In this document: piece by piece, positions 1 through 64,000 of the stretch
Layout of the letters: each line of letters starts with the position of its first letter
How positions within the stretch are numbered: the stretch's first letter is position 1
Assembly (NCBI GenBank): GCA_964394685.1
Contig: CAYMYO010000002.1
Coordinates: 98,148 to 162,147, forward strand
Direction: 5' to 3'
Length of the DNA stretch: 64,000 nucleotides
Source: an uncultured Gammaproteobacteria bacterium
GTDB taxonomy: Bacteria; Patescibacteriota; Microgenomatia; UBA10105; UBA927
Position numbers and translations under genes: made by a program
Notes under the pieces: generated by a model
What the model saw: the letters and a program-made list of their open reading frames with translations, nothing else
Told to the model about the DNA's origin: nothing
The model's database searches: none

Positions 1-1215
1 TTCTTCAAACGGTTCCTGGGTCATTCCATCAATTTCTTTGAGAATGACTTCCGGTTTTCCTACCTGCATTTCATATCCTTCACGTCGTAAATTCTCTAAA
101 AGGATTGCTAAATGGAGTTCCCCCCGACCTGCAACAACAAAACCGGTTCCCTGCGGATTAGGAGTGATGGTAATGCCAATATTGGTCTGTTTTTCTTTAA
201 GAAGTCTCGCGTGAATTTGTCGGGCGGTACAGAATTTTCCCTCTCTTCCTGCAAACGGACTGGTGTTAGCTGAAACAAGAATTTTGAGTGTCGGTTCTTC
301 CAGTGTAATAACCGGATATCCGGTCGGATCAGACGGATCTGTTATTGTCTGACCGATTGCAACATCGGTAATACCCGTTACTGCAATAATATCTCCGGTT
401 TGAGCTTCGTCTGTCTCGACGCGTTTAAGCCCAACGCTCGTAAATACCTGTTCTATCCGGTACTGTCCTATTTTTTTGTTTTCTTCTAATAGAAGTATTG
501 ATTGACGGGGTTTAATTGTTCCCTGCAATAATTTTCCGATAGCATACGTGCCTTTATAATCATCAAAATCCAAGGTTGATACCAACATTTTAGTAGGTTT
601 GTTGCTATCAGCTTTAGGAGCTGGTACTATTTTAAGAATTGCTTCAAAAAGAGGTGTTAAATCACCAGGAGCGTTCAAATCTTGCGGATATGGATCCCAC
701 ACTTTACCAGCCCGACCAACGGAATAGAGGACTGGATACGTTAGATCATCATCTTTGGTGGCAAGATGCAAAAATAATTCTTCGATTTCCCGAACAACCT
801 CTTCTACCCGTGCGTCTTTTCGATCTATTTTATTAATGACAACAATAATTTTTAGTTGCTGCTCCAGTGCCTTTGTAAGAACAAACTGTGTTTGCGGAAG
901 TGGGCCTTCGGCTGCATCAACCACAAGCACAGCTCCATCAGCCATATTTATGGTCCGTTCCACTTCTCCAGAGAAATCTGCGTGCCCCGGGGTGTCGATA
1001 ATGTTAATTTTTGTGCTTTTATACATGACAGAAGTGTTTTTAGCGAGTATTGTGATACCTTTTTCCCGCTCCAGAGGATTACTGTCCAAAATGGTGGTTT
1101 GGTTCATTTCAGCTTCATTTTCCCGAAACGTGTGAGTTTGTTTCAGCATGCCATCGACCAGGGTTGTTTTCCCGTGGTCAACGTGAGCGATGATTGCTAT
1201 ATTTCGGATGTCCAT
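1..1215 (-). CDS. typA: Translational GTPase TypA/BipA. The N-terminal ~405 aa are present; the 3' end runs off the window start.
   Basis: Reverse translation from ATG at complement 1213-1215 gives [24 protein letters not shown]...IIDTPGHADFSGEVER...VVINKIDR, the G1-G4 motifs of BipA. This ORF is not in the supplied track because it is edge-truncated. Confidence 0.85.
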   Translation of the reverse strand, partial: MDIRNIAIIAHVDHGKTTLVDGMLKQTHTFRENEAEMNQTTILDSNPLEREKGITILAKNTSVMYKSTKINIIDTPGHADFSGEVERTINMADGAVLVVDAAEGPLPQTQFVLTKALEQQLKIIVVINKIDRKDARVEEVVREIEELFLHLATKDDDLTYPVLYSVGRAGKVWDPYPQDLNAPGDLTPLFEAILKIVPAPKADSNKPTKMLVSTLDFDDYKGTYAIGKLLQGTIKPRQSILLLEENKKIGQYRIEQVFTSVGLKRVETDEAQTGDIIAVTGITDVAIGQTITDPSDPTGYPVITLEEPTLKILVSANTSPFAGREGKFCTARQIHARLLKEKQTNIGITITPNPQGTGFVVAGRGELHLAILLENLRREGYEMQVGKPEVILKEIDGMTQEPFEE

Positions 1216-1376
1216 AATAAAAATAACCCCCTTCTCCGCCAGTTGGCGGATTCGGAGGACAAACCTGCTTATTATTATACCATGTCTTTTTCATTTGTCA
1301 TGCTGAATTTATTTCAGCATCTCTTTGATATGATGTATTTATGCGTCACGTTACCTATCACTACTTTATCTACATC

Positions 1377-1646
1377 ATGACAAACAAACGACGTGGAACA
1401 TTATATATCGGAGTAACGAATAATTTAGGAAGACGGGTGTTTGAACACAAACATGCTCTTTTTGAAGGATTTACAAAAGACTACCATCTTCATACATTAG
1501 TATATTACGAAGAATTTACGGATGTAGAACTCGCAATCAAACGCGAAAAACAACTCAAACGGTGGCATCGTCAATGGAAGATAAATCTGATTGAATCAAC
1601 TAATCCAGATTGGAAAGATTTGTCTATCCAATATTTTGGATCCTGA
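1377..1646 (+). CDS. GIY-YIG nuclease family protein (UPF0213/YhbQ-like small endonuclease)
   Basis: MTNKRRGTLYIGVTNNLGRRVFEHK contains the GIY..YIG motif with Arg and Glu in a small ~90 aa protein. I prefer the internal ATG at 1377 over the track start at 1341. Confidence 0.7.
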   Translation: MTNKRRGTLYIGVTNNLGRRVFEHKHALFEGFTKDYHLHTLVYYEEFTDVELAIKREKQLKRWHRQWKINLIESTNPDWKDLSIQYFGS

Positions 1647-1712
1647 AACAAGTTCAGGATGACAAAAAGGCTTCTGTTGCAGTAAACCCAATTTCTTTCT
1701 ATACTGGTTAGT

Positions 1713-3848
1713 ATGCAACGAAAACGCCATTATCGGAAACGCGGACCATTCCATTTAAAATTAAAAAAACAAACAGTCTATACCGTTGCCGCTGTTTGGC
1801 TCTGGTTGTTTGCGGCCGCCATCTTTTTGTCTCTTTTTGGTGAAGGAACGGCACTATCACGGCTTCGGGATGCAATCTATACAAAAATCGGGTCACTTCT
1901 GTACCCACTGCCGGTGTATCTTATATCCGTCAGCTTCTTGTTTTTTAAAGTGAAATCAACATTGGGTAAACCCAATATACCACTCGGATTTACATTGCTT
2001 CTTTTTGCTCTTTTGGGACTTACGCAATCAGGAGCATTTGGAGAATTGCTTATGGCAACATCTGCCAATGCCATATCTATAGAAGGAGCATTTTTATTAT
2101 TTATTGGCATATTTATTATCGGTCTCATTGTTGTACTTAATACGTCACTTGATAGTTTTATGAATATCATCCTTATGGGACTACAACGCATATTTGAATG
2201 GGTGGGGGGACTGTTCAAAGAGATGGTGGCACCAAAAAGTAAATTCATTGGTGGAACAAAAGAAATGAAGATTAAAGGTGGAGAATTTTTAGATACAAAA
2301 CCCATGATCAAAGCAAATCCCGTAGTCCCAGTTCGTCCCGCGCCAGTGATACCAAAATCTGAATTTAAAATTACTTCCAATATGGTTCCTCAAGAGCAAA
2401 TGATATGGGAATATCCGCCGCTTACCCTTTTGTCGGATGGCCCAGGAGAACGGGCAGACCGGGGAGATGTGAAGAAAAATGCCGATATCATTAAAAGTAC
2501 ACTGGATAGTTTTGGCATTATGGCTAATGTTGTTGAGGTAAATAAAGGACCGGCAATAACAGAGTATGCGCTTGAAATTGCTCTTGGGACAAAAGTATCC
2601 AAAATTCAGTCATTATCCAGTGATTTAGCACTTGCTCTTTCAGCGCCCACTGGTGCGGTTCGTATTCAAACGCCAATTCCGGGAAGAAATCTTGTTGGTA
2701 TTGAAATACCAAATCGCGGACTTGAGTTTGTCACACTCAAACGCATGTTGGAATCGCAAGTTTTGGCGAAGGCAAAAAGTAAACTATGTGTAGCACTGGG
2801 CCTTGATGTGTCTGGAAACCCCGTGATGGTTGATATCGGGAAAATGCCGCACATGCTCATTGCCGGTACCACAGGGAGCGGGAAATCCGTTCTTGTGAAT
2901 GCTTTTATCACGTCACTTTTATTTCGAACCACTCCTCAAGAAGTGAAACTTATCCTTATTGATCCAAAACGTGTTGAGCTTACCGGATATAACGGCATTC
3001 CGCATTTGCTGGCTCCTGTTATTGTTGATGCCGATAAAGCATTAAGCGCGCTTCACTACGCGGTCAAAGAAATGGAAATACGCTATAAGCAGCTTGCGGA
3101 AGTCGGGGTAAAAAATATTGATGGATTTAATGAACTTGCCGGCATTCAAACCATGCCGTATATCGTTATCTTTATCGATGAACTTGCTACCCTTATGGCG
3201 TTTGCTCCCGTTGATGCTGAGGATACGATTTGCCGGATTGCTCAGATGTCCAGAGCTGTTGGAATTCATTTGGTGTTAGCGACACAGCGGCCGAGTGTTG
3301 ACGTTATTACGGGACTTATCAAAGCAAATATTCCATCTCGTGTCGCTTTTAATGTGTCATCCATGATTGATTCACGAGTGGTCATTGATATGCCGGGAGC
3401 TGAAAAACTACTTGGTCGTGGAGACATGTTATTTGTTCCTCCTGATCAAAGTAAACCGACGCGTATTCAAGGAACATTTGTATCAGAACAGGAAGTCAAC
3501 AAGGTAGTAGAGTTTCTAAAGTCAAAAAATACTCCTGTTCAATATACTGATGAAGTAGTCAATACTCCTGTGTCGGTTCTTCATAGAGGTGGTTCTATGG
3601 CAACGATGAGTGCGGACGGGAAAGATCAACTGTTTGACGAAGCCCTCAGACTTATTTGTCAGCATGATAAAGCTTCAGCGTCACTTTTACAACGCAGGCT
3701 GTCCGTCGGATATGCCAGGGCCGCTCGCATTCTTGATCAACTTGAATCAGAAGGAATAATAGGTCCTGGGGAAGGATCAAAACCACGAGACGTGCTTATA
3801 AAAAATCCTGATGATTATTACGCACAAATTCAACAACCTCAAGAATAA
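1713..3848 (+). CDS. ftsK: DNA translocase FtsK/SpoIIIE
   Basis: N-terminal TM helices, Walker A GTTGSGKSV, LVLATQRPSVDVITG, and a C-terminal gamma/winged-helix domain LLQRRLSVGYARAARILDQLE. Confidence 0.9.
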   Translation: MQRKRHYRKRGPFHLKLKKQTVYTVAAVWLWLFAAAIFLSLFGEGTALSRLRDAIYTKIGSLLYPLPVYLISVSFLFFKVKSTLGKPNIPLGFTLLLFALLGLTQSGAFGELLMATSANAISIEGAFLLFIGIFIIGLIVVLNTSLDSFMNIILMGLQRIFEWVGGLFKEMVAPKSKFIGGTKEMKIKGGEFLDTKPMIKANPVVPVRPAPVIPKSEFKITSNMVPQEQMIWEYPPLTLLSDGPGERADRGDVKKNADIIKSTLDSFGIMANVVEVNKGPAITEYALEIALGTKVSKIQSLSSDLALALSAPTGAVRIQTPIPGRNLVGIEIPNRGLEFVTLKRMLESQVLAKAKSKLCVALGLDVSGNPVMVDIGKMPHMLIAGTTGSGKSVLVNAFITSLLFRTTPQEVKLILIDPKRVELTGYNGIPHLLAPVIVDADKALSALHYAVKEMEIRYKQLAEVGVKNIDGFNELAGIQTMPYIVIFIDELATLMAFAPVDAEDTICRIAQMSRAVGIHLVLATQRPSVDVITGLIKANIPSRVAFNVSSMIDSRVVIDMPGAEKLLGRGDMLFVPPDQSKPTRIQGTFVSEQEVNKVVEFLKSKNTPVQYTDEVVNTPVSVLHRGGSMATMSADGKDQLFDEALRLICQHDKASASLLQRRLSVGYARAARILDQLESEGIIGPGEGSKPRDVLIKNPDDYYAQIQQPQE

Positions 3849-3854
3849 GCTCCT

Positions 3855-4490
3855 ATGAAAACAGTTGGCAGTATTCTCAAAGAAGCGCGACTAGCTAAAA
3901 ATCTTACCCTTATTGACGTAGAAAAAGTAACGAAAATCCGCGAGAAATTTTTAGACGCGATTGAACAGGATGCATATCAACTGCTTCCATCTCCAATTTA
4001 TGCAAAAGGATTTGTCAAAAATTATGGAGAGTATTTGGGGCTCGACAGCACCCGTGTGATGGCGTTTTTTCGAAGACAGACCGTTGATATAAAACGCTCA
4101 AGTTTACTTCCAAATAAATCAGAAGATATTGGGTCAAAAGGATTACGTATCACTCCCGGCAGGTTTATTGCTCTTATTGTCGGTGCGTTTATATTAGTAT
4201 TTTTAGTGTATTTTGGATTTCAATATCAAAAATTGTATATGCCGCCAACGCTTGCCATTACTACTCCCATACAAGAATCGATAGTAAAAGAAAAAAAATT
4301 AGATATTTTGGGGACAACCAATCCGGATGCAACAGTTATGGTCAATGGAGTAAGTGTGACTGTCCGTTCCGACGGACGGTTTTTTACACAGATAACGGTT
4401 GAACCCGGAGTCAACACGATAACCATTCTTGCAACATCTCGGTATGGAAAAACAACCATGATTACTCGAAAAGTGGGATTACAACAATAA
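3855..4490 (+). CDS. RodZ-like helix-turn-helix membrane protein
   Basis: An N-terminal XRE-type HTH (ILKEARLAKNLTLIDVEKVTKI) is followed by one TM helix and a C-terminal beta-rich domain, as in RodZ/DUF4115 proteins. Confidence 0.6.
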   Translation: MKTVGSILKEARLAKNLTLIDVEKVTKIREKFLDAIEQDAYQLLPSPIYAKGFVKNYGEYLGLDSTRVMAFFRRQTVDIKRSSLLPNKSEDIGSKGLRITPGRFIALIVGAFILVFLVYFGFQYQKLYMPPTLAITTPIQESIVKEKKLDILGTTNPDATVMVNGVSVTVRSDGRFFTQITVEPGVNTITILATSRYGKTTMITRKVGLQQ

Positions 4491-4519
4491 CTCATTGACA
4501 GATATCAGCTTTTGATTTA

Positions 4520-4807
4520 TTGTACTTATACGTTTACCTGCCTATGGATCCAGTACAGTTGACCATCATCATTATTAGCTTCATTTTAACGACCCTTGTT
4601 GTTATTTTATCCATTCAAGTTTGGCATATTTTAGGAGAATTTCGTTTAACAGCACAGAAAGTAAACAAAATGCTTGATGATGGCGGGAAAGTTACTGGGG
4701 TAATTAGCGATTCTGCTACGTCTGTAGCCGGATTTGTGAGCGGGATTAAAACGGGAATGAATGTGTTGTCTCTATTTAAGAAAAAGAAAGAGGAACCTCA
4801 TGAATGA
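4520..4807 (+). CDS. small membrane protein, hypothetical
   Basis: 95 aa with one N-terminal TM helix; it overlaps the next ORF by 8 nt. Confidence 0.35.
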   Translation: MYLYVYLPMDPVQLTIIIISFILTTLVVILSIQVWHILGEFRLTAQKVNKMLDDGGKVTGVISDSATSVAGFVSGIKTGMNVLSLFKKKKEEPHE

Positions 4808-5162
4808 AGAACGACATGATAATCGGTTTTGGTTTGGTTTTTTTATCGGCGGTCTCATTGGAGCAGGCATTATTGTTCTTTTGGGAACAAAAGAGGGGAA
4901 GAAAATTGAACAACTTCTTGAGAAAAAAGGAAAAGATGCACTTGATGATTTGGAAGAGAAAGTGAAAGACTTGAAAGAAAAAGGTGAAATTTTGAAAGAT
5001 GAAGTTGTGGAACAGGTTATTGAAAAAAAAGAAGAACTGACAGAATTAGCATCAGAGAAAGTTGATGAAACACTTTCACACATAGAATCTCTACAGCAAC
5101 AGGGTCTCCATAACACCCAAAAACTCCGCCGCGCCTTCAAGAATCTTCCGAAGAAGAAGTAA
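4800..5162 (+). CDS. YtxH-like membrane-anchored coiled-coil protein
   Basis: The N-terminal TM helix FWFGFFIGGLIGAGIIVLLG is followed by a charged coiled-coil segment rich in K/E. The ATG at 4800 is preceded by a GAGG Shine-Dalgarno. Confidence 0.45.
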   Translation: MNEERHDNRFWFGFFIGGLIGAGIIVLLGTKEGKKIEQLLEKKGKDALDDLEEKVKDLKEKGEILKDEVVEQVIEKKEELTELASEKVDETLSHIESLQQQGLHNTQKLRRAFKNLPKKK

Positions 5163-5174
5163 CGGTATCTCTTC

Positions 5175-5203
5175 TTGCAAAAATATCATCCTCGGTATAT
5201 TGT
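5175..5203 (+). promoter_or_regulatory. candidate sigma70-type promoter (TTGCAA-N17-TATTGT) upstream of the dehydrogenase gene
   Basis: Hexamers read directly at 5175-5180 and 5198-5203, followed by the GAGGAGG Shine-Dalgarno and the ATG at 5233. Confidence 0.3.
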
Positions 5204-5232
5204 ATGTGTAACTAATTGTTGAGGAGGTATTC

Positions 5233-6177
5233 ATGAGGAGCGCTATATTTTTGCAGAAAAAAGTATTTACAGACAGCCAACTTGTTAAATTAACTGCTCT
5301 TGGTGATATATCATTTACATCTACAGACGGAGAAATGACCATCGAAGAATGTAAAGAGCACGCAAAAAATGCAGACATATTAGGATTAGATCCCGATAAC
5401 TTTGGAGGTTTTGAAAAAGCTCGAGCGCGAACAACAGAGATAATGGAAACATGTCCACAGTTAAAAGGGATTGCCCTTGCAACGACGTCCTTCGGATGGG
5501 TAGATTTGGAGTACTGTAAAAAGCGGGGAATTTCTGTATCAAATGTCCCCGGATATTCGAGAGAATCTGTTGCAGAGCACACCATTGCACTTCTTTTGTG
5601 TATGGCAAAACGAGTGTTAATAACAGATCGCAAAACTCAAAAAGGGCAGTATGTGAAAGAAATGGGTTTTGAACTTGCTGGGAAAACACTGGGAATTATC
5701 GGCATTGGAAATATCGGTTCAAGAACGGCAGAAATTGCACAGGGGATTGGGATGAAAGTAATAGCATATAATCATTCTTCAAAAACTGTCCCAGGAGTAG
5801 AGATGAAGTCACTTGACGAAGTGTTGAGTGAATCTGATGCTCTTGCATTTCATACGACGCATACAGATGTAAATAAGGGATTTATTGGGAAAGAGCAAAT
5901 AGCAAAAATGAAACAGGGAGTGATTATCGTAAATACTGCAGATGAAGCCTTTATTGATGAAACCGCAATGGCAGAAGCATTAAAAAGCGGAAAAGTAGAT
6001 ATGTATACCAGCGAAGGAACGTTATTTGAAAATACACCGCTTGCCGGAATGGAGAGGGCAATAGGGCTTAAAGGATTTGGGTACTATACCCGCGAAGCAA
6101 TACGGAATCTCTTTGAAATATTTGCAGACGATCTCGTCGCAATATCTCAAGGGAAACCAATCCATGTCGTTGGTTAA
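5233..6177 (+). CDS. D-isomer-specific 2-hydroxyacid dehydrogenase family, NAD-binding
   Basis: Rossmann motif GKTLGIIGIGNIGSRTAEIAQGIGMKV and the catalytic-domain layout of the D-2-HDH family. Confidence 0.8.
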   Translation: MRSAIFLQKKVFTDSQLVKLTALGDISFTSTDGEMTIEECKEHAKNADILGLDPDNFGGFEKARARTTEIMETCPQLKGIALATTSFGWVDLEYCKKRGISVSNVPGYSRESVAEHTIALLLCMAKRVLITDRKTQKGQYVKEMGFELAGKTLGIIGIGNIGSRTAEIAQGIGMKVIAYNHSSKTVPGVEMKSLDEVLSESDALAFHTTHTDVNKGFIGKEQIAKMKQGVIIVNTADEAFIDETAMAEALKSGKVDMYTSEGTLFENTPLAGMERAIGLKGFGYYTREAIRNLFEIFADDLVAISQGKPIHVVG

Positions 6178-6491
6178 TTGATTTCTTTTTTCATCCACGC
6201 GAGATATTTTTTGGAGACATGAGTGAGAGGGATAGCTAGAATTCCAGGAGTATCGTATGAGTGAATTTTTGATACGGTTTTTTCTATTTCTTCCCATTTT
6301 TCATCAAAGGTTTTTGCAAAAAGTACAATTTCATTGGCGTCTTCGATATGTTTATGCCAGAAATACAAAGAATGAACAGGATTTGTGAGGATATTTACAC
6401 AGGCGACCAATCGTTTTTTGAGAAGCATTCTGCTTATATCTTCCGCTTCTTGTTTATCTTTACAATCAATGAAAACGAGAATTGGGTTCAT
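6174..6491 (-). CDS. cutA: divalent-cation tolerance protein CutA
   Basis: 105 aa with VACVNILTNPVHSLYFW and a ...YDTPGILAIP C-terminus typical of CutA1. Confidence 0.7.
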   Translation of the reverse strand: MNPILVFIDCKDKQEAEDISRMLLKKRLVACVNILTNPVHSLYFWHKHIEDANEIVLFAKTFDEKWEEIEKTVSKIHSYDTPGILAIPLTHVSKKYLAWMKKEIN

Positions 6492-6826
6492 AATATGATT
6501 TTATGTTGTTTTGGGTTAAACTTAGGTGAGGTTACCATAAAAATAGATAGATTTCCATTCCATGCAAACTGTTCGTGATGTTGTATATAAAGTGTGTCGC
6601 CAGAAATGATGGAATGTTTTTCTTTCGGTAATTCTATTTCTCCTGATCCACTAACAACATAAGCAATTTCATCCGAGATTTTATTCATTGCAAATCCCTG
6701 TTCCGGATACCTTCCTTTGATTTCGGCAATAGCTCCATTCATGAGTTTTATATCCATAGGATATTCATGAATGTTTGTAGTTAGAGAAGAATAATTAGTT
6801 GTTTCTGATTTTTTGACAAGTTTCAT
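6488..6826 (-). CDS. cupin domain protein
   Basis: 112 aa; the EIAYVVSGSGEIEL...GDTLYI pattern matches a cupin beta-barrel. It overlaps cutA by 4 nt, consistent with an operon. Confidence 0.5.
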   Translation of the reverse strand: MKLVKKSETTNYSSLTTNIHEYPMDIKLMNGAIAEIKGRYPEQGFAMNKISDEIAYVVSGSGEIELPKEKHSIISGDTLYIQHHEQFAWNGNLSIFMVTSPKFNPKQHKIIL

Positions 6827-6828
6827 AA

Positions 6829-7668
6829 TTATCGATAAAGAAAAAATATTCCTGCGATGCCAATAATAACACCGAGAATTTTTTGAAATAATTGTAAATT
6901 TTCTCCGAGTAGCAAAATTCCAAATATTACTGGAGTGACATAGGAGAGACTTTTATACATAGGTAGTGTTTGAGAGACGTTGGTTTGTTGAAGAACAATA
7001 AGAAATATTAGCCATGAGCCAACCGCGAGGAACGCATTCAACATAATAATTATCGGGTATTTGTGGAATATTGTTTTCATTTCCATCCATGTCGACCGTT
7101 TTCTTCCGAAAAGAAGAAAAATGAGAAACGAATTAATGAATGTATAAGTATACGGAGAAAAATCATCGAGAATAATTTTGTCTAAGTATCCCGCAATTCC
7201 GCTTGTTGTAGCCATAAGAAGCGCAAACCACATACCAGTGGTGACAGAAAATCGTTTCTTGTTATATGCAAGCAACATTCCGCTTCCCACAATAAGGAAT
7301 AATCCAAAATATCGAAGAGGTGTGTAGGATTCACGAAGAAAAAGGATTCCAAGAATAGCACTGATGACCACGCTTATTTTATGAATAATACTTACTACTG
7401 ATGCATCAGTGTTTTGGTATGCTTTGAAACTGAAAAATACACTTAACCCATATACTGTTATAGATATAAAAACAATAAGCCAATATGTTGGAGAAAGGGA
7501 AATATGCGGACGGATGAAAAGAAGAGGAAAAGCAATAACAGAAGCTGCAAGCATTTGAAGGGCAGTATAAGATGCGGCTGAGTATTTTACATCAGTGATT
7601 TTTTTATTAAGAAGATAGGTAAACCCTATTGCGATGCTAGCAAGTATCAGAAGAACTTGATGTGACAT
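6829..7668 (-). CDS. EamA/DMT-family transporter
   Basis: About 10 predicted TM helices in two EamA-like halves. Confidence 0.6.
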   Translation of the reverse strand: MSHQVLLILASIAIGFTYLLNKKITDVKYSAASYTALQMLAASVIAFPLLFIRPHISLSPTYWLIVFISITVYGLSVFFSFKAYQNTDASVVSIIHKISVVISAILGILFLRESYTPLRYFGLFLIVGSGMLLAYNKKRFSVTTGMWFALLMATTSGIAGYLDKIILDDFSPYTYTFINSFLIFLLFGRKRSTWMEMKTIFHKYPIIIMLNAFLAVGSWLIFLIVLQQTNVSQTLPMYKSLSYVTPVIFGILLLGENLQLFQKILGVIIGIAGIFFLYR

Positions 7669-7685
7669 AGTTCTATTATAAAGCT

Positions 7686-8867
7686 TTACCTATTATGTTT
7701 TTTCAAAAGAACAATTGTTGTTGGAACAGTTGTTATAAGAGTTAATACTCCAAGACTAAACATGACCCATCCGCTTCCAAATATTGAGAGAATTGGATTG
7801 AGTGCAAAGGTGAGAAGAAAATATATTAAACTTGTTGCCATACCGAGTGCAGATATTGCTGTTGCTCTATACTTTGATTCAAATTCCATATTGGTATATT
7901 GATCAAGAATTGTCCATCTAAAGATTGAAGCGATATAAATAAGAAAGATACTAACGGTGGTTGCAATTTTCGGGAGCATTGGAGCAAATAAGAAGCCAAG
8001 AAGTAAACAAATAGGAAAAAATAAATATGCAGTGGTTCTTGAAAAAAATTTATATTTTGCAATTGCTATTCCGACGATTGCGACAATGATACTATTTACT
8101 GCTGCAATCCATCCGCGTTCAATTGCATTAAATCCAACATCGGTTGTAAATACATTGAGGAGAAAATACAGGTAATACCACGTGATACCGCTTATCGAAA
8201 TGTAATAGAGAGAAAAATCACGAATATATGGGGTTTTAAAAAGTTCCCCAAATCCGAGTTTTGTTTGCTGTATATAATTTGTTATGGTAAATTTTTCAGA
8301 ATCAATATGCGGTTCGACCATAAACAAAGTAATAATTCCCGCGATGATCATCGCAATGCCAACGAGCGCATAGGGGAGGCGATAATAGTAAAGAAAAATA
8401 TATCCCCCAGCAAATGCTGCAATAGTAAGTCCAATCCGATAAATAAGTTGATTTTGATTAGCAAGTAAACTGAATTGCGATTCCTTTTTAAGTTCTTTGA
8501 GTGTGTCATAGAAGAGGGCGGTATCCGCTCCTGATACAAATGTACTTCCAATTTGGGCAAATACTGCCCCAATCCACAACCAAGAAACATTTTGTGATTG
8601 AGATATAAAAATATAACTTCCTCCCTCAATGAGAAGTCCAAGAAAAACGATATATTTTCTTCCAAGTAGGTCAGCGAGTGCTCCTGTTGGTAGTTCAAGA
8701 AAAACTGATACTAAATGTGTTACTGCGTAAATAATAGCAAGTGTTGTTGCCGGGGCAAACTTTCCTTCAAAGGCATACCAGATAGGAAGAAAAAAAAGAA
8801 GAGAAGTGAAAAATATTTTTATGCGAGCTAAACGAATATTTCTCTGAAGAAGTTGTTGATAATTCAT
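7686..8867 (-). CDS. MFS transporter
   Basis: About 12 TM helices with an MFS-like G-x-x-x-D-x-x-G-R-K/R loop (ADLLGRKY). Confidence 0.65.
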   Translation of the reverse strand: MNYQQLLQRNIRLARIKIFFTSLLFFLPIWYAFEGKFAPATTLAIIYAVTHLVSVFLELPTGALADLLGRKYIVFLGLLIEGGSYIFISQSQNVSWLWIGAVFAQIGSTFVSGADTALFYDTLKELKKESQFSLLANQNQLIYRIGLTIAAFAGGYIFLYYYRLPYALVGIAMIIAGIITLFMVEPHIDSEKFTITNYIQQTKLGFGELFKTPYIRDFSLYYISISGITWYYLYFLLNVFTTDVGFNAIERGWIAAVNSIIVAIVGIAIAKYKFFSRTTAYLFFPICLLLGFLFAPMLPKIATTVSIFLIYIASIFRWTILDQYTNMEFESKYRATAISALGMATSLIYFLLTFALNPILSIFGSGWVMFSLGVLTLITTVPTTIVLLKKHNR

Positions 8868-8870
8868 GAC

Positions 8871-9518
8871 CTATTTGTTTAATTCCTGCAAAATATCATC
8901 GCTTGTTACGACAAATCCATAATAATCATTAAAGAAGGCTAATGTGTGTTCATGAATAAATTGATTACCATCATATGTTTGTACTAAATCACTGAGGATA
9001 AATGAATTATATCCTTCGGACGCCGCTCGTTTGGCAGTTGCATCAACACATACTTCAGTTCGTACTCCGGAAATAAGAACATTTTGAATATTTCTTTTTT
9101 TGAGGAGTGTTTGTATATTGGTATATGCAAACGCATCATAATGAGGTTTATCAATGAGTATTGCTTCTTTTGGTATTGCACAATCATAAATTTCTTCTCC
9201 GCCAGACCCTTTCACACAAGGGAAGGTGAATCCTTCTTTTGTTACTGCGGTTATTAAATTTTTTGGAGTTATTCCATCTTTTGAAATAAATCTCGTGTAG
9301 ATTACTAATATCCCTTTATTGGCTAGTGTTTGAGCAAATCTCTCCACTTTTTTTGTAATTGAATACATTTTAGAAACTAATTTTCCTCTTTTTACGACAT
9401 ATCCATCAGGAGCGTAAAAATCTTTCTGCATGTCAATAACAATGAGCGCTGTATTTTGGGGAGTTATTGATGACCAATCAGAGAGATTGCCTTTCATATG
9501 TTTATAAATCCAATACAC
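8871..9518 (-). CDS. isochorismatase-family cysteine hydrolase
   Basis: ALIVIDMQKDF...VIYTRF...VLISGVRTEVCV carries the catalytic Asp/Lys/Cys layout of isochorismatase-like hydrolases. Confidence 0.7.
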   Translation of the reverse strand: MYWIYKHMKGNLSDWSSITPQNTALIVIDMQKDFYAPDGYVVKRGKLVSKMYSITKKVERFAQTLANKGILVIYTRFISKDGITPKNLITAVTKEGFTFPCVKGSGGEEIYDCAIPKEAILIDKPHYDAFAYTNIQTLLKKRNIQNVLISGVRTEVCVDATAKRAASEGYNSFILSDLVQTYDGNQFIHEHTLAFFNDYYGFVVTSDDILQELNK

Positions 9519-9572
9519 ATATTATACATGGTATAATCTGATCATGACCAAGTAGTGAAACTTCAGAAGATT

Positions 9573-9845
9573 ATGTTCTTTTATACGTATGTTCTTGAGA
9601 GCAAAATAAAGAAAAAGTTGTATATTGGATATACGGGTGATTTAGTTCGAAGAGTAAAAGAACATAATCTTGGACTGAATCAATCAACGAAACCTTATAA
9701 ACCGTGGAAACTTATTTATTATGAAGCGAGTCTCGATCAAGAAGATGCAAAACGCAGAGAAATGTATCTTAAAACAAGTCAAGGAGGGAGACTTCTCAAG
9801 CGCAGATTGAAAGAATATTTCTTTCAACACCTGCGTTTTGCCTGA
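9573..9845 (+). CDS. GIY-YIG nuclease family protein, a paralog of the 1377..1646 gene
   Basis: MFFYTYVLESKIKKKLYIGYTGDLVRRVKEHN. The track ORF starts at a GTG at 9555, but the ATG at 9573 fits the family N-terminus. Confidence 0.65.
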   Translation: MFFYTYVLESKIKKKLYIGYTGDLVRRVKEHNLGLNQSTKPYKPWKLIYYEASLDQEDAKRREMYLKTSQGGRLLKRRLKEYFFQHLRFA

Positions 9846-9860
9846 AGTTCTACTACGTGG

Positions 9861-11684
9861 ATGAGCGCTGATGAGATTCGGTCGAAATATTTATCATTTT
9901 TTCAAAAACCTCCCAGGAATCATAAGGTAATTCCATCTGCTCCACTGGTACCTGAAAATGATCCAACAACACTGTTTAACAGCGCTGGTATGCAGCCACT
10001 CATTCCATACCTATTAGGTCAACCTCACCCTTTAGGCAAACGTTTGGTAAACAGTCAAAAATCATTCAGGTCTCAGGATATTGATGAAGTCGGGGATAAC
10101 CGGCATACCACATTTTTTGAAATGCTCGGGAATTGGTCTTTGGGAGATTACTTTAAAAAAGAACAGCTTTCATGGTTTTATGAATTTCTCACACGTGAAT
10201 TGGGACTAGATCCAAAAAAACTGTATATTTCTGTATTTCAAGGAAATGGAAGCGCTCCAAAAGATGAAGAATCATACGGTATTTGGAAAAGCCTTGGATT
10301 CCCTGATGATCACATTTTTTACTACGATGTCAGTAAAAACTGGTGGAGCAGATCTGGAGCTCCAGAACAAATGACTGCTGGTGAACCGGGCGGACCGGAC
10401 AGTGAAGTGTTTTATGACTTCGGCATACCACATGATGCAAAATTCGGTAAGAAATGTCATCCGAATTGCCAATGCGGACGGTTTATGGAAATAGGCAATT
10501 CCGTATTTATGGAATACCAAAAAACATCTGATGGAAACATTGTGCCACTCCCCCAACGAAGCGTAGATTTTGGTGGGGGACTTGAAAGATTTAATGCTGT
10601 TGTTAACGGCACGCCGGATATTTTTACAACAGATAGCTTTTCTTCCATTATTTCCATCATTGAGCATGTTACAAAAAAGTCTTACGGAAAAAACATTGCT
10701 GAAACAACATCCATGCGAATAGTTGCAGACCATATCCGAGGGGCTGTCATGATGATGGCTGATGGAGTAGTACCAGGTAATAAACAACAGGGGTATATGT
10801 TGCGCAGACTCATCCGCAGGTCAATGCTTCATATCCGAAAACTTGGCCTTTGGGGTGAATGGAGTTATATCCCAGCTCTTGTTGCAGCGGTGATCAACCT
10901 CTATGAAGATGCATATCCGGAAATTGTTCCGAAACAGGACATCATTGAGAAACTGTTTATTGATGAAGCAAGCCGTTTTGGAAAAACAATTGAAAAGGGA
11001 CTAAAAGAAATTGAAAAAATTCCAACACTAGACGGAAAACAGGCGTTCACTCTTTATGAAACATACGGATTTCCTTGGGAAGTGACAGAGGAAATTGCAC
11101 GCGATAAAGGGCAAGTAGTTGATAGAGTTCAATTTGAAGATGAATTTAAAAAGCATCAGGAACTTTCGCGGACGGCAAGCGCAGGAATGTTTAAAGGAGG
11201 ACTTGCTGATCACAGTGAGGAAACGACCGAGCTTCATACCGCAACTCACCTATTACATGCAGCACTGCGGAAAGTATTAGGGGATCATATCGGGCAAAAA
11301 GGAAGTAACATAACAGGAGAGCGTTTGCGATTTGATTTTTCCCATCCGACAAAAATTACACCAGATGAACTGAAAACAATTGAAGATTTGGTAAATAACG
11401 CGATCGCGAAAAATTATCAGGTTTCCTATGTGGAGATGGACAAAACCGAAGCACTTGCTTTCGGCGCCCTTGGATTTTTTACGGAAAAATACGGTGACAA
11501 AGTTAAGGTTTATACAATTGGTGCTTCTTGCGAGATTTGTGGTGGACCGCACGTTTCCTTTACAGGGCAGCTTGGGCACTTTACAATAGATAAAGAGGAG
11601 TCAGCGAGTTTCGGCATCCGCCGGATCTATGCACACCTAACTCATGAATCTACCAGAACCACTACAGCAACTGTTTCGTCCTAA
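9861..11684 (+). CDS. alaS: alanine--tRNA ligase, short form (catalytic and editing domains, no C-terminal C-Ala/DHHA1 domain)
   Basis: The N-terminus KYLSFFQKPPRNHKVIPSAPLVP...FNSAGM is class II AlaRS motif 1. The editing-domain motifs HTATHLLHAAL and CGGPHV are present. The protein ends at 607 aa. Confidence 0.85.
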   Translation: MSADEIRSKYLSFFQKPPRNHKVIPSAPLVPENDPTTLFNSAGMQPLIPYLLGQPHPLGKRLVNSQKSFRSQDIDEVGDNRHTTFFEMLGNWSLGDYFKKEQLSWFYEFLTRELGLDPKKLYISVFQGNGSAPKDEESYGIWKSLGFPDDHIFYYDVSKNWWSRSGAPEQMTAGEPGGPDSEVFYDFGIPHDAKFGKKCHPNCQCGRFMEIGNSVFMEYQKTSDGNIVPLPQRSVDFGGGLERFNAVVNGTPDIFTTDSFSSIISIIEHVTKKSYGKNIAETTSMRIVADHIRGAVMMMADGVVPGNKQQGYMLRRLIRRSMLHIRKLGLWGEWSYIPALVAAVINLYEDAYPEIVPKQDIIEKLFIDEASRFGKTIEKGLKEIEKIPTLDGKQAFTLYETYGFPWEVTEEIARDKGQVVDRVQFEDEFKKHQELSRTASAGMFKGGLADHSEETTELHTATHLLHAALRKVLGDHIGQKGSNITGERLRFDFSHPTKITPDELKTIEDLVNNAIAKNYQVSYVEMDKTEALAFGALGFFTEKYGDKVKVYTIGASCEICGGPHVSFTGQLGHFTIDKEESASFGIRRIYAHLTHESTRTTTATVSS

Positions 11685-13821
11685 AAAACCTCGGAAGGAA
11701 CTGTATCTTTCGATTGCGCTTTGCCATTTCCATATCGGAGCATGCGCGTGGTCAATGGATGCTGATGGAGTGCTCCTTGTTGCAGCTTCTGAAAGTAAAA
11801 AACTTGGAGTGTATAGCTGGGAAAATCGTATTGAAATTGCAGACGAGCTCATTGAAAAATTATCTGAATATGCAGGAACTGATGCTATTCACCAAGTAGT
11901 CTTTGGATTGTCTCAAGATATGCTGACTGCGTCAGGAGATATTGAAAAAGGAGTAAAACTTGAGTTGAAAAAGATGTCAACCATGTTGGATTTATCTCCT
12001 GTTGGATTTGTGAATATTGATACAGCAGTGGTATTTCAGATAAAACATGATGAAGGAGTGCCTCCGAGCGTCATTCTTTTACATGTGCAAGGGGATGAAA
12101 TGACTATGTCTCTGTATCGCGTTGGAATCTGTGTTGGGACGCGAACCATTCAAAAAACTGAATTTATTGTTGAAGATGTTGAGACCGCAATCAAAAGCTT
12201 TTCTGACGTTGAAGTGCTCCCCTCCCGGATACTTCTTTTCGGAGATGATACAAATGTTTTGGAAACCATACAATCGCAACTGTTAACACATCAATGGCCA
12301 AACCGAGTAAATTTTCTTCACTATCCAAAAATTGATGTTATGCCTGTGGAAGACGTTGCCCGTGCAGTGGCTCTCGCTGGAGCAAGCGAATTAGCTTCCG
12401 CAATGGGCATTGATACTGAAGAACAAGAAACAACTGTTGTAGCGCAACCAGAAGAAAAGCTTGTCGCTGAAGAAAAACCATCTTCGGAAGATAAAGATAT
12501 TGTTGAGGAAATTGATGATGCATTTGGTAAGGACATAGATAAAGAGAAGTTAGAAGAAATTGAAATTAGTCCTGAAGATGCAAATGTGGTTTCGGTATCA
12601 CCAGAAGTATTAGGGTTTGGGAAAAAACATTTTCAAATGCCTAAAATGCCTAAACTGCCAAAAATACCAATTCACGGAATTACGCTTCCACTTGGAATTA
12701 TCGGAATTCTCATTGTTGTTCTTTTAGGATTTCTTTACTATTTTCTTCCAAAAGCAACTATCACTATCGGTGTACTGCCGCAGGTGATTACCAAGGAAAA
12801 AGCAGTCACTATTTCAACGGTTGCAACAGGAGTAGATGGAGAGAAATTTATTGTTCCGGGGAAAAAACAAGAAAAATCCATATCCGGAGAAAAAACTATG
12901 CCGGTCACCGGAAAGAAAAAAATCGGCGACCCCGCTCGCGGAACAGTCACAGTATATAACCACGATGAGACTAATCCCCTTGTTTTAAAAAGAGGCACAG
13001 TGTTTATTAGTAATTCGTTAGAATTTACTTTAGATAGTGATGTAACGATTCCCTCCGCAAGTGTTTCTGGATTAACGCTTGGTGGCAAGACGACAACATT
13101 TGGAAAACGTTCTGCTGTACTGACAGCATCAAATATTGGAACAGATAGTAATTTGCCAATTGATCAAAAATTTACTGTTAAGAATATGTCTACAGAAGAT
13201 GTTACTGCATCAAATGCGCAGGCATTTACTGGAGGAACGAGCAGACAAGCAACTGTTGTATCACGGGCTGATTATGATGCGCTCATCAAGGCACTCACCG
13301 ATGAGCTGGTTGTCAAAGCAAAAGAAGAACTTTCCCAAGGAGTGATAGGAGGAGAAAAATTAATTGAGCAGACAATCAAAACAACGGTGACAAGTAAAAC
13401 ATTTACAGAAGAATTGGATCAGGAAGCAAAAGAGTTGCATGGTAAGGCAACTATAACCGTAAGTGGAACTTCGTATAAAGAGGAGGATATTCAATTACTT
13501 TTGTTAACGCTCGCTTCTAAAGATATTCAATCAGGATATATCGCAAATGAAGGAAGAACGACCATAACAGTGACAAGTCCAATAGTGAAAAAAGACGGAA
13601 CTATTGCCGCTCAAGCTTCAATTCGATTGGTATCTATTCCAAAAATTGATGTTGAGAAGGTACGAAAATCACTGGTAGGAAAATCATTTATGAGTGCTCA
13701 AGCACTCTTAAAACAAATTCAGGGAGTGGGAAGCGCTGAGTTTGTATTTAAACGATCACTTGGGAATAAACTTCCGTTAAAAGCAACGAATATCACCATT
13801 GACGTTGTCATAGTCCAGTAA
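11644..13821 (+). CDS. hypothetical bitopic membrane protein. It has a ~340 aa cytoplasmic domain that may be actin-like (FtsA/PilM-like), a single TM, and a ~360 aa extracytoplasmic T/S/K-rich domain.
   Basis: One TM helix, ITLPLGIIGILIVVLLGFLYYFL. The N-terminal region has an alternating hydrophobic pattern reminiscent of the actin-fold N-terminus, which is only a weak inference. It overlaps the alaS 3' end by 41 nt. Confidence 0.45.
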   Translation: MNLPEPLQQLFRPKKPRKELYLSIALCHFHIGACAWSMDADGVLLVAASESKKLGVYSWENRIEIADELIEKLSEYAGTDAIHQVVFGLSQDMLTASGDIEKGVKLELKKMSTMLDLSPVGFVNIDTAVVFQIKHDEGVPPSVILLHVQGDEMTMSLYRVGICVGTRTIQKTEFIVEDVETAIKSFSDVEVLPSRILLFGDDTNVLETIQSQLLTHQWPNRVNFLHYPKIDVMPVEDVARAVALAGASELASAMGIDTEEQETTVVAQPEEKLVAEEKPSSEDKDIVEEIDDAFGKDIDKEKLEEIEISPEDANVVSVSPEVLGFGKKHFQMPKMPKLPKIPIHGITLPLGIIGILIVVLLGFLYYFLPKATITIGVLPQVITKEKAVTISTVATGVDGEKFIVPGKKQEKSISGEKTMPVTGKKKIGDPARGTVTVYNHDETNPLVLKRGTVFISNSLEFTLDSDVTIPSASVSGLTLGGKTTTFGKRSAVLTASNIGTDSNLPIDQKFTVKNMSTEDVTASNAQAFTGGTSRQATVVSRADYDALIKALTDELVVKAKEELSQGVIGGEKLIEQTIKTTVTSKTFTEELDQEAKELHGKATITVSGTSYKEEDIQLLLLTLASKDIQSGYIANEGRTTITVTSPIVKKDGTIAAQASIRLVSIPKIDVEKVRKSLVGKSFMSAQALLKQIQGVGSAEFVFKRSLGNKLPLKATNITIDVVIVQ

Positions 13822-13822
13822 T

Positions 13823-14503
13823 ATGCCACTGTACCGCTACGTGAAAGCCATACCAAAAAAACCGGTGAAACGATCGGTGTACGTATCATATGGTCTTATG
13901 GGGACAGGAGTATTGATTTTATTATGGACTCTCTGGCCAATTCTATCTTTTTCAACGCTTGCCAACTCGCTATCTAAAACAGTTTCTCCAGTAGGTCCGT
14001 TTACCCCTATTGCACAAGCAGCAGATATTCTAAATCCTAATACGTGGTTTCCGACGTCTCCACAAAAACGAGTGACGGCGAAAGTAAACACGTACACGCT
14101 TTCTATTCCTAAGATAAAGATCAAAGACGCATTGGTCACTATATCTGGAGATGATTTAATGGTGAGTTTAGTGCATTATGGAGGTACTCCGTTGCCGGGG
14201 CAGTATGGTAATAGTGTGATATTTGGTCACTCAACCCTTCCGCAATTTTTTAGTCCGACGAATTACAAAACAATATTTTCACTTCTTCCAACGATGAAAA
14301 TTGGTGATGTTATAGATGTGATGTATGATGGAGTCAAATATTCTTATATTGTGTATGACATGGTGGTAGTTGAACCGACGGATTTATCTCCTCTTGAACA
14401 GCGATTTGATGATTCATATATGACCCTCGTAACGTGTGTTCCACCGGGAACCTATTGGAAGCGGCTTAATGTAAAAGCGCGGCTTATGAAAACACCATCA
14501 TAG
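13823..14503 (+). CDS. sortase family transpeptidase
   Basis: An N-terminal TM anchor is followed by the conserved His (VIFGHSTL), the catalytic Cys in LVTCVP, and a downstream Arg, the sortase H/C/R triad. Confidence 0.7.
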   Translation: MPLYRYVKAIPKKPVKRSVYVSYGLMGTGVLILLWTLWPILSFSTLANSLSKTVSPVGPFTPIAQAADILNPNTWFPTSPQKRVTAKVNTYTLSIPKIKIKDALVTISGDDLMVSLVHYGGTPLPGQYGNSVIFGHSTLPQFFSPTNYKTIFSLLPTMKIGDVIDVMYDGVKYSYIVYDMVVVEPTDLSPLEQRFDDSYMTLVTCVPPGTYWKRLNVKARLMKTPS

Positions 14504-14533
14504 TGACAACGTGATATACTATGCATACAGAAT

Positions 14534-14725
14534 ATGTTTAAAAACATGATCGCACCAGTACAAGCATGGCTTCTTTCCCAAGGAAAATGTGTTGGATGTG
14601 GAAAACCATTGGATAAACCTCAAGGAAAGGGATTTCTTCAGATAACGTGTGCGTGTGGACGGATGTATATGTTTGATGCCCAATCAAATAAATACAGGAG
14701 GGCAACGCTCGATGAAATTAAATAA
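14534..14725 (+). CDS. small zinc-ribbon protein (CxxC...CxC)
   Basis: 63 aa with CVGCGKP...ITCACGRMY. It overlaps the mltG start by 14 nt. Confidence 0.4.
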   Translation: MFKNMIAPVQAWLLSQGKCVGCGKPLDKPQGKGFLQITCACGRMYMFDAQSNKYRRATLDEIK

Positions 14726-15692
14726 TATTGTGAAGGTCCGCATCATTGTTACTGTGATTATTATTTTCTTTTCTGTGTTGGGTGGATATCTTTGGTGGAC
14801 GTATGCGATGGGGCCAGTCGATACAAATGATACTACACCAATGATGTTTGTTGTTCCCCGCGGGCAAGGATCCAAAGAATTATCGAAGCGACTTGCAACA
14901 ACTGGACTTATTCGAAGTCAAATTGGTTTTTATCTTCTTGTACGGTTTTTCGGAACCGATGGACAAATCCAGGCAGGGGATTTCCGCTTAAATAAATCCA
15001 TGGATGCAAAAACCATTGCCTCGGAACTCACCCGCGGCATGCTTGATGTTTGGGTGACAACATTAGAAGGATGGAGAAATGAAGAAATTGCAATGGTGCT
15101 TTCTAAAGACTTGAATATTCCGGAAAAAGAATTTTTAGAAGTAGCTCAAGAAGGGTATATGTTTCCTGATACATATCTTATCCCAAAAGATGCAACAGCA
15201 GGGGCAATTGTTTCAATGTTTATTGATAATTTCAATAAAAAAGTTACACCAGAAATGTTGAGCACACTTAAAAAAGAAGGGATGACAAAAGATGAACTTG
15301 TTATTATTGCGTCACTGGTTGAACGGGAAGGGAGAACGAATACCGATCGGCCAATTATTGCTGGCATTCTTCTTAATCGTCTTCGGAGAAACTGGCCTTT
15401 ACAGGTTGATGCAACACTTCAATATGCTCTTGGGTATCAACAACGGGAAAAAATATGGTGGAAAAAAGAGTTGACTGATGAAGACAAAAAAATTGATTCT
15501 CAATACAATACCTATCTCAATCCTGGACTTCCTCCTGCACCAATTGCAAATTCTGGACTTGAAGCAATTAAAGCAGTTATCAATTCTCAAGTAACCGAAT
15601 ATATGTTTTATTTGCATGATAAAAATGGTGTGGCTCATTATGCTAAAACTATTGAGGGTCACGTAGAAAATATAACCAAATATTTAGAGTAA
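14712..15692 (+). CDS. mltG: endolytic murein transglycosylase MltG (YceG family)
   Basis: An N-terminal TM and then the YceG-like domain: FVVPRGQGSKELSKRL...DFRLNKSMDAKTI...ASLVEREGRTNTDRPIIAGILLNRL...YNTYLNPGLPPAPIANSG. Confidence 0.8.
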   Translation: MKLNNIVKVRIIVTVIIIFFSVLGGYLWWTYAMGPVDTNDTTPMMFVVPRGQGSKELSKRLATTGLIRSQIGFYLLVRFFGTDGQIQAGDFRLNKSMDAKTIASELTRGMLDVWVTTLEGWRNEEIAMVLSKDLNIPEKEFLEVAQEGYMFPDTYLIPKDATAGAIVSMFIDNFNKKVTPEMLSTLKKEGMTKDELVIIASLVEREGRTNTDRPIIAGILLNRLRRNWPLQVDATLQYALGYQQREKIWWKKELTDEDKKIDSQYNTYLNPGLPPAPIANSGLEAIKAVINSQVTEYMFYLHDKNGVAHYAKTIEGHVENITKYLE

Positions 15693-15696
15693 TTTC

Positions 15697-17376
15697 ATGA
15701 AGCGGCTGTTTTATTATATTGTTAGTTTCTTTGTTTTTCTTGTGCTTCCATTTTCAGTTCGCGCGGAAGATATCCGTAATTTTACCACAACTATCACAGT
15801 TGCAAACAATAGTTCCATGACTGTGTCTGAGGATATTACATATAATTTCGGTACTGTTGACCGGCATGGAATATTTCGAACTATTCCCATAACGAAAACC
15901 AATGATCAGGGGGAGAAATTTAAACTCGATATTACTGGGATTAGTGTCGTGGATAGTCAGGGAGTGCCGTATCAAATGCAACAAACGTCCACTTCAGATG
16001 AAATAACATTGAAAATCGGAGATCCGAATAAAACCATTACTGGTGTTTATACCTATCGTATTACATATACTGTTTCTGGAGCATTCGTTCCATTTTCTGA
16101 TCATGATGAATTATATTGGAATATCGTCGAAACAAAATGGGAAGTGCCTATTCAGAAAGTCAGAGTTGTCGTGCAGTTTCCCTTTTCATCCGTTTCTGGT
16201 GACATACAACTTGCCTGTTACACAGGAGTGTATAAAAGTATTTCCCAAGGATGTACGACTTCATACAACAGCGGTACGGTAACTGTTGATTCAACAAGTA
16301 GTTTATCCTCAGGAGAAGGGTTATCTGTTGTCATTGGGTTTCCGAAAAATTTACTCACAATTACTGAAGCCAAAAAAATTAATACTAGATGGGAAACCAT
16401 CATTGGATTTATCATGAGCATACTATTTATTCTAGCTGGGCTCTCTTGGTATGTGGTTGCTCCGCTTTGGATAATTATTCATTGGTATAGAATTGGTCGT
16501 GATCCGAAAGGAACCGTCGGAGCCGCGCATGTGTGGTTTGACGTGCCGAAGTTAAAAAATGGGAAAATACTTACTCCTGGTGAAACAGGAACGCTGGTCG
16601 ATGAGACAACAGATTTAAAGGATATTACCGCGACAATTATTGATTTAGCGAGACGCGGATATACAAAAATTGTTGAAAAAAAGAAAAATGATTTTTACCT
16701 GGAAAAAACAACGCCAAAAAAAGATGCAGGCATGGATTCATTTGAGAAAAAATTATATAATGGAATATTTGATGGAGAAGAAAGCATACGGATTAAGGGT
16801 ACAGATTTGGCTCCAGTTGTATCAATTACGAAAGCAGAGCTGTATGAGACCGTGGTGCGGGATGGATTATTTCCAAAAAATCCGCAAACTCAGAGGACTA
16901 TGTATTATATTCTTGCAGCTGTTGCGTTATTTACCGGTAATTTATTACTTGCAGCTGTTGCGTTTTTGTTTGGTCGGGCAATGCCACGAAAAACTATTGA
17001 TGGAGTCAATGCCGCAAATGTTGCTGCTGCGCTCAAGGGTTTTATTGTTTCTCAGGATAGGCAGTATAAATTCCAGGCAGAAAAACAGCTCTTATTTGAA
17101 AAAATGCTTCCCTATGCAATTATCTTTGGAGTTGAAAAAATTTGGGCACAGCGTTTTAAAAATATAGACATAAGTCAGCCATCTTGGTACCAGTCATACA
17201 ATAGTAGTGCTTTTACCACTATGTATTTAGCGAGCAGTCTAAGTCACAGTTTTTCCTCTAGTGTTGTGAGTGCCGCTACACCAATGCGTTCATCATCTGG
17301 ATTTTCATCTGGATTTTCCAGTGGAGGTGGGTTTTCCGGCGGCGGAGGCGGTGGTGGAGGAGGCGGAAGTTGGTAG
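15697..17376 (+). CDS. DUF2207-type membrane protein with a Gly/Ser-rich C-terminal tail
   Basis: A signal peptide, a long extracellular beta-rich domain, TM helices around residues 235-260 and 400-420, and a C-terminal SSGFSSGFSSGGGFSGGGGGGGGGGSW. Confidence 0.6.
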   Translation: MKRLFYYIVSFFVFLVLPFSVRAEDIRNFTTTITVANNSSMTVSEDITYNFGTVDRHGIFRTIPITKTNDQGEKFKLDITGISVVDSQGVPYQMQQTSTSDEITLKIGDPNKTITGVYTYRITYTVSGAFVPFSDHDELYWNIVETKWEVPIQKVRVVVQFPFSSVSGDIQLACYTGVYKSISQGCTTSYNSGTVTVDSTSSLSSGEGLSVVIGFPKNLLTITEAKKINTRWETIIGFIMSILFILAGLSWYVVAPLWIIIHWYRIGRDPKGTVGAAHVWFDVPKLKNGKILTPGETGTLVDETTDLKDITATIIDLARRGYTKIVEKKKNDFYLEKTTPKKDAGMDSFEKKLYNGIFDGEESIRIKGTDLAPVVSITKAELYETVVRDGLFPKNPQTQRTMYYILAAVALFTGNLLLAAVAFLFGRAMPRKTIDGVNAANVAAALKGFIVSQDRQYKFQAEKQLLFEKMLPYAIIFGVEKIWAQRFKNIDISQPSWYQSYNSSAFTTMYLASSLSHSFSSSVVSAATPMRSSSGFSSGFSSGGGFSGGGGGGGGGGSW

Positions 17377-17433
17377 TATCTAATACCCTATAATAAAGGT
17401 ATAATAGAAAAGCAGTATGGAAGGAGAATAATT

Positions 17434-17517
17434 ATGGCACGACTAGTGAAAATAACAGCACAGGAACCATTTGAGGTTAAACCACAAGTGAAATCCGTGC
17501 ATATTTGTATGTGTTGA
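17434..17517 (+). CDS. candidate small ORF (27 aa, MARLVKITAQEPFEVKPQVKSVHICMC)
   Basis: A strong Shine-Dalgarno, AAGGAG, sits 7 nt upstream of the ATG. This ORF is not in the track because it is shorter than 60 aa. Confidence 0.25.
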   Translation: MARLVKITAQEPFEVKPQVKSVHICMC

Positions 17518-17553
17518 TTATCGAAAAATCAACCATTTTGTGATGGATCACAC

Positions 17554-17682
17554 ATGAAAACGAACAATGAAGATGAAAAAAAAGTATATGTTTATAGCGA
17601 TAGCGAATCGCGGAAGGAGGTGTGCGATTGCAGCAGCGACAAAAAGTGCGACTGCGGAAGCGCGTGTTGTGAAGGTAAGTAA
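17554..17682 (+). CDS. candidate small cysteine-rich peptide (42 aa)
   Basis: MKTNNEDEKKVYVYSDSESRKEVCDCSSDKKCDCGSACCEGK has 6 Cys in its last 18 residues arranged as CxC...CxC...CC. It has no obvious Shine-Dalgarno. Confidence 0.25.
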   Translation: MKTNNEDEKKVYVYSDSESRKEVCDCSSDKKCDCGSACCEGK

Positions 17683-17711
17683 AAAGGTGTTTTTTTAAAG
17701 AAAGTATTATT

Positions 17712-18101
17712 ATGGCAATGAAATTGTTTGTTGGTAGTTTATCGTATAACACAACTGATCAAACGCTCCGCGATGCATTTTCGCAAGCTGGAACAGTCGT
17801 CACCGCAACGGTAATCATGGACAAATTTTCCGGCAGATCCAAAGGATTTGGATTTGTGGAAATGAGTTCAGATGATGAAGCTAAAAAGGCGATGGAAATG
17901 TGGAATGGGAAAGACCTAGATGGTCGAACTCTCATCGTAAACGAAGCACGTCCTATGGTTCCCCGAGATCAACGCCCAGGAGGCGGATTCGGTGGAGGTG
18001 GTGGACGAGGTGGATACGGTGGTGGATCACGCGGCGGATTTGGTGGTGGACGAGGTGGAGATCGCGGCGGACGGGATGATCGCGGCGGACGGGATTGGTA
18101 A
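17712..18101 (+). CDS. glycine-rich RNA-binding protein (RRM domain with an RGG/Gly-rich tail)
   Basis: RNP-2 LFVGSL and RNP-1 KGFGFVEM are followed by GGGFGGGGGRGGYGGGSRGGFGGGRGGDRGGRDDRGGRDW. Confidence 0.8.
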   Translation: MAMKLFVGSLSYNTTDQTLRDAFSQAGTVVTATVIMDKFSGRSKGFGFVEMSSDDEAKKAMEMWNGKDLDGRTLIVNEARPMVPRDQRPGGGFGGGGGRGGYGGGSRGGFGGGRGGDRGGRDDRGGRDW

Positions 18102-18117
18102 ATAAAACCTTCTGTCT

Positions 18118-18318
18118 ATGATAAAGACTCTAGCTCTTATTATCGGAGGACTAATGGCTGTTGGTGTATTAGCAGTGGCTTTTAAAACAGTTACAGGTGA
18201 AGATGCGTGGATTTGTTCCGGTGGAACATGGGTGAAACATGGGAAACCATTTTTACCTCAACCGACATTTCCTTGTCCTACTATTGAACTGACGCCAACG
18301 ATAAAAAATAAACGATAA
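18118..18318 (+). CDS. small membrane protein, hypothetical
   Basis: 66 aa with one TM helix LALIIGGLMAVGVLAVAF. Confidence 0.35.
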   Translation: MIKTLALIIGGLMAVGVLAVAFKTVTGEDAWICSGGTWVKHGKPFLPQPTFPCPTIELTPTIKNKR

Positions 18319-18334
18319 AATAATAAAACAAAAA

Positions 18335-18366
18335 ACAGTCCGTGTTTTTCATGGGCTGTTTTTTTG
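18335..18366 (+). terminator. rho-independent terminator
   Basis: A 10-bp stem ACAGTCCGTG / CATGGGCTGT with two G-U pairs and a 5-nt loop is followed by TTTTTTTGTTG. Confidence 0.5.
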
Positions 18367-18393
18367 TTGTAGAATGAATACAAGGAGTACAGT

Positions 18394-18810
18394 ATGCCTT
18401 GGTATGTGTATGCGTTTTTATCCGCAATTTTTGCTGCAGCAGTTGCAATACTTGGGAAAATTGGAGTAGCAAACATTAATTCCAACCTCGCTACAGCAAT
18501 CCGGACCATTGTCATTTTTGCGTGGGGTATTGTATTTGCACAGGGGACGCATAAGCAATTAGGAAGCATTCCAAAAAATACAATCATCTTTTTAATTCTG
18601 TCTGGGATAGCGACGGGTTTATCATGGCTCTTTTATTTTAGAGCACTCCAACTTGGGACCGCCTCACAGGTGGCTCCGATTGATAAATTCAGCCTGGTTT
18701 TGACGATTATCTTTGCATTTTTATTTTTGAAAGAAAAAGTTACTCTGTCGGTACTAGCTGGGGTTATTTGTATTACTATCGGAATCTTACTCGTACTTCT
18801 CAATAAATAA
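18394..18810 (+). CDS. EamA-like small (4-TM) transporter
   Basis: 138 aa with four TM helices and a single EamA-type half-transporter. Confidence 0.5.
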   Translation: MPWYVYAFLSAIFAAAVAILGKIGVANINSNLATAIRTIVIFAWGIVFAQGTHKQLGSIPKNTIIFLILSGIATGLSWLFYFRALQLGTASQVAPIDKFSLVLTIIFAFLFLKEKVTLSVLAGVICITIGILLVLLNK

Positions 18811-18819
18811 TTCTCCTAG

Positions 18820-18847
18820 TTGACAGGATGGGAAATATAAGTATAAT
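18820..18847 (+). promoter_or_regulatory. candidate sigma70-type promoter for rpoBC, TTGACA-N16-TATAAT
   Basis: A consensus -35 at 18820-18825 and a consensus -10 at 18842-18847. A leader hairpin lies at 18874-18892. Confidence 0.45.
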
Positions 18848-18940
18848 TAATGGTAATTGAATAGCCTAAAGAGGTGAACGATCATTGTTCACTTCTTTCT
18901 TTTGCGTTTTTATTAAAGAATTTATAGGGATTTATTGTTA

Positions 18941-21900
18941 ATGGCCAAAGACAATCATTCTCATCGATTATATTGGGGAAAAGAGTATACAGATCTTCCC
19001 GAGCTCGATCTTACGCTTGTACAGCGTGAATCATACCAATGGTTTTTGGAAGATGGTGTCAAGACGCTTCTTTCTGAAATTTCACCCGTATCAGACTTTA
19101 CTGGAAAAAACTGGGAACTTGCTTTTAGCGATTATTTTTTTGGAAAACCACGACTCACTCCACTGACTGCTATTGAAAAGGGTTTAACGTACGATATGCA
19201 GCTGAAGGTTATTGCAACACTCACAAATAAGCAAACCGGTCACCACGTATCCCAAGAAGTTTTTCTTGGTGATATCCCAGCAATGACTCAAAATGGAACC
19301 TTCATTATTAATGGAACAGAACGATGTGTTGTTAATCAACTTGTCAGGTCTCCCGGTATTTATTTTACCGGAGAAGTAGATCCTACAACCGGAAGAACTC
19401 TCTATAGTGCTGAAATTCGACCAATGCACGGAAGTTGGTTAGAACTGTTTGTTACACGAAACAATATACTTATGGTGAGAATTGACCGAAGACGAAAATT
19501 CGTCGGAAGCACATTTCTACGCGCTTTGGGATTATCCACAAATGAAGAAATTAAGGAAGCTTTTGCAGCTGTGGATGTCAATCCTGACATGCGCATTATT
19601 GATAATACGCTTGTAAAAGATCCAACAACAAGTCAAACAGAAGCAATTTTGGAAATCTACCGAAAACTTCGACCAGGTGAACCAATTGTACTTGATAATG
19701 CGCGTGAGTTATTTCAATCGATGTTTTTCGATTATCGAAGATATTCTCTTGAACGCGTAGGCAGGTACAAGATGAACAAAAAACTTGGGATTGACGTGCC
19801 AAATGAAAAGTCTCATTGGATTTTAACCAAAGAAGACGTACTTGGGGCAATTACCTACCTTATTAATACCATTAATGGAAAAGGTGATGTTGATGATATT
19901 GATCATCTTGGAAATCGTCGTGTTCGAAGGGTGGGTGAGCTTGTCGCAACCAATGCGTTTCGTGTTGGACTTCTCCGACTCGAACGGTCGATTCGGGAAA
20001 AAATGAGCTTAGCCGGACCACTCGCAGTAGATTTACTTCCGACGCAACTGGTCAATGCTCGGCCGATTATTGCTGCAATTAATGATTTTTTCCGTACGAG
20101 TCAATTGTCAACAATTCTTGATCAAACAAATCCACTTGCGGAGGTCGATAATTTACGTCGGTTTACCGTTATGGGTATTGGTGGAATTTCCCGAGAACGC
20201 GCATCATTTTCTATTCGAGATATTAACGCTTCTCAATATGGTCGGATTTGTCCAGTAAGAAGTCCAGAGGGGCCAAACATTGGACTAGTTACCTATATGT
20301 CTTTGTATGCCAGAGTCAATGAATACGGATTTTTGGAAACACCATATCGAAAAGTAGTAAAAATCACCTCTGGAGATAAGACACAAATGAAAGTTACCGA
20401 TGAAATGGTGTATTTGGATGCAAACGATGAACAATATCATTATATTACTCATGCAGATTTACCTATTGATGCAAATGGAATTATTCAAATTGATCGTGTT
20501 CCCGTTCGATATAAAGGAGATTTTGCTGAAGCGGATGTGATGGTTGTTGAGTATTTGGATATCGTTCCACGGCAAGTTGTTGGGGTTCCAGCATCCCTTA
20601 TTCCATTTTTAGCTCATGATGAAGCAAACCGTGCGTTGATGGGCACGCATATGCAATGTCAAGCAGTGCCATTACTTCAACCACAAGCTCCTATTATTGG
20701 AACGGGTATGGAACGAGCTGTTGCTGGATCTATGGGTAGATGTATTTATGCAAAAGATGATGGAGTTGTTGTCTATGCAGATGCAGCATCAGTAACAGTG
20801 AGATATAAAAATGGTGATGAAGAGCAGTATACTCTTGAAAAATTTAAGCGATCAGCTCAATCAACATGTTATAACCAACATGTTGAAGTCGCAACGGGCG
20901 ATAAATTGAAAAAGGATGACGTCATTATCGAGGGGCCGGCAACTGATGGAGGAGAACTTGCTCTTGGATCTAATATGGTTGTTGCATACATGAGTTTTGA
21001 TGGCCTTGGATACGAAGATGCTATTGTTATTTCAGATCGATTAGTGAAAGATGATGTGTTGTCATCAATTAATATTGAGGAATATGAAGCGAGTGTTGTT
21101 GATACAAAACTAGGGCCTGAAGAAACAACGCGTGATATTCCAAATGTTGGAGAGGAAGCGCTTCGAAATCTAGATAAAGATGGGATAGTTGTTGTCGGCG
21201 CAGAGGTTGCTCCAAACGATATTTTAGTTGGAAAAATTGCTCCAAAAGGTGAAACAGAACTCACCGCTGAGGAACGACTTCTTCGTGCAATTTTTGGAGA
21301 AAAAGCACGAGAAGTGCGCGATACTAGCTTACGGGTTCCTCACGGCGAACGAGGAACCGTAATTGATGTACAAATTCTTGATAAAGAACAAGGGGATGAA
21401 CTTGAACCGGGAACAAACCGAAAAATCATTGTTAAAGTGGCGCAAATGAGAAAAGTCGTTGTGGGAGACAAACTTGCAGGAAGACACGGAAACAAAGGTG
21501 TTATTTCAAAAATACTTCCAGTTTCTGACATGCCATATTTATCTGATGGAACAATTGTTGACGTTATCATTTCCCCATTATCAGTTTTGTCTCGTATGAA
21601 TTTAGGGCAACTTCTTGAAACCCATTTGGGACTTGCTGCTAAAAAACTCAATGTTAAGATTGCTGTTCCAGTGTTTGAAAAAGTTAAAGAAGAAAAAATT
21701 GTTGAAAAAATTAAGGAAGCGAATTTACCATTATCTGGAAAAGCAACACTTTACGATGGAAGGACTGGAAAAGCATTTAGTGAATCAATAGTTATGGGAG
21801 TCGGATTTATTATGAAACTTATCCACATGGTGGAGGATAAAACTCACGCGCGCTCAACTGGTCCATATTCTCTTGTAACTCAACAACCTCTCGGCGGAAA

Positions 21901-22285
21901 AGCACAAATGGGAGGACAGCGGTTAGGAGAAATGGAAGTGTGGGCACTAGAGGCACACCGCGCAGCACATATTTTACAAGAAATGTTAACGATTAAATCC
22001 GATGATGTAGTGGGACGTGCAAAAGCATTTGAATCAATTGTAAAAGGTATTGATATTCCAGCTTCTAATGTTCCAGAATCATTTAAAGTGTTGGTTAAAG
22101 AACTTCAAGCATTAGGATTATCTGTTAAGCCAACGGGAGCAGTTACAGCGAAACAATTAGCTGTTGCCGAAGAAGCAAAAGCAGCGGTAGACGCGAACGC
22201 GAAAGAACATGCTCAGGCAACTGGGGCAGAAGTTGTTACAGAACCGATAGTCGAAGTAACGGAGGGAGTTGCGAAAATGGAGTAA
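18941..22285 (+). CDS. rpoB: DNA-directed RNA polymerase subunit beta
   Basis: Conserved RpoB blocks are present, including GNRRVRRVGEL, RFTVMGIGGIS, NMQRQAVP-like and HGNKGVISKI. The first ATG is at 18941; the track ORF begins at an upstream TTG. Confidence 0.95.
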   Translation: MAKDNHSHRLYWGKEYTDLPELDLTLVQRESYQWFLEDGVKTLLSEISPVSDFTGKNWELAFSDYFFGKPRLTPLTAIEKGLTYDMQLKVIATLTNKQTGHHVSQEVFLGDIPAMTQNGTFIINGTERCVVNQLVRSPGIYFTGEVDPTTGRTLYSAEIRPMHGSWLELFVTRNNILMVRIDRRRKFVGSTFLRALGLSTNEEIKEAFAAVDVNPDMRIIDNTLVKDPTTSQTEAILEIYRKLRPGEPIVLDNARELFQSMFFDYRRYSLERVGRYKMNKKLGIDVPNEKSHWILTKEDVLGAITYLINTINGKGDVDDIDHLGNRRVRRVGELVATNAFRVGLLRLERSIREKMSLAGPLAVDLLPTQLVNARPIIAAINDFFRTSQLSTILDQTNPLAEVDNLRRFTVMGIGGISRERASFSIRDINASQYGRICPVRSPEGPNIGLVTYMSLYARVNEYGFLETPYRKVVKITSGDKTQMKVTDEMVYLDANDEQYHYITHADLPIDANGIIQIDRVPVRYKGDFAEADVMVVEYLDIVPRQVVGVPASLIPFLAHDEANRALMGTHMQCQAVPLLQPQAPIIGTGMERAVAGSMGRCIYAKDDGVVVYADAASVTVRYKNGDEEQYTLEKFKRSAQSTCYNQHVEVATGDKLKKDDVIIEGPATDGGELALGSNMVVAYMSFDGLGYEDAIVISDRLVKDDVLSSINIEEYEASVVDTKLGPEETTRDIPNVGEEALRNLDKDGIVVVGAEVAPNDILVGKIAPKGETELTAEERLLRAIFGEKAREVRDTSLRVPHGERGTVIDVQILDKEQGDELEPGTNRKIIVKVAQMRKVVVGDKLAGRHGNKGVISKILPVSDMPYLSDGTIVDVIISPLSVLSRMNLGQLLETHLGLAAKKLNVKIAVPVFEKVKEEKIVEKIKEANLPLSGKATLYDGRTGKAFSESIVMGVGFIMKLIHMVEDKTHARSTGPYSLVTQQPLGGKAQMGGQRLGEMEVWALEAHRAAHILQEMLTIKSDDVVGRAKAFESIVKGIDIPASNVPESFKVLVKELQALGLSVKPTGAVTAKQLAVAEEAKAAVDANAKEHAQATGAEVVTEPIVEVTEGVAKME

Positions 22286-22287
22286 TT

Positions 22288-25200
22288 ATGGATACGAAAT
22301 CAACATTTGCTAATATTATTGATTTTTCTGGACTTGAGATTCGACTTGCCTCAAGTGAGGATATTAAATCTTGGTCCTATGGGGAAATAACAAAACCAGA
22401 GACCATTAATTACCGGACACTTAAACCAGAAAAAGATGGGCTGTTTGATGAACGTATTTTTGGACCCACCAAAGATTGGGAGTGTTACTGCGGAAAATAT
22501 AAGCGGATTCGATACCGCGGTATTATTTGCGATAAATGTGGTGTAGAAGTCACTCAAAGTAAAGTGAGACGAGAACGAATGGGGCATATCACACTTGCAG
22601 CTCCTGTTGCGCATGTATGGTTTTTTAAGGGAGCTCCTTCAAAATTATCACTTCTTTTAGACATGAGTCCACGTGCATTAGAAGGTGTCATTTATTTCGC
22701 TCAATATTTAGTTACAAAGATTGATGAAGATAAGAAAAAAGAAGTATTAAAAAAGATGACTGATAATGGAAAAGTACGCTTAGATGAGATAGAAAAACGG
22801 TTTAAAGATGAAAAAACAAAAAAACAAAAGGAATTATCGGAGGAAAAAGAATCTATCAAAGAAAAAATCAAAGGAAAAGAAGCACAAGATCTTGCTATAG
22901 TAGAACTCGAGCTTCGTGAACGACAGGAATTAACGAGACTAGAAGATCAGATGATTAAAGAACAAGCAAAAGTGAAAGAGGTAGTTGATCAACTATTATC
23001 TATTGTTAAAAACATTAAACCATTAACAACGATTACCGAAGATGAGTATTTAAAACTTTATGAATATGACGCTGTCGCAGGATTTTCTGTTGGTATGGGA
23101 GCGGAGGCGGTACTTGAGGTAGTCAAACATGTAAATTTAGCTAAACTAGCTGCTGAACTTCATGAAGAAATTCAAAATACTTCAGGACAACGTCATATCA
23201 AAGCAACCAAACGGCTTCGTGTCGTTGATGGTATGCGAAAAGCAATCATTAAACCTGAATGGATGATTATGTCACTATTACCTGTGATTCCTCCAGATCT
23301 TCGACCTATGGTGCAGTTAACTGGTGGACGATTTGCAACAAGCGACTTAAATGATTTGTATCGGCGGGTCATAAACAGAAATAATCGTTTGAAGCATTTA
23401 ATGGATCTTGGTGCGCCAGAAATTATTCTTCGGAATGAAAAACGGATGCTTCAGGAGGCTGTTGATAGTTTAATAGATGCCACACAGCGTCCATCATCCC
23501 GGGCAGTTATTCAACCGCTTCGATCACTATCAGATATGCTTCGTGGGAAACAAGGTAGGTTTAGACAAAATTTACTTGGAAAGCGAGTCGACTATTCCGG
23601 CCGGTCCGTCATCGTTGTCGGACCAGAGCTTAAACTTACCCAATGTGGACTTCCAAAGGAAATGGCACTTGAAATGTTTAAACCGTTTGTTTTGCGTGAG
23701 CTTATCGTCAGGGGAATTGCTCCAAATGTTAAAAATGCCAAAAATGTACTCGATCGTCGGACACCTGAAGTATTTGATATATTGGATGAAATTACAAAAA
23801 ATCATCCGGTGCTTTTGAACCGTGCACCAACACTCCACAAACTAGGTATTCAGGCATTTTTTCCAGTCCTTATTGAAGGATCAGCTATTCAGATTCACCC
23901 ATGTGTTTGCGCGGGATACAATGCTGATTTTGATGGAGATCAGATGGCTGTTCATATCCCACTTTCTAAAGAGAGTCAATATGAAGCAATCCATTTGATG
24001 CTTCCAACATTTAGTTTGCTTAAGCCCGCTGATGGATCACCAATTACCGTTCCAAACAAAGAAATGGTGATTGGTTGTTATTACTACACCACCATGGATG
24101 CTGGTAAAATTCAAAAGCAAGAAAAGGACATGACGTTATATCGTGATGAGGAAGAAGCAATAATTGCGTATCAAACAGAACATATTACGCTTCGGGAGCC
24201 AATTCGATTACCCATCAAAGGAAGTATCATAGTTACAACGATTGGTCGAATTTTGTTTAACGAAAAATTACCTGAGAAACTCCGTTATATCAATACACCT
24301 GTTAAAGCTGCAACGATTAAAACAATTATTACCCAAGCACTTCGGGAATATCCAAAAGAAGAAGTGGTGGTGCTTATTGACGCAATCAAATCCATTGGAT
24401 TTGAAGGGGCAACATTCTGCGGAGGATTGTCCGCATCAGTATTTGACAATGTCATGGTAGATAATAAAAGTGACATTATTGATGAAGCAGAAAACAAAGT
24501 TAAAGATATTGATGGAAACTATCAGCAAGGTCTTATTACTCTTGAAGAGAAGAAACGGTTATCGAATGAAATTTGGATTGAGGTTACTGAGCGATTAGCA
24601 AATTTAACCTGGGATAATATGAAAGTAGATAATCCGGTAAAAATGATTATCGATTCCGGAGGAGCTCGTGCATCCAAAGATCAACTCAAGCAGCTGGCAG
24701 CTATCAAAGGACTTGTTGTTGATCCCTTAGGAAAAATTGTTGAGTTACCGACAAAAAGCAATTATCGTGAAGGATTATCTATTTTTGAATACGTCACTTC
24801 TACTCGCGGATCTCGAAAAGGACTGACTGATTCAGCACTAAAAACTGCTGACGCAGGATATTTGACCCGACGACTTGTTGATGTGGCGCACGATGTTCTG
24901 ATTCGCATGGATGATTGTGGTACGGAAGAAGGGTTTGAGTTAGTACGACGGGAAGACAGACAAACGCCATTTGCAAACCGTTGCATCGGCCGATTTGCAG
25001 CTGTTGACATTAAAGCTCCGGACAGCAAGAAAGTGCTTATTGTCAAAGGAGAACTCATTGATGAGTCCAATGCAAAGCTCATTGATGAACATGCCGTAGA
25101 AAGCATTAGTGTGCGTTCCCCAATTACCTGTCGGGCGCAAATTGGGATGTGTGCAAAATGTTATGGTCGTGATTTTTCAACAACAAACCTTGTCGACATG

Positions 25201-26010
25201 GGAACACCAGTCGGTGTCATTGCCGCTCAGTCAATCGGTGAGCCGGGAACACAGCTAACTATGCGGGTTCGTCATGCAGGAGGAATAGTTGGACTGGACG
25301 TCACACAAGGACTTCCTCGTGTTGAGGAATTGTTTGAATGTCGAACACCGAGAGTGTTATCACCAATTTCAGAAATTGCCGGAAAAGTTGAGGTTACAGA
25401 AACAACTGAAGGATACAAAATTGTTGTTAAAAACACATCTCTTAAGCCGGTTGAAGAACGGGAATACACCATTCCCATCACAAGTGAACTTAAAGTAAAA
25501 ACTGGAGATCTTATTGGTGCAGGTGATCAATTATCGAGCGGGTATCTTGATGTGAAAGAAGTGCTTGAAATCCGTGGACTTCGGGGAGCACAAAAATATC
25601 TCATTACCGAAGTGCAGCGTGTCTATGAATCTCAGGGAATTGGCATTCATGACAAACATTTTGAAGTAATTGTCCGGAAAATGAGCGATAAAGTACGTAT
25701 TGATAGCGCCGGAGATACAACCATGCTTCCGGGAGAACTTGTTGACCGCGCCAGTTTTACCGCCGAAAATGCGCGGGTACTTGCTGCAGGCGGAGAACCG
25801 GCAACTGCAAACATCGTGCTTCTCGGTATCACCCGGGCATCACTCTATACAGAGTCCTGGCTGTCAGCAGCATCATTCCAGGAAACAACGAATGTGCTTA
25901 CCGATGCAGCCCTTGCTGGTAAAGAAGATAAGTTGCTTGGGTTAAAAGAAAACGTTATAATCGGACGACTTATTCCAGTTGACGCTGAGCGTGCACAGAT
26001 GCTGAAATAA
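22288..26010 (+). CDS. rpoC: DNA-directed RNA polymerase subunit beta'
   Basis: The zinc-binding CxxC...CxKC, the active-site [12 protein letters not shown], and the trigger loop and bridge helix regions are all present. Confidence 0.95.
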
Positions 26011-26015
26011 TACCT

Positions 26016-26453
26016 ATGCCAACAATTAATCAACTTATCAAATTTGGCCGACGCCGAAAGTCAAAAAAAATAAAAGCAACAGCGCTACGCAAGTTTTTTA
26101 ACACGAAAACGCGGCAGATGAAACAGATGCCGGCTCCGTTTAAACGGGGTGTGGTGACACTGGTCAAAACCATGACCCCAAAAAAGCCAAATTCAGCGTT
26201 AAGGAAAGTTGCCCGTGTGAGATTATCCAATAAACAGGAAGTGACGGCATATATCGGAGGAATCGGACATGAACTCACTGAACACGCAATTGTAATGATT
26301 CGCGGGGGTAGGGTGCCGGATTTACCAGGAGTGAAATATCATATCGTTCGGGGAAAATATGACGCAACGGGGGTAGTCAATCGAAAACAAGGAAGAAGCA
26401 GATATGGGACAAAAGCAACTGCTACCGGACCAACTGCTGCAAAAGCAAGTTAA
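26016..26453 (+). CDS. rpsL: 30S ribosomal protein S12
   Basis: PTINQLI...[14 protein letters not shown]...[30 protein letters not shown]. Confidence 0.9.
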
Positions 26454-26459
26454 TAACCT

Positions 26460-26933
26460 ATGAGATCAAATAAAACATATACAAAAATACTCCCGGGTGA
26501 TGCAATCTATGGAAATAGACTACTGACAAGGTTTATTAATCGTGTGATGAAAAGCGGAAAAAAACGGGTAGCCGAGCAACTCGTGTATGGAGCATTAGAT
26601 ATCATTAAAGAAAAGGGAGAAGATCCAATAAAAGTGCTTGAAACAGCAATTAACACCGTTGGACCGAAAACAGAAGTGAAAGCGCGGCGGGTTGGTGGAG
26701 CATCTTATCAAGTGCCTATGGAAGTACGGGGAGATCGAAGAATTGCTCTCGCTATTCGATGGATTGTGGAATCCGCTAATAAACGGTCAAATAAAGAATA
26801 TAAAACCTACGCAGAAAAATTAGCTGCAGAATTGACTGATTGCGCTAAAGGTGTCGGAGAAGCAATTAAGAAACGTGATACCATACTCCGTATGGCTGAA
26901 GCGAACAAGGCATTTGCCCACTTCAAGTGGTAA
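26460..26933 (+). CDS. rpsG: 30S ribosomal protein S7
   Basis: PDAIYGNRLLTRFINRVMKSGKK...EVRGDRRIALAIRWIVESA. Confidence 0.9.
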   Translation: MRSNKTYTKILPGDAIYGNRLLTRFINRVMKSGKKRVAEQLVYGALDIIKEKGEDPIKVLETAINTVGPKTEVKARRVGGASYQVPMEVRGDRRIALAIRWIVESANKRSNKEYKTYAEKLAAELTDCAKGVGEAIKKRDTILRMAEANKAFAHFKW

Positions 26934-26959
26934 TTTGTTCTTCATAGTACAATAGAACC

Positions 26960-27442
26960 ATGGTATCTATTACTATTCAATCGGTTAGGCAGAGTGATAT
27001 TCCTTGGATAACCGAGGTCTTTCAAACACGTTGGGGAGGAGATTTTATCGTAAGCCGGGGCAAGAAACATAACCCAAAAGATCTTTTTGGTTTTATTGCA
27101 TGTATTGATACACAAAAAGTTGGGCTACTGACATTTAGAAACGATGATGATTCAATAGAATTAGTTTCGTTAGATAGTCTTTGTGATAATCAGGGAATCG
27201 GAACGGCATTAGTTCAAGCGTTAATTAATTATGCTAAAGAAAATAACAAACGGCGGATATGGCTTGTGACTACAAATAATAATACTCATGCGATGCGGTT
27301 TTATGAACACAGAGGATTGAGAAAAGTTCGCGAATATCTAAATGCAATAGTTGAATCAAGAAGAATAAAGCCATCAATACCGCTTACAGATGAATTTGGA
27401 GTAGAAATCAAAGATGAAATTGAATACGAGTATCAATTATGA
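26960..27442 (+). CDS. GNAT family N-acetyltransferase
   Basis: GNAT motif A-like QGIGTALVQALINYAKENN...RFYEHRGL. Confidence 0.7.
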   Translation: MVSITIQSVRQSDIPWITEVFQTRWGGDFIVSRGKKHNPKDLFGFIACIDTQKVGLLTFRNDDDSIELVSLDSLCDNQGIGTALVQALINYAKENNKRRIWLVTTNNNTHAMRFYEHRGLRKVREYLNAIVESRRIKPSIPLTDEFGVEIKDEIEYEYQL

Positions 27443-28527
27443 GACAAAAATGTTTTATATTTTCTATTACTTAGATCTGCAAGCTTCTTGGCTCTTTGTT
27501 TTTTCACATCAGATGGTAGTTCTTTGTAAATACAAGACAATTTCACTGCTGCGGTTCCTGGTCGGGGCGAATACCGAAAGACATGAAATTTTGAAATTGG
27601 GCTTTTTTTCAGAAACTCATACGTTTTTTGAAATTCTTTTTCAGATTCTCCGGGAAATCCGACGATGACGTCTGTTGCAATGAGCGCGTGCGGGTTTATT
27701 TTATGAAGTGTCGTTAATCGGTTCATCAATTCTTCTTGTTTATACTGGCGGTTCATACGTTTTAGAATTGTGTTGGATCCGGATTGAATAGGAATATGGA
27801 AAAAATGAACAAATCTAGTGTTATCTTTATTGTTTTTGTACCATGAAAGGAATTCTGGAGTGATGCTCCAAGGATGAATGGATCCAAAACTTACTCGATC
27901 AATTTTTGTATGCGTAAGTATTGAATCGATAAGTTCCATAAGTGTTTCTTCAGTGTCTTGACCAAAATACTCTGTATTAATCGCTGTTAAAATAACTTCT
28001 TGAATGAGAATATTTGATTGCTGTATTTCGGTTACAATATCAGCAATTTTTCGTGAAACTGCTCTTCCGCGAGTAAACGGTACAATACAATACGAGCAAA
28101 ACCGATTACATCCATCCTGAATTTTTATCATCATCCGACCTGAGTTTAAAAACTTATCATGGTTAACATTGTCATCCGCCAGCTGGCGGATCCCAGTATG
28201 ATTTTTGGTTAGATGCATTAATAATTGTGCTATTGAATTTTTCTTTTTATTATGTATCCAATAATCAACTTCTTTCAAAAGAGTGTTATTTTTAAACCAC
28301 AACGTCGCAGAGCATCCCGTAACGACGATTTTGGTCTTTGGAAATTTTTTCCGTATTTGATAGATATGTTGTCGCACTTCCCGTTCTGCTTTTCCGGTAA
28401 CTGCACAGGAGTTAATGATATAGAATTCTGGACGTTTTTCATCCCATGAAAACCCTGCATCAATAAGTTTTTTATCTAATACTTGTTTTTCGGCCTCATT
28501 GACACGACAGCCGAATGAAAAGCTCAT
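27433..28527 (-). CDS. MiaB/RimO/MtaB-family radical-SAM methylthiotransferase-like protein without a C-terminal TRAM domain
   Basis: An N-terminal MTTase domain (FGCRVNEAE...INSCAVTGKAE) is followed by the radical-SAM CNRFCSYC and PIQSGSNTILKRM. The protein ends where a TRAM domain would begin. The track ORF extends to 28551; the start at 28527 is chosen on the family N-terminus. Confidence 0.7.
   Translation of the reverse strand: MSFSFGCRVNEAEKQVLDKKLIDAGFSWDEKRPEFYIINSCAVTGKAEREVRQHIYQIRKKFPKTKIVVTGCSATLWFKNNTLLKEVDYWIHNKKKNSIAQLLMHLTKNHTGIRQLADDNVNHDKFLNSGRMMIKIQDGCNRFCSYCIVPFTRGRAVSRKIADIVTEIQQSNILIQEVILTAINTEYFGQDTEETLMELIDSILTHTKIDRVSFGSIHPWSITPEFLSWYKNNKDNTRFVHFFHIPIQSGSNTILKRMNRQYKQEELMNRLTTLHKINPHALIATDVIVGFPGESEKEFQKTYEFLKKSPISKFHVFRYSPRPGTAAVKLSCIYKELPSDVKKQRAKKLADLSNRKYKTFLSHN
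28174..28191. repeat. 18-bp GC-rich perfect palindrome ATCCGCCAGCTGGCGGAT; near-identical copies lie at 1234-1251 and 49997-50014
   Basis: Read directly. It is a perfect palindrome here, inside the MiaB-like CDS. The other copies match at 16/18 and 17/18 positions. Confidence 0.6.
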
Positions 28528-28652
28528 AAACGTCCGATTCATGAAGCTCATTGTAGCACACCATTCTTGCTTGATCCTGTGTTATTAAAGGATCAGCTTA
28601 GAATGGTGGGTACCCGTAGTAATTCTGATTACAGAGGGTATACAATAACTTC

Positions 28653-29255
28653 ATGTTGCCAATGAAGGTTCGAAACCATTTTAAAAAAGTTGACCCAATT
28701 TTATTTTCTTTAATCAAGAAACATGATGATATATCAATACAGCATTCGAATAACTATTTTTTGAGTTTATGTCGTGAGATCATGACACAACAACTGGCGA
28801 GCGGAGCGGCACGTGCAATTTTCGGGAGATTTGAGAAATTGTTTGAAAAAAGAGAAGTGGCACCGGAAATGGTTTTATCTCTTTCCGATCAAACAATTCG
28901 CGATACCGGAGCTTCATGGGCAAAGGTCAAATACATAAAAAGTCTTGCACAATGTGTCGCTTCGAAAACAATTGATTTGGACGGTATTGAGAAATTAAAT
29001 AACAAAGAAGTGATACAAGAGTTAATAAAAGTGAAAGGAATTGGTCCGTGGACAGCGGAAATGTTTTGTATGTTTTCACTCGGCCGTGAAGATGTATTTT
29101 CGTATGGAGATTTAGGTCTTCGTCACGCAATACAAAAAGCATATGGATTCAAAAAAGAACCAACAATAAAACAAATGGAGAAAATCACTTCAAAATGGTC
29201 ACCATATCGTACCTACGGAGCGCTTCTTCTTTGGAATAGTATTGATACAGTATAA
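28653..29255 (+). CDS. HhH-GPD DNA glycosylase, AlkA-like (3-methyladenine DNA glycosylase II)
   Basis: Helix-hairpin-helix VKGIGPWTAEMFCMF plus the catalytic Asp region SYGDLGL. Confidence 0.75.
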   Translation: MLPMKVRNHFKKVDPILFSLIKKHDDISIQHSNNYFLSLCREIMTQQLASGAARAIFGRFEKLFEKREVAPEMVLSLSDQTIRDTGASWAKVKYIKSLAQCVASKTIDLDGIEKLNNKEVIQELIKVKGIGPWTAEMFCMFSLGREDVFSYGDLGLRHAIQKAYGFKKEPTIKQMEKITSKWSPYRTYGALLLWNSIDTV

Positions 29256-30090
29256 TGAAATTATGAAAGATAAATATTCTGCTATTTGGTTATCGCATTC
29301 ATCAATTACTGACTATCTCAAATGTCCGCGCGCGTATTTTTTGAAAAACATGTATCGGGATCCGAAAAATAATCATAAGATTGCCATCATGCAACCGGCT
29401 CTTGCTCTTGGACAAACCGTGCACAGTGTTTTAGAATCACTTTCAACGCTTCCTGTGGAAGATCGTTTAATAGAATCGCTTGTAACGAAATTTGAAAAAA
29501 CGTGGGAAGAAATATCCGGGAAAAAAGGCGGATTTACAACAAGTGAAGAGGAAGAAAAATATAAAAAACGGGGGATAGAAATGATGGAACGGATTATGAA
29601 AAATCCCGGACCAATTTTGAAAAAAGCAATAAAAATCCGCCAAGAATTGCCGTATTTTTGGCTATCGGAAGAACAGAATATAATTCTCTGCGGCAAACTT
29701 GATTGGCTGGAGTATCTTGAGGATGTTGACAGTATTCGGATTATTGATTTCAAAACAGGAAAATTTGATGAAGATCCGGATTCCTTACAACTTCCTATTT
29801 ACATACTTCTTGCAACCAACTGTCAGACAAAAAAAGTATATGGTGCTCAATACTGGTATCTCAATCGTGATATTGCACCCGTTGACGTAGTTCTTCCCAC
29901 AGTAGAAGATGCGACAAAACGGCTTCTTGATATTGCCCGAACTATTTCTCTTGCACGAAAACTTGAACGGTTTGTGTGTACTCGGAAAGACGGATGTCCT
30001 GCATGTACACCCTATGAAATGGTGTTAACAGGAAAAGCAGAATTTATCGGCGTAGGAGTATATAATCAGGATACGTATATATTAAAATAA
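29242..30090 (+). CDS. Cas4-like PD-(D/E)XK nuclease with a 4-Cys cluster (DUF83/RecB-like); standalone, with no CRISPR array or cas genes in the window
   Basis: An N-terminal Cys in DYLKCPRAYF, the core IIDFKTGK, and the C-terminal CTRKDGCPACTPY, which is the Cas4/AddB-type Fe-S arrangement. Confidence 0.65.
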   Translation: MIQYNEIMKDKYSAIWLSHSSITDYLKCPRAYFLKNMYRDPKNNHKIAIMQPALALGQTVHSVLESLSTLPVEDRLIESLVTKFEKTWEEISGKKGGFTTSEEEEKYKKRGIEMMERIMKNPGPILKKAIKIRQELPYFWLSEEQNIILCGKLDWLEYLEDVDSIRIIDFKTGKFDEDPDSLQLPIYILLATNCQTKKVYGAQYWYLNRDIAPVDVVLPTVEDATKRLLDIARTISLARKLERFVCTRKDGCPACTPYEMVLTGKAEFIGVGVYNQDTYILK

Positions 30091-30102
30091 AGGAGGATCA
30101 CC

Positions 30103-30603
30103 ATGTCAACAAATACACTGTCAGTTACAATAAAAAAAATTATTACACTGGAAACAGCGATTTTTACGTTAGCATTTTGTGTGCCGCTTCTGTTTAATGG
30201 TTCACAGATTGTTACTGGAAGTATAATAAATACTCTTTTGTTTATTTCAGCAGCTAAACTGTCAAAGCGGGCGTTGCCATTCATCGCGATCATTCCAAGT
30301 TTGGGCGCTGTATCAAACGGTATTCTTTTTGGCCCATTTACTATATATCTCGTTTACTTTCTGCCATTTATTTGGATGGGAAATTATCTTTTGATGTGGA
30401 TAGCAAAATCCAGCAATTTTTTGATTGCCGCACTTGCGAAAAGTACATTTTTGTTTTTGATTGCTTATGTTTTTGTATCTTTCCATATTGTTCCAAAAAT
30501 ATTTTTAACTGCGATGGGAGTTTTACAGCTTGTTACTGCCATTGTTGGAGGAATAGCTGCCATCGGGATATCAAAATATATTTTAAAACCAGCTCATGAA
30601 TGA
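30103..30603 (+). CDS. polytopic membrane protein (about 5 TM), function unknown; co-operonic with the next gene
   Basis: 166 aa, with a strong Shine-Dalgarno AAAGGAGG and a stop overlapping the next start (ATGAATGA). Confidence 0.4.
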   Translation: MSTNTLSVTIKKIITLETAIFTLAFCVPLLFNGSQIVTGSIINTLLFISAAKLSKRALPFIAIIPSLGAVSNGILFGPFTIYLVYFLPFIWMGNYLLMWIAKSSNFLIAALAKSTFLFLIAYVFVSFHIVPKIFLTAMGVLQLVTAIVGGIAAIGISKYILKPAHE

Positions 30604-31399
30604 AGTAGAACAACTCGTTCAACTAATAAAAGATAAAAAGCATCTTGTTGCGATGCTTGCTCCGTCGTTTCCAATTGTTTTTGATTATCCGGATATTGTA
30701 AAACGTTTGAAACAAATAGGATTTCAGGAAGTTTTGGAGGTATCGGTGGGAGCTGAAATTACAAACGAACAGATGCTTGCGGAGTTAAATAAAGATAAAA
30801 AGAAACGATTTATTACCAGTCCCTGTGCAAGTGCTGTTCGGCTTATTCGGAAAAAATATCCGCAGCTTGAAAAATATCTTGCGTACAACGTTGATTCGCC
30901 AATGGTTGCTACCGCAAAGATTGCCCATCATAAGTGGCCGGATGCAAAGGTTGTGTTTATCGGACCCTGTATAGTGAAACGGCTTGAGGCATCAGAAGAT
31001 CATCCGGATTTAGATATTTTAGTTTTGACGTATAAGGAGCTCAATGAAGTATTGAAGGTTATTCAACCAGATGAAGCCATACCAGTTGAGAAATTATTTG
31101 ATTTAGAAAATTCCAGCACTCGGTTGTATCCAATATCCGGAGGATTAGCAGCCACAAGCTGTTCGTCACATTTACTTTCAAGTGATGAACTACAGGTGAT
31201 ATCAGGATGGAAAAACTGTGCAGAGGCGCTGGATAATTTTGAGAAAAACACCTCTGTTCGGCTTCTTGATATTCTCTTTTGCGATGGAGGATGTATTAAT
31301 GGCCCGGGGATTGAAAGCACGTTATCACTTGATGAGCGAAGAAATAAATTACTCGGATATATCGACCAGAGAAAAGCAGAATCTTCAGTTTCTTCGTGA
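30596..31399 (+). CDS. [FeFe]-hydrogenase H-domain-like protein, truncated, with a degenerate first cluster motif
   Basis: VAMLAPSFPIVFDYPD...GFQEVLEVSVGAEI matches the start of the H-domain. Motif L1 is degenerate (FITSPCASAV versus consensus TSCCPxW). Motif L2 is present as GPCIVKRLE (consensus PCxxKxxE). Motif L3 is present as FCDGGCINGPG (consensus CxGGCxxG). The protein is 267 aa with no ferredoxin-like N-terminus. Confidence 0.6.
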   Translation: MNEVEQLVQLIKDKKHLVAMLAPSFPIVFDYPDIVKRLKQIGFQEVLEVSVGAEITNEQMLAELNKDKKKRFITSPCASAVRLIRKKYPQLEKYLAYNVDSPMVATAKIAHHKWPDAKVVFIGPCIVKRLEASEDHPDLDILVLTYKELNEVLKVIQPDEAIPVEKLFDLENSSTRLYPISGGLAATSCSSHLLSSDELQVISGWKNCAEALDNFEKNTSVRLLDILFCDGGCINGPGIESTLSLDERRNKLLGYIDQRKAESSVSS

Positions 31400-31532
31400 C
31401 AAATTCGGGAATTTGTGTATACTACGAAAACAAAAGTGTAAAAGATTGTTTTCTCAGTATAAACCCATCTAATCAGATTTTTCGCTTTACAAGCTGCAAA
31501 TCTGAGTAAGATGGGTATACAATACTCCTACT

Positions 31533-32600
31533 ATGATGACGACGATCAATTGTCCCTACTGCGGGAAACCTGTTGAGATATCAAAAGCGATTGAAGAGGA
31601 TCTTCGACATGCAATTGAAGATGACGTAAAGAGTAAATTGCAGGAAAAAGCAGTTTTAGAGGTGAAAGAAAAAGAGAGAGAATTATTGGAGACAAAAAAA
31701 CAACTTGCTGAACTTATCAGACAACTTCGTGAGGAAAAAGTAGCACGCGAAAATGTGGAAGTGACGATGCAAAAAAGACTGTTGGAAGAACAGGAAAAAA
31801 TCAGAGTGAAAGCCAAGGAAGAAGATTCCGAAAAACACAGATTGGAGCTGAAAGAAAAAGAGACGCAGCTGGAAAGTATGCGAAAAACCATTGAAGAGTT
31901 GCAGCGTAAGGGAAGTGTCGGGTCACAACAGTTGCAGGGAGAGGTACAGGAGCTGGATCTGGAGCAAACACTGCATAACACATTTCCTCAAGATGCAATT
32001 GTTCCAATAGGAAAAGGAGTATTGGGAGCAGATATCAGGCAGGTTGTTAAAAGTCCGATGGGTATGGATTGCGGGACGATTCTTTGGGAATCAAAGCGGA
32101 CAAAGGCATGGTCAGATGGATGGATAGGAAAACTCAAAGAAGATTTGCTTCATGACAAAGCACACATCCCGGCAATCATTTCCGATACGCTTCCGGATGA
32201 GGCAAAATCCGGAATGGGATTCAAAGACGGCGTGTGGATTGCGTCACATAAACTCGCATTACCATTAGCTGCGCTTCTTCGAAAATCACTGTTGGACGCA
32301 GCCAAGCAGAAAAAAATTGCTGGAGCCCAGTCGTCAAAAGCAGAAGAGCTTTATGGGTTCGTAACCAGCCACGATTTTCAACATCAGATGGAAGCAATGA
32401 TTGAAACCTATCAGGACATGCAGAAAGAAATTCAAAAAGAACGTATGTCGTTTGAGCGAAGTTGGAAACTTCGCGAAATGCAGGTCAGCAGATTATTGAC
32501 TGGTGTAGCAGGACTCTATGGTAGCATGCAAGGAATTGCTGGAGCTGCACTTGCTCCAATTAAAAGCCTCGAATTGCCAAGCGGTGAACAATTGGAGTAG
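31533..32600 (+). CDS. DUF2130-like protein: an N-terminal zinc ribbon plus a long coiled coil
   Basis: CPYCGKP is followed by ~130 aa of K/E-rich coiled coil and a conserved C-terminal domain. Confidence 0.45.
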   Translation: MMTTINCPYCGKPVEISKAIEEDLRHAIEDDVKSKLQEKAVLEVKEKERELLETKKQLAELIRQLREEKVARENVEVTMQKRLLEEQEKIRVKAKEEDSEKHRLELKEKETQLESMRKTIEELQRKGSVGSQQLQGEVQELDLEQTLHNTFPQDAIVPIGKGVLGADIRQVVKSPMGMDCGTILWESKRTKAWSDGWIGKLKEDLLHDKAHIPAIISDTLPDEAKSGMGFKDGVWIASHKLALPLAALLRKSLLDAAKQKKIAGAQSSKAEELYGFVTSHDFQHQMEAMIETYQDMQKEIQKERMSFERSWKLREMQVSRLLTGVAGLYGSMQGIAGAALAPIKSLELPSGEQLE

Positions 32601-32611
32601 GATAGAGCTAT

Positions 32612-33124
32612 ATGATAAAAAAATCAAAAACATTCCCAATGGGAGTTAAAATTCTTATCGGCTGCGTCGGGTTACTTGTTATAGTGGGAATTCTTATGGG
32701 GACCATTGGAAGCGTCATTTTTTCCAAATTTGGCCTCAATTTCATGAAAAAAGCAGTGGAAACAAAAACCGGCGCAGAGATTAATGTCGGCGAAGGAAAA
32801 ATTCCAACCGGATTTCCAAAGGATTTTCCGTTGTATGCTGGGGCGAAAGTTGAAGGGAATATCTCAGGAGCTGAGAATAAAGCGGGAAAGGGATTTTGGT
32901 TAATTTTATCAACTCCAGACGCGGCTGAAAAAGTAACCGCATTTTACGAAACAAATTTACCCAAAAACGGATGGACTGTTGGTAATACGATGAATATTGG
33001 GCCATCGTCAACATGGGAAGTAACAAAAGGGGATATGGCAGGGGCTGTGATAGTAGCGACAGATGAAAAAGAAAAAGGGACAAGTATTGTTATAACACTG
33101 GCTCCAAAAGAAAAGGAAGAATAA
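32612..33124 (+). CDS. membrane-anchored hypothetical protein
   Basis: An N-terminal TM helix followed by a soluble domain; no recognisable motif. Confidence 0.4.
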   Translation: MIKKSKTFPMGVKILIGCVGLLVIVGILMGTIGSVIFSKFGLNFMKKAVETKTGAEINVGEGKIPTGFPKDFPLYAGAKVEGNISGAENKAGKGFWLILSTPDAAEKVTAFYETNLPKNGWTVGNTMNIGPSSTWEVTKGDMAGAVIVATDEKEKGTSIVITLAPKEKEE

Positions 33125-33125
33125 T

Positions 33126-33593
33126 ATGAACGGAAATAAGACAGTTATAGCAATATTACTGTCTGCACTCATGATCTGCGCGACCATTTATTATGTTGGG
33201 AAAAAGCCGGACAAAATTCCGACAGTTATCGTTCCGGAAAGCAATCAGTCGCAAACAGCAATTGCGACGCCAACCGCGGAAATACCAACACTAACAATAG
33301 ATGATCTTGCGCTTATTACCAAAGCAATAGCTCTCAAAACCGGTCTTTCTGAAACGGCAATCAACGTGACCATTTCAAAACACATTGGCGACTACGCAAA
33401 AGGCGGGATAGTAGAAAAGACAAGTGAAGTTGGCGGAGCCCAGTGGTTTGCGGCAAAGAAAAACGGCGCATGGGTTATTGTGCATGATGGGCAGGATTAT
33501 CCGAAATGCAGTGTACTTGTTGGATTTACATTTCCAAAAGAAATATTGGATAGTTGTTGGGACGATGCGACAAACAAGTTAAAAAGTTTGTGA
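33126..33593 (+). CDS. membrane-anchored hypothetical protein
   Basis: An N-terminal TM helix followed by a soluble domain; no recognisable motif. Confidence 0.4.
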   Translation: MNGNKTVIAILLSALMICATIYYVGKKPDKIPTVIVPESNQSQTAIATPTAEIPTLTIDDLALITKAIALKTGLSETAINVTISKHIGDYAKGGIVEKTSEVGGAQWFAAKKNGAWVIVHDGQDYPKCSVLVGFTFPKEILDSCWDDATNKLKSL

Positions 33594-34552
33594 TCAAACG
33601 ATACATAGGCATTTGTATACTTCTTTTTGGAATAGGACTTTATTTTTATTTTTTTCAAAAAGATCAAACGGTGTCACTCTCTCCGATAGTAGAACAATCA
33701 ACATGGACGCTGATAGCTACAGGTGATATTATTCCCGCCCGGTCAGTGAATTACAAAACACTTACGTATAAAGATTTTACCTGGGCGTGGAAGAATATTG
33801 CGCCAATAATAAAAGTTGGTGATATCACGGTTATTAATTTAGAATCTCCGCTTATAGATAATTGTCCAATAACCAACGAAGGCTTCAAATTTTGCGGAGA
33901 CAGCCGTCACATCGAAGGACTGGTTCATGCCGGCGTTGATGTGGCGACACTTGCCAATAACCACATTGGAAATTATGGAAAAAGTGGAATTGATGAAACA
34001 GTACAGCTGCTTCGATCCCATGGTATTGATGTTGCTGGGATTAATGAGGAACCGCCGATATGGGTTGTTAACAACATTCGTGTTGGATTTCTTGCATATA
34101 ACGATATTGGCGCAAAAGAAGAAGGAGTGTCGTGGGCGGATACAAATGTTATGGAAAAGGAAATTCAGAAGTTACGGAATAGTGTTGATGTATTGGTGGT
34201 GTCGATGAGTTGGGGAGAAGAATATATGGTTACACCGTCAGCCAGACAAAAAGAATTGGCTCATTTTATTATTGATAGCGGCGCGGATCTGATTTTAGGC
34301 AATCACCCTCACTGGATTCAGCCGGTCGAAGTGTATCAAGGTAAATATATTGTGTACGCGCATGGCAATACCATATTTGATCAAATGTGGAGCGAAGAAA
34401 CAAAAACAGGTGTTATCGGGAAATATACATTTTCAGGAATGCGGCTTACAAATGTCGAGTTTATACCAACGTATATCAAAGATTATGGTCAGCCAACGCT
34501 TCTTACCGGCGAGGCAAAAAAAGAAATATTACAGAAAATAATGATACTATAA
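33554..34552 (+). CDS. CapA-family (PGA_cap) metallophosphatase-like protein
   Basis: GDITVINLESP...LANNHIGNYGKSG...GNHPHWIQPVE...YAHGNTIFDQ. The track start is a TTG; the true start is uncertain. Confidence 0.75.
   Translation: MLGRCDKQVKKFVIKRYIGICILLFGIGLYFYFFQKDQTVSLSPIVEQSTWTLIATGDIIPARSVNYKTLTYKDFTWAWKNIAPIIKVGDITVINLESPLIDNCPITNEGFKFCGDSRHIEGLVHAGVDVATLANNHIGNYGKSGIDETVQLLRSHGIDVAGINEEPPIWVVNNIRVGFLAYNDIGAKEEGVSWADTNVMEKEIQKLRNSVDVLVVSMSWGEEYMVTPSARQKELAHFIIDSGADLILGNHPHWIQPVEVYQGKYIVYAHGNTIFDQMWSEETKTGVIGKYTFSGMRLTNVEFIPTYIKDYGQPTLLTGEAKKEILQKIMIL
34457..34552 (+). repeat. direct repeat copy A, the in-frame capA 3' end
   Basis: About 75% nt identity to 35954-36049; it encodes EFIPTYIKDYGQPTLLTGEAKKEILQKIMIL*. 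Confidence 0.6.
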
Positions 34553-34582
34553 ATGTATGAGGAAAATTATAACTCTAAATTT

Positions 34583-34606
34583 AATGTTATAGAATTCAAT
34601 AACATT
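34583..34606. repeat. 24-bp palindromic site, copy 1 (AATGTTATAGAATTCAATAACATT)
   Basis: 8-bp arms around a GAATTC core. It lies inside a ~57-bp segment that duplicates an internal part of the KilA-N gene. Confidence 0.6.
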
Positions 34607-34730
34607 AGAAAAGAAGCAGGATTTAATATTTAAACACATCGAATTCGACGGGTTTAAAAATAAACCAACATGTAATTTAATTATGGCGAATTTGCCATAA
34701 TAAAAAAGAATATAAAATAACAAAGTATTT

Positions 34731-35558
34731 ATGAGAAAAATCACAGCTCAAGGCTTTGATATTGCCATTATTCGCAAAGATAATGAGGAATATATTTCTT
34801 TGACCGACATGGCAAAGTTTAAAGATCGTGAAGCAACAGGTATTGTAATTTCTAATTGGTTATCCACGAAATACACGATCCAGTTTGCTGGAGCTTGGGA
34901 ACAAGTTCATAACCCTATGTTTAATGTTATGGAATTCCATAACATTAGAAATGAAGCTGGATCTCATGGATTTATTTTATCCTCTTCAAAATGGATACAA
35001 AAAACAAACGCAATAGGGATACGGTCATCTTCTGGTCGATATGGCGGTACTTTTGCTCACAAAGATATTGCTTTCGAGTTTGCAACATGGATTTCGCCAG
35101 AATTCAAACTCTATCTTATTAAAGAATTCCAGCGGTTAAAAGAAGAAGAAAATAAACGATTGGTTCTCGGATGGGATCTCAAACGTCAGCTTACCAAAAT
35201 TAATTATAGAATTCATACAGACGCAATTAAAGATAATTTACTCCCGAAAACTGTAACAAAGAAACAAGCACAGATAACTTATGCAACCGAGGCAGATATA
35301 TTGAATATCGCACTGTTTAGCAAAACCGCCAAAGACTGGCAAAGTGAAAATAAAAATAAAGAAGGAAATATTCGTGACTATACTGATGTTGTTCAACTTG
35401 TGGTACTCGCTAATCTTGAAAGTATCAACGCAGAATTCATTAAAAAAGGAATTCCTCAATCGGAACGATTAGTTCAACTGAATGCAATTGCCATCTCTCA
35501 AATAAAGTCACTCATCGGCAATCCTTCAATCAAAAAATTAGAACGTGGAAGTAAATAA
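34731..35558 (+). CDS. KilA-N domain protein (phage/plasmid-type)
   Basis: The N-terminal domain FDIAIIRKDNEEYISLTDMAKF...ISNWL...GGTFAHKDIAFEFATWISPEFKLYLIKEF matches the KilA-N consensus (GTxxH.D.A..FA.WiSpeF). Confidence 0.6.
   Translation: MRKITAQGFDIAIIRKDNEEYISLTDMAKFKDREATGIVISNWLSTKYTIQFAGAWEQVHNPMFNVMEFHNIRNEAGSHGFILSSSKWIQKTNAIGIRSSSGRYGGTFAHKDIAFEFATWISPEFKLYLIKEFQRLKEEENKRLVLGWDLKRQLTKINYRIHTDAIKDNLLPKTVTKKQAQITYATEADILNIALFSKTAKDWQSENKNKEGNIRDYTDVVQLVVLANLESINAEFIKKGIPQSERLVQLNAIAISQIKSLIGNPSIKKLERGSK
34923..34946. repeat. 24-bp perfect palindrome, copy 2 (AATGTTATGGAATTCCATAACATT), inside the KilA-N coding sequence
   Basis: Its reverse complement is identical to itself; it encodes FNVMEFHNI. 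Confidence 0.6.
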
Positions 35559-35559
35559 A

Positions 35560-35955
35560 ATGATTAAGAAAAAGCCAGTTTATTCAATCAGCGATAGATT
35601 GTGGGGTGAGGACGGACCCTATTCGGAAGTGAAATTGATTATTGAGACACGGATTTTAGACGAGAGGATAAGCAGGACATTTGTCATCGTTGAAGTATCA
35701 ATAAATCCATATACATTTGAATTAATACGGAAGCATAAGACTTTATTTTATAGTGATAAAATGATCCAGCAATTATTAGAACATTCTGAATATCGAGGGC
35801 AAAGTGATGGATATGTTTCTATGGCATTTTCTGAGGAATATGGACCAGATGTGCTAGAAAAGGCCCAGCAATCAGTCGAATATTGTAAGAATACAATTGT
35901 CAAAATGCACCAATTTGTAATGAAACAATTGAATAATAAAAAAAATATAAATTAA
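35560..35955 (+). CDS. hypothetical protein (element cargo)
   Basis: The ATG at 35560 lies immediately after the KilA-N stop and has a GGAAG Shine-Dalgarno. No recognisable domain. Confidence 0.35.
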   Translation: MIKKKPVYSISDRLWGEDGPYSEVKLIIETRILDERISRTFVIVEVSINPYTFELIRKHKTLFYSDKMIQQLLEHSEYRGQSDGYVSMAFSEEYGPDVLEKAQQSVEYCKNTIVKMHQFVMKQLNNKKNIN

Positions 35956-36049
35956 ATTTATCCCAACCTATATTCAAGACTACGGTCAACCAACCCTTCT
36001 TACCGGCGACGCAAAAGAAAAAGTATTACAAAAGCTAAGTGTAAATTAA
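35954..36049 (+). repeat. direct repeat copy B, the orphan capA 3' end
   Basis: See copy A. It is out of frame with the upstream ORF and ends in TAA at 36047-36049. Confidence 0.6.
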
Positions 36050-36101
36050 TATGTTTACGTTATTATTCACCCATTCTGCCTGCATTAAAAAAAATGTTTT
36101 A

Positions 36102-36758
36102 TTATATTACCTTAGTGGAGTGAACACCTTTTTTGGCGAGGAGATATTTTACAGAAGTATTTTGTTTGTTCAATGAATCTATTACTTTAGAAATTAACTT
36201 TTTTGGATCAGGTCCAAAATGGACTATTGCATTAGTTTTTTTAGGCACTTTTGTGATTAATGTTTTTAAATCGTCTGTGATCCCTCCAGTTTCAGTTAAA
36301 ACGCCAATAATTTTTCCCATCTCATATAGATTAATGAATTCATTTAACGTGCCCCATCTGCCGGAAATAATTATTGCCGCATCACAGTTGGCTGTTGAGA
36401 TAACATTTCTGTAGCATAGCCGCGCAAACTGTTCACATTTGAACTGATTGTTATTCCTTATAAAAAAGAGTTTCTTATAATACGCTGGGACATAAAATAA
36501 TTTGGTAAATATAGAAGGATTATTTTCCGGAAAAAACATTTTATGGTGTTGAAAATCAATTTCAGGAGTAAAACCCCAAATATCTACACCCTTTTTCGAG
36601 GCTTCATTGGCAACCATATAAGGTAATCCCGTGCTCCCGCCGGTTATCAGGATTAAATTTTTACGTTTTCCAAATTCTATTCCTAATTTTTTTGCAAGAA
36701 CTAAAGCTTTTTTGTTATTTTCTACCGCAGATCCAAAAACTCCAATTTTGTATATCAT
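36102..36758 (-). CDS. LOG-family (TIGR00725-like) Rossmann-fold nucleotide-binding protein
   Basis: LILITGGSTGLPYMVANEA (GGxxGxM) and AIIISGRWGTLNEFINLYE (PGGxGTxxE-like), the two LOG signature motifs. Confidence 0.65.
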   Translation of the reverse strand: MIYKIGVFGSAVENNKKALVLAKKLGIEFGKRKNLILITGGSTGLPYMVANEASKKGVDIWGFTPEIDFQHHKMFFPENNPSIFTKLFYVPAYYKKLFFIRNNNQFKCEQFARLCYRNVISTANCDAAIIISGRWGTLNEFINLYEMGKIIGVLTETGGITDDLKTLITKVPKKTNAIVHFGPDPKKLISKVIDSLNKQNTSVKYLLAKKGVHSTKVI

Positions 36759-36794
36759 AAGTTTTTAGACTATATTCTTAAAATAATTATATAC

Positions 36795-38357
36795 TTATTG
36801 CCACTCTATCGTTGCCGGAGGTTTGTCTGTTATATCGTACACGACTCTCCCAACTCCCACTTCGTCAACTATTCTTTTGGAGATTGTTTTAAGGTACGGA
36901 AGTGCCTTTAAGGAAAAATTTGCCGTCATAGAATTTATTGATTCGACTACCCTTACTACAATTGCCTTATTATATTTTTGATGTTCATCTCCTTTGATTC
37001 CAAGACTGGGGACATTGATAAGTATTGCAAATGACATCCATATATCGTTTTTTACCGGGCTATTTTGCAGTGTTTCCTCTATTATTTTAGTAGCTTTTCT
37101 TACAAGTTCTACTTTGCTTCTCGTTACCTCTCCCTGTACTCTTATTGCAAAACCGGGACCTGGAAAAACCTTTTTAAATACTGCTTCATCTGGCAAATTC
37201 AAGAAATTAGCTACCAGCCTCACTTTGTCTTTAAATAAATCCCTAAGGGGTTCTAATAATTCTACATTTAAATGATTTGGTAAGCCGCCAACATTGTGAT
37301 GAGGTTTTATTTGAGATGAAAATTTTGTTACGCCACTTTCTACAACGTCAGACCAAATAGTTCCCTGGGCTACAATTTTTGTGTTGTATTTTTTAGCTAT
37401 TTCTTCGAATATTTCAATGAATGTCTTGCCAATTATTTTGCATTTTTTATCGGGTTTAATTTCTGATTTTAGCGCATTGAAAAATCTATCGCTTTCGTTA
37501 ACGACTTCAAGTTTTATATCAAATTTACGACAAAATAATACAACTTCACTTTGAGTTTCTTTTGGCATTAAACCACTATCAACATAAATTGCAATTATTT
37601 GACTTTTTCTTAAAGCTTTTTTTAATAAAGCTGTCATTGTTAGTGAATCAACTCCACCTGATACAGCGACTATAACTTTGCTTTCCCTCACGCGAGATTT
37701 AATTGACAGTATTGCCTGATCAACGAAAATTTTAGGTGTCCATTTCAATTTCTTTTTGATTTTACAAATTTTGAAGGAAAAATTTGAGAGGATTATATCT
37801 CCCTGTATAGTATGAGAAACTTCGGGGTGAAATTGCACACCGAATAGATTAGAGCCTATTTTTTTATACGCGGTAATAGGTGTGTATTCACTTGATGCTA
37901 ATATTTCGTATCCTTTGGGCAATTGCATTACGGTGTCTCCGTGACTCATCCAAACAATAGAATTATTTGTAACTCCATCGAATAAAGCATTTTTATGGAT
38001 TATTGAAATTTGCGAACTACCATACTCTGATTTTTCTTTTTTTACTTGTCCACCTTTTATTTTGGCTAATAATTGATGGCCATAACAAATTCCCAATACC
38101 GGAGTTCCACTTTCTAGCCATGTTTGATCAAATAGTATGGAGTTCGTTTTAACAGAAGCTGCGCTTCCGGACAATATTAATCCTTTAACTTGAAAATTAT
38201 TATTTTCTATATTTGTTATCCAATCTTTATGACAAATATCAGCCGGCACGATGACTGAATACGCACCAACATCCTGAAGCCTAGATTTAATTAAATGCGT
38301 GTATTGGCTGCCAAAGTCGAATATTAAAATTATCTCTTTTTTTGATACCATGTTCAT
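36795..38357 (-). CDS. guaA: GMP synthase (glutamine-hydrolysing): GATase-1 plus a PP-loop ATP pyrophosphatase
   Basis: A GATase with catalytic Cys (GICYGHQLL), the PP-loop VAVSGGVDSL, and a C-terminal HHNVGGLP dimerisation motif. Confidence 0.85.
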   Translation of the reverse strand: MNMVSKKEIILIFDFGSQYTHLIKSRLQDVGAYSVIVPADICHKDWITNIENNNFQVKGLILSGSAASVKTNSILFDQTWLESGTPVLGICYGHQLLAKIKGGQVKKEKSEYGSSQISIIHKNALFDGVTNNSIVWMSHGDTVMQLPKGYEILASSEYTPITAYKKIGSNLFGVQFHPEVSHTIQGDIILSNFSFKICKIKKKLKWTPKIFVDQAILSIKSRVRESKVIVAVSGGVDSLTMTALLKKALRKSQIIAIYVDSGLMPKETQSEVVLFCRKFDIKLEVVNESDRFFNALKSEIKPDKKCKIIGKTFIEIFEEIAKKYNTKIVAQGTIWSDVVESGVTKFSSQIKPHHNVGGLPNHLNVELLEPLRDLFKDKVRLVANFLNLPDEAVFKKVFPGPGFAIRVQGEVTRSKVELVRKATKIIEETLQNSPVKNDIWMSFAILINVPSLGIKGDEHQKYNKAIVVRVVESINSMTANFSLKALPYLKTISKRIVDEVGVGRVVYDITDKPPATIEWQ

Positions 38358-38367
38358 AGTTATTTAG

Positions 38368-39003
38368 TCAACGTTTTATGGATTTAAAGACAAACCCCTT
38401 TTTTTGTTGCGAAATAAATTCTTTCAAAAAATTAATGTCTTTTGCAGACAGGATTTTTTCGTCAAAAGCGACTTTTAACAAATTATTAATATTTGTAATC
38501 GAACACACATCTACTGATAATCTTTCTTTAATAAAATCATCATGACCATAGCTAAAAATAGCATGTACATATATTTGATAACCCAAGCGTTTTAATTCAT
38601 ATATTGCCGGTTGAATTGTAGCTCCGGACACAATGACATCATCTATGATTACAACTTTATTTCGTCCTGTCGGAATTTGTCCAACAAACCTTCCTTTTTC
38701 GGCATATTCTTTATCACTTTTCCGATATAATACCAGCGGAATATTTAACTTATCAGCAAGTATTGAAGCAAAATATGATCCGCCGCTTTCAATGCCACAA
38801 ACGAGGTCAGTATGAGGGGGTATGATACTCAATAAATCATCAGTAATTATTTTCCTTAGTTTAATGTTATTTAATGTATTTTTAATATTGATAAAAATCG
38901 GGGTCATCCTGTTAGGTTGTACTTCAAAAAATATTTTAGGGCTGTACTTTAATACGCCGGGAGAAGTAACCAATAATCTTTCAAGTTCAAAATTAGAGTT
39001 CAT
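38368..39003 (-). CDS. type I phosphoribosyltransferase, orotate PRTase-like
   Basis: PRPP-binding loop VVIIDDVIVSGATI. The overall layout (GxLKYSPKIFF, GIESGGSYFAS) resembles PyrE. Confidence 0.6.
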   Translation of the reverse strand: MNSNFELERLLVTSPGVLKYSPKIFFEVQPNRMTPIFINIKNTLNNIKLRKIITDDLLSIIPPHTDLVCGIESGGSYFASILADKLNIPLVLYRKSDKEYAEKGRFVGQIPTGRNKVVIIDDVIVSGATIQPAIYELKRLGYQIYVHAIFSYGHDDFIKERLSVDVCSITNINNLLKVAFDEKILSAKDINFLKEFISQQKKGFVFKSIKR

Positions 39004-39165
39004 AGATATACTTATTTATCGAATCGTTTCGCAAAATTTAAGGAATTTATTATTGCATCCTTTTATTCAAGTTAAAGCTGATTATAGCATTATAATAATC
39101 TGTAATGATAGTTTGTATTCTTTATACCGTACCTGTTATATATGAGTTTCTGGTATAATTGTTTC

Positions 39166-39717
39166 ATGCTATATATTTTGGGGGGAGCATCAAGATCAGG
39201 AAAATCCATAATTGCCCGTAGATTTGTTTCGGAAAAGCAAATACCTTTTTTTTGCTTAGACGTTTTAATTACCTCTTTGCAAGAGATCCCATCCCTAGAC
39301 ATTAAACATGGGCAACCTATTATAAGCAAATCAGAAAAGCTGTGGCCGGTAGTTAAACCACTACTTACTCATTTATTTAGGGAGGAACTAAATTATTTGA
39401 TTGAAGGTGATGGGATACTTCCAAGCAAGATAGCCGAATTAATAAAGGATTTTTCAAATGAAATTAAAGCATGTTTTGTCGGCTTTTCTGAGATAAGTCT
39501 TCAAGACAAATTCAAGAAAATAAAAGAATTTGGAGAGAACAAAGATGACTGGACAAAAAGAGTTTCTGATGAAAAATTAATGTCAAACATTGAGGATATG
39601 ATTATGTTTAGTAAGTATCTTAAATCTGAGTGTAATAAATATAACATTCGTTATTTTGATTCATCTGATAATTTTTGTGAATATCTTGAAAACGTATTTC
39701 AGTATTTAACAAAATAA
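39166..39717 (+). CDS. P-loop kinase, chloramphenicol-phosphotransferase (CPT)-like fold
   Basis: Walker A ILGGASRSGKS, similar to the CPT-family GxSSxGKS. The ATG at 39166 is preferred over the track start. Confidence 0.45.
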   Translation: MLYILGGASRSGKSIIARRFVSEKQIPFFCLDVLITSLQEIPSLDIKHGQPIISKSEKLWPVVKPLLTHLFREELNYLIEGDGILPSKIAELIKDFSNEIKACFVGFSEISLQDKFKKIKEFGENKDDWTKRVSDEKLMSNIEDMIMFSKYLKSECNKYNIRYFDSSDNFCEYLENVFQYLTK

Positions 39718-39730
39718 GTTTGAATCTCCT

Positions 39731-41293
39731 CTACCGCTCCGTCATTATATATTTTAAGGCCGTCTTGTTGTTGGGTTCACAGATCAGAGCATTTTCAAAA
39801 CAATGAATGGCAGTATTATAAAAACGTTGGTTTAGAAATTTTTCTCCCTGAGTGATATGATTTTGTATTGGTTGTTTGTACCAAAACGTAAGCAGGGAAG
39901 ATTTTGGATTTTCAACGGCAAATTTTGATAATGTTTTGTGGGCTAATTGATACTGATGGTTAGCAGCTTGAGCTATTGCTATATTAATAGCAACTTCAGG
40001 AATGGTGGATGCTGCCTGTTTGAAGTTGTCTATAGCTTCAGTATATTTATGTAATCCCAATAGAGCTTTTCCCCGTTTCAATGTTAAATCTGCATTCCTG
40101 TGTGTTGTGTTTTTTGAAAGTATGTTCAGAGATTCGGTGAATTTCCCTAACGCAAGTAACACGTCAATGTGATGATATCTCGGCTTGCTGTCATTCGTAT
40201 TACGTTTTTTTGTATGAATAGGTGTGGGGTTTTGTGTATAATATTCGATAATTCGTTTCTTTGCATGGGTCAGCTGGTTCGGGTAATTATTTATCTGACC
40301 TGATTTAAGAAGTGTATAAAAAAGTTGTCGGTTTTGTTTGTATTCAAGATGCTTATTTTCAGTTCTTGCGGGGTGGCTTATGTGTAAACCGGAAGCCGCA
40401 TAGACAGGTACAACAAAGTTTCCTACCGAAATTGCTTTAGCCGCTAGATGACCATCCTCACATCCCCACCCACAAAACCGCTCATCATACCCGCCGATTT
40501 CATAGTATGTAGATTTCGGCAAGCTGAAAAGTGCTCCAATAACGAGATCAGATAGAAGCCATGGATCATAGTTATTACGCATCCAGAGGCCGTGCAAATG
40601 GCCCAAATTTTTAAAATGGTTACTTGTCAGGCACATGTTGTCTGGAAATCCAGGAGAGGGGAAAGCTATTCTTTCATCTCTTACAAGAGATGAATATTGA
40701 TGGGACCCATATCGACGAATGTATTTTGGATTTATCAGAAGACTGTTTTTGGATATATTTGAACGAAAACCAGCCAACAATACGTTCGAGAATTGTCGGT
40801 GTCGCTCGATAAAATGCTCAATGGTATAGTGTGACAAAACCATGTCTGCGTCGCAAGAAATAATAATTTCATTTTCAGCAATAGAAATTCCGGTGTTTAG
40901 CGCTTGAGCTCGTCCGTGGTGTTTTTGTTTTATGGCTGTAAGATTTAATGCAAGCGTATTTTTTTTAATAATTTCCCATGTCCCGTCATCGGATCCGTCA
41001 TCTACCACGAGAACTTGCAGTCTATTTTGATGCTCTACATTAAAACTACTTTGTTCAATCGATGTTAAGCAGGAAAGTATAGATGATGCAGCATTTCTTG
41101 CTGGAATAACTACGGTTGCTGTTATTTTTTTAGCAGAAGTTGATTTTGCCGGTGGCGAAAAAGGATCCAGCAGGTCTAATTTATTAACCTTAAAGTATTT
41201 TTCCTCAATTTGGGAATAGTCGTTGCTTTTTTTCTCAAGAGCTTTTTTTTGATTCATTGTATGTTGGTTTTTGCAAAACCCATATAACAGCAA
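39731..41293 (-). CDS. family-2 glycosyltransferase fused to C-terminal TPR repeats
   Basis: A GT2 domain (VVIPARNAASSI...LQVLVVDDGSDDGT...ISCDADMV) followed by TPR-like repeats. The start may be the internal Met at 41257. Confidence 0.7.
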   Translation of the reverse strand: MLLYGFCKNQHTMNQKKALEKKSNDYSQIEEKYFKVNKLDLLDPFSPPAKSTSAKKITATVVIPARNAASSILSCLTSIEQSSFNVEHQNRLQVLVVDDGSDDGTWEIIKKNTLALNLTAIKQKHHGRAQALNTGISIAENEIIISCDADMVLSHYTIEHFIERHRQFSNVLLAGFRSNISKNSLLINPKYIRRYGSHQYSSLVRDERIAFPSPGFPDNMCLTSNHFKNLGHLHGLWMRNNYDPWLLSDLVIGALFSLPKSTYYEIGGYDERFCGWGCEDGHLAAKAISVGNFVVPVYAASGLHISHPARTENKHLEYKQNRQLFYTLLKSGQINNYPNQLTHAKKRIIEYYTQNPTPIHTKKRNTNDSKPRYHHIDVLLALGKFTESLNILSKNTTHRNADLTLKRGKALLGLHKYTEAIDNFKQAASTIPEVAINIAIAQAANHQYQLAHKTLSKFAVENPKSSLLTFWYKQPIQNHITQGEKFLNQRFYNTAIHCFENALICEPNNKTALKYIMTER

Positions 41294-42110
41294 CAGGTAA
41301 TCCTTCGAGCGCTTTGGATATGGTTGTTATATTTAGTTTGGACCCCTTTTGTAGAATTTGAATCTGTTCTGTCATTATTTTCGGTTCCTGACATTGTAGT
41401 ATTTTGAGAGACGCCTTATTAAACGCATTGATGTATGTACTATGCCAGAAAACATTATCTTTAATATAACCCCACCCGTCTTTTTTATCATGGAACTCTG
41501 CGTGAGCACCTAATGCGACAAGCCAGGGATGTACGCTTGAAATCACAATATATCCGCCAGGGAGTACGACCCGGGTAAGTTCTTTGATAACTTCGTCAAT
41601 ATTTGTTACATAATGTATTGCGAGTCCGCATACCACGAGGTTAAATTTTTCGTTTTCAAAGGGTAGTGTATTTAAGTCACCCTGGATAAAGTTTATATTT
41701 TTGTTTTTCTTTTTTGCTAATTTAAGCATGTCGTCCGATATATCAATTCCCGTTACATTGTGTCCAATTGAATTAAGAAATGCACTATATCTTCCTGTGC
41801 CACAAGCTGCATCTAAGGCGGCACCAGGAGTAAATTTTTTCAATATTGATTTAACAACAGGTTCTTCAACTTGAATTAAGATATTTTGCTCTTTATCATA
41901 TGTTTTTGACCATATCTTATATCCTGTTTTAATACCATGTTCAATTGCTTTTTGGTCACGAATATTGTGGACGTCTTTTTCGGTCCTGGAGATAAATGAA
42001 ATTTCTTTAAAAATAGACAATATAGACGCATTATTTCCAATAAGCCAATTTCTCAGTAACGCTAAACCGGCATATCCGAGCGCGCGTTGTTTTTCGTAGT
42101 TGATAACCAT
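41235..42110 (-). CDS. class I SAM-dependent methyltransferase (Methyltransf_11-like)
   Basis: SAM motif I ALDAACGTGRYSAFL and motif post-I VTGIDISDDM. Confidence 0.7.
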   Translation of the reverse strand: MVINYEKQRALGYAGLALLRNWLIGNNASILSIFKEISFISRTEKDVHNIRDQKAIEHGIKTGYKIWSKTYDKEQNILIQVEEPVVKSILKKFTPGAALDAACGTGRYSAFLNSIGHNVTGIDISDDMLKLAKKKNKNINFIQGDLNTLPFENEKFNLVVCGLAIHYVTNIDEVIKELTRVVLPGGYIVISSVHPWLVALGAHAEFHDKKDGWGYIKDNVFWHSTYINAFNKASLKILQCQEPKIMTEQIQILQKGSKLNITTISKALEGLPVAVIWVLQKPTYNESKKSS

Positions 42111-42150
42111 TATCCTGTATAATAAGATAGTCTGTTTGAAAGGGCAATAT

Positions 42151-43359
42151 ATGGATCCATACTATAAGAAAGACATAACGTTTCACTATAATGACCGTGA
42201 GTTACATTTTCGTGTTTCACAATCACTGTTTAGTTCGCAGGATATTGATTTGGGAACCAGGCATCTCATTAAGACTATTGCAGATGTCAAACTACAAAAC
42301 TGTAGAAAAATATTAGATTTAGGATGTGGCTACGGACCTATCGGTATTGCCTTAAAAACTGTGCACCCATCCAGTGAAGTTCAGATGGTTGATAAGGATG
42401 CTCTCGCCCTTAGTTATTGCTGCCAAAATCTTGAACTTAATAATCTATCAGGTGTCAAAGTATATGCTAGTCTTGGCTACGACGATGTTGCAGATAACGA
42501 TTTCGATTTAATAGTTTCAAATATTCCCGCAAAGGTAGGAGATAGAGTCATTACACATATGCTAAAGGATTCCAGATTTCATCTCAAACGCGGCGGTCGA
42601 ATGGCTATCGTCGTTATAGATGCCATAGGTGATTACATAACTAAAGAACTCAACGATTCTGGAATAAATATAGTGTTTACTAAAAAATGGCCAGGGTATT
42701 TAGTTTTTCACTATGAATTTTTACCGGCGCATGTTTCAAATACGAGGCAGTCTCCAGATTCATTTATGAGCGGTATTTATGATCGTGAGCAAAAACTCAT
42801 TACTCGCGATGGGATTAGTTTTTTTATACAAACAACATATAATTTACCAGAATTTGACACGATTAGTTATGAAACAGATTTAGTGCTTAATTCTCTAAAG
42901 ATATTTAGAAATAAACAGTTTAATACCGTTCTGGTATTTAACCCCAGACAGGGATATATTCCTGTTACACTGTCTAAAATAACAAGCGTTCGAAAAATTT
43001 GTCTTGTTGATCGGGATATGCAAGCATTAAAATTGTCACAAAAAAACCTTTTGTCCAATGGGTACCCAGCGGAGAATATATCGTTAACACATCAGGTAGG
43101 AATTTCTATTCAGGACGAAGAGTTAATTGATTGCATAGTGGGGGTTCTGGATGAGGATAATAATCTAGATATTCAGTCTCTCTATTTACAAGAAGCAGCA
43201 AGCCAGATTTCGAAAAGCGGAATTGTAATTTTTGCAGCAGGTTCCACTATGATTACGCGTCTGGAGGGTTTGCTTCATAGACAAAAAATTTTGCAAATAG
43301 TAGCAAGAAAGCGATCAAAAGGGAAAAGCGTTATCATCATGAAACGCAAAGCTCAATAA
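42151..43359 (+). CDS. SAM-dependent methyltransferase with an N-terminal MTS (RsmC/RlmG-type small) domain and a C-terminal degenerate second Rossmann-like domain
   Basis: ILDLGCGYGPIGIAL...VQMVDKDALAL...DLIVSNIP (an NPPF/NIP-type motif IV). The ATG at 42151 is preferred over the TTG at 42100. Confidence 0.55.
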   Translation: MDPYYKKDITFHYNDRELHFRVSQSLFSSQDIDLGTRHLIKTIADVKLQNCRKILDLGCGYGPIGIALKTVHPSSEVQMVDKDALALSYCCQNLELNNLSGVKVYASLGYDDVADNDFDLIVSNIPAKVGDRVITHMLKDSRFHLKRGGRMAIVVIDAIGDYITKELNDSGINIVFTKKWPGYLVFHYEFLPAHVSNTRQSPDSFMSGIYDREQKLITRDGISFFIQTTYNLPEFDTISYETDLVLNSLKIFRNKQFNTVLVFNPRQGYIPVTLSKITSVRKICLVDRDMQALKLSQKNLLSNGYPAENISLTHQVGISIQDEELIDCIVGVLDEDNNLDIQSLYLQEAASQISKSGIVIFAAGSTMITRLEGLLHRQKILQIVARKRSKGKSVIIMKRKAQ

Positions 43360-43428
43360 ACTCTTTTGGTGAAATGATTACCCCAGTAAAGAGCTACCGG
43401 TCGCATGAGGAAGAAAAAAATTTCTGAG

Positions 43429-43809
43429 TTATACTTTAGTCTTCTGTGGACATCTAATTTTTTCTTGAACTACATCCGCTTTTCCGATTTTGATGGGATT
43501 AATCAGTTCCTGTAGCCAATATGCGTTCGTTGGTAAAGCGTCTACCGAAGCGGTGATAATATATTTCCCTAAAGCACGGCTACAAACAAAATCCCGGCTT
43601 TTTCCAAACATAAATTCTTCAGGCTTAATACGAGTTATGTTTGTTGTGTATGATTGGAGTTTATTAAAGGTTTCATCTCCTTTGCCGTAATATAATACAA
43701 CCAGTCCGATAGGGAAGATTTACTTTTTGAGTTTTCAGTTTTTTTAAAAATTTGTCCAAGATTTTTCCAGTGTCTCTCACCATTATGGTTACTGAAATTA
43801 AATCTCTCA
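43429..43809 (-). pseudogene. probable frameshifted remnant of a glycosyltransferase-like gene
   Basis: Two adjacent minus-strand reading frames. One reads MRDLISVTIMVRDTGKILDKFLKKL..., a GT2-like N-terminus, and ends at a TGA. The other reads ...ILPIGLVVLYYGKGDETFNKL...CPQKTKV. Together they cover most of an otherwise empty 450-bp gap. Confidence 0.3.
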
Positions 43810-43812
43810 TAC

Positions 43813-44787
43813 TTATTTCCAGTTTTTAGGTGTTAAACCGCTAGGCAACTCAAGTTTCGTATATGTATATTCCTGCGGCCCTTGCTGTTTCACCCAGTTC
43901 CAGGTCTCCTCCAATGCTTTTTGAAATGGCGTATCTTTGTAGCCGAACACCTGTTTGATTAACGTATGATCTGGCACGGCAGTATTAATTTCCTGTACCC
44001 GATCTGGTAAGTATGCCGGTAAAATAGAACGTTTGCATATTTTTTGGATAGCTTCAGAGAGTTCGTTTATTGACCAATCCATATCCGAACCAACGTTAAA
44101 TGTCATTCCTGCAACCTGTTCGAATCCACAACGATAGATGATATAAACAACATCTTTAACATAGGAGAAGCAGCGTCGCATTTCGCCGTTCCCATATATG
44201 GAGTACGGTTTATTTCTCAGGATGTGATTCATAAAAAGTGTCACAACGTTCCGATATGGATCTTTCATGTTTTGCCTCGGTCCGAATACGTTGTGAGGTC
44301 TGACGATAACGAATTCAAATCCGTGTACCTGACTCATCACTTTAAGTGAATTTTCGTTTGTGAGTTTGCTGATTCCGTAAATATCCTGCGGAATCGGAGT
44401 GTCCGATTCTTTAAAGGTTATTGTGATTGACCCATACACGGCGACACTGGAAGTAAAAACGAACCGCTTTATTTTTTTTGCCCGAATAGACGGGACGAGC
44501 GTGTTGAAAAAAACATTTATATTATTATTCGTTATTTCAATAGGAGAGAACAACGATTTACCTTCTGCGGCATCAGCCGCTAGTCCATACACTATTTCTG
44601 GGGAAATCGACTCAATTATCCTTTTAGACTTCTCGGTGTCTTTAAGATCTAGATAAAAATTATGGCATTTCGTATTCTCGTTCCTATTGGTTCCGGAGAT
44701 TCCATAGACCTCATGTCCTTTTGACAACAACAGATCGACAAGATGTGACCCGATAAATCCGGAATGGCCAGTTACAAGACATTTCAT
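43813..44787 (-). CDS. NAD-dependent epimerase/dehydratase (extended SDR family)
   Basis: The N-terminal Rossmann motif MKCLVTGHSGFIGSHLV and the catalytic YxxxK region (YGISK). The start is taken at the Met giving the canonical N-terminus. Confidence 0.75.
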   Translation of the reverse strand: MKCLVTGHSGFIGSHLVDLLLSKGHEVYGISGTNRNENTKCHNFYLDLKDTEKSKRIIESISPEIVYGLAADAAEGKSLFSPIEITNNNINVFFNTLVPSIRAKKIKRFVFTSSVAVYGSITITFKESDTPIPQDIYGISKLTNENSLKVMSQVHGFEFVIVRPHNVFGPRQNMKDPYRNVVTLFMNHILRNKPYSIYGNGEMRRCFSYVKDVVYIIYRCGFEQVAGMTFNVGSDMDWSINELSEAIQKICKRSILPAYLPDRVQEINTAVPDHTLIKQVFGYKDTPFQKALEETWNWVKQQGPQEYTYTKLELPSGLTPKNWK

Positions 44788-44868
44788 AATAAGTACCTGA
44801 ATTATCTGCTTTTTGGCCCGTAACATCAACTGTTGAGTAATGAGTACCGTTGAAGTACAATTATATCA

Positions 44869-46005
44869 ATGAAGAGGCTGGTTCTCACCGCACAGGATTT
44901 TGCATTTGGATCAATAGGGCCACTACTGTATCTTGCGGATCTGCTCAAAGACAAAGAACATGAGTTGATTTTTGTCGGTTTTGGTACTTCTTTGCAACTT
45001 GCTAAAAAATTCCCGTTTGACGAAATTTATGAGCTGGATACCGAAGATCCTAAAACCACTGCAGAGCTAGAGGCAATCATATCCAAATCAGACGCCGTCA
45101 TTAGCTGTACAGATATTCCAAGTATTATAGCTGCCAAGAAGTTTAAAAAAATAACGGTTTGGGAAGATATTTTATTTTGGTTCTGGCCGGAAATTCCAGA
45201 AGCGCTCTTTGATGTCGATCTATATATTCGTGAACGGGCGTTTGACGCAAGCGTGAATGAGGCTAGATATGGTACTAAGATAAAAAACCTTTTCACGGTG
45301 GGTCCGATTATGGGTACCGTTCAAAAACGTATTAGGACGAATCAAGCAATTATTTCATACGGCGGTGCACAGGCGACGCATGTGTATCAGGTCGGCAAAG
45401 ATACTAATTACCCCTTCGTCATGACAGATATTTTATCTAAATATGTTGATTGGTCAGATTTTAAGCGTGTGATTTTAGCGACCAGTGAACAAGTGATTGA
45501 ACAATTGAAAACTCGTTTTTCGAACACACCATTTGAATTTGCCACACTTGCACACGATACATTTTTAACGGAGATGTCTCGGTCTCAGGTAATACTCATC
45601 ACTCCTGGCTTGATAACAACGCAATGTGCTTTTTATTCGGAAACTCCGGTAATTTTTCTTCCGGGATCAAACGATAGTCAGTATTTGCAGATAAATGATC
45701 TGCGTAGCCTCGGTTTGGCGCCAGCGTCTGTTGGGTTAAATGATTTTCTTCCAAAGCTCGATTTATTACACCTGCCCGGTAGTGAAAGTACGAAGCTAGT
45801 GATGGAACAATTACGGTTACTTGAAAAATCGCTGGACACTCAGATGCAAATTGGTACTCGTATAAATGAGTTAGTTAAAACTCGTGATATTTGGTCCAAG
45901 GAATCTGTACCTAAAGGCAAAATGTATATAGATTCGTTGGGAGGTAATGGAGCTAGTTTAGCAGCAAAAAAAATTAAGAAACTTTTAACTTTGCAAAATA
46001 AGTAA
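44869..46005 (+). CDS. GT-B fold glycosyltransferase (MurG/UGT-like), putative
   Basis: A two-Rossmann-domain layout with a Gly-rich N-terminal loop AFGSIGPLLYL and C-terminal nucleotide-sugar-binding-like segments. This is an inference from the pattern only. Confidence 0.4.
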   Translation: MKRLVLTAQDFAFGSIGPLLYLADLLKDKEHELIFVGFGTSLQLAKKFPFDEIYELDTEDPKTTAELEAIISKSDAVISCTDIPSIIAAKKFKKITVWEDILFWFWPEIPEALFDVDLYIRERAFDASVNEARYGTKIKNLFTVGPIMGTVQKRIRTNQAIISYGGAQATHVYQVGKDTNYPFVMTDILSKYVDWSDFKRVILATSEQVIEQLKTRFSNTPFEFATLAHDTFLTEMSRSQVILITPGLITTQCAFYSETPVIFLPGSNDSQYLQINDLRSLGLAPASVGLNDFLPKLDLLHLPGSESTKLVMEQLRLLEKSLDTQMQIGTRINELVKTRDIWSKESVPKGKMYIDSLGGNGASLAAKKIKKLLTLQNK

Positions 46006-46135
46006 TCCACAATATTTCGACCAGGATTATAGGATTATTCAAATCATAAAAAGAGGAAGCACATTGGGATATACTGAAATAGTACATTCTCTAGACATAC
46101 AACACTTTTTTTTGTACAATAGGGAATAAGAAAGC

Positions 46136-46165
46136 ATGAACTGCTTTGTGAAAGCAGTTCTTTTT
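46136..46165 (+). terminator. rho-independent terminator downstream of the glycosyltransferase gene
   Basis: GAACTGCTTT gtga AAGCAGTTC, a perfect 10-bp stem, followed by TTTTTATG. Confidence 0.5.
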
Positions 46166-46306
46166 ATGTCTATGCCACGTAGTGAATTTCGCTCAATGTT
46201 GAAAGCATTGAATAAATGATTTCATTCGTTGGCTATTGTATAAATGTTATTTTAAAGAAAAGAAGATTGATATTTCGTAAGAAATAGCGAAATTCTACTA
46301 CCTGGT

Positions 46307-48409
46307 ATGGCTACACAAAATGTGACTGTTACAGAAAACCGTGATGTCCCGCTTGAAAAAGTGCGGAACATCGGAATTATTGCACACATTGATGCAGGGA
46401 AAACCACAACCACAGAGCGGATTCTGTACTACACCGGTAAAAGTTACAAAATCGGCGACATCGATGAAGGAACAACGGTCATGGACTGGATGGATCAGGA
46501 ACGGGAACGCGGAATTACGATTGTGTCAGCTGCAACAACCACATTTTGGAATGGATACCGGTTTAACATTATTGATACTCCGGGACACGTCGATTTTACA
46601 GCTGAAGTTGAGCGGTCACTTCGGGTTCTTGACGGAGGAATTACGGTTCTTGATGGAGAAGAAGGCGTGCAGTCTCAATCAGAAACAGTGTGGCGGCAAG
46701 CAGACAAGTACAAAGTTCCCCGCATTTGTTTTGTGAACAAAATGGATAAACTGGGAGCTGATCTTGATACGACTGTTGCCTCAATAGAAGATAGATTAGG
46801 AGCCCGAACTGCTGTTATGGTAGTTCCAATCGGTCGGGAAAGTTTATATAAAGGGAATGTCGATTTACTGACTCAAAAAGCAATGGTGTGGCACAGCGAT
46901 GATCTTGGAGCTACATTTGATGTCATTGAAATCCCTGAAGAATTAAAAAAATTAGCTGAAGAACGTCGACATAAGCTCGTTGAACGGATTAGCGAGACAG
47001 ATGATGTGCTCATTGAAAAGTTTTTAGGCGGAGTTGATCCAACTGTCGATGAACTCAAAGCCGCACTTCGAAAAGCAGTGATTGGATATAAACTTGTCCC
47101 TGTGTATGCAGGTACTTCGCTTCGTAATAAAGGCGTGCAGCCGCTTCTTGATGCAGTTGTTGATTATCTTCCATCTCCTCTTGATATGCCGGATGTGACC
47201 GGAACTGATCCCAGAACCAATGAACCTGCAACACGAAAACGTAATGAGATAGACTTTTTTACTGGACTAGCTTTTAAGATTCAAATTGACCCGCATGTAG
47301 GAAAACTCACGTATGTCCGTATCTATTCAGGAAAAATTGAATCAGGTTCCTACGCGTATAATTCCAGTAAAGGAATTAAAGAGCGTATCGGACGCTTACT
47401 TCTTATGCACGCAAACCAGCGGGAGGAAATTAAAGAAGCATTTGCGGGAGAAATTGTGGCTGTTGTTGGGTTTAAGGACACGATCACCGGTGACACGATT
47501 GCAGATGCAGAAAATCCTATCATTTTAGAACAAATTACCTTTCCGGAGCCGGTCATATCTCTTGCTATTGAACCGAAGACGAAAAATGATCAGGAGAAAA
47601 TGGGATACGCGCTTCAACGACTTGCTGAAGAAGACCCGACATTTAAAGTGAAATCCAATCAGGAAACCAACCAGACTATTATTTGGGGAATGGGGGAGCT
47701 GCATTTGGATGTTCTTGTGGACCGAATGAAGCGGGAATTTAAAGTGGAAGCAAATGTCGGAGCGCCGCAAGTTGCATACAAGGAAACAATTACCCGTATG
47801 GCCGAAGGAGAAGGAAAATATATCAAACAAACCGGAGGTCATGGACAATACGGGCATTGTTGGCTTCGGATTGAACCAAAACCAAGAGGAGAAGGATTTG
47901 AATTTATTGATGAGATTAAAGGCGGCGCTATTCCACGGGAGTTTATTAAGCCAGTTGAAAAAGGTGTCGTTGAAGCTATGGAAAATGGCTGTATCGCAGG
48001 ATATCCGCTTGTGGATATGTCAGTTGCGCTCTACGACGGAACATATCATGATGTTGATTCTTCCGAGCTTGCGTTTAAAATTGCCGGCAGCATGGCACTT
48101 CAGGCAGCGGTCAAACAAGCAGGAGTGACGATTTTAGAGCCAATTATGAAGGTCGAAGTGACAACGCCAGATGAATATATGGGAGATGTGATCGGTGATT
48201 TATCCAGCAAACGTGCCCAAATTATGGGAACTCAAAAACGAGGAAATACGACCATCATTTTAGCACAAGTTCCCCTTGCTGAGCTTTCCGGATACGCAAC
48301 AACGCTTCGGTCTTTGTCTAAGGGTCGGGCTTCCTACTATATGGAGCCAAGTCACTACGAAGAAGTACCGAAGAACATTCAGGAAAAGATCATTGCGAAA
48401 AAAGTGTAA
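46307..48409 (+). CDS. fusA: elongation factor G
   Basis: [15 protein letters not shown]...DTPGHVDF...NKMDK plus EF-G domains II-V. Confidence 0.95.
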
Positions 48410-48485
48410 TATGTGTTACAATCACATTCGCTTGCAACATAAGCACAGTTTTTTTATTGGTTAACTAAAAATTTAAGGAGGAACT

Positions 48486-49673
48486 ATGGCAGACCAACAA
48501 AAGTTTGTTCGTAATAAACCACATCTAAATATTGGTACTATCGGTCACGTTGACCATGGAAAAACAACACTTACTTCAGCTATTACCCACGTTTTGGCAA
48601 AAAAGGGTTTAGCAAAAGCCCTCAAATATGAAGAAATTGATAGTGCTCCAGAGGAAAAAGCTCGTGGAGTCACGATTAACATTCATCATTCTGAATACGA
48701 AACAGAAAAACGACATTATGCACACATTGATGCTCCAGGGCATGCTGACTATGTCAAAAACATGATTACCGGTGCCGCTCAAATGGATGGCGCAATTTTG
48801 GTTGTTTCAGCTCCTGATGGTCCAATGCCGCAAACAAGGGAGCACATACTCCTTGCTAAACAAGTCAATGTTCCGGCAATTATCGTATTTATGAATAAAT
48901 GCGATATGGTGCAGGATAAAGAATTGTTGGACCTTGTTGAGATGGAAGTTCGGGAACTGTTGACAAAATACGGGTTCCCGGGAGATAAGACTCCGGTTAT
49001 TCGAGGATCAGCGCTGAAAGCCCTTCAAGGAGATCCGGAAGCCGAAGCAAGTATTACCGAGCTTATGAAAACAGTGGATGAGTATGTTTCAGATCCAGTT
49101 CGTCCAACAGACAAACCATTCCTTATGCCTATCGAGGACGTATTTTCAATCAAAGGTCGGGGAACAGTGGTGACCGGACGAATTGAACGCGGTAAAGTGA
49201 AAATTAACGAAACTGTTGAAATTGTTGGTATTAAACCCACGCAATCAACGGTTGTAACAGGAGTCGAGATGTTTCGAAAACTTCTTGATGAAGGAATAGC
49301 TGGAGACAACGTCGGCGTACTGCTTCGCGGAATTGAAAAAGACCAAGTGGAGCGTGGACAGGTGCTAGCAGCGCCTGGAAGTGTGAAACCACATACACAA
49401 TTTGAAGCAGAAATTATCGTACTTGCGAAAGAAGAAGGTGGACGACATACGCCATTCTTTTCAGGGTACCGACCACAATTCTATATAAGAACGACAGATG
49501 TAACTGGAGAAGTCACACTTCCACAAGGAGTTGAGATGGTTATGCCTGGGGACAACACCAAAATGACAGCTAAACTTATCGTTCCAGTTGCTCTTGAGGA
49601 AGGCGTGCGATTCGCTATCAGGGAAGGTGGACATACGGTAGGAGCTGGAGTCGTTACAAAAATTATAGAGTAA
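48486..49673 (+). CDS. tuf: elongation factor Tu
   Basis: [10 protein letters not shown]...DAPGHADY...NKCDMV. The Shine-Dalgarno is AAGGAGG. Confidence 0.95.
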
Positions 49674-49688
49674 GAAGGATATTTAACA

Positions 49689-49997
49689 ATGCCAAAAGGT
49701 CGAATTCGCGTACGTTTAAAAGCATACGACAGCAGAGTTATTGATGATTGCTGTCAGAAAATTCTTGATGTAGCAGTCAGGACTGGCGCTCGTGTGGTAG
49801 GACCTGTACCCTTACCTACATCCAAGGAACATTTTAACGTGCAGCGCGCAACGTTTATCGACAGAAACAGTCGGGAAGATTTCATGATTGCGACGCATAA
49901 ACGGCTTGTAGATATCATAGAGCCGACGGATAAGACGATTGATCAACTCATGCATTTGGATTTACCTGCTGGAGTTGATGTAGAGATAAAGATGTAA
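49689..49997 (+). CDS. rpsJ: 30S ribosomal protein S10
   Basis: RIRVRLKAYDSRVIDDCCQKIL...HKRLVDI. Confidence 0.9.
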   Translation: MPKGRIRVRLKAYDSRVIDDCCQKILDVAVRTGARVVGPVPLPTSKEHFNVQRATFIDRNSREDFMIATHKRLVDIIEPTDKTIDQLMHLDLPAGVDVEIKM

Positions 49998-50071
49998 TCC
50001 GTCAGCTGGCGGATCATGAGATACTTTGGTATGCTCGCGTTTTGAGTCCAAAAGTCTCGGAGACGTTGTAA

Positions 50072-50099
50072 AACGACCGTTCCGAGGTCGTTTTTTTTA
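50072..50099 (+). terminator. terminator- or attenuator-like hairpin between rpsJ and rplC
   Basis: AACGACC gttccga GGTCGTT followed by a T8 run, read directly. Confidence 0.5.
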
Positions 50100-50108
50100 T
50101 TGGTACAT

Positions 50109-50729
50109 ATGAAAAGTTTACTTGGGTATAAAGGAAAGCAAACACAGACATTCACTGAAAGTGGAGAACGGATTCCTGTAACTCACATTACAGCTGGTCC
50201 GTGTTATATTACAGCACTTGATATAACACCAGCTTATACAAATATCCAAATTGGATTTGGAACCAAAACACAGAATACCAAAGCTGAAATTGGACACACG
50301 AAAAAAGCGGGGATTACACAAAAACTCCGCTTTTTACGTAGTATGAGGGTGACAACCATTCCTGAAGGATGGGTTGTCGGGAAAGAACTGGCAATTGGAG
50401 ATGTGTTTGCCATTGGAGATGTGATTCGAGTAACAGGAATATCAAAAGGAAAAGGATTTGCAGGGGTTGTCAAACGGCATGGATTTGCAGGCGGTCCAAA
50501 AACCCACGGTCAATCAGATAAAGAGAGGTCGCCGGGTTCTATTGGTGCAACAACGACACCGGGAAGGGTATTCAAAGGGAAGCGTATGGCAGGACGGATG
50601 GGGCAAGATACAGTCACTGTGAAAGGACTAAATGTCGTTGCAATTAATGAAGCAAATCACTTACTTATTGTCAAAGGTCTTGTACCGGGACCAAAAAATA
50701 CACTTATAATAATCGCAAAAGAAAACTAA
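50109..50729 (+). CDS. rplC: 50S ribosomal protein L3
   Basis: MKSLLGYKGKQTQTFTESGERIPVT...GKGFAGVVKRHGF. The ATG at 50109 is preferred over the track's TTG at 50100. Confidence 0.9.
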   Translation: MKSLLGYKGKQTQTFTESGERIPVTHITAGPCYITALDITPAYTNIQIGFGTKTQNTKAEIGHTKKAGITQKLRFLRSMRVTTIPEGWVVGKELAIGDVFAIGDVIRVTGISKGKGFAGVVKRHGFAGGPKTHGQSDKERSPGSIGATTTPGRVFKGKRMAGRMGQDTVTVKGLNVVAINEANHLLIVKGLVPGPKNTLIIIAKEN

Positions 50730-50730
50730 T

Positions 50731-51420
50731 ATGGCAACGATAAAAAAGACTACCAAAGTGAAAAAGACAACGTCTGTTAAAAAAGAGGATGTGTTAAGTG
50801 CGCCTTCTTATGCACCAACAGGGGAATCAGCTGGTATTGAAAAACTTCCCAAAGAAGTATTTGGTGTTCGTGTCAATCTTCAAATCATTGCACAAGCAGT
50901 GAGAGTATATAGAGCTAATCAACGAGAAGGATCGGCAACAACAAAAACTCGCGGTGAAGTAACAGGATCAACGAGAAAGATTTATAAACAAAAAGGGACG
51001 GGTCGAGCTCGTCATGGGAACATTCGGGCACCTATTTTTGTCGGCGGTGGAATTATTTTTGGACCTCAAATACGGGATTATTCAAAAAATTTGCCTCAAG
51101 CCATGCGAGCTCTCGCGCTAACAAGCGCGCTTTCGTATCAGCAAAAAGAGGGACGAATAGTGGTTGTCGAGAAAACAGATGGAGTAGAACCGAAGACATC
51201 TATCATTGCAAAGGGACTAGTGAGGATGGGAGTTATTAAACCTGTGCTTATTATTGTCCATGACCCACATAGTCCGTTTGTCAAAGCAATTCGAAATATT
51301 GAAAAAGTGACATTTGTTCCAGCGTCTCAAGTAACAACGTATGATATTGTAACTCACAAAACAATTTGTTTGACGAAAGAATCTGTAGAAATAGTATCGC
51401 GCCGCGTCAAACGCGGTTAA
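50731..51420 (+). CDS. rplD: 50S ribosomal protein L4
   Basis: YKQKGTGRARHG...PIFVGGGIIFGP. Confidence 0.9.
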   Translation: MATIKKTTKVKKTTSVKKEDVLSAPSYAPTGESAGIEKLPKEVFGVRVNLQIIAQAVRVYRANQREGSATTKTRGEVTGSTRKIYKQKGTGRARHGNIRAPIFVGGGIIFGPQIRDYSKNLPQAMRALALTSALSYQQKEGRIVVVEKTDGVEPKTSIIAKGLVRMGVIKPVLIIVHDPHSPFVKAIRNIEKVTFVPASQVTTYDIVTHKTICLTKESVEIVSRRVKRG

Positions 51421-51423
51421 TAT

Positions 51424-51726
51424 ATGAACTCGCCAATTTTAATTCGACCATATATAACAGAAAAAACAATGCAACTTGCCCAAACCAATTGGTTTAGTTT
51501 TGTTGTCGCCTTGTATGCAAATAAAGCACAAATAGCTGGGGAAGTTGCACATATGTATAAGGTAACAGTCATTGGTGTTAGGACAAGTGTGGTAACCGGA
51601 AAAATGAAAAGGACAGGGAAGAGACAGCAACCAACTCAAAAACCAACATGGAAAAAAGCAATGGTACAGCTTAAAAACGGTCAAACGATTGATGCATTTC
51701 AAATCGGCGAACAGGAAAAAAAGTAA
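51424..51726 (+). CDS. rplW: 50S ribosomal protein L23
   Basis: 100 aa with the L23 fold and in the conserved position. Confidence 0.85.
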   Translation: MNSPILIRPYITEKTMQLAQTNWFSFVVALYANKAQIAGEVAHMYKVTVIGVRTSVVTGKMKRTGKRQQPTQKPTWKKAMVQLKNGQTIDAFQIGEQEKK

Positions 51727-51732
51727 TCCCGC

Positions 51733-52515
51733 ATGGCGGGACTAGCGCATATGAATAAACAACAGACAAAGAAAACAAAACGATTATTGACCATCCTACC
51801 GAAACAAAGCGGTCGGGATGTTGCTGGTCATGTGGCTGTTCGTCATCAAGGCGGACGACATAAACGCATGTATCGGGAGATTGATTGGATGCGTACCAAA
51901 GACGCAATTGCAGCAACTGTGCTTGCTATTGAATACGATCCAAATAGAAGCGCAGATATTGCGCTCCTTCAATATAAAGATGGAGAGAAAAGGTATATTA
52001 TTGCTCCTGTCGGACTGAAAGTTGGATCAACGGTGGTAAGCGGCGAAGTGGTTGATGCGGTAGTTGGAAATACTATGCCGCTTGGAAATATCCCAATTGG
52101 AACGCTCATTCATAATATTGAAATTAAACCTGGGTGTGGGGCTCAGATGATCAGGTCAGCCGGATCATTTGCGACAGTTCTCGCCCGCGATGGAAACATC
52201 GTGCAAATTAAACTTCCGTCAGGAGAAACTCGATTATTTTCCGTTTTATGCAGAGCAACCGTCGGACAAATTGGGAATGTTGAATGGAAAAATAGAGTCA
52301 TTGGAAAAGCAGGTCGGTCACGACATATGGGTATTAGGCCAACAGTGAGAGGTGTAGCTCAAAATCCCAGGTCTCATCCACACGGAGGAGGAGAGGGGCG
52401 AAGTGGCATTGGTATGCCATCACCAAAAAGTCCATGGGGTAAAAAGACCCTTGGGAAAAAGACACGAAAACGTGTAAAATACAGCGATCGGTTTATAGCA
52501 AGCCGAAAAAAGTAA
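51733..52515 (+). CDS. rplB: 50S ribosomal protein L2
   Basis: [17 protein letters not shown]...[13 protein letters not shown]...[17 protein letters not shown]. The start could instead be the second ATG at 51751. Confidence 0.9.
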
Positions 52516-52524
52516 GGAGCAATT

Positions 52525-52809
52525 ATGGCACGATCAAGCAAAAAAGGACCATATATAGATAAACGGATACTTATTAAAGTGAATAAGCAAAAAGCTGGCG
52601 GTGATCGCACACCGATTAAAACATGGAGTCGTGCGTGTCAGATTCCTCCGGAATTTGTGGGCGTTACATTTGCAGTTCATAACGGTCACATATTTAACGA
52701 AGTATTTGTGAATGAATCCATGGTAGGACATCGGCTGGGAGAATTTTCTCCAACGCGGACATTTCGAGGTCACGGGCAAGTAACAAAACGAACAATGGAT
52801 AAAACATAA
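52525..52809 (+). CDS. rpsS: 30S ribosomal protein S19
   Basis: [11 protein letters not shown]...[23 protein letters not shown]. Confidence 0.9.
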
Positions 52810-52810
52810 T

Positions 52811-53170
52811 ATGGAATTTCAAGCAACGACTAAATACATTCGAACAAGTACGCGGAAAGTGCGTCTTATTACTGATGCAATCCGTGGGATTCGCGCTGAC
52901 AAAGCGATAGCTATCCTCACAATGACGCCAAAAGCAGCAACACAACCAGTACTAAAAACATTACTCAGCGTTATAGCGAATGCAAAAAAAACAGTTGCAG
53001 ACGCTCATACCTTGGTCATAACTAAAATTGAAGTTTCAGGCGGACCGGTCATGAAAAGGTTTCATGCGGTATCACGGGGAATGGCGCATGCATACAAGAA
53101 ACGAATGACACATCTGAAGATTGTTGTAGAAGAAAAAGGCCTGCCTGCCGGCAAGGCAGGAGAGAAATAA
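52811..53170 (+). CDS. rplV: 50S ribosomal protein L22
   Basis: RTSTRKVRLITDAIRG. Confidence 0.9.
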   Translation: MEFQATTKYIRTSTRKVRLITDAIRGIRADKAIAILTMTPKAATQPVLKTLLSVIANAKKTVADAHTLVITKIEVSGGPVMKRFHAVSRGMAHAYKKRMTHLKIVVEEKGLPAGKAGEK

Positions 53171-53173
53171 CCT

Positions 53174-53851
53174 ATGGGACAAAAAATTAATCCAAAAGGT
53201 TTTCGGATAGGAACAGTGTTTACCTGGTCCTCCCGATGGTTTGCTGATAAGAAGCACTATAAAGAATTCTTATTTGAAGACGTCGATCTTAGGAAATTTA
53301 TCTTTAAACGTCTCAAAACCGCAGGACTTGAACAAGTTGATATTGAGCGCTCTATTAATAAGATGAAAATTACGCTTCATGTGTCACGACCGGGACTCGT
53401 CATCGGACGGGGTGGAAGCGGATTGGAAGAGTCAAAAAAAGCAATTGAAAAATTTTTACGCGAGTGGGAACAAACACGGGCAACAAACTTGCAAAAGAAA
53501 CATGCAGGAGATACAGGAAAATCTAAAATCGAAATTGCTGTTGAGCCGGTCAAAGAACCGAATTTAAGCGCATATTTGGTTGCTACCACCATAGCTGACC
53601 AACTGGCACGGAGAATTCCGCATAAACGGGCGTGCAACCAAGCGCTTGAACGCGTGATGGGAGCAGGAGCACGGGGAATTAAAATTGCACTATCAGGTCG
53701 TATCGCAGGAGCAGAAATTGCACGGCACGAAAAGTTTGGTGTAGGAACAGTGCCGCTTTCAACAATACGGGAAAATATTGATTTTGCAGCAGTACCGTCA
53801 CTCACGAAATCCGGATATATCGGAGTAAAAGTGTGGATTTGTAAAAAATAA
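53174..53851 (+). CDS. rpsC: 30S ribosomal protein S3
   Basis: GQKINPKGFRIG, the KH domain, and GAEIAR. Confidence 0.9.
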   Translation: MGQKINPKGFRIGTVFTWSSRWFADKKHYKEFLFEDVDLRKFIFKRLKTAGLEQVDIERSINKMKITLHVSRPGLVIGRGGSGLEESKKAIEKFLREWEQTRATNLQKKHAGDTGKSKIEIAVEPVKEPNLSAYLVATTIADQLARRIPHKRACNQALERVMGAGARGIKIALSGRIAGAEIARHEKFGVGTVPLSTIRENIDFAAVPSLTKSGYIGVKVWICKK

Positions 53852-53854
53852 CAT

Positions 53855-54262
53855 ATGTTAATGCCGAGACGCGCCAAACATAGAAAATCATTCCGGGGGA
53901 AACGAACCGGGATTGCAACGCGGGGAGTGAATATTGATTTTGGAGAATTTGGATTAAAAGCGATGACGTGTGGATGGGTTTCGAGTAGGCAGATAGAAGC
54001 GGCACGTCGAGCACTCACCCATTATGTGAAACGCGGAGGAAGAATTTGGATCCGTATATTTCCGGATAAACCAGTGACGAGAAAACCGCCGGAAACCAGA
54101 ATGGGAAGCGGAAAAGGAGATATTCATGAGTATGTTGCAGTAGTTCGCCCGGGGCGGATTTTGTTTGAAATGGGCGGAATATCTGAAGCAGATGCTCGAG
54201 AAGCAATGCGTTTAGGAGCAGCGAAGTTACCTGTTCGAACACGATTTATGATAAAGGAATAA
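53855..54262 (+). CDS. rplP: 50S ribosomal protein L16
   Basis: [16 protein letters not shown]. Confidence 0.9.
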
Positions 54263-54263
54263 T

Positions 54264-54473
54264 ATGAAACGAAAAGATAAAATACAAATACACAGTATGA
54301 ATGTCGCTGAACTAACGAGTCAGTTATTGACAATTGGAGAACAAATAAAAAAAATGAACATGGAACGATTGACCAAACCGGCAAAAAATGTTCACGAAAT
54401 AACAACGCTCAAACGAAAAGTAGCTATTATGAAAACTATCGTAAGTCAAAAAAATCAAGGAGAGGCAGTATGA
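54264..54473 (+). CDS. rpmC: 50S ribosomal protein L29
   Basis: 69 aa, helical, in the conserved position between L16 and S17. Confidence 0.8.
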   Translation: MKRKDKIQIHSMNVAELTSQLLTIGEQIKKMNMERLTKPAKNVHEITTLKRKVAIMKTIVSQKNQGEAV

Positions 54474-54727
54474 CAACTATTCGTAAAGGAAAAACATTTA
54501 CAGGTATTGTGGCACACGTGGGAGAATTCAAAACAATCACTGTTGAGGTAGTTCAGATTACCCGTCATCCACTGTATCGAAAAACCATGCGCAGCACGAA
54601 ACGATTTCTTGTTCATTACGAGGGAACAGCATTAAAAGTTGGCGATCATGTCACGATTGTTGAAACCCGACCAATAAGTAGACTCAAACGATTTATGGTT
54701 TTTGAAGGAAAAGGAAAAATACTATGA
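54470..54727 (+). CDS. rpsQ: 30S ribosomal protein S17
   Basis: GIVAHVGEFKTITVEV...HPLYRK. Confidence 0.85.
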   Translation: MTTIRKGKTFTGIVAHVGEFKTITVEVVQITRHPLYRKTMRSTKRFLVHYEGTALKVGDHVTIVETRPISRLKRFMVFEGKGKIL

Positions 54728-55092
54728 TTCAGAGACGTACAAAATTAGTTCCGGCAGATAATAGTGGAGTGCAGTGGATGACAGTCCTCCATATTTATGG
54801 TGCATCAAAACGAAATACCGCCACTCTTGGAGATATTGTGCAGTGTGTTGTGAAAAAAGCAGATCCAACAGGAATAGTAAAAGATGATGAGCTCATAAAA
54901 GTTGTTATTGTTCGAACTCACAAAGAATATAGACGGAAAGACGGTTCATATATCCGGTTTGACGACAACGCAGGTGTTGTCATCGACCTAGATGAGAACC
55001 CACGGGGAACACGCATCTTTGGTCCAATAGCGCGTGAGATAAAAGAAAGAGGATTTGATAAAATAGCCAGCATGGCATTGGAGATGTATTAA
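54724..55092 (+). CDS. rplN: 50S ribosomal protein L14
   Basis: MIQRRTKLVPADNSGV. Confidence 0.9.
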   Translation: MIQRRTKLVPADNSGVQWMTVLHIYGASKRNTATLGDIVQCVVKKADPTGIVKDDELIKVVIVRTHKEYRRKDGSYIRFDDNAGVVIDLDENPRGTRIFGPIAREIKERGFDKIASMALEMY

Positions 55093-55093
55093 T

Positions 55094-55399
55094 ATGAAAT
55101 TTCATAAAGCTGACGAAATCATCGTAACAATAGGGAAAGATAAAGGACGCAAAGGGAAAATTGAAGAAGTGTTTCCGGGCGACAGCACCGTTCGTGTAGT
55201 TGGGATCAATATGTATAAACGGCATATGAAGCGTCGGGATGATAAGCATCCCGGAGGAATCATCGAAAAACAACGGCCGATATCAGTTGGAAAAATCGCG
55301 CTTGTCTGTCCAAAATGCGGGAAACCAACACGTATCGGATATAGCGTGACAGCGAAAGAGAAATACCGTATCTGTAAAAAATGTGAAGCAAAATTATAA
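55094..55399 (+). CDS. rplX: 50S ribosomal protein L24
   Basis: A KOW motif GDEIIVTIGKDKGRKGKI. Confidence 0.85.
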   Translation: MKFHKADEIIVTIGKDKGRKGKIEEVFPGDSTVRVVGINMYKRHMKRRDDKHPGGIIEKQRPISVGKIALVCPKCGKPTRIGYSVTAKEKYRICKKCEAKL

Positions 55400-55402
55400 C
55401 GT

Positions 55403-55918
55403 ATGACAGAAATAGAAAAAAAACTTATGGATGAACTTGGCATTAAAAACCGTATGGCAGTGCCAAAGCTGATCAAAATTGTGATTAATTGCAGTTTGGG
55501 AGAAGCAATTACTGACAAGAAAGTCATGGAAAAGATGGCGGTGCAGCTGGCAGCTATTACCGGTCTCCATCCAGTGACAACAAAAGCCAAAAAAGCAATA
55601 TCAGCGTTTAAACTTCGGGAAGGTGATGCAATCGGATTAAAAGTGACACTTCGGGCGAAACGCATGAATGATTTTCTGACAAGACTGACGGGTGTTGCTC
55701 TTCCGCGGGTACGGGATTTTCGTGGAGTTCCGAACAAAGGATTTGATGGAAATGGAAATTATACCTTAGGCATTGCAGAACAAACTATTTTTCCGGATTT
55801 AGACTATGGGTTAGTAGATAAAGTACGTGGTTTTGAAGCCACATTTGTAACAAGTGCGCAAACGGATGATCAGGCAAAAGCGCTCCTTACACTTTTAGGA
55901 TTGCCGTTTGAAAAATAA
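55403..55918 (+). CDS. rplE: 50S ribosomal protein L5
   Basis: [20 protein letters not shown]...GNYTLGI. Confidence 0.9.
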
Positions 55919-55922
55919 TTTT

Positions 55923-56108
55923 ATGGCAAAAACATCTGATGTGGTGAAATTTAATAAAAAGCAGAAATTTGCGGTCCGACATAAAAACCGGTGTAATCTC
56001 TGTGGACGGTCAAGAGCGTACATGCGTAAATTCGGTGTGTGCAGAATTTGTTTTCGGTCTTTGGCACATAAAGGTGAATTGCCGGGGGTGGTAAAAGCAT
56101 CATGGTAA
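55923..56108 (+). CDS. rpsN: 30S ribosomal protein S14, type Z (zinc-binding short form)
   Basis: 61 aa with CNLCGR...CRICFR, a CxxC...CxxC pair. Confidence 0.85.
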
Positions 56109-56120
56109 AGGGAGCACTAT

Positions 56121-56513
56121 ATGGTAAATGATCCAATTGGAGACATGTTAATTCAAATAAAAAATGCACAAGCAGCAAGGCGTAAGTCGCTTGAGATTCC
56201 GTATTCCGGCATGAAATACGCTCTTGCGACCATACTCGTGAAAGAACGGTACATTGAAGAAGTGAAAAAAGTCGGAGATAATCCGAAATACCGGTTGCAT
56301 ATTATGCTTCGTTATGACAATGGAAATCCGGCAATTACCGATGTGAAACGTATCAGTAAACCAGGGCTTCGTTGGTATATCGATAAAGGAGCCATACCGA
56401 TAGTTGTTGGCGGCATGGGAACGGCAATTATTTCTACGTCTAAAGGAATGATGACCGGAAGAGAAGCAAAGCGTATTGGAATCGGTGGGGAATTATTGTG
56501 TGAAATTTGGTAA
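56121..56513 (+). CDS. rpsH: 30S ribosomal protein S8
   Basis: DPIGDMLIQIKNAQ. Confidence 0.9.
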   Translation: MVNDPIGDMLIQIKNAQAARRKSLEIPYSGMKYALATILVKERYIEEVKKVGDNPKYRLHIMLRYDNGNPAITDVKRISKPGLRWYIDKGAIPIVVGGMGTAIISTSKGMMTGREAKRIGIGGELLCEIW

Positions 56514-56518
56514 AAAAT

Positions 56519-57088
56519 ATGTCACGGATAGGAAAAACACCAATTGAAATACCGCAAGGAGTAACCATTACCAAAGATGGAAGTGAACTTGTGGTGAAAG
56601 GGCCAAAAGGAGAATTGCGGGGTCCGCTTCCTGATGGCGTTGATATGACGATAGTTGGATCTGTATGTACGATAACATGCATTAAAACAGACACAAAACA
56701 TCTCGCACTTCACGGATTTACCCGCGCAACTCTTTCTAATATGGTCAAAGGAGTGACAGTCGGATGGACGCGGACGCTCGAACTAGCTGGAGTCGGGTTT
56801 CGGGCAACGGTGACAAATATGAATGTGGTTCTTACGGTAGGATTTTCTCATGAAGTAACGATTGCTCCACCAACTGGAATTGCATTTACAGTTACTGAAG
56901 GGAAAATTATTGTATCTGGCATTGATAAGCAGCTCGTTGGTCAGGTAGCAGCAAATATTAGAAATGTGAAAAAGCCTGAGCCATACAAAGGAAAAGGGAT
57001 TAAATATCAAGGAGAACATATCAGGAAAAAAGCCGGAAAATCAGCCAAAGCAATTGGCGGAGCAGCAAGTGCTGGAGCGGCGAAATAA
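56519..57088 (+). CDS. rplF: 50S ribosomal protein L6
   Basis: MSRIGKTPIEIPQGV, a two-domain L6. Confidence 0.9.
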   Translation: MSRIGKTPIEIPQGVTITKDGSELVVKGPKGELRGPLPDGVDMTIVGSVCTITCIKTDTKHLALHGFTRATLSNMVKGVTVGWTRTLELAGVGFRATVTNMNVVLTVGFSHEVTIAPPTGIAFTVTEGKIIVSGIDKQLVGQVAANIRNVKKPEPYKGKGIKYQGEHIRKKAGKSAKAIGGAASAGAAK

Positions 57089-57101
57089 AGGATGAAGACA
57101 T

Positions 57102-57440
57102 ATGATAACACGTATATCTAAAAAAACTATTCATAATAAACGGGTTGCCAGAATTCGGGCAAAAGTTCGGGGGACGGCCAATCGTCCACGACTATCCGTA
57201 TTTCGGTCAAATGTGGCCTTAACGATTCAAGTCATCGATGATGTTGCGAAGAAAACATTGTATACATTTCGTGCGGCCGGAAAAAATGCAGCTGCGGCAA
57301 AAACAATTGGAGAGAAGGTTATTGTATTTGCGAAAAAAAATCACATCACAACACTTGTTTTTGATCGCGGAGGGTATAAATATCACGGAGTTATTAAGAC
57401 AATTGCCGACTCAGTGCGTGAAGGGGGTATAACGATATGA
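57102..57440 (+). CDS. rplR: 50S ribosomal protein L18
   Basis: RLSVFRSN...[11 protein letters not shown]. Confidence 0.85.
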
Positions 57441-57904
57441 TAGACACACGTAAAGTCCCATCAGAATTTGAAGAAAAAGTTGTTCAGGTTAACCGCGTTT
57501 CCAAAAAAACAAAAGGCGGAAATAAAATAGGATTTTCAGTTCTTGTTGTCGTTGGTGATAAAAAGGGAAAAGTGGGGGTAGGTTTAGGCGGTGCTCCCGA
57601 CGTGTCATCGGCCGTAAAAAAAGCAGTCAGTTATGCAAAAAAACATATGATTGTTGTTCCTATGCACAAAAAAACTATTCCTCATGAAGTGTTTGTGAAA
57701 CGGGGAGCAGCACAAGTATTGATTAAACCCGCGCCTCCCGGAACAGGAGTTATTGCGGGAGGTGCAGTTCGGGCCGTTGTTGAAGCAGCAGGGATAAGAG
57801 ATGTAGTATCAAAAATTCTTGGAAGCAAAAATCAAGCATCTAATGTCTATGCTACGATGGAAGCACTCAAAAAATTACACGCAGTTCATATCCGTCATGA
57901 CTAA
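57437..57904 (+). CDS. rpsE: 30S ribosomal protein S5
   Basis: [14 protein letters not shown]...[12 protein letters not shown]. Confidence 0.9.
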
Positions 57905-57908
57905 AAAT

Positions 57909-58331
57909 ATGAAATTACCAAAGCTCGTTCAAACAACCAAAAAACGATTAGGAAGAGGACATGGGTCCGGACGTGTGAAAACGAGTGGGCGGGGAACAAA
58001 AGGACAAAATGCACGGGGACATGTGCGGATGGGATTTGAAGGAGGACAACTTGCGCTTACCAAACGCCTTCCATTTTTGCGAGGAAAAAAGCGAAATAAA
58101 TCCTTAGTAGATAAACCAATGCTCCTCTATGTAGGAAGTCTTGATCAATTTCCAGCAAACGCAATCATTGATAAGGCATTTCTTATTAAGCACGATGTAA
58201 TTGTGTCTGTTACGACACGCGTGAAAGTAGTGGGCAAAGCGGCTCTTGTTCATGCATACACTGTGCATATTCCTTGTTCAAAACAAAGCGCTGCTGCAAT
58301 AACCAAAGCTGGCGGAAAAGTGATACAGTGA
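57909..58331 (+). CDS. rplO: 50S ribosomal protein L15
   Basis: [27 protein letters not shown]. It follows rpsE directly, with no rpmD in between. Confidence 0.85.
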
Positions 58332-58335
58332 TATC

Positions 58336-59625
58336 ATGAACACCATACTGTCACCAATTATTTCTAGTTGGAAAACACCGGAGTTACGGCGCAAAATTCT
58401 TCTTACTGCGATGCTCTTTGTACTCTTTCGTTTATTTGCTCATATTCCTATTCCCGGAGTGGATACCAATAAACTCGCTGCACTTTTTGCACAAAATCAA
58501 TTTTTGGCTCTTCTTGATGTTTTTTCCGGAGGAACGCTTGTGAATTTTTCCATTCTTGCCTTAGGAATTAATCCATATATCAACGCCTCGATTATTTTAC
58601 AGTTACTTCAAATAGTACTGCCGAAATTAGAAGAACTGCAGAAAGAAGGGGAATACGGAAGAGAAAAAATTAATCAATATACACGGCTTCTCACTATTCC
58701 TCTTGCTACTGTTCAGGCAATTGGTATGTTTGCACTACTTAAAAATCAAGGCATTGTATCAGCTGTTGATCCGTTAACATTCATTACCATTATTTGTACG
58801 ATGACAGCGGGAACAGTCTTGGTTATGTGGTTTGGGGAGCTCATTACTGAATACGGAATTGGCAACGGAATATCACTACTTATATTTGCAGGTATCGTTG
58901 GTCGGATGCCTGTTGTCTTTGGTCAAGCATTCACAGCAGCAACTGCTGAATCAGTGACCAATTTGCTGCTTTTATTAGGTCTTGGGCTTGCCGTTATTGC
59001 TGCAACAGTGGTGGTCAATGAAGCAGTACGGAAAGTAACTGTTCAATACGCGCGCCGAATTCGGGGAAATAAGATGTATGGAGGAGGCGCTTCGTTTTTA
59101 CCGCTTCGGGTTAATCAAGCAGGAGTCATCCCAATCATCTTTGCCGTGTCACTTGTGTTACTTCCGTCACTTCTCGGAGGATTTTTAGCACAAGTAAAAA
59201 GTCCTCTGCTCGTGTCGTTTGGGCATGGTCTCACGTATCTCTTTAATCCCAACGGTGTTTTTTACAATCTGTTCTATTTTTTCCTTGTTATTGGATTTAC
59301 GTATTTCTATACCGCAATTACGTTTAATCCAACAAAAATTGCAGGAGAAATCCAAAAGTATGGCGGGTTTATCCCCGGAATTCGTCCCGGGGCACCAACA
59401 GCGTCGTATTTAAATTATATTTTAACCCGTATTACCCTTGCTGGTGCGTTATTTTTGGGTTGTATTGCAATTTTACCATCGCTTGCCCGCGGAATAACCG
59501 GCATGACCACACTTCTTATTGGTGGAACAAGCATTCTCATCGTTGTATCCGTGGTGCTTGAAACAGTAAAAACATTAGAAGCGCAGCTTGTCATGCGCAA
59601 CTATGAAGGATTTTTAAAGGAATAA
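58336..59625 (+). CDS. secY: preprotein translocase subunit SecY
   Basis: 10 TM helices and conserved SecY segments ([22 protein letters not shown]). Confidence 0.9.
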
Positions 59626-59637
59626 GGAGGAGAAGAT

Positions 59638-60240
59638 ATGCATATTGTATTTTATGGCCCGGAAGGATCAGGAAAAGGAACACAAGCAAAATTACTCGCA
59701 GACAAATTGCATTGTCCGATCTTAACCAGCGGCGATTTGGTCCGTGATGCGGCAACGAATGATAAAGGTATTATTGGAGAAGTATGTCGGGAAGCGGTAA
59801 CAGAAGGAAAATATGTAGCAAATAGTGAAATGGAAGTATTGTGGAAATGGAGACTTAAGGAAGATGATGCAAAAGGCGCATGGATTATGGACGGATTTCC
59901 AAGAAATGTAGAACAATCTAAATTCTTAGACGACAAGATCGATAAGTATGGATATAAAGTTGAATTTGTGATATTTCTTAAACTTTCTGAAGATGTATCG
60001 TATGAGCGGCTTATTAAACGAGGCAGACCTACATATCCGGGAAGCACTGAACTTCACGATTCACCCCAGCGGATAAAAAGCAGACTTGCAATATATATAG
60101 AAAGTGAACAAGCGGTCCTTGATTACTACAAAACAACAGGGGTACAACTTGTTGAAATTGATGCAAATAAAAGTATCGAAGCGGTGCATAACGACATCAT
60201 GAAGTACATTGATGCGTATAAAAACGCAAATGAAAAATAA
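59638..60240 (+). CDS. adk: adenylate kinase
   Basis: P-loop GPEGSGKGTQ, NMP-binding LTSGDLVR, and DGFPRN. Confidence 0.85.
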   Translation: MHIVFYGPEGSGKGTQAKLLADKLHCPILTSGDLVRDAATNDKGIIGEVCREAVTEGKYVANSEMEVLWKWRLKEDDAKGAWIMDGFPRNVEQSKFLDDKIDKYGYKVEFVIFLKLSEDVSYERLIKRGRPTYPGSTELHDSPQRIKSRLAIYIESEQAVLDYYKTTGVQLVEIDANKSIEAVHNDIMKYIDAYKNANEK

Positions 60241-60808
60241 TCCTTGTATTATTGGACTTGTAGGACTTCCCGGCGCGGGGAAGACAACGGTAACGGAATT
60301 TTTGGAAAAACACGGGTTTGTCCGCGTTATTCTTTCAGATATTATCCGTGATGAACTAAAACAAAAAGGGATTGTAGAACCTTCACGAGAAATACTTCAA
60401 AACACAGGAAATGAAATGCGAAGAATGTATGGTTCGGATGTACTTGCAAAACGCGCAATCAAACAGCTCCGAAGTATGGGGGGGGATAAATTCGTTATTG
60501 ATGGTATACGGAATGTATCGGAAATTACATATTTGAAAAAACAAAATCACCTTTTACTTATTGGTATTCAAGCAGTAGCACGAGTGAGGTTTATGAGATT
60601 AAAAACAAGAAAACTCAACCCATTAACAAACTCATACCAAGAATTTCTTCTCCAAGCGAGACGTGAGAATAAACTTGGTGCAAATACAACAGGGCTTCGA
60701 GTCATTGATTGCTTAAAACAATGTCAAACAATATTGGTTAATTCGAAAACAGTACCAATGTTTGAGAAACAGTTACATGCGTTTCTTGCAAAGAATGGCA
60801 TAGTATGA
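60230..60808 (+). CDS. P-loop nucleotide/NMP kinase-like protein (AAA_17/18-type)
   Basis: Walker A GLVGLPGAGKTTV and FVIDGIRN; no LID domain. It overlaps the adk stop. Confidence 0.5.
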   Translation: MKNNPCIIGLVGLPGAGKTTVTEFLEKHGFVRVILSDIIRDELKQKGIVEPSREILQNTGNEMRRMYGSDVLAKRAIKQLRSMGGDKFVIDGIRNVSEITYLKKQNHLLLIGIQAVARVRFMRLKTRKLNPLTNSYQEFLLQARRENKLGANTTGLRVIDCLKQCQTILVNSKTVPMFEKQLHAFLAKNGIV

Positions 60809-61371
60809 GAATAATACTACTTGGACCGCCGGCATCAGGGAAAGGAACACAAGGGGAACTACTTGAGAAGAAATATCATGTACCGCGGCTTTCCGTAGGA
60901 GCGCTCATCCGCAGGCATGTCCAGGAACAAACACCTCAAGGGAAACGTATTGAACCCACGATGACAGCAGGGAAAGCAATACCCGCTGACACGTATATTG
61001 ATCTTGTCGGCGAGTGGATGCTGGAGCATAAAGATGGATTTATCATAGATAATCTCATTCGGTCCAGCGAACAACTCCATGCGTTTGACACATTTAGCAA
61101 AAAGAATTCGTTCACCCTTGACTTTGTTTTTATTTTTCGCGTGTTTGAATGTGAAGCGCGAAGACGATTGCATATCAGAAAGACTGTGAAAAATCGATCA
61201 GATGGACATGATGAAGCAATTCATGAACGCTTCGTAACGTTTAATACCTCAATCAGTGAGATAGTTGGGTATTTTTCAAAACAACATGTTCTCTATGAGA
61301 TAGATACGTCCGGTTCTATCGATTCAACTCATCATAATATTATTTCAATTATCTCATCTCACACATCATGA
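60805..61371 (+). CDS. adenylate kinase-like NMP kinase paralog (short form without a LID)
   Basis: ILLGPPASGKGTQ, VGALIRR and FIIDN parallel the adk motifs. Confidence 0.6.
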   Translation: MRIILLGPPASGKGTQGELLEKKYHVPRLSVGALIRRHVQEQTPQGKRIEPTMTAGKAIPADTYIDLVGEWMLEHKDGFIIDNLIRSSEQLHAFDTFSKKNSFTLDFVFIFRVFECEARRRLHIRKTVKNRSDGHDEAIHERFVTFNTSISEIVGYFSKQHVLYEIDTSGSIDSTHHNIISIISSHTS

Positions 61372-62132
61372 ATGTTATTAAATCAAAAGAAGAATTAGTA
61401 TCAATGCGGACAGGGGGAAAGAAATTAGGTCGTATTCTTCGGGAGCTTCTCCTGATGTCAACGGAGGGAACAAATCTATTAGACATAGAAAAACACGCAA
61501 AATATCGGATACAAGAAGAGGATGGACTTCCATCTTTTACGACCGTTGAAGGATATCCGTTTGTGACGTGCTTATGTATTAATGAGGAAGTGGTGCATGG
61601 GATGCCGCGTGATTACGCGCTTCGTGATGGCGATATTCTTACAATCGACATTGGGATGATATATGAAGGGCTTCATACAGATACTGCTTCATCAATTTGT
61701 ATTGGACCGAACATAGATATCAAAAAAGAGCAGTTTTTGAAAACTGGCGAGATTGCCTTAGGAAGGGCAATTATGGTCGCAATTGCTGGAAACAGAGTGG
61801 GAGACATATCAAATGCCATTCAGACCACCATTGAGGCTTCTGGGTACCACGTAGTTGTGGATTTAACCGGTCATGGAGTGGGAAGGATGCTTCACGAAGA
61901 ACCAATGATTCCTGAGTATGCACGGGGAGACATCAATAAAACTCCTCTTTTGGTGAGCGGTATGACACTGGCTATTGAAGTCATTTATGCGATGGGACAA
62001 GGAAATATCTGTTATAAAAGCAATGACGGATGGACACTGGAATCAAAAGATAGATCACTGACTGCCACATTTGAACATACGATCCTTATTGGAGACAAAA
62101 AAAGCGACGTGTTGACCAAAGCTGAAATTTAA
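61368..62132 (+). CDS. map: type I methionine aminopeptidase
   Basis: Metal ligands in DGDILTIDIG...HGVGRMLHEEP...EHTILI. Confidence 0.9.
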   Translation: MNVIKSKEELVSMRTGGKKLGRILRELLLMSTEGTNLLDIEKHAKYRIQEEDGLPSFTTVEGYPFVTCLCINEEVVHGMPRDYALRDGDILTIDIGMIYEGLHTDTASSICIGPNIDIKKEQFLKTGEIALGRAIMVAIAGNRVGDISNAIQTTIEASGYHVVVDLTGHGVGRMLHEEPMIPEYARGDINKTPLLVSGMTLAIEVIYAMGQGNICYKSNDGWTLESKDRSLTATFEHTILIGDKKSDVLTKAEI

Positions 62133-62204
62133 TGTAAAATAAAGCCCTTACCCGCCAAGACTCATGCGTAGGAGGTCAGGCGGGAGTTGTATTATTGCGT
62201 ATTT

Positions 62205-62423
62205 ATGGCCCATCAAGGAAATATTGAGATAGAAGGAACCGTACTTGAGTGTTTACCTAATACGCTATTTCGCGTCAAATTACCAAATAGTGCAATTGTT
62301 CTTTGTCACTTGTCAGGTAAAATGCGATTAAATTATATTCGTATTATGCCGGGAGACAAAGTAAAAATAGAAATGACCCTGTACGATACGACCAAAGGAA
62401 GAATTACGTATCGTGTACGATAA
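62205..62423 (+). CDS. infA: translation initiation factor IF-1
   Basis: The S1-like [17 protein letters not shown]...[19 protein letters not shown]. The ATG at 62205 is preferred over the track's TTG. Confidence 0.85.
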
Positions 62424-62427
62424 CACT

Positions 62428-62541
62428 ATGAAAGTCCGAGCAAGTGTAAAACTATTATGTAATAAATGCAAAATTGTCCGCAGACGCGGGCGTGTATTTG
62501 TGATTTGTGAAAATCCAAAACATAAACAACGACAAGGATAA
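62428..62541 (+). CDS. rpmJ: 50S ribosomal protein L36
   Basis: [37 protein letters not shown], a near-textbook L36. It is absent from the track because it is shorter than 60 aa. Confidence 0.9.
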
Positions 62542-62546
62542 TGAGT

Positions 62547-62966
62547 ATGGCACGTATTGCTGGAGTTGATATACCAAATGAAAAACGGCTTGATATTGCC
62601 CTTACCTATATCTATGGGATTGGACGGGTAAATGTGAAAACTGTATTGAAATCTACAAATATCGATGCATCCAGACGTGTTAAAACCCTCACTGATGAAG
62701 AAATTAGTCATATTGCAAAAGTGATTGAAAAAGGATTTACTGTTGAGGGAGACCTGCGTCAAGAATTATCTGCTAATATTAAACGACTTCGGGAAATTGG
62801 ATCATATCGGGGGAGCAGGCATTCACATAAATTACCATCCCGTGGACAACGAACCCGTTCAAATGCCCGTACAAAGAGGGGGAAGAGATTGACAGTGGGA
62901 GCAATGAAAAAAGATGACCGGATAAAGACAGATACAAAAGCTCCGGAGGCAGAAGCAAAGGCATAA
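62547..62966 (+). CDS. rpsM: 30S ribosomal protein S13
   Basis: MARIAGVDIPNEKRLDIALTYIYGIG. Confidence 0.9.
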   Translation: MARIAGVDIPNEKRLDIALTYIYGIGRVNVKTVLKSTNIDASRRVKTLTDEEISHIAKVIEKGFTVEGDLRQELSANIKRLREIGSYRGSRHSHKLPSRGQRTRSNARTKRGKRLTVGAMKKDDRIKTDTKAPEAEAKA

Positions 62967-62972
62967 CATCAT

Positions 62973-63344
62973 ATGGCAACAAAAACAATAAAAAAAGTAG
63001 TTGAAAAAGGAAAAGTGTATATCACTGCAACATTCAATAACACGATTGTGACGATTACTGATGGCATGGGCAATTCATTATATTGGGGATCATCCGGTAT
63101 GGTTGGATTTAAAGGCGCCAGGAAAGCAACTCCCTATGCAGCAACGACTGCTGTTGAAACAGTTGCCAGAAAAGCTCTTGATAACGGCATGCGGGAAGTT
63201 GAAGTATTTATCAAAGGGCCGGGAGCGGGTCGAGATGCAGCACTTCGAGCACTTCGAGCTGTTGGGCTGAATATTACCTTAATTGCTGATGTGACCCCAA
63301 TTCCTCATAACGGAGTGCGGGCAAAGAAAAAGAGGAGAGTATAA
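62973..63344 (+). CDS. rpsK: 30S ribosomal protein S11
   Basis: [18 protein letters not shown]...[13 protein letters not shown]. Confidence 0.9.
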
Positions 63345-63345
63345 T

Positions 63346-63966
63346 ATGGCACGGTATACTGGACCAAAAAATAGATTAGCACGCAGGGAGGGCATGGATT
63401 TAGGCTTAAAAACCATTGGGAGCCATGCACATGCGGAGCTACTCAAACGTTTAGCAATTTTACCCGGTCAACACGGAGTAAAAGGACGACGGAAAACATC
63501 AGGATATGGTATACAACTGCGGGAAAAGCAAAAAGTAAAACGGATATATGGGACATTAGAACGACAATTTAGAAAAATATTTGAACAGGCAAAAAAATGG
63601 AAAGGGAATACGGGAGAAAAACTTGTTGAATTTTTGGAAAGCCGGCTTGATAACACTATCTATCGCATGAATTTGGCGCCAACCAGAACCATGGCACGGC
63701 AACTGGTCAGTCACCGGCACGTATTTGTTAACGGAGCGATTGTGAACATTCCGTCATATCGGATTAAGACGAATGATGTCATTATGATGACTTCTAAAGC
63801 GCTTGAAATACCGGCGGTCAAGAAGTTACTCGAAGAAAAAAGTCCTCAATTACCAGCATGGATTGAGCGGAAAGGTCCTGTAGGAAAAATTGTCCGACTC
63901 CCGGAACGGACTGATGTACAAGAAGATATCAATGAACAATTAATAGTAGAATTTTATTCTCGGTAA
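63346..63966 (+). CDS. rpsD: 30S ribosomal protein S4
   Basis: ARYTGPK...; an S4 domain with a C-terminal LIVEF. Confidence 0.9.
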   Translation: MARYTGPKNRLARREGMDLGLKTIGSHAHAELLKRLAILPGQHGVKGRRKTSGYGIQLREKQKVKRIYGTLERQFRKIFEQAKKWKGNTGEKLVEFLESRLDNTIYRMNLAPTRTMARQLVSHRHVFVNGAIVNIPSYRIKTNDVIMMTSKALEIPAVKKLLEEKSPQLPAWIERKGPVGKIVRLPERTDVQEDINEQLIVEFYSR

Positions 63967-63981
63967 GGAGGAGAAACGTAT

Positions 63982-64000
63982 ATGTCAGAACCAAATTTTT
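63982..64000 (+). CDS. rpoA: probable start of the RNA polymerase alpha subunit (5' fragment only)
   Basis: The Shine-Dalgarno AAGGAGGAG is followed by the ATG at 63982. The call rests only on the conserved position after rpsD. Confidence 0.4.

What the first reader, a model, noticed from the sequence alone, without database searches (positions are those of the whole stretch)
34457..36049. KilA-N gene cassette inserted at the capA 3' end with a duplicated, diverged gene tail
The last ~96 nt of capA (34457-34552, encoding ...EFIPTYIKDYGQPTLLTGEAKKEILQKIMIL*) recur 1.4 kb downstream at 35954-36049, encoding KFIPTYIQDYGQPTLLTGDAKEKVLQKLSVN* with no upstream ORF. The two copies share about 75% nt identity. 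Between them sit a KilA-N domain protein and one hypothetical gene. This is the footprint of an integrative element that landed in the 3' end of capA and supplied a replacement gene end. No integrase remains, so it is probably a decayed remnant.
Basis: seen in the sequence. Interest (0 to 1): 0.7.

Follow-up and report, generated by a model that had tools for sequence, protein, structure and literature searches.

The report
Mobile KilA-N gene splits capA end
A duplicated end of the capA gene marks where a small, widely travelling KilA-N gene (a candidate anti-phage gene with no recombinase of its own) wedged into a recurrent insertion hot spot. All 78 aligned family members and four more distant copies carry a conserved hairpin-forming palindrome inside the coding sequence, and older copies appear to be overwritten just downstream of it.

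Summary
34457-34552 and 35954-36049 are two in-frame versions of the capA 3' end (73/96 nt identical; best 82-mer 67/82 against at most 46/82 in shuffles).

Between them lie three short stubs of other KilA-N genes, an intact KilA-N gene and a small accessory ORF. The KilA-N gene matches Pfam PF04383 and, over its full length, PADLOC candidate PDC-S22.

The "decayed integrase element" reading is only partly right:
- The tails differ mostly at third codon positions, and tail B still matches the clade consensus. They therefore look like versions from different lineages, with tail A the atypical, probably imported end.
- The insert is the inner layer of an 11.5-kb low-GC island at the capA-fusA junction. 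Relatives use the same junction for other insertions.
- No recombinase gene was found in the island.

Family-wide results:
- The gene occurs in many phyla at 55-80% identity.
- It can be inserted almost ORF-exact.
- It is flanked by duplicated local target sequence in 15/71 loci, against 5/271 control ORFs.
- All 78 aligned homologs and four more distant copies carry a 30-32-nt palindrome at codons 64-73. Compensatory changes that alter amino acids in pairs maintain it.
- Palindrome-bearing stubs of other variants pile up just upstream of intact genes.

The mechanism of movement remains inferred.

The parts
33590..34552 (+). capA (CapA/PGA_cap family), the reading frame currently in use; its GTG start overlaps the TGA stop of the upstream 155-aa gene
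   Evidence: PF09587 at E 2.4e-60. 100% identical to P0001, and 75-83% identical to clade homologs.
34457..34552 (+). Tail A: the capA 3' end in use. It is atypical after the 14-nt core (…EAKKEILQKIMIL*) and is probably imported with the insert
34499..34512 (+). 14-nt block CTTCTTACCGGCGA, identical in both tails (second copy at 35996-36009); a candidate crossover point
   Evidence: The insertion in L083 breaks capA about 2 nt upstream of this block.
34556..34627 (+). Stub P1: fragment of another KilA-N gene (codons about 56-79, YEENYNSKFNVIEFNNIRKEAGFN) containing palindrome 34580-34609. It starts 3 nt after the stop codon of tail A
   Evidence: 85% identical to 34909-34967 (D3). tblastn E 8e-07 to 1e-07. 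13/15 pairs.
34629..34660 (+). Stub P2: fragment of a KilA-N gene of a different subtype (FKHIEFDGFKNK), with palindrome 34629-34658 TTTAAACACATCGAATTCGACGGGTTTAAA
   Evidence: The same subtype is found inside genes in L037, L044, L047, L053 and L071.
34661..34708 (.). Stub P3: fragment of a third subtype (FNYGEFAIIK, 10/10 aa and 29/30 nt identical to the L055 gene), with palindrome 34676-34705. Its flanks fit better on the minus strand
34731..35558 (+). Intact KilA-N gene, 275 aa, PADLOC phage-defence candidate PDC-S22. N-terminal KilA-N domain plus a conserved all-helical C-terminal half of unknown function
   Evidence: PF04383 at E 3e-21. PDC-S22 at E 6.8e-126 over residues 2-272. PHROG 2657 at E 3e-54. 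More than 8000 homologs. 762 clusters at 50% identity with E<=1e-30.
34920..34949 (+). Palindrome inside the gene, TTTAATGTTATGGAATTCCATAACATTAGA (codons 64-73, FNVMEFHNIR); 14/15 pairs
   Evidence: Family-wide covariation test.
35560..35955 (+). ORF2, 131 aa, an accessory hypothetical gene. It is not linked to KilA-N elsewhere, and its stop codon overlaps the first codon of tail B
   Evidence: 35 homologs, those named mostly Gottesmanbacteria. Other contexts: L162 (near ParE) and L163 (AbiEii, RhuM and PRiA4 as neighbours).
35954..36049 (+). Tail B: the displaced earlier capA end (…DAKEKVLQKLSVN*). It has no frameshift and keeps the clade consensus
36050..46086 (.). Outer layer of the island: about 10 kb of low-GC DNA absent from relatives. 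It encodes a SLOG/LOG-like protein, guaA, a phosphoribosyltransferase, a GT2+TPR protein, two methyltransferases, an epimerase and two ORFs with no hit. No recombinase domain was found in the ORFs scanned
46087..46100 (+). Remnant of the ancestral capA stop region, TTCTCTAGACATAC (compare L085 CAGTTCTAGACACGAAC). It is followed by the conserved capA terminator hairpin at 46138-46160 and by fusA at 46307-48409

Best explanation
What it is. The two 96-nt segments are two versions of the capA 3' end. The 1.4 kb between them is an insertion made of three short stubs of earlier KilA-N genes, one intact KilA-N gene of the PDC-S22 family, and one small accessory ORF.
- Copy A, joined to capA, is the replacement end.
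- Copy B is the previous end, pushed downstream.
- The event is the innermost layer of an 11.5-kb variable island at the capA-fusA junction. Related genomes use the same junction for other insertions.

Shown for the family:
- This KilA-N gene spreads across bacterial and archaeal phyla as a solitary unit of about ORF size, with no recombinase gene of its own.
- It sits precisely at gene boundaries, for example between hsdM and hsdS.
- It is often flanked by a duplicated piece of the local target, so both neighbours stay intact.
- All 78 aligned homologs and four more distant copies carry a 30-32-nt hairpin-forming palindrome at codons 64-73, kept by compensatory changes.
- Where two variants meet, the older one is retained up to and including its palindrome, and a complete new gene follows within 8-48 nt.

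Inferred:
- The capA tail duplication is the ordinary footprint of this cassette family, not the att scar of a decayed integrase element.
- Tail A came in with the insert from another lineage.
- The palindrome is the cassette's cis-acting recombination or breakpoint site. The enzyme could be the KilA-N protein or a host function; neither is identified.
For: Insertion and hot spot:
- L085, L081 and L082 have capA followed directly by fusA. The window has fusA at 46307.
- L083 and L084 have a PDC-S01 ATPase gene inserted within about 2 nt of the window's 14-nt core, with a 10-nt duplication.
- L086 has about 1 kb inserted at the capA stop.
- The sister contig L161 has the same KilA-N gene (93% aa identity) between the 155-aa gene and the capA start. 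That insert is TTTT + ORF + TAA with an 8-nt duplication.

Tails are versions from different lineages:
- Differences fall 8/2/13 by codon position. There are 10 aa changes against 14.7 expected from random substitutions (P 0.007).
- B matches clade tails better than A does.

Family footprint:
- Flanking direct repeats occur in 15/71 KilA-N loci against 5/271 control ORFs (Fisher p 1e-07).
- The repeats are local gene ends, gene starts or terminators, not shared element ends.

Palindrome:
- 95.2% of cells pair against 78.7% in shuffles (0/500 shuffles reach it). There are 215 double-sided changes against 61, and slid controls reach at most 61.6%.
- There are 33 distinct arm sequences.
- It is also present in plasmid, phage and satellite copies.

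Stubs:
- Orphan palindromes were found only just upstream of KilA-N genes within about 1.15 Mb of fetched loci and the 64-kb window.
- L016 and L027 keep the first 72-75 codons of an older gene, ending 6-30 nt after its palindrome.

No recombinase domain was found in the island.
Against: - No excision product, circular form or filled/empty pair at strain level was seen. Proteins identical to P0175 or P0135 always sit in a single context, so movement is rare or old.
- Only 21% of loci show flanking repeats.
- Insert ends share no consensus. That fits generic illegitimate recombination as well as a dedicated mechanism.
- No nuclease or recombinase fold was detected in the protein. The AF2 model has pLDDT 58, Foldseek gave nothing significant and the PDB profile search gave nothing.
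- No donor with an A-like tail was found.
- An unrelated gene (PDC-S01) left a similar footprint at the same capA site, so the site or the host may matter more than the cargo.
- The bias towards G:T over A:C mismatches (53 against 15) points to folding of the sense strand. That would also fit a purely regulatory mRNA hairpin. The bias is mostly one Lys/Arg position; without it the counts are 26 against 15, p 0.12.
Confidence: 0.55

Rival explanations
1. Passive cargo. The KilA-N gene is an ordinary horizontally transferred defence-type gene with no role in its own movement. The insert entered once by generic recombination from a related genome that already had the cassette behind capA. That would be a homologous crossover inside capA on the left and an illegitimate join on the right (homology-facilitated illegitimate recombination). 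Selection keeps only insertions that preserve both neighbours, which is why duplications are seen. Under this view the palindrome is an mRNA or operator hairpin that controls expression of a potentially toxic protein. The stubs would be leftovers that survive because they still fold.
For: - The tails look like versions from two lineages.
- An unrelated PDC-S01 gene and a 1-kb gene used the same junction.
- Identical proteins are stable in one context.
- No enzymatic fold was found.
- Mismatches favour sense-strand G:T wobble.
- In phage EW and satellite Javan279 the gene sits in the usual accessory-gene position between the repressor module and the integrase.
Against: - It does not explain why breakpoints between successive KilA-N variants fall 0-30 nt after the palindrome in the window, L016, L027, L069 and L076.
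- It does not explain why stubs of three different subtypes, one of them inverted, stack at one junction.
- It does not explain the 14-fold excess of flanking repeats over neighbouring ORFs.
- The longest perfect match between the tails is 14 nt, which is short for RecA-type recombination.
Confidence: 0.27
2. An integrase-type integrative element inserted into the capA 3' end and brought a surrogate gene end. attL would be tail A, attR tail B, and the core CTTCTTACCGGCGA. The integrase and most of the element were later deleted.
For: - The direct repeats share a 14-nt identical core flanked by diverged arms, and the gene end is restored by imported sequence.
- Homologs of the KilA-N gene do occur next to integrases in phage EW and Javan279.
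Against: - No integrase lies between the repeats or in the adjoining 10 kb.
- Both genes between the repeats are intact, not decayed.
- Solitary KilA-N genes elsewhere show the same footprint at unrelated targets, with duplications that start or stop exactly at ORF boundaries and with no integrase nearby.
- L161 carries the same gene at a different site 1 kb away, with an ORF-exact insert.
Confidence: 0.08
3. In-situ target duplication. The 96 nt were duplicated at the moment of insertion, for example by widely staggered breaks that were filled in. The copies were identical at first and have since diverged in place.
For: Near-identical flanking duplications exist at other loci: L008 46 nt at 98%, L067 101 nt at 96%, L019 121 nt at 94%. 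In-situ duplication therefore does happen in this family.
Against: - With 24% divergence, the unused copy B should look like a pseudogene. Instead it has no frameshift or stop, matches the clade consensus at 22-25 of 26 residues, and the differences avoid second codon positions.
- The copy under selection (A) is the one that departs from the consensus.
Confidence: 0.08

Closest known systems
PADLOC phage-defence candidate PDC-S22 (genes found embedded in type I R-M, BREX and DISARM loci; Payne et al. 2024, bioRxiv 10.1101/2024.01.29.577857)
   Same: There is a full-length HMM match at E 6.8e-126. Relatives sit between hsdM and hsdS-hsdR (L166-L173; L078).
   Different: Here the gene is not inside a defence system but behind capA. 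The paper leaves open how and why genes become embedded. The search found no report of the target duplications, the palindrome inside the gene or the stubs. I know of no reported test of defence activity for PDC-S22.
Prophages and genomic islands that integrate into the 3' end of a gene and carry a surrogate end (attL/attR duplication) - from general knowledge
   Same: The gene tail is duplicated, the reading frame is restored by incoming sequence, the old end is displaced downstream, and there is a short identical core.
   Different: There is no integrase. The repeats bracket 1.4 kb of a larger island. Across the family, targets and repeat lengths vary (8-151 nt) and include gene starts and intergenic terminators.
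Mobile ORFs that replace a gene's C-terminal coding end, e.g. the endonuclease ORF with a foreign atp6 end in Allomyces mitochondria (Paquin, Laforest & Lang 1994; recalled, not checked here)
   Same: The layout is host gene body, then foreign version of the gene end, then mobile ORF, then displaced native end.
   Different: No nuclease domain is detectable in the KilA-N protein. The host is a bacterium of the Patescibacteria type, not an organelle.
Integron gene cassettes (ORF plus attC)
   Same: Both are ORF-sized mobile units whose only conserved cis element is an imperfect palindrome. In both, the structure is conserved while the sequence varies.
   Different: attC lies 3' of the ORF, whereas this palindrome lies inside the ORF and is codon-aligned. 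No IntI/attI platform and no cassette array are seen. The duplications are of target DNA.
Type III toxin-antitoxin loci (ToxIN-like: an array of short repeats upstream of the toxin gene) - from general knowledge
   Same: An array of short structured units, with a period of about 47-49 nt, lies directly upstream of a gene whose family name comes from a host-killing phage P1 protein.
   Different: The units are not identical repeats but fragments of three different KilA-N gene subtypes. They occur in only about 10% of loci. No endoribonuclease domain was found.

Membership tests
KilA-N domain proteins (Pfam PF04383) | Profile match above the gathering score | tested here: met
   75.7 bits against a cut-off of 23.8, E 3e-21, residues 13-138.
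PADLOC PDC-S22 | Full-length match to the PDC-S22 HMM | tested here: met
   E 6.8e-126, residues 2-272 on model positions 5-275 of 281.
PADLOC PDC-S22 | Gene embedded within a type I R-M, BREX or DISARM operon | tested here: not met
   The neighbours in the window are capA and a hypothetical ORF. The feature is met in relatives L166-L173, which read hsdM-KilA-N-hsdS-hsdR.
PADLOC PDC-S22 | Protects against phage | not testable with these tools
   It is only a candidate in the source paper.
Integrase-type integrative element in a gene 3' end | Tyrosine or serine recombinase gene within the element | tested here: not met
   No recombinase domain was found in the ORFs scanned between 34553 and 46086. 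Three ORFs (ORF2 35560-35955, 39142-39717 and 44869-46005) have no Pfam hit at all.
Integrase-type integrative element in a gene 3' end | attL/attR direct repeats with an identical core at both ends of the whole element | tested here: inconclusive
   A 14-nt identical core exists. However, the repeats bracket only 1.4 kb of the 11.5-kb island.
Integrase-type integrative element in a gene 3' end | Target reading frame restored by element-borne sequence | tested here: met
   Tail A completes capA and is the atypical version.
Insertion sequence / DNA transposon | Transposase gene, terminal inverted repeats, target duplication of fixed length | tested here: not met
   The inserts can be the ORF plus 3-12 nt (L161, L008). 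The ends share no consensus. Duplications range from 8 to 151 nt.
Integron gene cassette | attC site 3' of the ORF, within an IntI/attI platform | tested here: not met
   The palindrome lies at codons 64-73 inside the ORF. No integrase was found in the island. The rest of the window was not scanned for IntI.
Free-standing homing endonuclease gene | Recognisable nuclease domain (LAGLIDADG, GIY-YIG, HNH, PD-(D/E)xK) | tested here: not met
   Pfam, NCBIfam and PHROGs give only KilA-N or 'transcriptional regulator'. The PDB profile search gave nothing. The Foldseek best hit was E 0.015 on a low-confidence model. A novel fold cannot be excluded.
Type III toxin-antitoxin | Tandem near-identical RNA repeats upstream of an endoribonuclease toxin | tested here: not met
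   The three upstream units are of different subtypes and one is inverted. Most loci have none.

The most novel reading that the evidence does not exclude
The PDC-S22 KilA-N gene may be a new kind of selfish element: a mobile unit of about ORF size whose only cis-acting site is a hairpin hidden inside its own coding sequence. Under this reading the encoded protein, or a host enzyme that recognises the hairpin, drives insertion at gene boundaries with variable target duplication. Incoming variants would overwrite resident ones just 3' of their hairpin. Because a palindrome is complementary to another copy of itself, the stacked stubs could also act on the mRNAs of specific rival variants, whichever way they are transcribed, and so serve as a record of them. 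Many 'embedded defence genes' would then owe their position to self-insertion rather than to co-function.
Probability: 0.22. Interest if true: 0.9.

Novelty: new variant of a known kind. Interest (0 to 1): 0.74.

Why it matters
Hundreds of candidate defence genes are recognised only because they sit embedded inside other systems. How they get there is an open question, which the source paper itself leaves open.

This locus and its relatives give that question a concrete, testable anatomy:
- an almost ORF-exact insert;
- a duplicated piece of the neighbouring gene, which keeps operons intact;
- a hairpin inside the gene, conserved so strongly that it dictates pairs of amino acids;
- stubs which suggest that variants replace each other at that hairpin.

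If the hairpin proves to be a recombination site, this is a compact new mobility system. It would also be a caution against reading 'embedded' as 'functionally linked'.

If the hairpin is regulatory, it is still an unusual case of a nucleic-acid structure constraining protein sequence across bacteria and archaea.

Tried and rejected
- **Chance similarity of the tails:** rejected by shuffles.
- **A motif shared between the window and L083 inserts (CGACGGGTTTAAA)** first looked like an att site. It turned out to be the KilA-N palindrome of another subtype.
- **Shared element ends:** the flanking repeats differ from locus to locus and are local gene ends, so they are not terminal repeats of an element.
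- **Function of the C-terminal half:**
  - The AlphaFold2 model had mean pLDDT 58.
  - The Foldseek PDB best hit was DdrC at E 0.015 and TM 0.3, which is not meaningful.
  - The profile search against PDB gave nothing.
  - NCBIfam gave nothing.
- **Rfam** on 34300-36300 gave no hit.
- **Strain-level filled and empty sites:**
  - E. coli genomes hold only one distant partial match.
  - The contigs carrying the identical ORF2 protein (L182, L183) show the same gene order.
  - Identical KilA-N proteins always sit in one context.
- **Second capA tails in 80 other capA loci:** a motif scan found none. Only 30 loci were scorable.
- **Literature searches** for PDC-S22, and for KilA-N with palindrome or with R-M and embedded, found nothing relevant.
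- **ORF2 as part of the cassette:** rejected. It is absent from the L161 insert and occurs in other contexts.
- **Promoter or terminator in the spacer:** none found.
Full report
**1. The observation**

The repeat is real. The repeat finder gives 34460-34541 against 35957-36038, 82 nt at 82% identity and in register. Both end in TAA at the same alignment position, and similarity stops there. The 82-mer matches at 67/82 against a maximum of 46/82 in 300 shuffles of the downstream 3 kb.

- capA (GTG 33590 to 34552) is a PGA_cap/CapA protein at E 2.4e-60.
- ORF 34731-35558 has a KilA-N domain at E 3e-21.
- ORF2 (35560-35955) has 35 homologs but no family assignment.
- Source names attached to homologs point to a Patescibacteria (Microgenomates/Gottesmanbacteria-like) genome.

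**2. It is an insertion, and it is nested in a larger one**

The closest capA loci (75-83% protein identity) have a single tail followed directly by fusA and tuf (L085, L081, L082). In the window fusA lies at 46307-48409 and tuf at 48486-49670.

Homology to the relatives' capA-fusA spacer resumes at about 46087. There a remnant of the ancestral stop region (TTCTCTAGACATAC; L085 has CAGTTCTAGACACGAAC) precedes the conserved terminator hairpin at 46138-46160.

Everything from 34553 to 46086 is therefore extra. It has lower GC (31-40% against 41-44% in the flanks). Beyond the KilA-N cassette it encodes:

- a SLOG/LOG-like protein,
- GMP synthase,
- a phosphoribosyltransferase,
- a GT2+TPR protein,
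- two methyltransferases,
- an epimerase,
- two ORFs with no Pfam hit.

No recombinase or transposase domain was found in the ORFs scanned. The two capA tails bracket only the innermost 1.4 kb.

Tail B ends …VLQKLSVN*. That resembles the long tails of some relatives (…QKLNTNL*, …QKIHTNE*) rather than the short …VLQQF* form that abuts fusA. In L086 a long tail is likewise followed by inserted DNA and then the TAGACACGAAC remnant. I infer that an older insertion created the long tail type, and that the KilA-N event came later.

**3. The junction is a hot spot**

- In L083 and L084 a minus-strand gene for an AAA_14+DUF4143 ATPase (PADLOC candidate PDC-S01, E 3e-104) interrupts capA about 2 nt upstream of the window's 14-nt core. 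It comes with a 10-nt duplication (GGCCAACCAA). capA reads into the insert, and the native end sits 1.4 kb downstream, before fusA.
- L086 has about 1 kb of inserted DNA at the capA stop; L088 shares its capA tail.
- L161 is a syntenic sister contig (81-83% nt identity in host genes). It carries a KilA-N gene 93% identical in protein, but between the 155-aa gene and the capA start. The insert is TTTT + ORF + TAA. An 8-nt duplication (TTTGTGAT) preserves the upstream TGA stop and the capA GTG start.

**4. Which tail is which**

The 23 differences fall 8/2/13 on codon positions 1/2/3 (chi-square p 0.019). Nine differing codons are synonymous and ten are not. Twenty-three random substitutions give 14.7 amino-acid changes on average, and 10 or fewer in 0.7% of trials.

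Tail B has no stop or frameshift. It matches clade homologs at 22-25 of 26 residues, whereas tail A matches at 18-21. At the DNA level B is also slightly closer to the relatives, mainly in the last 24 nt.

A copy that had been unused long enough to accumulate 24% divergence should not look like this. I conclude, by inference, that the tails diverged as working gene ends in different lineages and that B was displaced fairly recently. A is the atypical version, and only after the identical block CTTCTTACCGGCGA (34499-34512 and 35996-36009).

No donor with an A-like tail was found. The reverse assignment, with B arriving together with the 10-kb island, is not excluded.

**5. The KilA-N gene is not ordinary cargo**

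*Assignment and spread*

- It matches PADLOC's PDC-S22 over its full length (E 6.8e-126) and PHROG 2657.
- PDC models derive from genes embedded in type I R-M, BREX and DISARM loci (Payne et al. 2024). One CPR homolog indeed sits hsdM-KilA-N-hsdS-hsdR in every contig carrying it.
- The family is large and unusually uniform. There are more than 8000 hits, with 71-80% identity among the 120 best hits, most of those named being CPR lineages.
- Identity is 55-75% in Gammaproteobacteria, Bacteroidota, Verrucomicrobiota, Nitrospira, spirochaetes and DPANN archaea.
- It forms 762 clusters at 50% identity with E<=1e-30.
- It is rare on phages and plasmids. In Staphylococcus phage EW and satellite Javan279 it lies between the repressor module and the integrase.

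*Flanking duplications*

In 15 of 71 testable loci the gene is flanked within 450 nt by a direct repeat, against 5 of 271 other ORFs of similar size in the same loci (odds ratio 14, p 1e-07). Two of five further CPR loci also show flanking repeats.

The repeats are pieces of the local target, not element ends:

| Repeat is | Loci and length |
|---|---|
| 3' end of the upstream gene | L038 151 nt, L067 101 nt, L078 42 nt |
| 5' start of the downstream gene | L008 46 nt, L076 64 nt |
| intergenic DNA, with terminator-like hairpins in some | L019, L031, L005 |

Repeats often begin or end exactly at the start or stop codon. Inserts can be almost ORF-exact: 12 nt + ORF + 5 nt in L008, and 4 nt + ORF + 3 nt in L161. 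Their ends share no consensus.

**6. A palindrome inside the coding sequence**

*Conservation*

All 78 aligned homologs have a 30-32-nt palindrome centred on GAATTC at codons 64-73 (F-[NK]-x-x-E-F-x-x-[IF]-[KR]).

- 11-15 of 15 pairs are complementary in each homolog, and there are 33 different arm sequences.
- Changes are compensatory and alter amino acids in pairs. Examples are NVMEFHNI (AATGTTATGGAATTCCATAACATT), KPVEFDGF (AAACCCGTCGAATTCGACGGGTTT), NYGEFATI, KLVEFDQF, KGVEFDSF and NRVEFDTV.
- On the 78-sequence alignment, 95.2% of cells pair against 78.7% in shuffles (0 of 500 shuffles reach it). There are 215 double-sided changes against 61. Sliding one arm gives at most 61.6%.
- The palindrome is also present in gammaproteobacterial plasmid copies, in phage EW and in Javan279 at about 50% protein identity.

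*Which strand folds*

Mismatches favour G:T over A:C on the sense strand (53 against 15). Half of these come from one Lys/Arg position, and without it the counts are 26 against 15, p 0.12. This hints weakly that the sense strand, as mRNA or as ssDNA, is what folds.

*Prior reports*

Rfam has nothing here. The literature searches for KilA-N with palindromes or PDC-S22 found no report of it.

**7. Stubs**

The 178-nt spacer between the stop of tail A and the KilA-N ATG consists almost entirely of three fragments of other KilA-N genes. Each is centred on its palindrome and each is of a different subtype.

| Stub | Coordinates | Content |
|---|---|---|
| P1 | 34556-34627 | codons about 56-79; 85% identical to the resident gene |
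| P2 | 34629-34660 | FKHIEFDGFK type |
| P3 | 34661-34708 | FNYGEFAIIK; 29/30 nt identical to the gene in L055; flanks fit better on the minus strand |

They fold as three hairpins (z-score -3.7).

With a strict palindrome criterion, orphan copies occur nowhere else in the 64-kb window or in 560 kb of capA loci. In 591 kb of KilA-N loci all but one of them lie within about 120 nt upstream of KilA-N genes (L017, L033, L069 with two, L076). The exception is an AT-rich match in L053 that looks like chance. In L076 the stubs start exactly at the left duplication boundary.

L083 keeps a decayed P2-type stub even though its cargo is now the ATPase.

In L016 (Bacteroidales) and L027 (Nanoarchaeota) the first 72-75 codons of an older, about 40%-identical KilA-N gene survive. 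They end 6-30 nt after its palindrome and are followed by a complete new gene. L016 has a further orphan in between.

The empirical rule is that a resident copy is retained up to and including its palindrome, and new sequence begins within a few tens of nucleotides.

**8. How it most likely works**

*Shown*

- There is an insertion at a recurrent junction.
- The tails carry the signature of coding divergence, not of one decaying copy.
- The cassette family shows near ORF-exact inserts, target duplications, a conserved palindrome and palindrome-linked breakpoints.

*Inferred*

- The capA duplication is this family's ordinary footprint.
- The palindrome is the cis site, or fragile point, at which KilA-N DNA recombines.

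Mechanisms that would fit include:

- template switching at a folded hairpin, which would allow joins in either orientation;
- a structure-specific nick by the KilA-N protein or a host enzyme;
- Campbell-type entry of a circle carrying a short copy of the target.

None of these is demonstrated. No catalytic fold was recognised, although the helical C-terminal half has many invariant polar residues (R152, Y159, H162, D189, R215, D216).

No promoter-like site lies upstream of the KilA-N gene in the spacer, and there is no terminator after tail A. The cassette is therefore probably read through from capA.

The main rival is that the gene is passive cargo moved by generic recombination and that the hairpin is regulatory. 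That rival explains the lack of conserved ends and the PDC-S01 insertion at the same site. It does not explain the palindrome-linked breakpoints or the 14-fold excess of flanking repeats.

**9. Verdict**

The locus itself is a new example of a known kind of event. The family-level features it exposed appear to be undescribed and deserve follow-up.

Noticed in passing
window 36050-46086: About 10 kb of low-GC DNA between tail B and the fusA upstream region, absent from relatives. It encodes a SLOG/LOG-like protein, guaA, a phosphoribosyltransferase, a GT2+TPR protein, two methyltransferases and an epimerase, with no recombinase. It looks like a metabolic/cell-surface island in the same hot spot.
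   Followed up: partly
window 46087-46100 and 46138-46160: A remnant of the ancestral capA stop region (TTCTCTAGACATAC) and the conserved capA terminator hairpin now lie 11.5 kb from the gene they belonged to.
   Followed up: yes
L083/L084 5909-7300: An AAA_14+DUF4143 ATPase gene (PADLOC PDC-S01) is inserted in the capA 3' end, within about 2 nt of the window's 14-nt core. It has a 10-nt duplication and a decayed KilA-N palindrome stub at 7217-7246.
   Followed up: partly
L086 about 4990-5950: About 1 kb of DNA is inserted at the capA stop codon, followed by the TAGACACGAAC remnant and fusA. By eye it looks like a membrane-protein gene, but no ORF call or Pfam scan was run.
   Followed up: no
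L161 607-1455: The sister lineage carries the same KilA-N gene (93% aa identity) on the other side of capA, as an ORF-exact insert with an 8-nt duplication. The gene's divergence (86% nt) is similar to that of the host genes (81-83%), which is puzzling if the two insertions were independent.
   Followed up: partly
L164 (Photorhabdus pPAU1) and L165 (Aeromonas pK520-TEM): On both plasmids examined, the KilA-N gene lies directly next to a small serine recombinase (an invertase/resolvase-type 'recombinase family protein'). In one case this is inside a Tn3-family transposon. A functional link was not tested.
   Followed up: no
L174-L181 and L189/L190: In two different CPR lineages (Roizmanbacteria-type and Shapirobacteria-type) the KilA-N gene abuts yceG, once in the same orientation and once convergent with zero spacer. 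This may be another recurrent target.
   Followed up: no
L081 about 4230-4330: The capA reading frame runs straight into the fusA coding region (…VLQQFYCY* overlapping …[10 protein letters not shown]). The capA-fusA spacer is missing in this contig, which could be a deletion or an assembly artefact.
   Followed up: no
L004 1203-2003; L130 8114-8770 and 8942-9679; L148 1619-2593; L114 2277-3134: Five control ORFs also have flanking direct repeats. They are a YidC-like protein, a PaaX-like protein, a CAP-domain protein and two with no hit. Whether these are insertions too was not examined.
   Followed up: partly
window 35560-35955 (ORF2); L162, L163: ORF2 belongs to a tiny family (35 homologs; those with a source name are mostly Gottesmanbacteria). 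It turns up next to ParE, AbiEii, RhuM and PRiA4-type genes, so it is itself probably an island or defence-neighbourhood gene.
   Followed up: partly

Follow-up and report, generated by a model that had tools for sequence, protein, structure and literature searches.

The locus of a KilA-N gene in the 64,000-nucleotide stretch of DNA analysed here (the window) raises the question of why two 24-bp palindromes with a GAATTC core occur there, one 5′ of the gene and the other within its coding sequence. On a sequence-only reading they had been taken for paired operator or recombination sites of non-chance origin, serving for example in autoregulation by a dimeric DNA-binding protein.

Both palindromes are present, copy 1 (AATGTTATAGAATTCAATAACATT, 34583-34606) with 11 of 12 pairs in the 178-nt spacer that lies 3′ of a PGA_cap gene and 5′ of the KilA-N gene, and copy 2 (AATGTTATGGAATTCCATAACATT, 34923-34946) as a perfect palindrome corresponding to codons 64-71. 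The segments of ~57 bp and ~85% identity that had been placed around them, about 340 bp apart, prove to be a direct repeat of 59 nt (34569-34627 and 34909-34967) with 85% identity and an offset of 340 nt. Around copy 2 the perfect palindrome extends to 26 nt (34922-34947), and the paired element as a whole is longer than 24 nt, with ~13-16 nt per arm. The claim that they did not arise by chance also holds: with up to 3 mismatches allowed, the palindrome motif has 0 expected matches in 100 shuffles, the expectation for a perfect 12-pair palindrome in 64 kb is 0.006, and of spacer-less palindromes in which 11 or more of 13 positions pair the window possesses eight, where shuffles give 1.15. Four of these eight lie at the KilA-N locus. 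Motif and palindrome scans of the 64-kb window identified no copies away from this locus, at which all four are found, and within the window the motif is thus not a common genome-wide repeat. The remaining two are GAATTY-centred palindromes in the spacer (Table 1), giving three upstream units with centres at 34594, 34643, and 34690 and a spacing of 47-49 nt. When folded as RNA the in-gene hairpin reaches -14.8 kcal/mol (z = -5.9), and all three upstream units still fold, more weakly (-6.4 to -10 kcal/mol). With regard to GAATTC itself, 8 of the 24 sites in the window fall inside the KilA-N gene, a clustering which is due to Glu-Phe dipeptides and A/T-rich codons; only the central one is conserved in the family.

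The gene product possesses the Pfam KilA-N domain (PF04383) at residues 13-138 (E-value 3e-21; 75.7 bits against a cut-off of 23.8) and matches the PADLOC family PDC-S22 over its full length (residues 2-272, E-value 6.8e-126). It has more than 8000 homologues, with a single distant one in E. coli genomes, and its relatives are annotated in PHROG as transcriptional regulators. Genes for hsdM/hsdS, RhuM, Bro-N, HsdR, and RT are found as neighbours of these homologues. No solved structure of a relative was found by sequence, and an AlphaFold2 model built with 58 homologues is poor (mean pLDDT 57). A guess that the C-terminal domain is a homologue of E. coli DinD was unsupported in pairwise BLAST.

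Table 1. The KilA-N gene and the hairpin units at its locus (positions in the window).
Feature	Position	Strand	Description
KilA-N gene, 275 aa, PADLOC candidate defence family PDC-S22	34731-35558	+	ORF with Pfam and PADLOC matches
In-gene stem-loop/palindrome (copy 2, the maintained copy)	34920-34949	+	Centre between 34934 and 34935, core GAATTC; encodes F-N-V-M-E-F-H-N-I-R
Stub unit 1 (copy 1)	34569-34627	+	Non-coding relic of codons ~60-79 of an NVM/NVMEFNN-type KilA-N allele; palindrome at 34582-34607
Stub unit 2, TTTAAACACATCGAATTCGACGGGTTTAAA	34629-34658	+	Relic of a KPVEFDGFK-type allele; 21-nt inverted-repeat arms, 81% complementary
Stub unit 3, TTTAATTATGGCGAATTTGCCATAATAAAA	34676-34705	+	Relic of a NYGEFAII ("YG")-type unit; 15-nt inverted-repeat arms, 87% complementary

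Copy 2 is the window gene's instance of an ancient stem-loop within the coding sequence, ~200 nt after the start codon. The hairpin was present in every one of the related KilA-N genes examined (134/134), and in this family it occupies codons 63-73, inside the ORF. Its constant elements are symmetric, these being the GAATTC centre and the flanks TTTTAA/TTAAAA (core TTTAA/TTAAA). In 80 distinct homologues seven pairs per arm covary and the homologous position is paired in 80/80, with 95.2% of cells paired versus 78.9% in shuffles (a value reached by 0 of 500 shuffles) and at most 61.5% in slid controls, while cells with a double change number 219 versus 63. Synonymous codons track the pairing partner (GTC/GAC 28 and ATC/GAT 20, against 3 discordant; p = 6e-11), and the arms contain reverse-complement codon pairs for Pro/Gly, Val/Asp, and Met/His. 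The central Glu-Phe is written GAATTC in 72 of 76 genes, compared with 17-33% at three other conserved Glu-Phe sites. Between two loci that are 2.8% divergent (L037 and L038) the sole differences in the palindrome are a G>C change and its mirror image, C>G. The 134 KilA-N genes fall into 54 arm classes, and proteins which are 97-98% identical carry different arms. Selection keeps the arms complementary and the centre A/T-rich, with the arm sequence and the amino acids drifting by compensatory change.

An equivalent hairpin is found in sister families. A second KilA-N family reads the same palindrome in frame +1, with 7 covarying pairs and 97.4% pairing, and its distant members keep a palindrome with other centres, namely CATATG, AGATCT, and GCAAATGC. 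The RhuM and Bro-N/DinD-like genes possess a covarying stem with a non-palindromic 5-nt A/T loop, also ~200 nt from the start codon. For RhuM all 10 pairs covary (95.6% versus 64.1%), and 64 of 69 genes have their strongest hairpin at nt 180-240; the hairpin is present in 14 of 16 Bro-N genes. The distance from the start codon is constant across the four families, in all of which the centres or loops are almost exclusively A/T, the sense-strand loop being A-rich or T-rich without preference and its sequence not conserved. No case of hairpin loss was detected among the 134 KilA-N and 69 RhuM genes, covering two reading frames and bacteria, archaea, and phages.

As complementarity is kept while the arms vary, synonymous codons follow their partner, another frame is used and the loops of the sister families are non-palindromic, it is base pairing that is selected and not a duplex recognition sequence. 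The selected object is a single-strand hairpin, which in supercoiled DNA would take the form of a cruciform. Evolution has maintained it in KilA-N, RhuM, and Bro-N genes by the thousand, in phages as well as in bacteria and archaea, and it has not been described before: no published description of a palindrome, hairpin or inverted repeat in KilA-N or RhuM genes, or of PDC-S22, was found in the literature, and the Rfam 15 covariance models gave no match at the hairpins of the window region or of six related loci, even at E-values of up to 1-10.

These features make it quite improbable that the palindromes are duplex operators bound by a KilA-N dimer for autoregulation, as the sequence-only reading had suggested. 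KilA-N is a DNA-binding domain according to Pfam, the PHROG annotation of its relatives is that of regulators, the centre and flanks are conserved and symmetric, three units sit in a promoter-proximal spacer, and baculovirus hr palindromes with an EcoRI core do bind the dimeric protein IE1 (PMC2834656). However, the half-sites of a dimeric regulator should be conserved among orthologues with a common DNA-binding domain, whereas here seven arm positions vary freely provided that they remain complementary, and near-identical proteins have different arms. The upstream units also belong to classes other than that of the gene's own site, ~90% of loci have no upstream unit at all, and neither the non-palindromic loops of the sister families nor the altered centres of the distant second-family members agree with an operator.

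Copy 1, which had been regarded as one of a pair with copy 2, is instead one of three degenerate units resembling three different allele classes. All three are non-coding stubs of the stem-loop seen in copy 2, and each has the arms usual in a KilA-N allele class other than that of the gene itself. Stub unit 1 is identical to the in-gene site of L001 at 30/32 and 41/48 positions, positions 55-88 of the family HMM match the window at 34535-34636, and the coding-sequence similarity flanking this unit contains an in-frame stop. It differs from copy 2 at 9 positions, all of them A/T in the stub. Stub unit 2 shares 29/32 positions with the in-gene sites of L167, L137, and L047 (median 23), and stub unit 3 shares 30/32 with that of L055 (median 19). 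A YG-type unit is also present 5′ of the KilA-N genes of L016, L069, L076, L083, and L126, and 32-nt YG units of identical sequence stand alone in ~10 unrelated intergenic phage contexts with no flanking gene remnant.

The search of relatives for further copies, which had been recommended, led to the in-gene hairpin in the KilA-N homologues and to stubs at ~10% of loci: among 81 genomic loci, 8 carry similar stubs no more than 140 nt 5′ of the start codon (12-fold enrichment, p = 3e-5), while no units with TTTAA flanks were found 3′ of the gene in these 81 loci. Free units pair less well than in-gene copies (mode 5/7 versus 7/7 pairs), as is expected for relics. Abutting units share one TTTAA flank in L190 and L203, and in the hybrid palindrome of L064 the left arm is of one class and the right arm of another. 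In L016 and L027 there are N-terminal gene fragments (HMM positions 3-81 and 4-78) ending just 3′ of the palindrome. The ORFs of these fragments are intact, match PHROG 32500 and overlap the start of the following gene with their stop codon (ATGA); they may therefore be working genes and not relics.

The poorer pairing of the free units also bears on whether the hairpin has any function. Intramolecular template switching during replication is an established mutational process that corrects imperfect palindromes, and it could copy mutations from one arm to the other, with selection on the protein filtering the pairs that are tolerated. It would yield mirrored double changes such as that between L037 and L038 and would give an apparent conservation of synonymous sites with non-synonymous partners. 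Coding palindromes are known elsewhere, for example in the mitochondrial genes of Nematomorpha (PMC6649704). Non-coding copies should then pair at least as well as coding ones, yet they pair worse, and neither the A/T-only centre nor the constant position is predicted by such a process, while the hairpin is never lost in any of the groups listed above; this explanation is considered highly improbable.

It is also improbable that the upstream units form a working array of leader hairpins, which would serve as an antidote or decoy RNA or would offer a toxic KilA-N protein several binding sites, much like the array of type III toxin-antitoxin systems, whose near-identical tandem repeats are set apart from the toxin gene by a terminator. 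Three evenly placed units directly 5′ of a "kil"-type candidate defence gene, all of which fold, and the recurrence of similar arrays in other loci and in phages would fit such an array. Against this, the units differ in sequence, including their arms, are weaker than the in-gene copy and occur in only ~10% of loci, unit 1 has its coding-sequence similarity and in-frame stop, and no terminator-like site lies between the array and the gene (34553-34730). The nine differences of unit 1 are all towards A/T, as in neutral decay. A diversity-generating retroelement, with copy 1 as its template repeat and copy 2 as its variable repeat, is effectively refuted. Although 7 of the 9 differences have A upstream and another base in the gene, the other two are T to C, the repeat is just 59 nt, no reverse transcriptase is encoded among the seven neighbouring genes (31.5-36.8 kb), and the would-be target is an internal, otherwise conserved segment with stubs of other classes alongside.

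The reading tentatively preferred here, though with somewhat less than even confidence, is that the stubs are relics of allele replacement joined at the hairpin, the hairpin being a preferred point of DNA breakage and joining. An older stem-loop would have been left behind as a stub when a new KilA-N reading frame was joined in some tens of bases 3′ of it, and this may have been repeated, or several stubs may have been carried over from a donor locus. Break-and-join could proceed via a stalled fork or cruciform processing, or alternatively with the help of a recombinase specific for hairpins, as at integron attC sites. Alleles of single-gene accessory cassettes would in this way be exchanged for one another within defence islands, restriction-modification operons, and the lysogeny modules of prophages. 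This reading is supported by the match of each window unit to a different allele class, the hybrid arms and the fragments ending at the hairpin, while the near-exclusive A/T content of centres and loops favours melting and extrusion in DNA. Of the two roles offered by the sequence-only reading it is that of recombination sites which is favoured, by the stubs, fragments, hybrid arms, and one mosaic, while that of duplex operators for a dimer is disfavoured by arms that vary yet stay complementary.

This mosaic is the only clear one mapping to the palindrome (P0073 versus P0108), in which divergence is ~25% as far as the palindrome's left edge and the transition is not sharp. No sharp mosaics were detected among 134 divergent genes when N-terminal and C-terminal identities were compared, and in a change-point scan of 82 close proteins most change points lie at residues 138-170 because the C-terminal domain evolves faster, and not through recombination. 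The KilA-N gene moves as a bare ORF: in L081 it occupies a different site, where 8 bp are duplicated, and this site is empty in the window. Across 79 loci target-site duplications flanking the ORF were not above chance, apart from L008, L025, and L023. An empty version of the window's own KilA-N locus was not identified, the downstream 131-aa gene being itself a mobile accessory gene in other contexts. Tyrosine integrases adjoin in only a few cases, and in L097 a free unit lies 17 bp 3′ of a 267-aa integrase gene.

A number of difficulties for exchange should be mentioned. The site is inside the gene, which a simple crossover there would split, and the spacing of the units needs extra deletions if they derive from serial insertions into full-length genes. 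The free-standing YG units of phages, having no gene remnant, are unexplained by simple decay. KilA-N loci have no consistently adjacent recombinase, a family HMM search of the loci found no 3′ remnants of replaced genes, and the insertion junctions of L081 are without a palindrome.

A second possibility is that the hairpin acts in cis in the mRNA of a potentially toxic or defence gene, where it might for example make the ribosome or RNA polymerase pause, govern processing or stability, or bind the nascent protein; the DNA breakpoints and stubs would then be side effects of the palindrome. Covariation is the usual signature of RNA structure, and the constant distance from the start codon in four families and the stable fold of the in-gene copy are in keeping with this, as is the better pairing of expressed in-gene copies compared with free ones. 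G.T (G.U) pairs also exceed A.C pairs on the sense strand (63 versus 24), which leans towards an RNA or a sense-strand hairpin, and the flank arginine codon is AGA in 26 of 28 cases. However, the G.T excess comes mainly from one Lys-to-Arg position, without which it is 35 versus 24, the loop is not conserved in sequence and is A-rich or T-rich alike, and there is no Rfam match. The centre and flanks of the KilA-N element are themselves palindromic, and the fragments ending at the hairpin, the hybrid arms, the abutting units, and the identical free phage units are left unaccounted for. Exchange at the DNA level is ranked as the more likely selected role, with a role at the mRNA level nearly as likely.

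Among known systems, the integron attC sites resemble the hairpin in that complementary arms are kept while the sequence varies, in that conserved short boxes end a variable stem, and in their link to mobile single-gene cassettes and capacity to form arrays. Unlike attC, the KilA-N hairpin lacks the R″/L″/L′/R′ boxes (RYYYAAC/GTTRRRY), extrahelical bases, and a nearby IntI, and it is much shorter (26-32 nt) and lies inside the ORF rather than 3′ of a cassette ORF. Membership of this group was rejected, as the ends are TTTTAA/TTAAAA with a GAATTC centre, GTTRRRY is absent from 119 distinct sites and no intI/attI is adjacent. The architecture of arms with a 6-bp GAATTC centre fits a tyrosine-recombinase core site of the dif/att type, in which inverted arms of 9-13 bp and conserved sequence enclose a normally asymmetric overlap of 6-8 bp, and the hybrid arms of L064 and the free unit beside the integrase gene of L097 point the same way; on the other side, the arms vary in sequence, the centre is symmetric, and a recombinase is absent at most loci.

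Cis sites inside the gene of the protein acting on them include the lambda ori iterons (gene O) and the origins of phiX174 (gene A) and pT181 (repC). These are likewise dyad-symmetric elements in coding sequence, co-inherited with the gene, but they are replication origins bound by a known initiator. Rickettsia palindromic elements occur inside ORFs. Like the coding palindromes of Nematomorpha, they are inverted repeats in coding sequence, both of whose arms are translated and in which protein and nucleic-acid structure are reconciled; however, the elements of both groups are lineage-specific, long (up to 284 bp; ~100-150 bp) and at many positions, whereas the KilA-N hairpin is one short element at one homologous position in four gene families and both prokaryotic domains. 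REP/BIME units, associated with RAYT transposases (PMC3733652), share with the hairpin units a length of 20-40 bp, covarying stems, and a single or clustered occurrence in intergenic DNA. REPs differ in their GTAG/CGTC tag, their tens to hundreds of copies per genome, and their extragenic location; with all four window copies at one locus, no tag, units tied to one gene family, and a main copy which is coding, this assignment was also rejected.

To our knowledge, no covariation or coding role has been reported for the hr palindromes of baculoviruses. These are imperfect 30-bp palindromes in tandem, each with an EcoRI core (PMC2834656, PMC2830988), and as described in the literature they resemble the KilA-N element in being ~30 bp with a GAATTC centre and a capacity to be tandem. 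The genomes bearing them also have many DNA-binding genes of the BRO/KilA type, and rearrangements have been linked to the loci of these genes. They differ in being intergenic, conserved in sequence within a virus, and bound as duplex by dimeric IE1, with functions as enhancers and origins; their host, the context of their repeat units, and the binding of IE1 have no counterpart at the KilA-N locus. A wider proposal, speculative and rather unlikely, is that the hairpin or cruciform serves throughout the superfamily as the exchange point of an unrecognised recombination system moving and swapping single-gene cassettes and N-terminal modules of ~65 residues among prophages, defence islands, and restriction-modification operons. 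The encoded domain may then recognise its own gene's hairpin, and the free units and arrays in phages, and perhaps the hr palindromes beside bro genes, would be landing pads or scars.

For annotation, the locus is a warning that short upstream "repeats" can be gene relics, and the hairpin itself is a clear case of nucleic-acid pairing dictating the choice of amino acids across a very wide phylogenetic range. KilA-N, RhuM, and Bro-N/DinD-like genes are among the commonest unexplained passengers of type I restriction-modification operons, prophage lysogeny modules, and defence islands, and the KilA-N family of the window is a candidate single-gene defence system. A conserved hairpin at the same place in all of these families provides a concrete handle, testable by mutation, on their movement and control.

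The two 24-nt palindromes described by the sequence-only reading lie where it had placed them, an imperfect copy upstream of the KilA-N gene and a perfect one within its coding sequence, each in a similar segment. Chance is excluded, with no motif matches expected from shuffled sequence and 0.006 perfect 12-pair palindromes expected per 64 kb. The window has 8 strong palindromes where shuffles give 1.15; 4 of the 8 are at the KilA-N locus, where two palindromes missed earlier (units 2 and 3) follow the upstream copy (unit 1) at centre-to-centre spacings of 49 and 47 nt. The window's four other spacer-less palindromes have sequences unrelated to those of the KilA-N units. Eight of the window's 24 GAATTC sites fall within 863 nt (Poisson p ~2e-9); the KilA-N gene has six, the family maximum (median 2), with only the central site conserved in homologues. 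The G+C of window positions 34000-40000, which include the upstream units, the KilA-N gene and a 131-aa accessory ORF, is 0.32-0.35 versus ~0.40 elsewhere. In Gottesmanbacteria-like contigs this ORF usually lies 3′ of a PRiA4_ORF3 gene, amid RhuM, AbiEii, Bro-N and toxin-antitoxin genes.

Coordinates of palindromes, genes and repeats in the window and at other loci examined (L numbers)
Feature	Locus	Position	Description
Unit 1 palindrome	Window	34583-34606	11/12 pairs; in 178-nt spacer after PGA_cap gene
Unit 2 palindrome	Window	34629-34658	TTTAAACACATCGAATTCGACGGGTTTAAA
Unit 3 palindrome	Window	34676-34705	TTTAATTATGGCGAATTTGCCATAATAAAA
In-gene palindrome (copy 2)	Window	34923-34946	Perfect; codons 64-71
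Direct repeat around unit 1 and copy 2	Window	34569-34627 / 34909-34967	59 nt, 85% identical
KilA-N gene	Window	34731-35558	275 aa; Pfam 3e-21
131-aa accessory ORF	Window	35560-35955	
GAATTC cluster	Window	34592-35454	
Other spacer-less palindromes	Window	13699, 27081, 28182, 48893	11/13 pairs
Empty site	Window	33587-33594	TTTGTGAT, uninterrupted
KilA-N homology to L081	Window	34728-35543	Essentially the reading frame
Direct duplication	L081	604-611 / 1456-1463	TTTGTGAT, 8 bp
N-terminal KilA-N fragment	L016	2983-3249	HMM 3-81, 88 aa; own palindrome and YG unit
N-terminal KilA-N fragment	L027	2983-3240	HMM 4-78, 86 aa
KilA-N fragment	L064		HMM 51-81; hybrid palindrome, left arm YG type, right arm DGF type
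Two upstream units each	L069, L076		
One upstream unit each	L017, L033		
Tyrosine integrase gene	L097	6336-7139	267 aa
Free YG unit	L097	7148-7165	
Repeats flanking KilA-N gene	L082	~2810-2900, ~3840-3960	Imperfect, direct, ~100 nt
Repeats flanking KilA-N gene	L083	~410-445, ~1420-1455	Imperfect, direct, 35 nt; promoter-like TTGACT...
Repeats flanking KilA-N gene	L008, L025		>=16-17 nt
Reverse transcriptase gene (RVT_1)	L022	1727-2875	382 aa
Reverse transcriptase gene (RVT_1)	L039	1597-2769	382 aa
KilA-N region	L243	2995-4444	Photorhabdus pPAU1
dinD hairpin loop (AAAAT)	L244	6265-6269	E. coli; gene nt 196-200

Sites in homologues were found via tblastn anchors. A palindrome centred on GAATTC occurs at the homologous position, in the peptide F-[NK]-x-x-E-F-x-x-[IF]-[KR], in 80/80 distinct homologues, with arms that vary (e.g. 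AAACCCGTCGAATTCGACGGGTTT, AATGTTACGGAATTCCGTAACATT, AATTATGGCGAATTTGCCATAATT, AAACTGGTCGAATTCGACCAGTTT); it is likewise present in homologues from phages of Gram-positive bacteria, from satellites and from E. coli. In an ungapped 48-column alignment, 95.2% of the cells of the 16-pair helix are paired versus 78.9% after shuffling (reached by 0/500 shuffles), with 219 double-change cells versus 63 and seven pairs changed on both sides; as the sequences are related, these statistics overstate independence, and stronger evidence comes from slid controls, in which a partner moved by 1-3 columns gives at most 61.5% pairing, and from synonymous sites. Paired codons are reverse complements, and the amino acids vary accordingly (Pro/Gly, Val/Asp, Ile/Asp, Leu/Glu, Thr/Arg, Met/His, Leu/Gln); the clearest evidence comes from synonymous sites, where Val-GTC with Asp-GAC (28) and Ile-ATC with Asp-GAT (20) stand against 3 discordant cases (p=6e-11). 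The central Glu-Phe codons read GAATTC in 72/76 genes and never use GAG, whereas GAATTC encodes just 17-33% of the Glu-Phe dipeptides at three other conserved positions in these genes; flank codons are fixed as well (Lys AAA 86 versus 4 other; Arg AGA 26/28). The palindromes of two genes 2.8% divergent are distinguished solely by G>C in one arm mirrored by C>G in the other. The 134 genes fall into 54 arm classes, the nearest relative being of like class in only 58. It is the base-paired structure, not the sequence, that is maintained inside these genes.

The same element is present in other frames and families. In a second KilA-N family, from phages (~190 aa), TTTAA-N7-GAATTC-N7-TTAAA lies at the corresponding place, one base out of phase in the peptide L-[NK]-x-x-N-S-x-x-L-[KN]; its 33 distinct sequences are 97.4% paired versus 85.5% shuffled, seven pairs covary, and slid controls reach 62% at most. 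Distant phage members (L312, L330, L324, L260) have a palindrome at a like place with other centres (CATATG, AGATCT, GCAAATGC), so over long distances no particular centre sequence is required. RhuM and Bro-N/DinD-like genes, the other common passengers of KilA-N-bearing operons, have, as far from the start codon as the KilA-N palindrome, a 10-12-bp stem with a 5-nt, near-pure A/T loop (AAAAT, AAATT, TTTTT, GAATT and others). Among 50 distinct RhuM sequences 10/10 pairs covary (95.6% paired versus 64.1%; covariation score 0.92 versus 0.29; slid controls at most 42.6%). The strongest hairpin of the gene lies at nt 180-240 in 64/69 RhuM genes, and 14/16 Bro-N genes possess the hairpin, weakened in E. 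coli dinD to ACCACC-AAAAT-GGTTGT (7/10 pairs plus one G.T). The surrounding peptides look alignable by eye (RhuM TTEEFSVVQKEGNRE, KilA-N NVMEFHNIRNEAGSH, DinD ETTKMVVLGSGAQRE), which suggests an inherited feature.

The sequence-only reading had likened the palindromes to operator or recombination sites, for example for autoregulation by a dimeric DNA-binding protein. It was right that they are real and not due to chance, and its interpretation is correct in part, but a plain duplex operator is quite improbable given the arm covariation and the non-palindromic loops of the sister families. A role of the hairpin in the mRNA, less likely than not, ranks second to the DNA-level role considered below; the constant start-codon distance favours it, as does the excess of sense-strand G.T over A.C pairs (63 versus 24), though mostly at one Lys/Arg position.

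Coding-sequence similarity of unit 1 extends past its palindrome (family HMM positions 55-88), and it is identical to NVMEFNN-type in-gene sites at 30/32 and 41/48 positions. This stub has an in-frame stop, and at 9/9 differences from copy 2 it has A or T, the pattern that decay would give in non-coding, A/T-rich DNA. At 29-30/32 positions, versus medians of 19-23, units 2 and 3 agree with in-gene sites of two further classes, KPVEFDGFK and NYGEFAII (YG). Of the four copies in the window, one is maintained; the other three are degenerate, and their arms are those of other allele classes. Stubs are present at 8/81 genomic loci, the window included, plus L083 and viral L126 (frequencies based on ~135 loci), those at other loci all lying at most 140 nt upstream of the start codon. 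Upstream enrichment of units is 12-fold (p=3e-5), and no unit with TTTAA flanks was found downstream of KilA-N genes at the 81 genomic loci. That the upstream units form a functional leader array is improbable.

The L016 and L027 fragments are intact ORFs, each with a stop codon that runs into the start of the complete gene (ATGA). PHROG 32500 (a 76-aa profile) corresponds to the same N-terminal stretch of 73 residues; short N-terminal KilA-N proteins that stop at the hairpin may therefore be genuine products. There are also free units: a perfect 32-nt YG unit stands alone in ~10 unrelated phage intergenic contexts, in one case 17 bp 3′ of a tyrosine integrase gene (L097; also L106, L112), where it may represent an att/dif-like site or else a remnant of the usual KilA-N-beside-integrase layout. 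A generic viral scan, blind to variants lacking the flank and centre boxes it demanded, identified 43 more palindromic units outside genes of the window's family, two-unit arrays included; at L190 and L203 abutting units have a common TTTAA flank. Free units pair more poorly (mode 5/7 variable pairs) than in-gene units (mode 7/7). A purely mutational, self-correcting palindrome is very improbable in view of this weaker pairing of non-coding copies and of loss of the hairpin never being seen.

The KilA-N family is very large and strongly conserved, with >8000 matches, the best 120 of which are 71-100% identical and mostly from Candidate Phyla Radiation bacteria. Scanning 600 candidate stretches gave 590 relatives, and the 80 loci kept (55-75% identity) are from Patescibacteria, Bacteroidota, Proteobacteria, Verrucomicrobiota, spirochaetes and DPANN archaea. 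Among PADLOC families, the window protein aligns along its whole length with PDC-S22, a candidate single-gene defence family (6.8e-126), and frequent neighbours in the 80 loci are hsdM (12), hsdS (12), RhuM, Bro-N, HsdR and other restriction genes. In Staphylococcus phage EW and Streptococcus satellite prophages the gene sits between the repressor module and the integrase. A reverse transcriptase gene lies immediately 5′ of KilA-N in two unrelated genomes (L022, L039), KilA-N of pPAU1 has a phage tail-fibre gene on one side and a gene for a 204-aa serine recombinase (invertase-like) on the other, and in Shapirobacteria-like contigs (L250-L252) Fic, PD-(D/E)XK, KilA-N, Bro-N and NTPase genes form one tight same-strand run with stops overlapping starts, an example of cassette-like packing.

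In L081, from a 93%-identical relative, the KilA-N gene lies between homologues of the window's 155-aa gene and PGA_cap (81-84% identical) and is bounded on both sides by copies of an 8-bp direct duplication; in the window that site is empty, and the KilA-N gene stands 1.1 kb beyond it. For PGA_cap the probable start is GTG 33590, not the listed TTG 33554; it overlaps the stop codon (TGA) of the 155-aa gene, and this GTGA junction is conserved in L081 after insertion. Repeats in L082 and L083 look as though the region 5′ of the next gene had been copied on insertion. One mosaic was found among close relatives: P0073 and P0108 diverge by ~25% as far as the palindrome's left edge, by ~8% over the next 170 nt and by 0.5% thereafter. 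KilA-N truncations and junctions cluster just 3′ of the hairpin.

From the maintained pairing, the other-class stubs and the junctions 3′ of the hairpin, we tentatively infer a DNA-level role, in which the hairpin would be a preferred break-and-join point where alleles of KilA-N cassettes replace each other, the upstream stubs being what past events left behind. It is ranked first since A/T-only centres in four families and A/T-rich KilA-N flanks suit strand opening and cruciform extrusion. Four objections, together with the G.T excess and start distance, keep this account from being closed. Against DNA exchange, no recombinase travels with KilA-N genes among the neighbours of the examined loci, no 3′ remnants of replaced genes were found, a site inside a gene is awkward for cassette exchange, and the 47-49-nt unit spacing needs extra steps. 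A diversity-generating retroelement (DGR) reading was excluded.

The known system likest in logic is the integron attC, with structure conserved, sequence free and linkage to single-gene cassettes; however, the KilA-N hairpin fails every defining attC feature. Baculovirus hr palindromes (PMC2834656, PMC2830988) are of similar size, also have an EcoRI core and a tandem arrangement, and are likewise associated with BRO-type genes, a resemblance offered as a literature lead only. The hairpin joins the few known coding palindromes (PMC6649704). Rfam gave zero matches at any KilA-N, RhuM or Bro-N hairpin scanned, and a literature search found no description of them. This conserved hairpin, common to several very widespread accessory gene families, is apparently undescribed, and E. 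coli dinD offers a tractable model gene for it.
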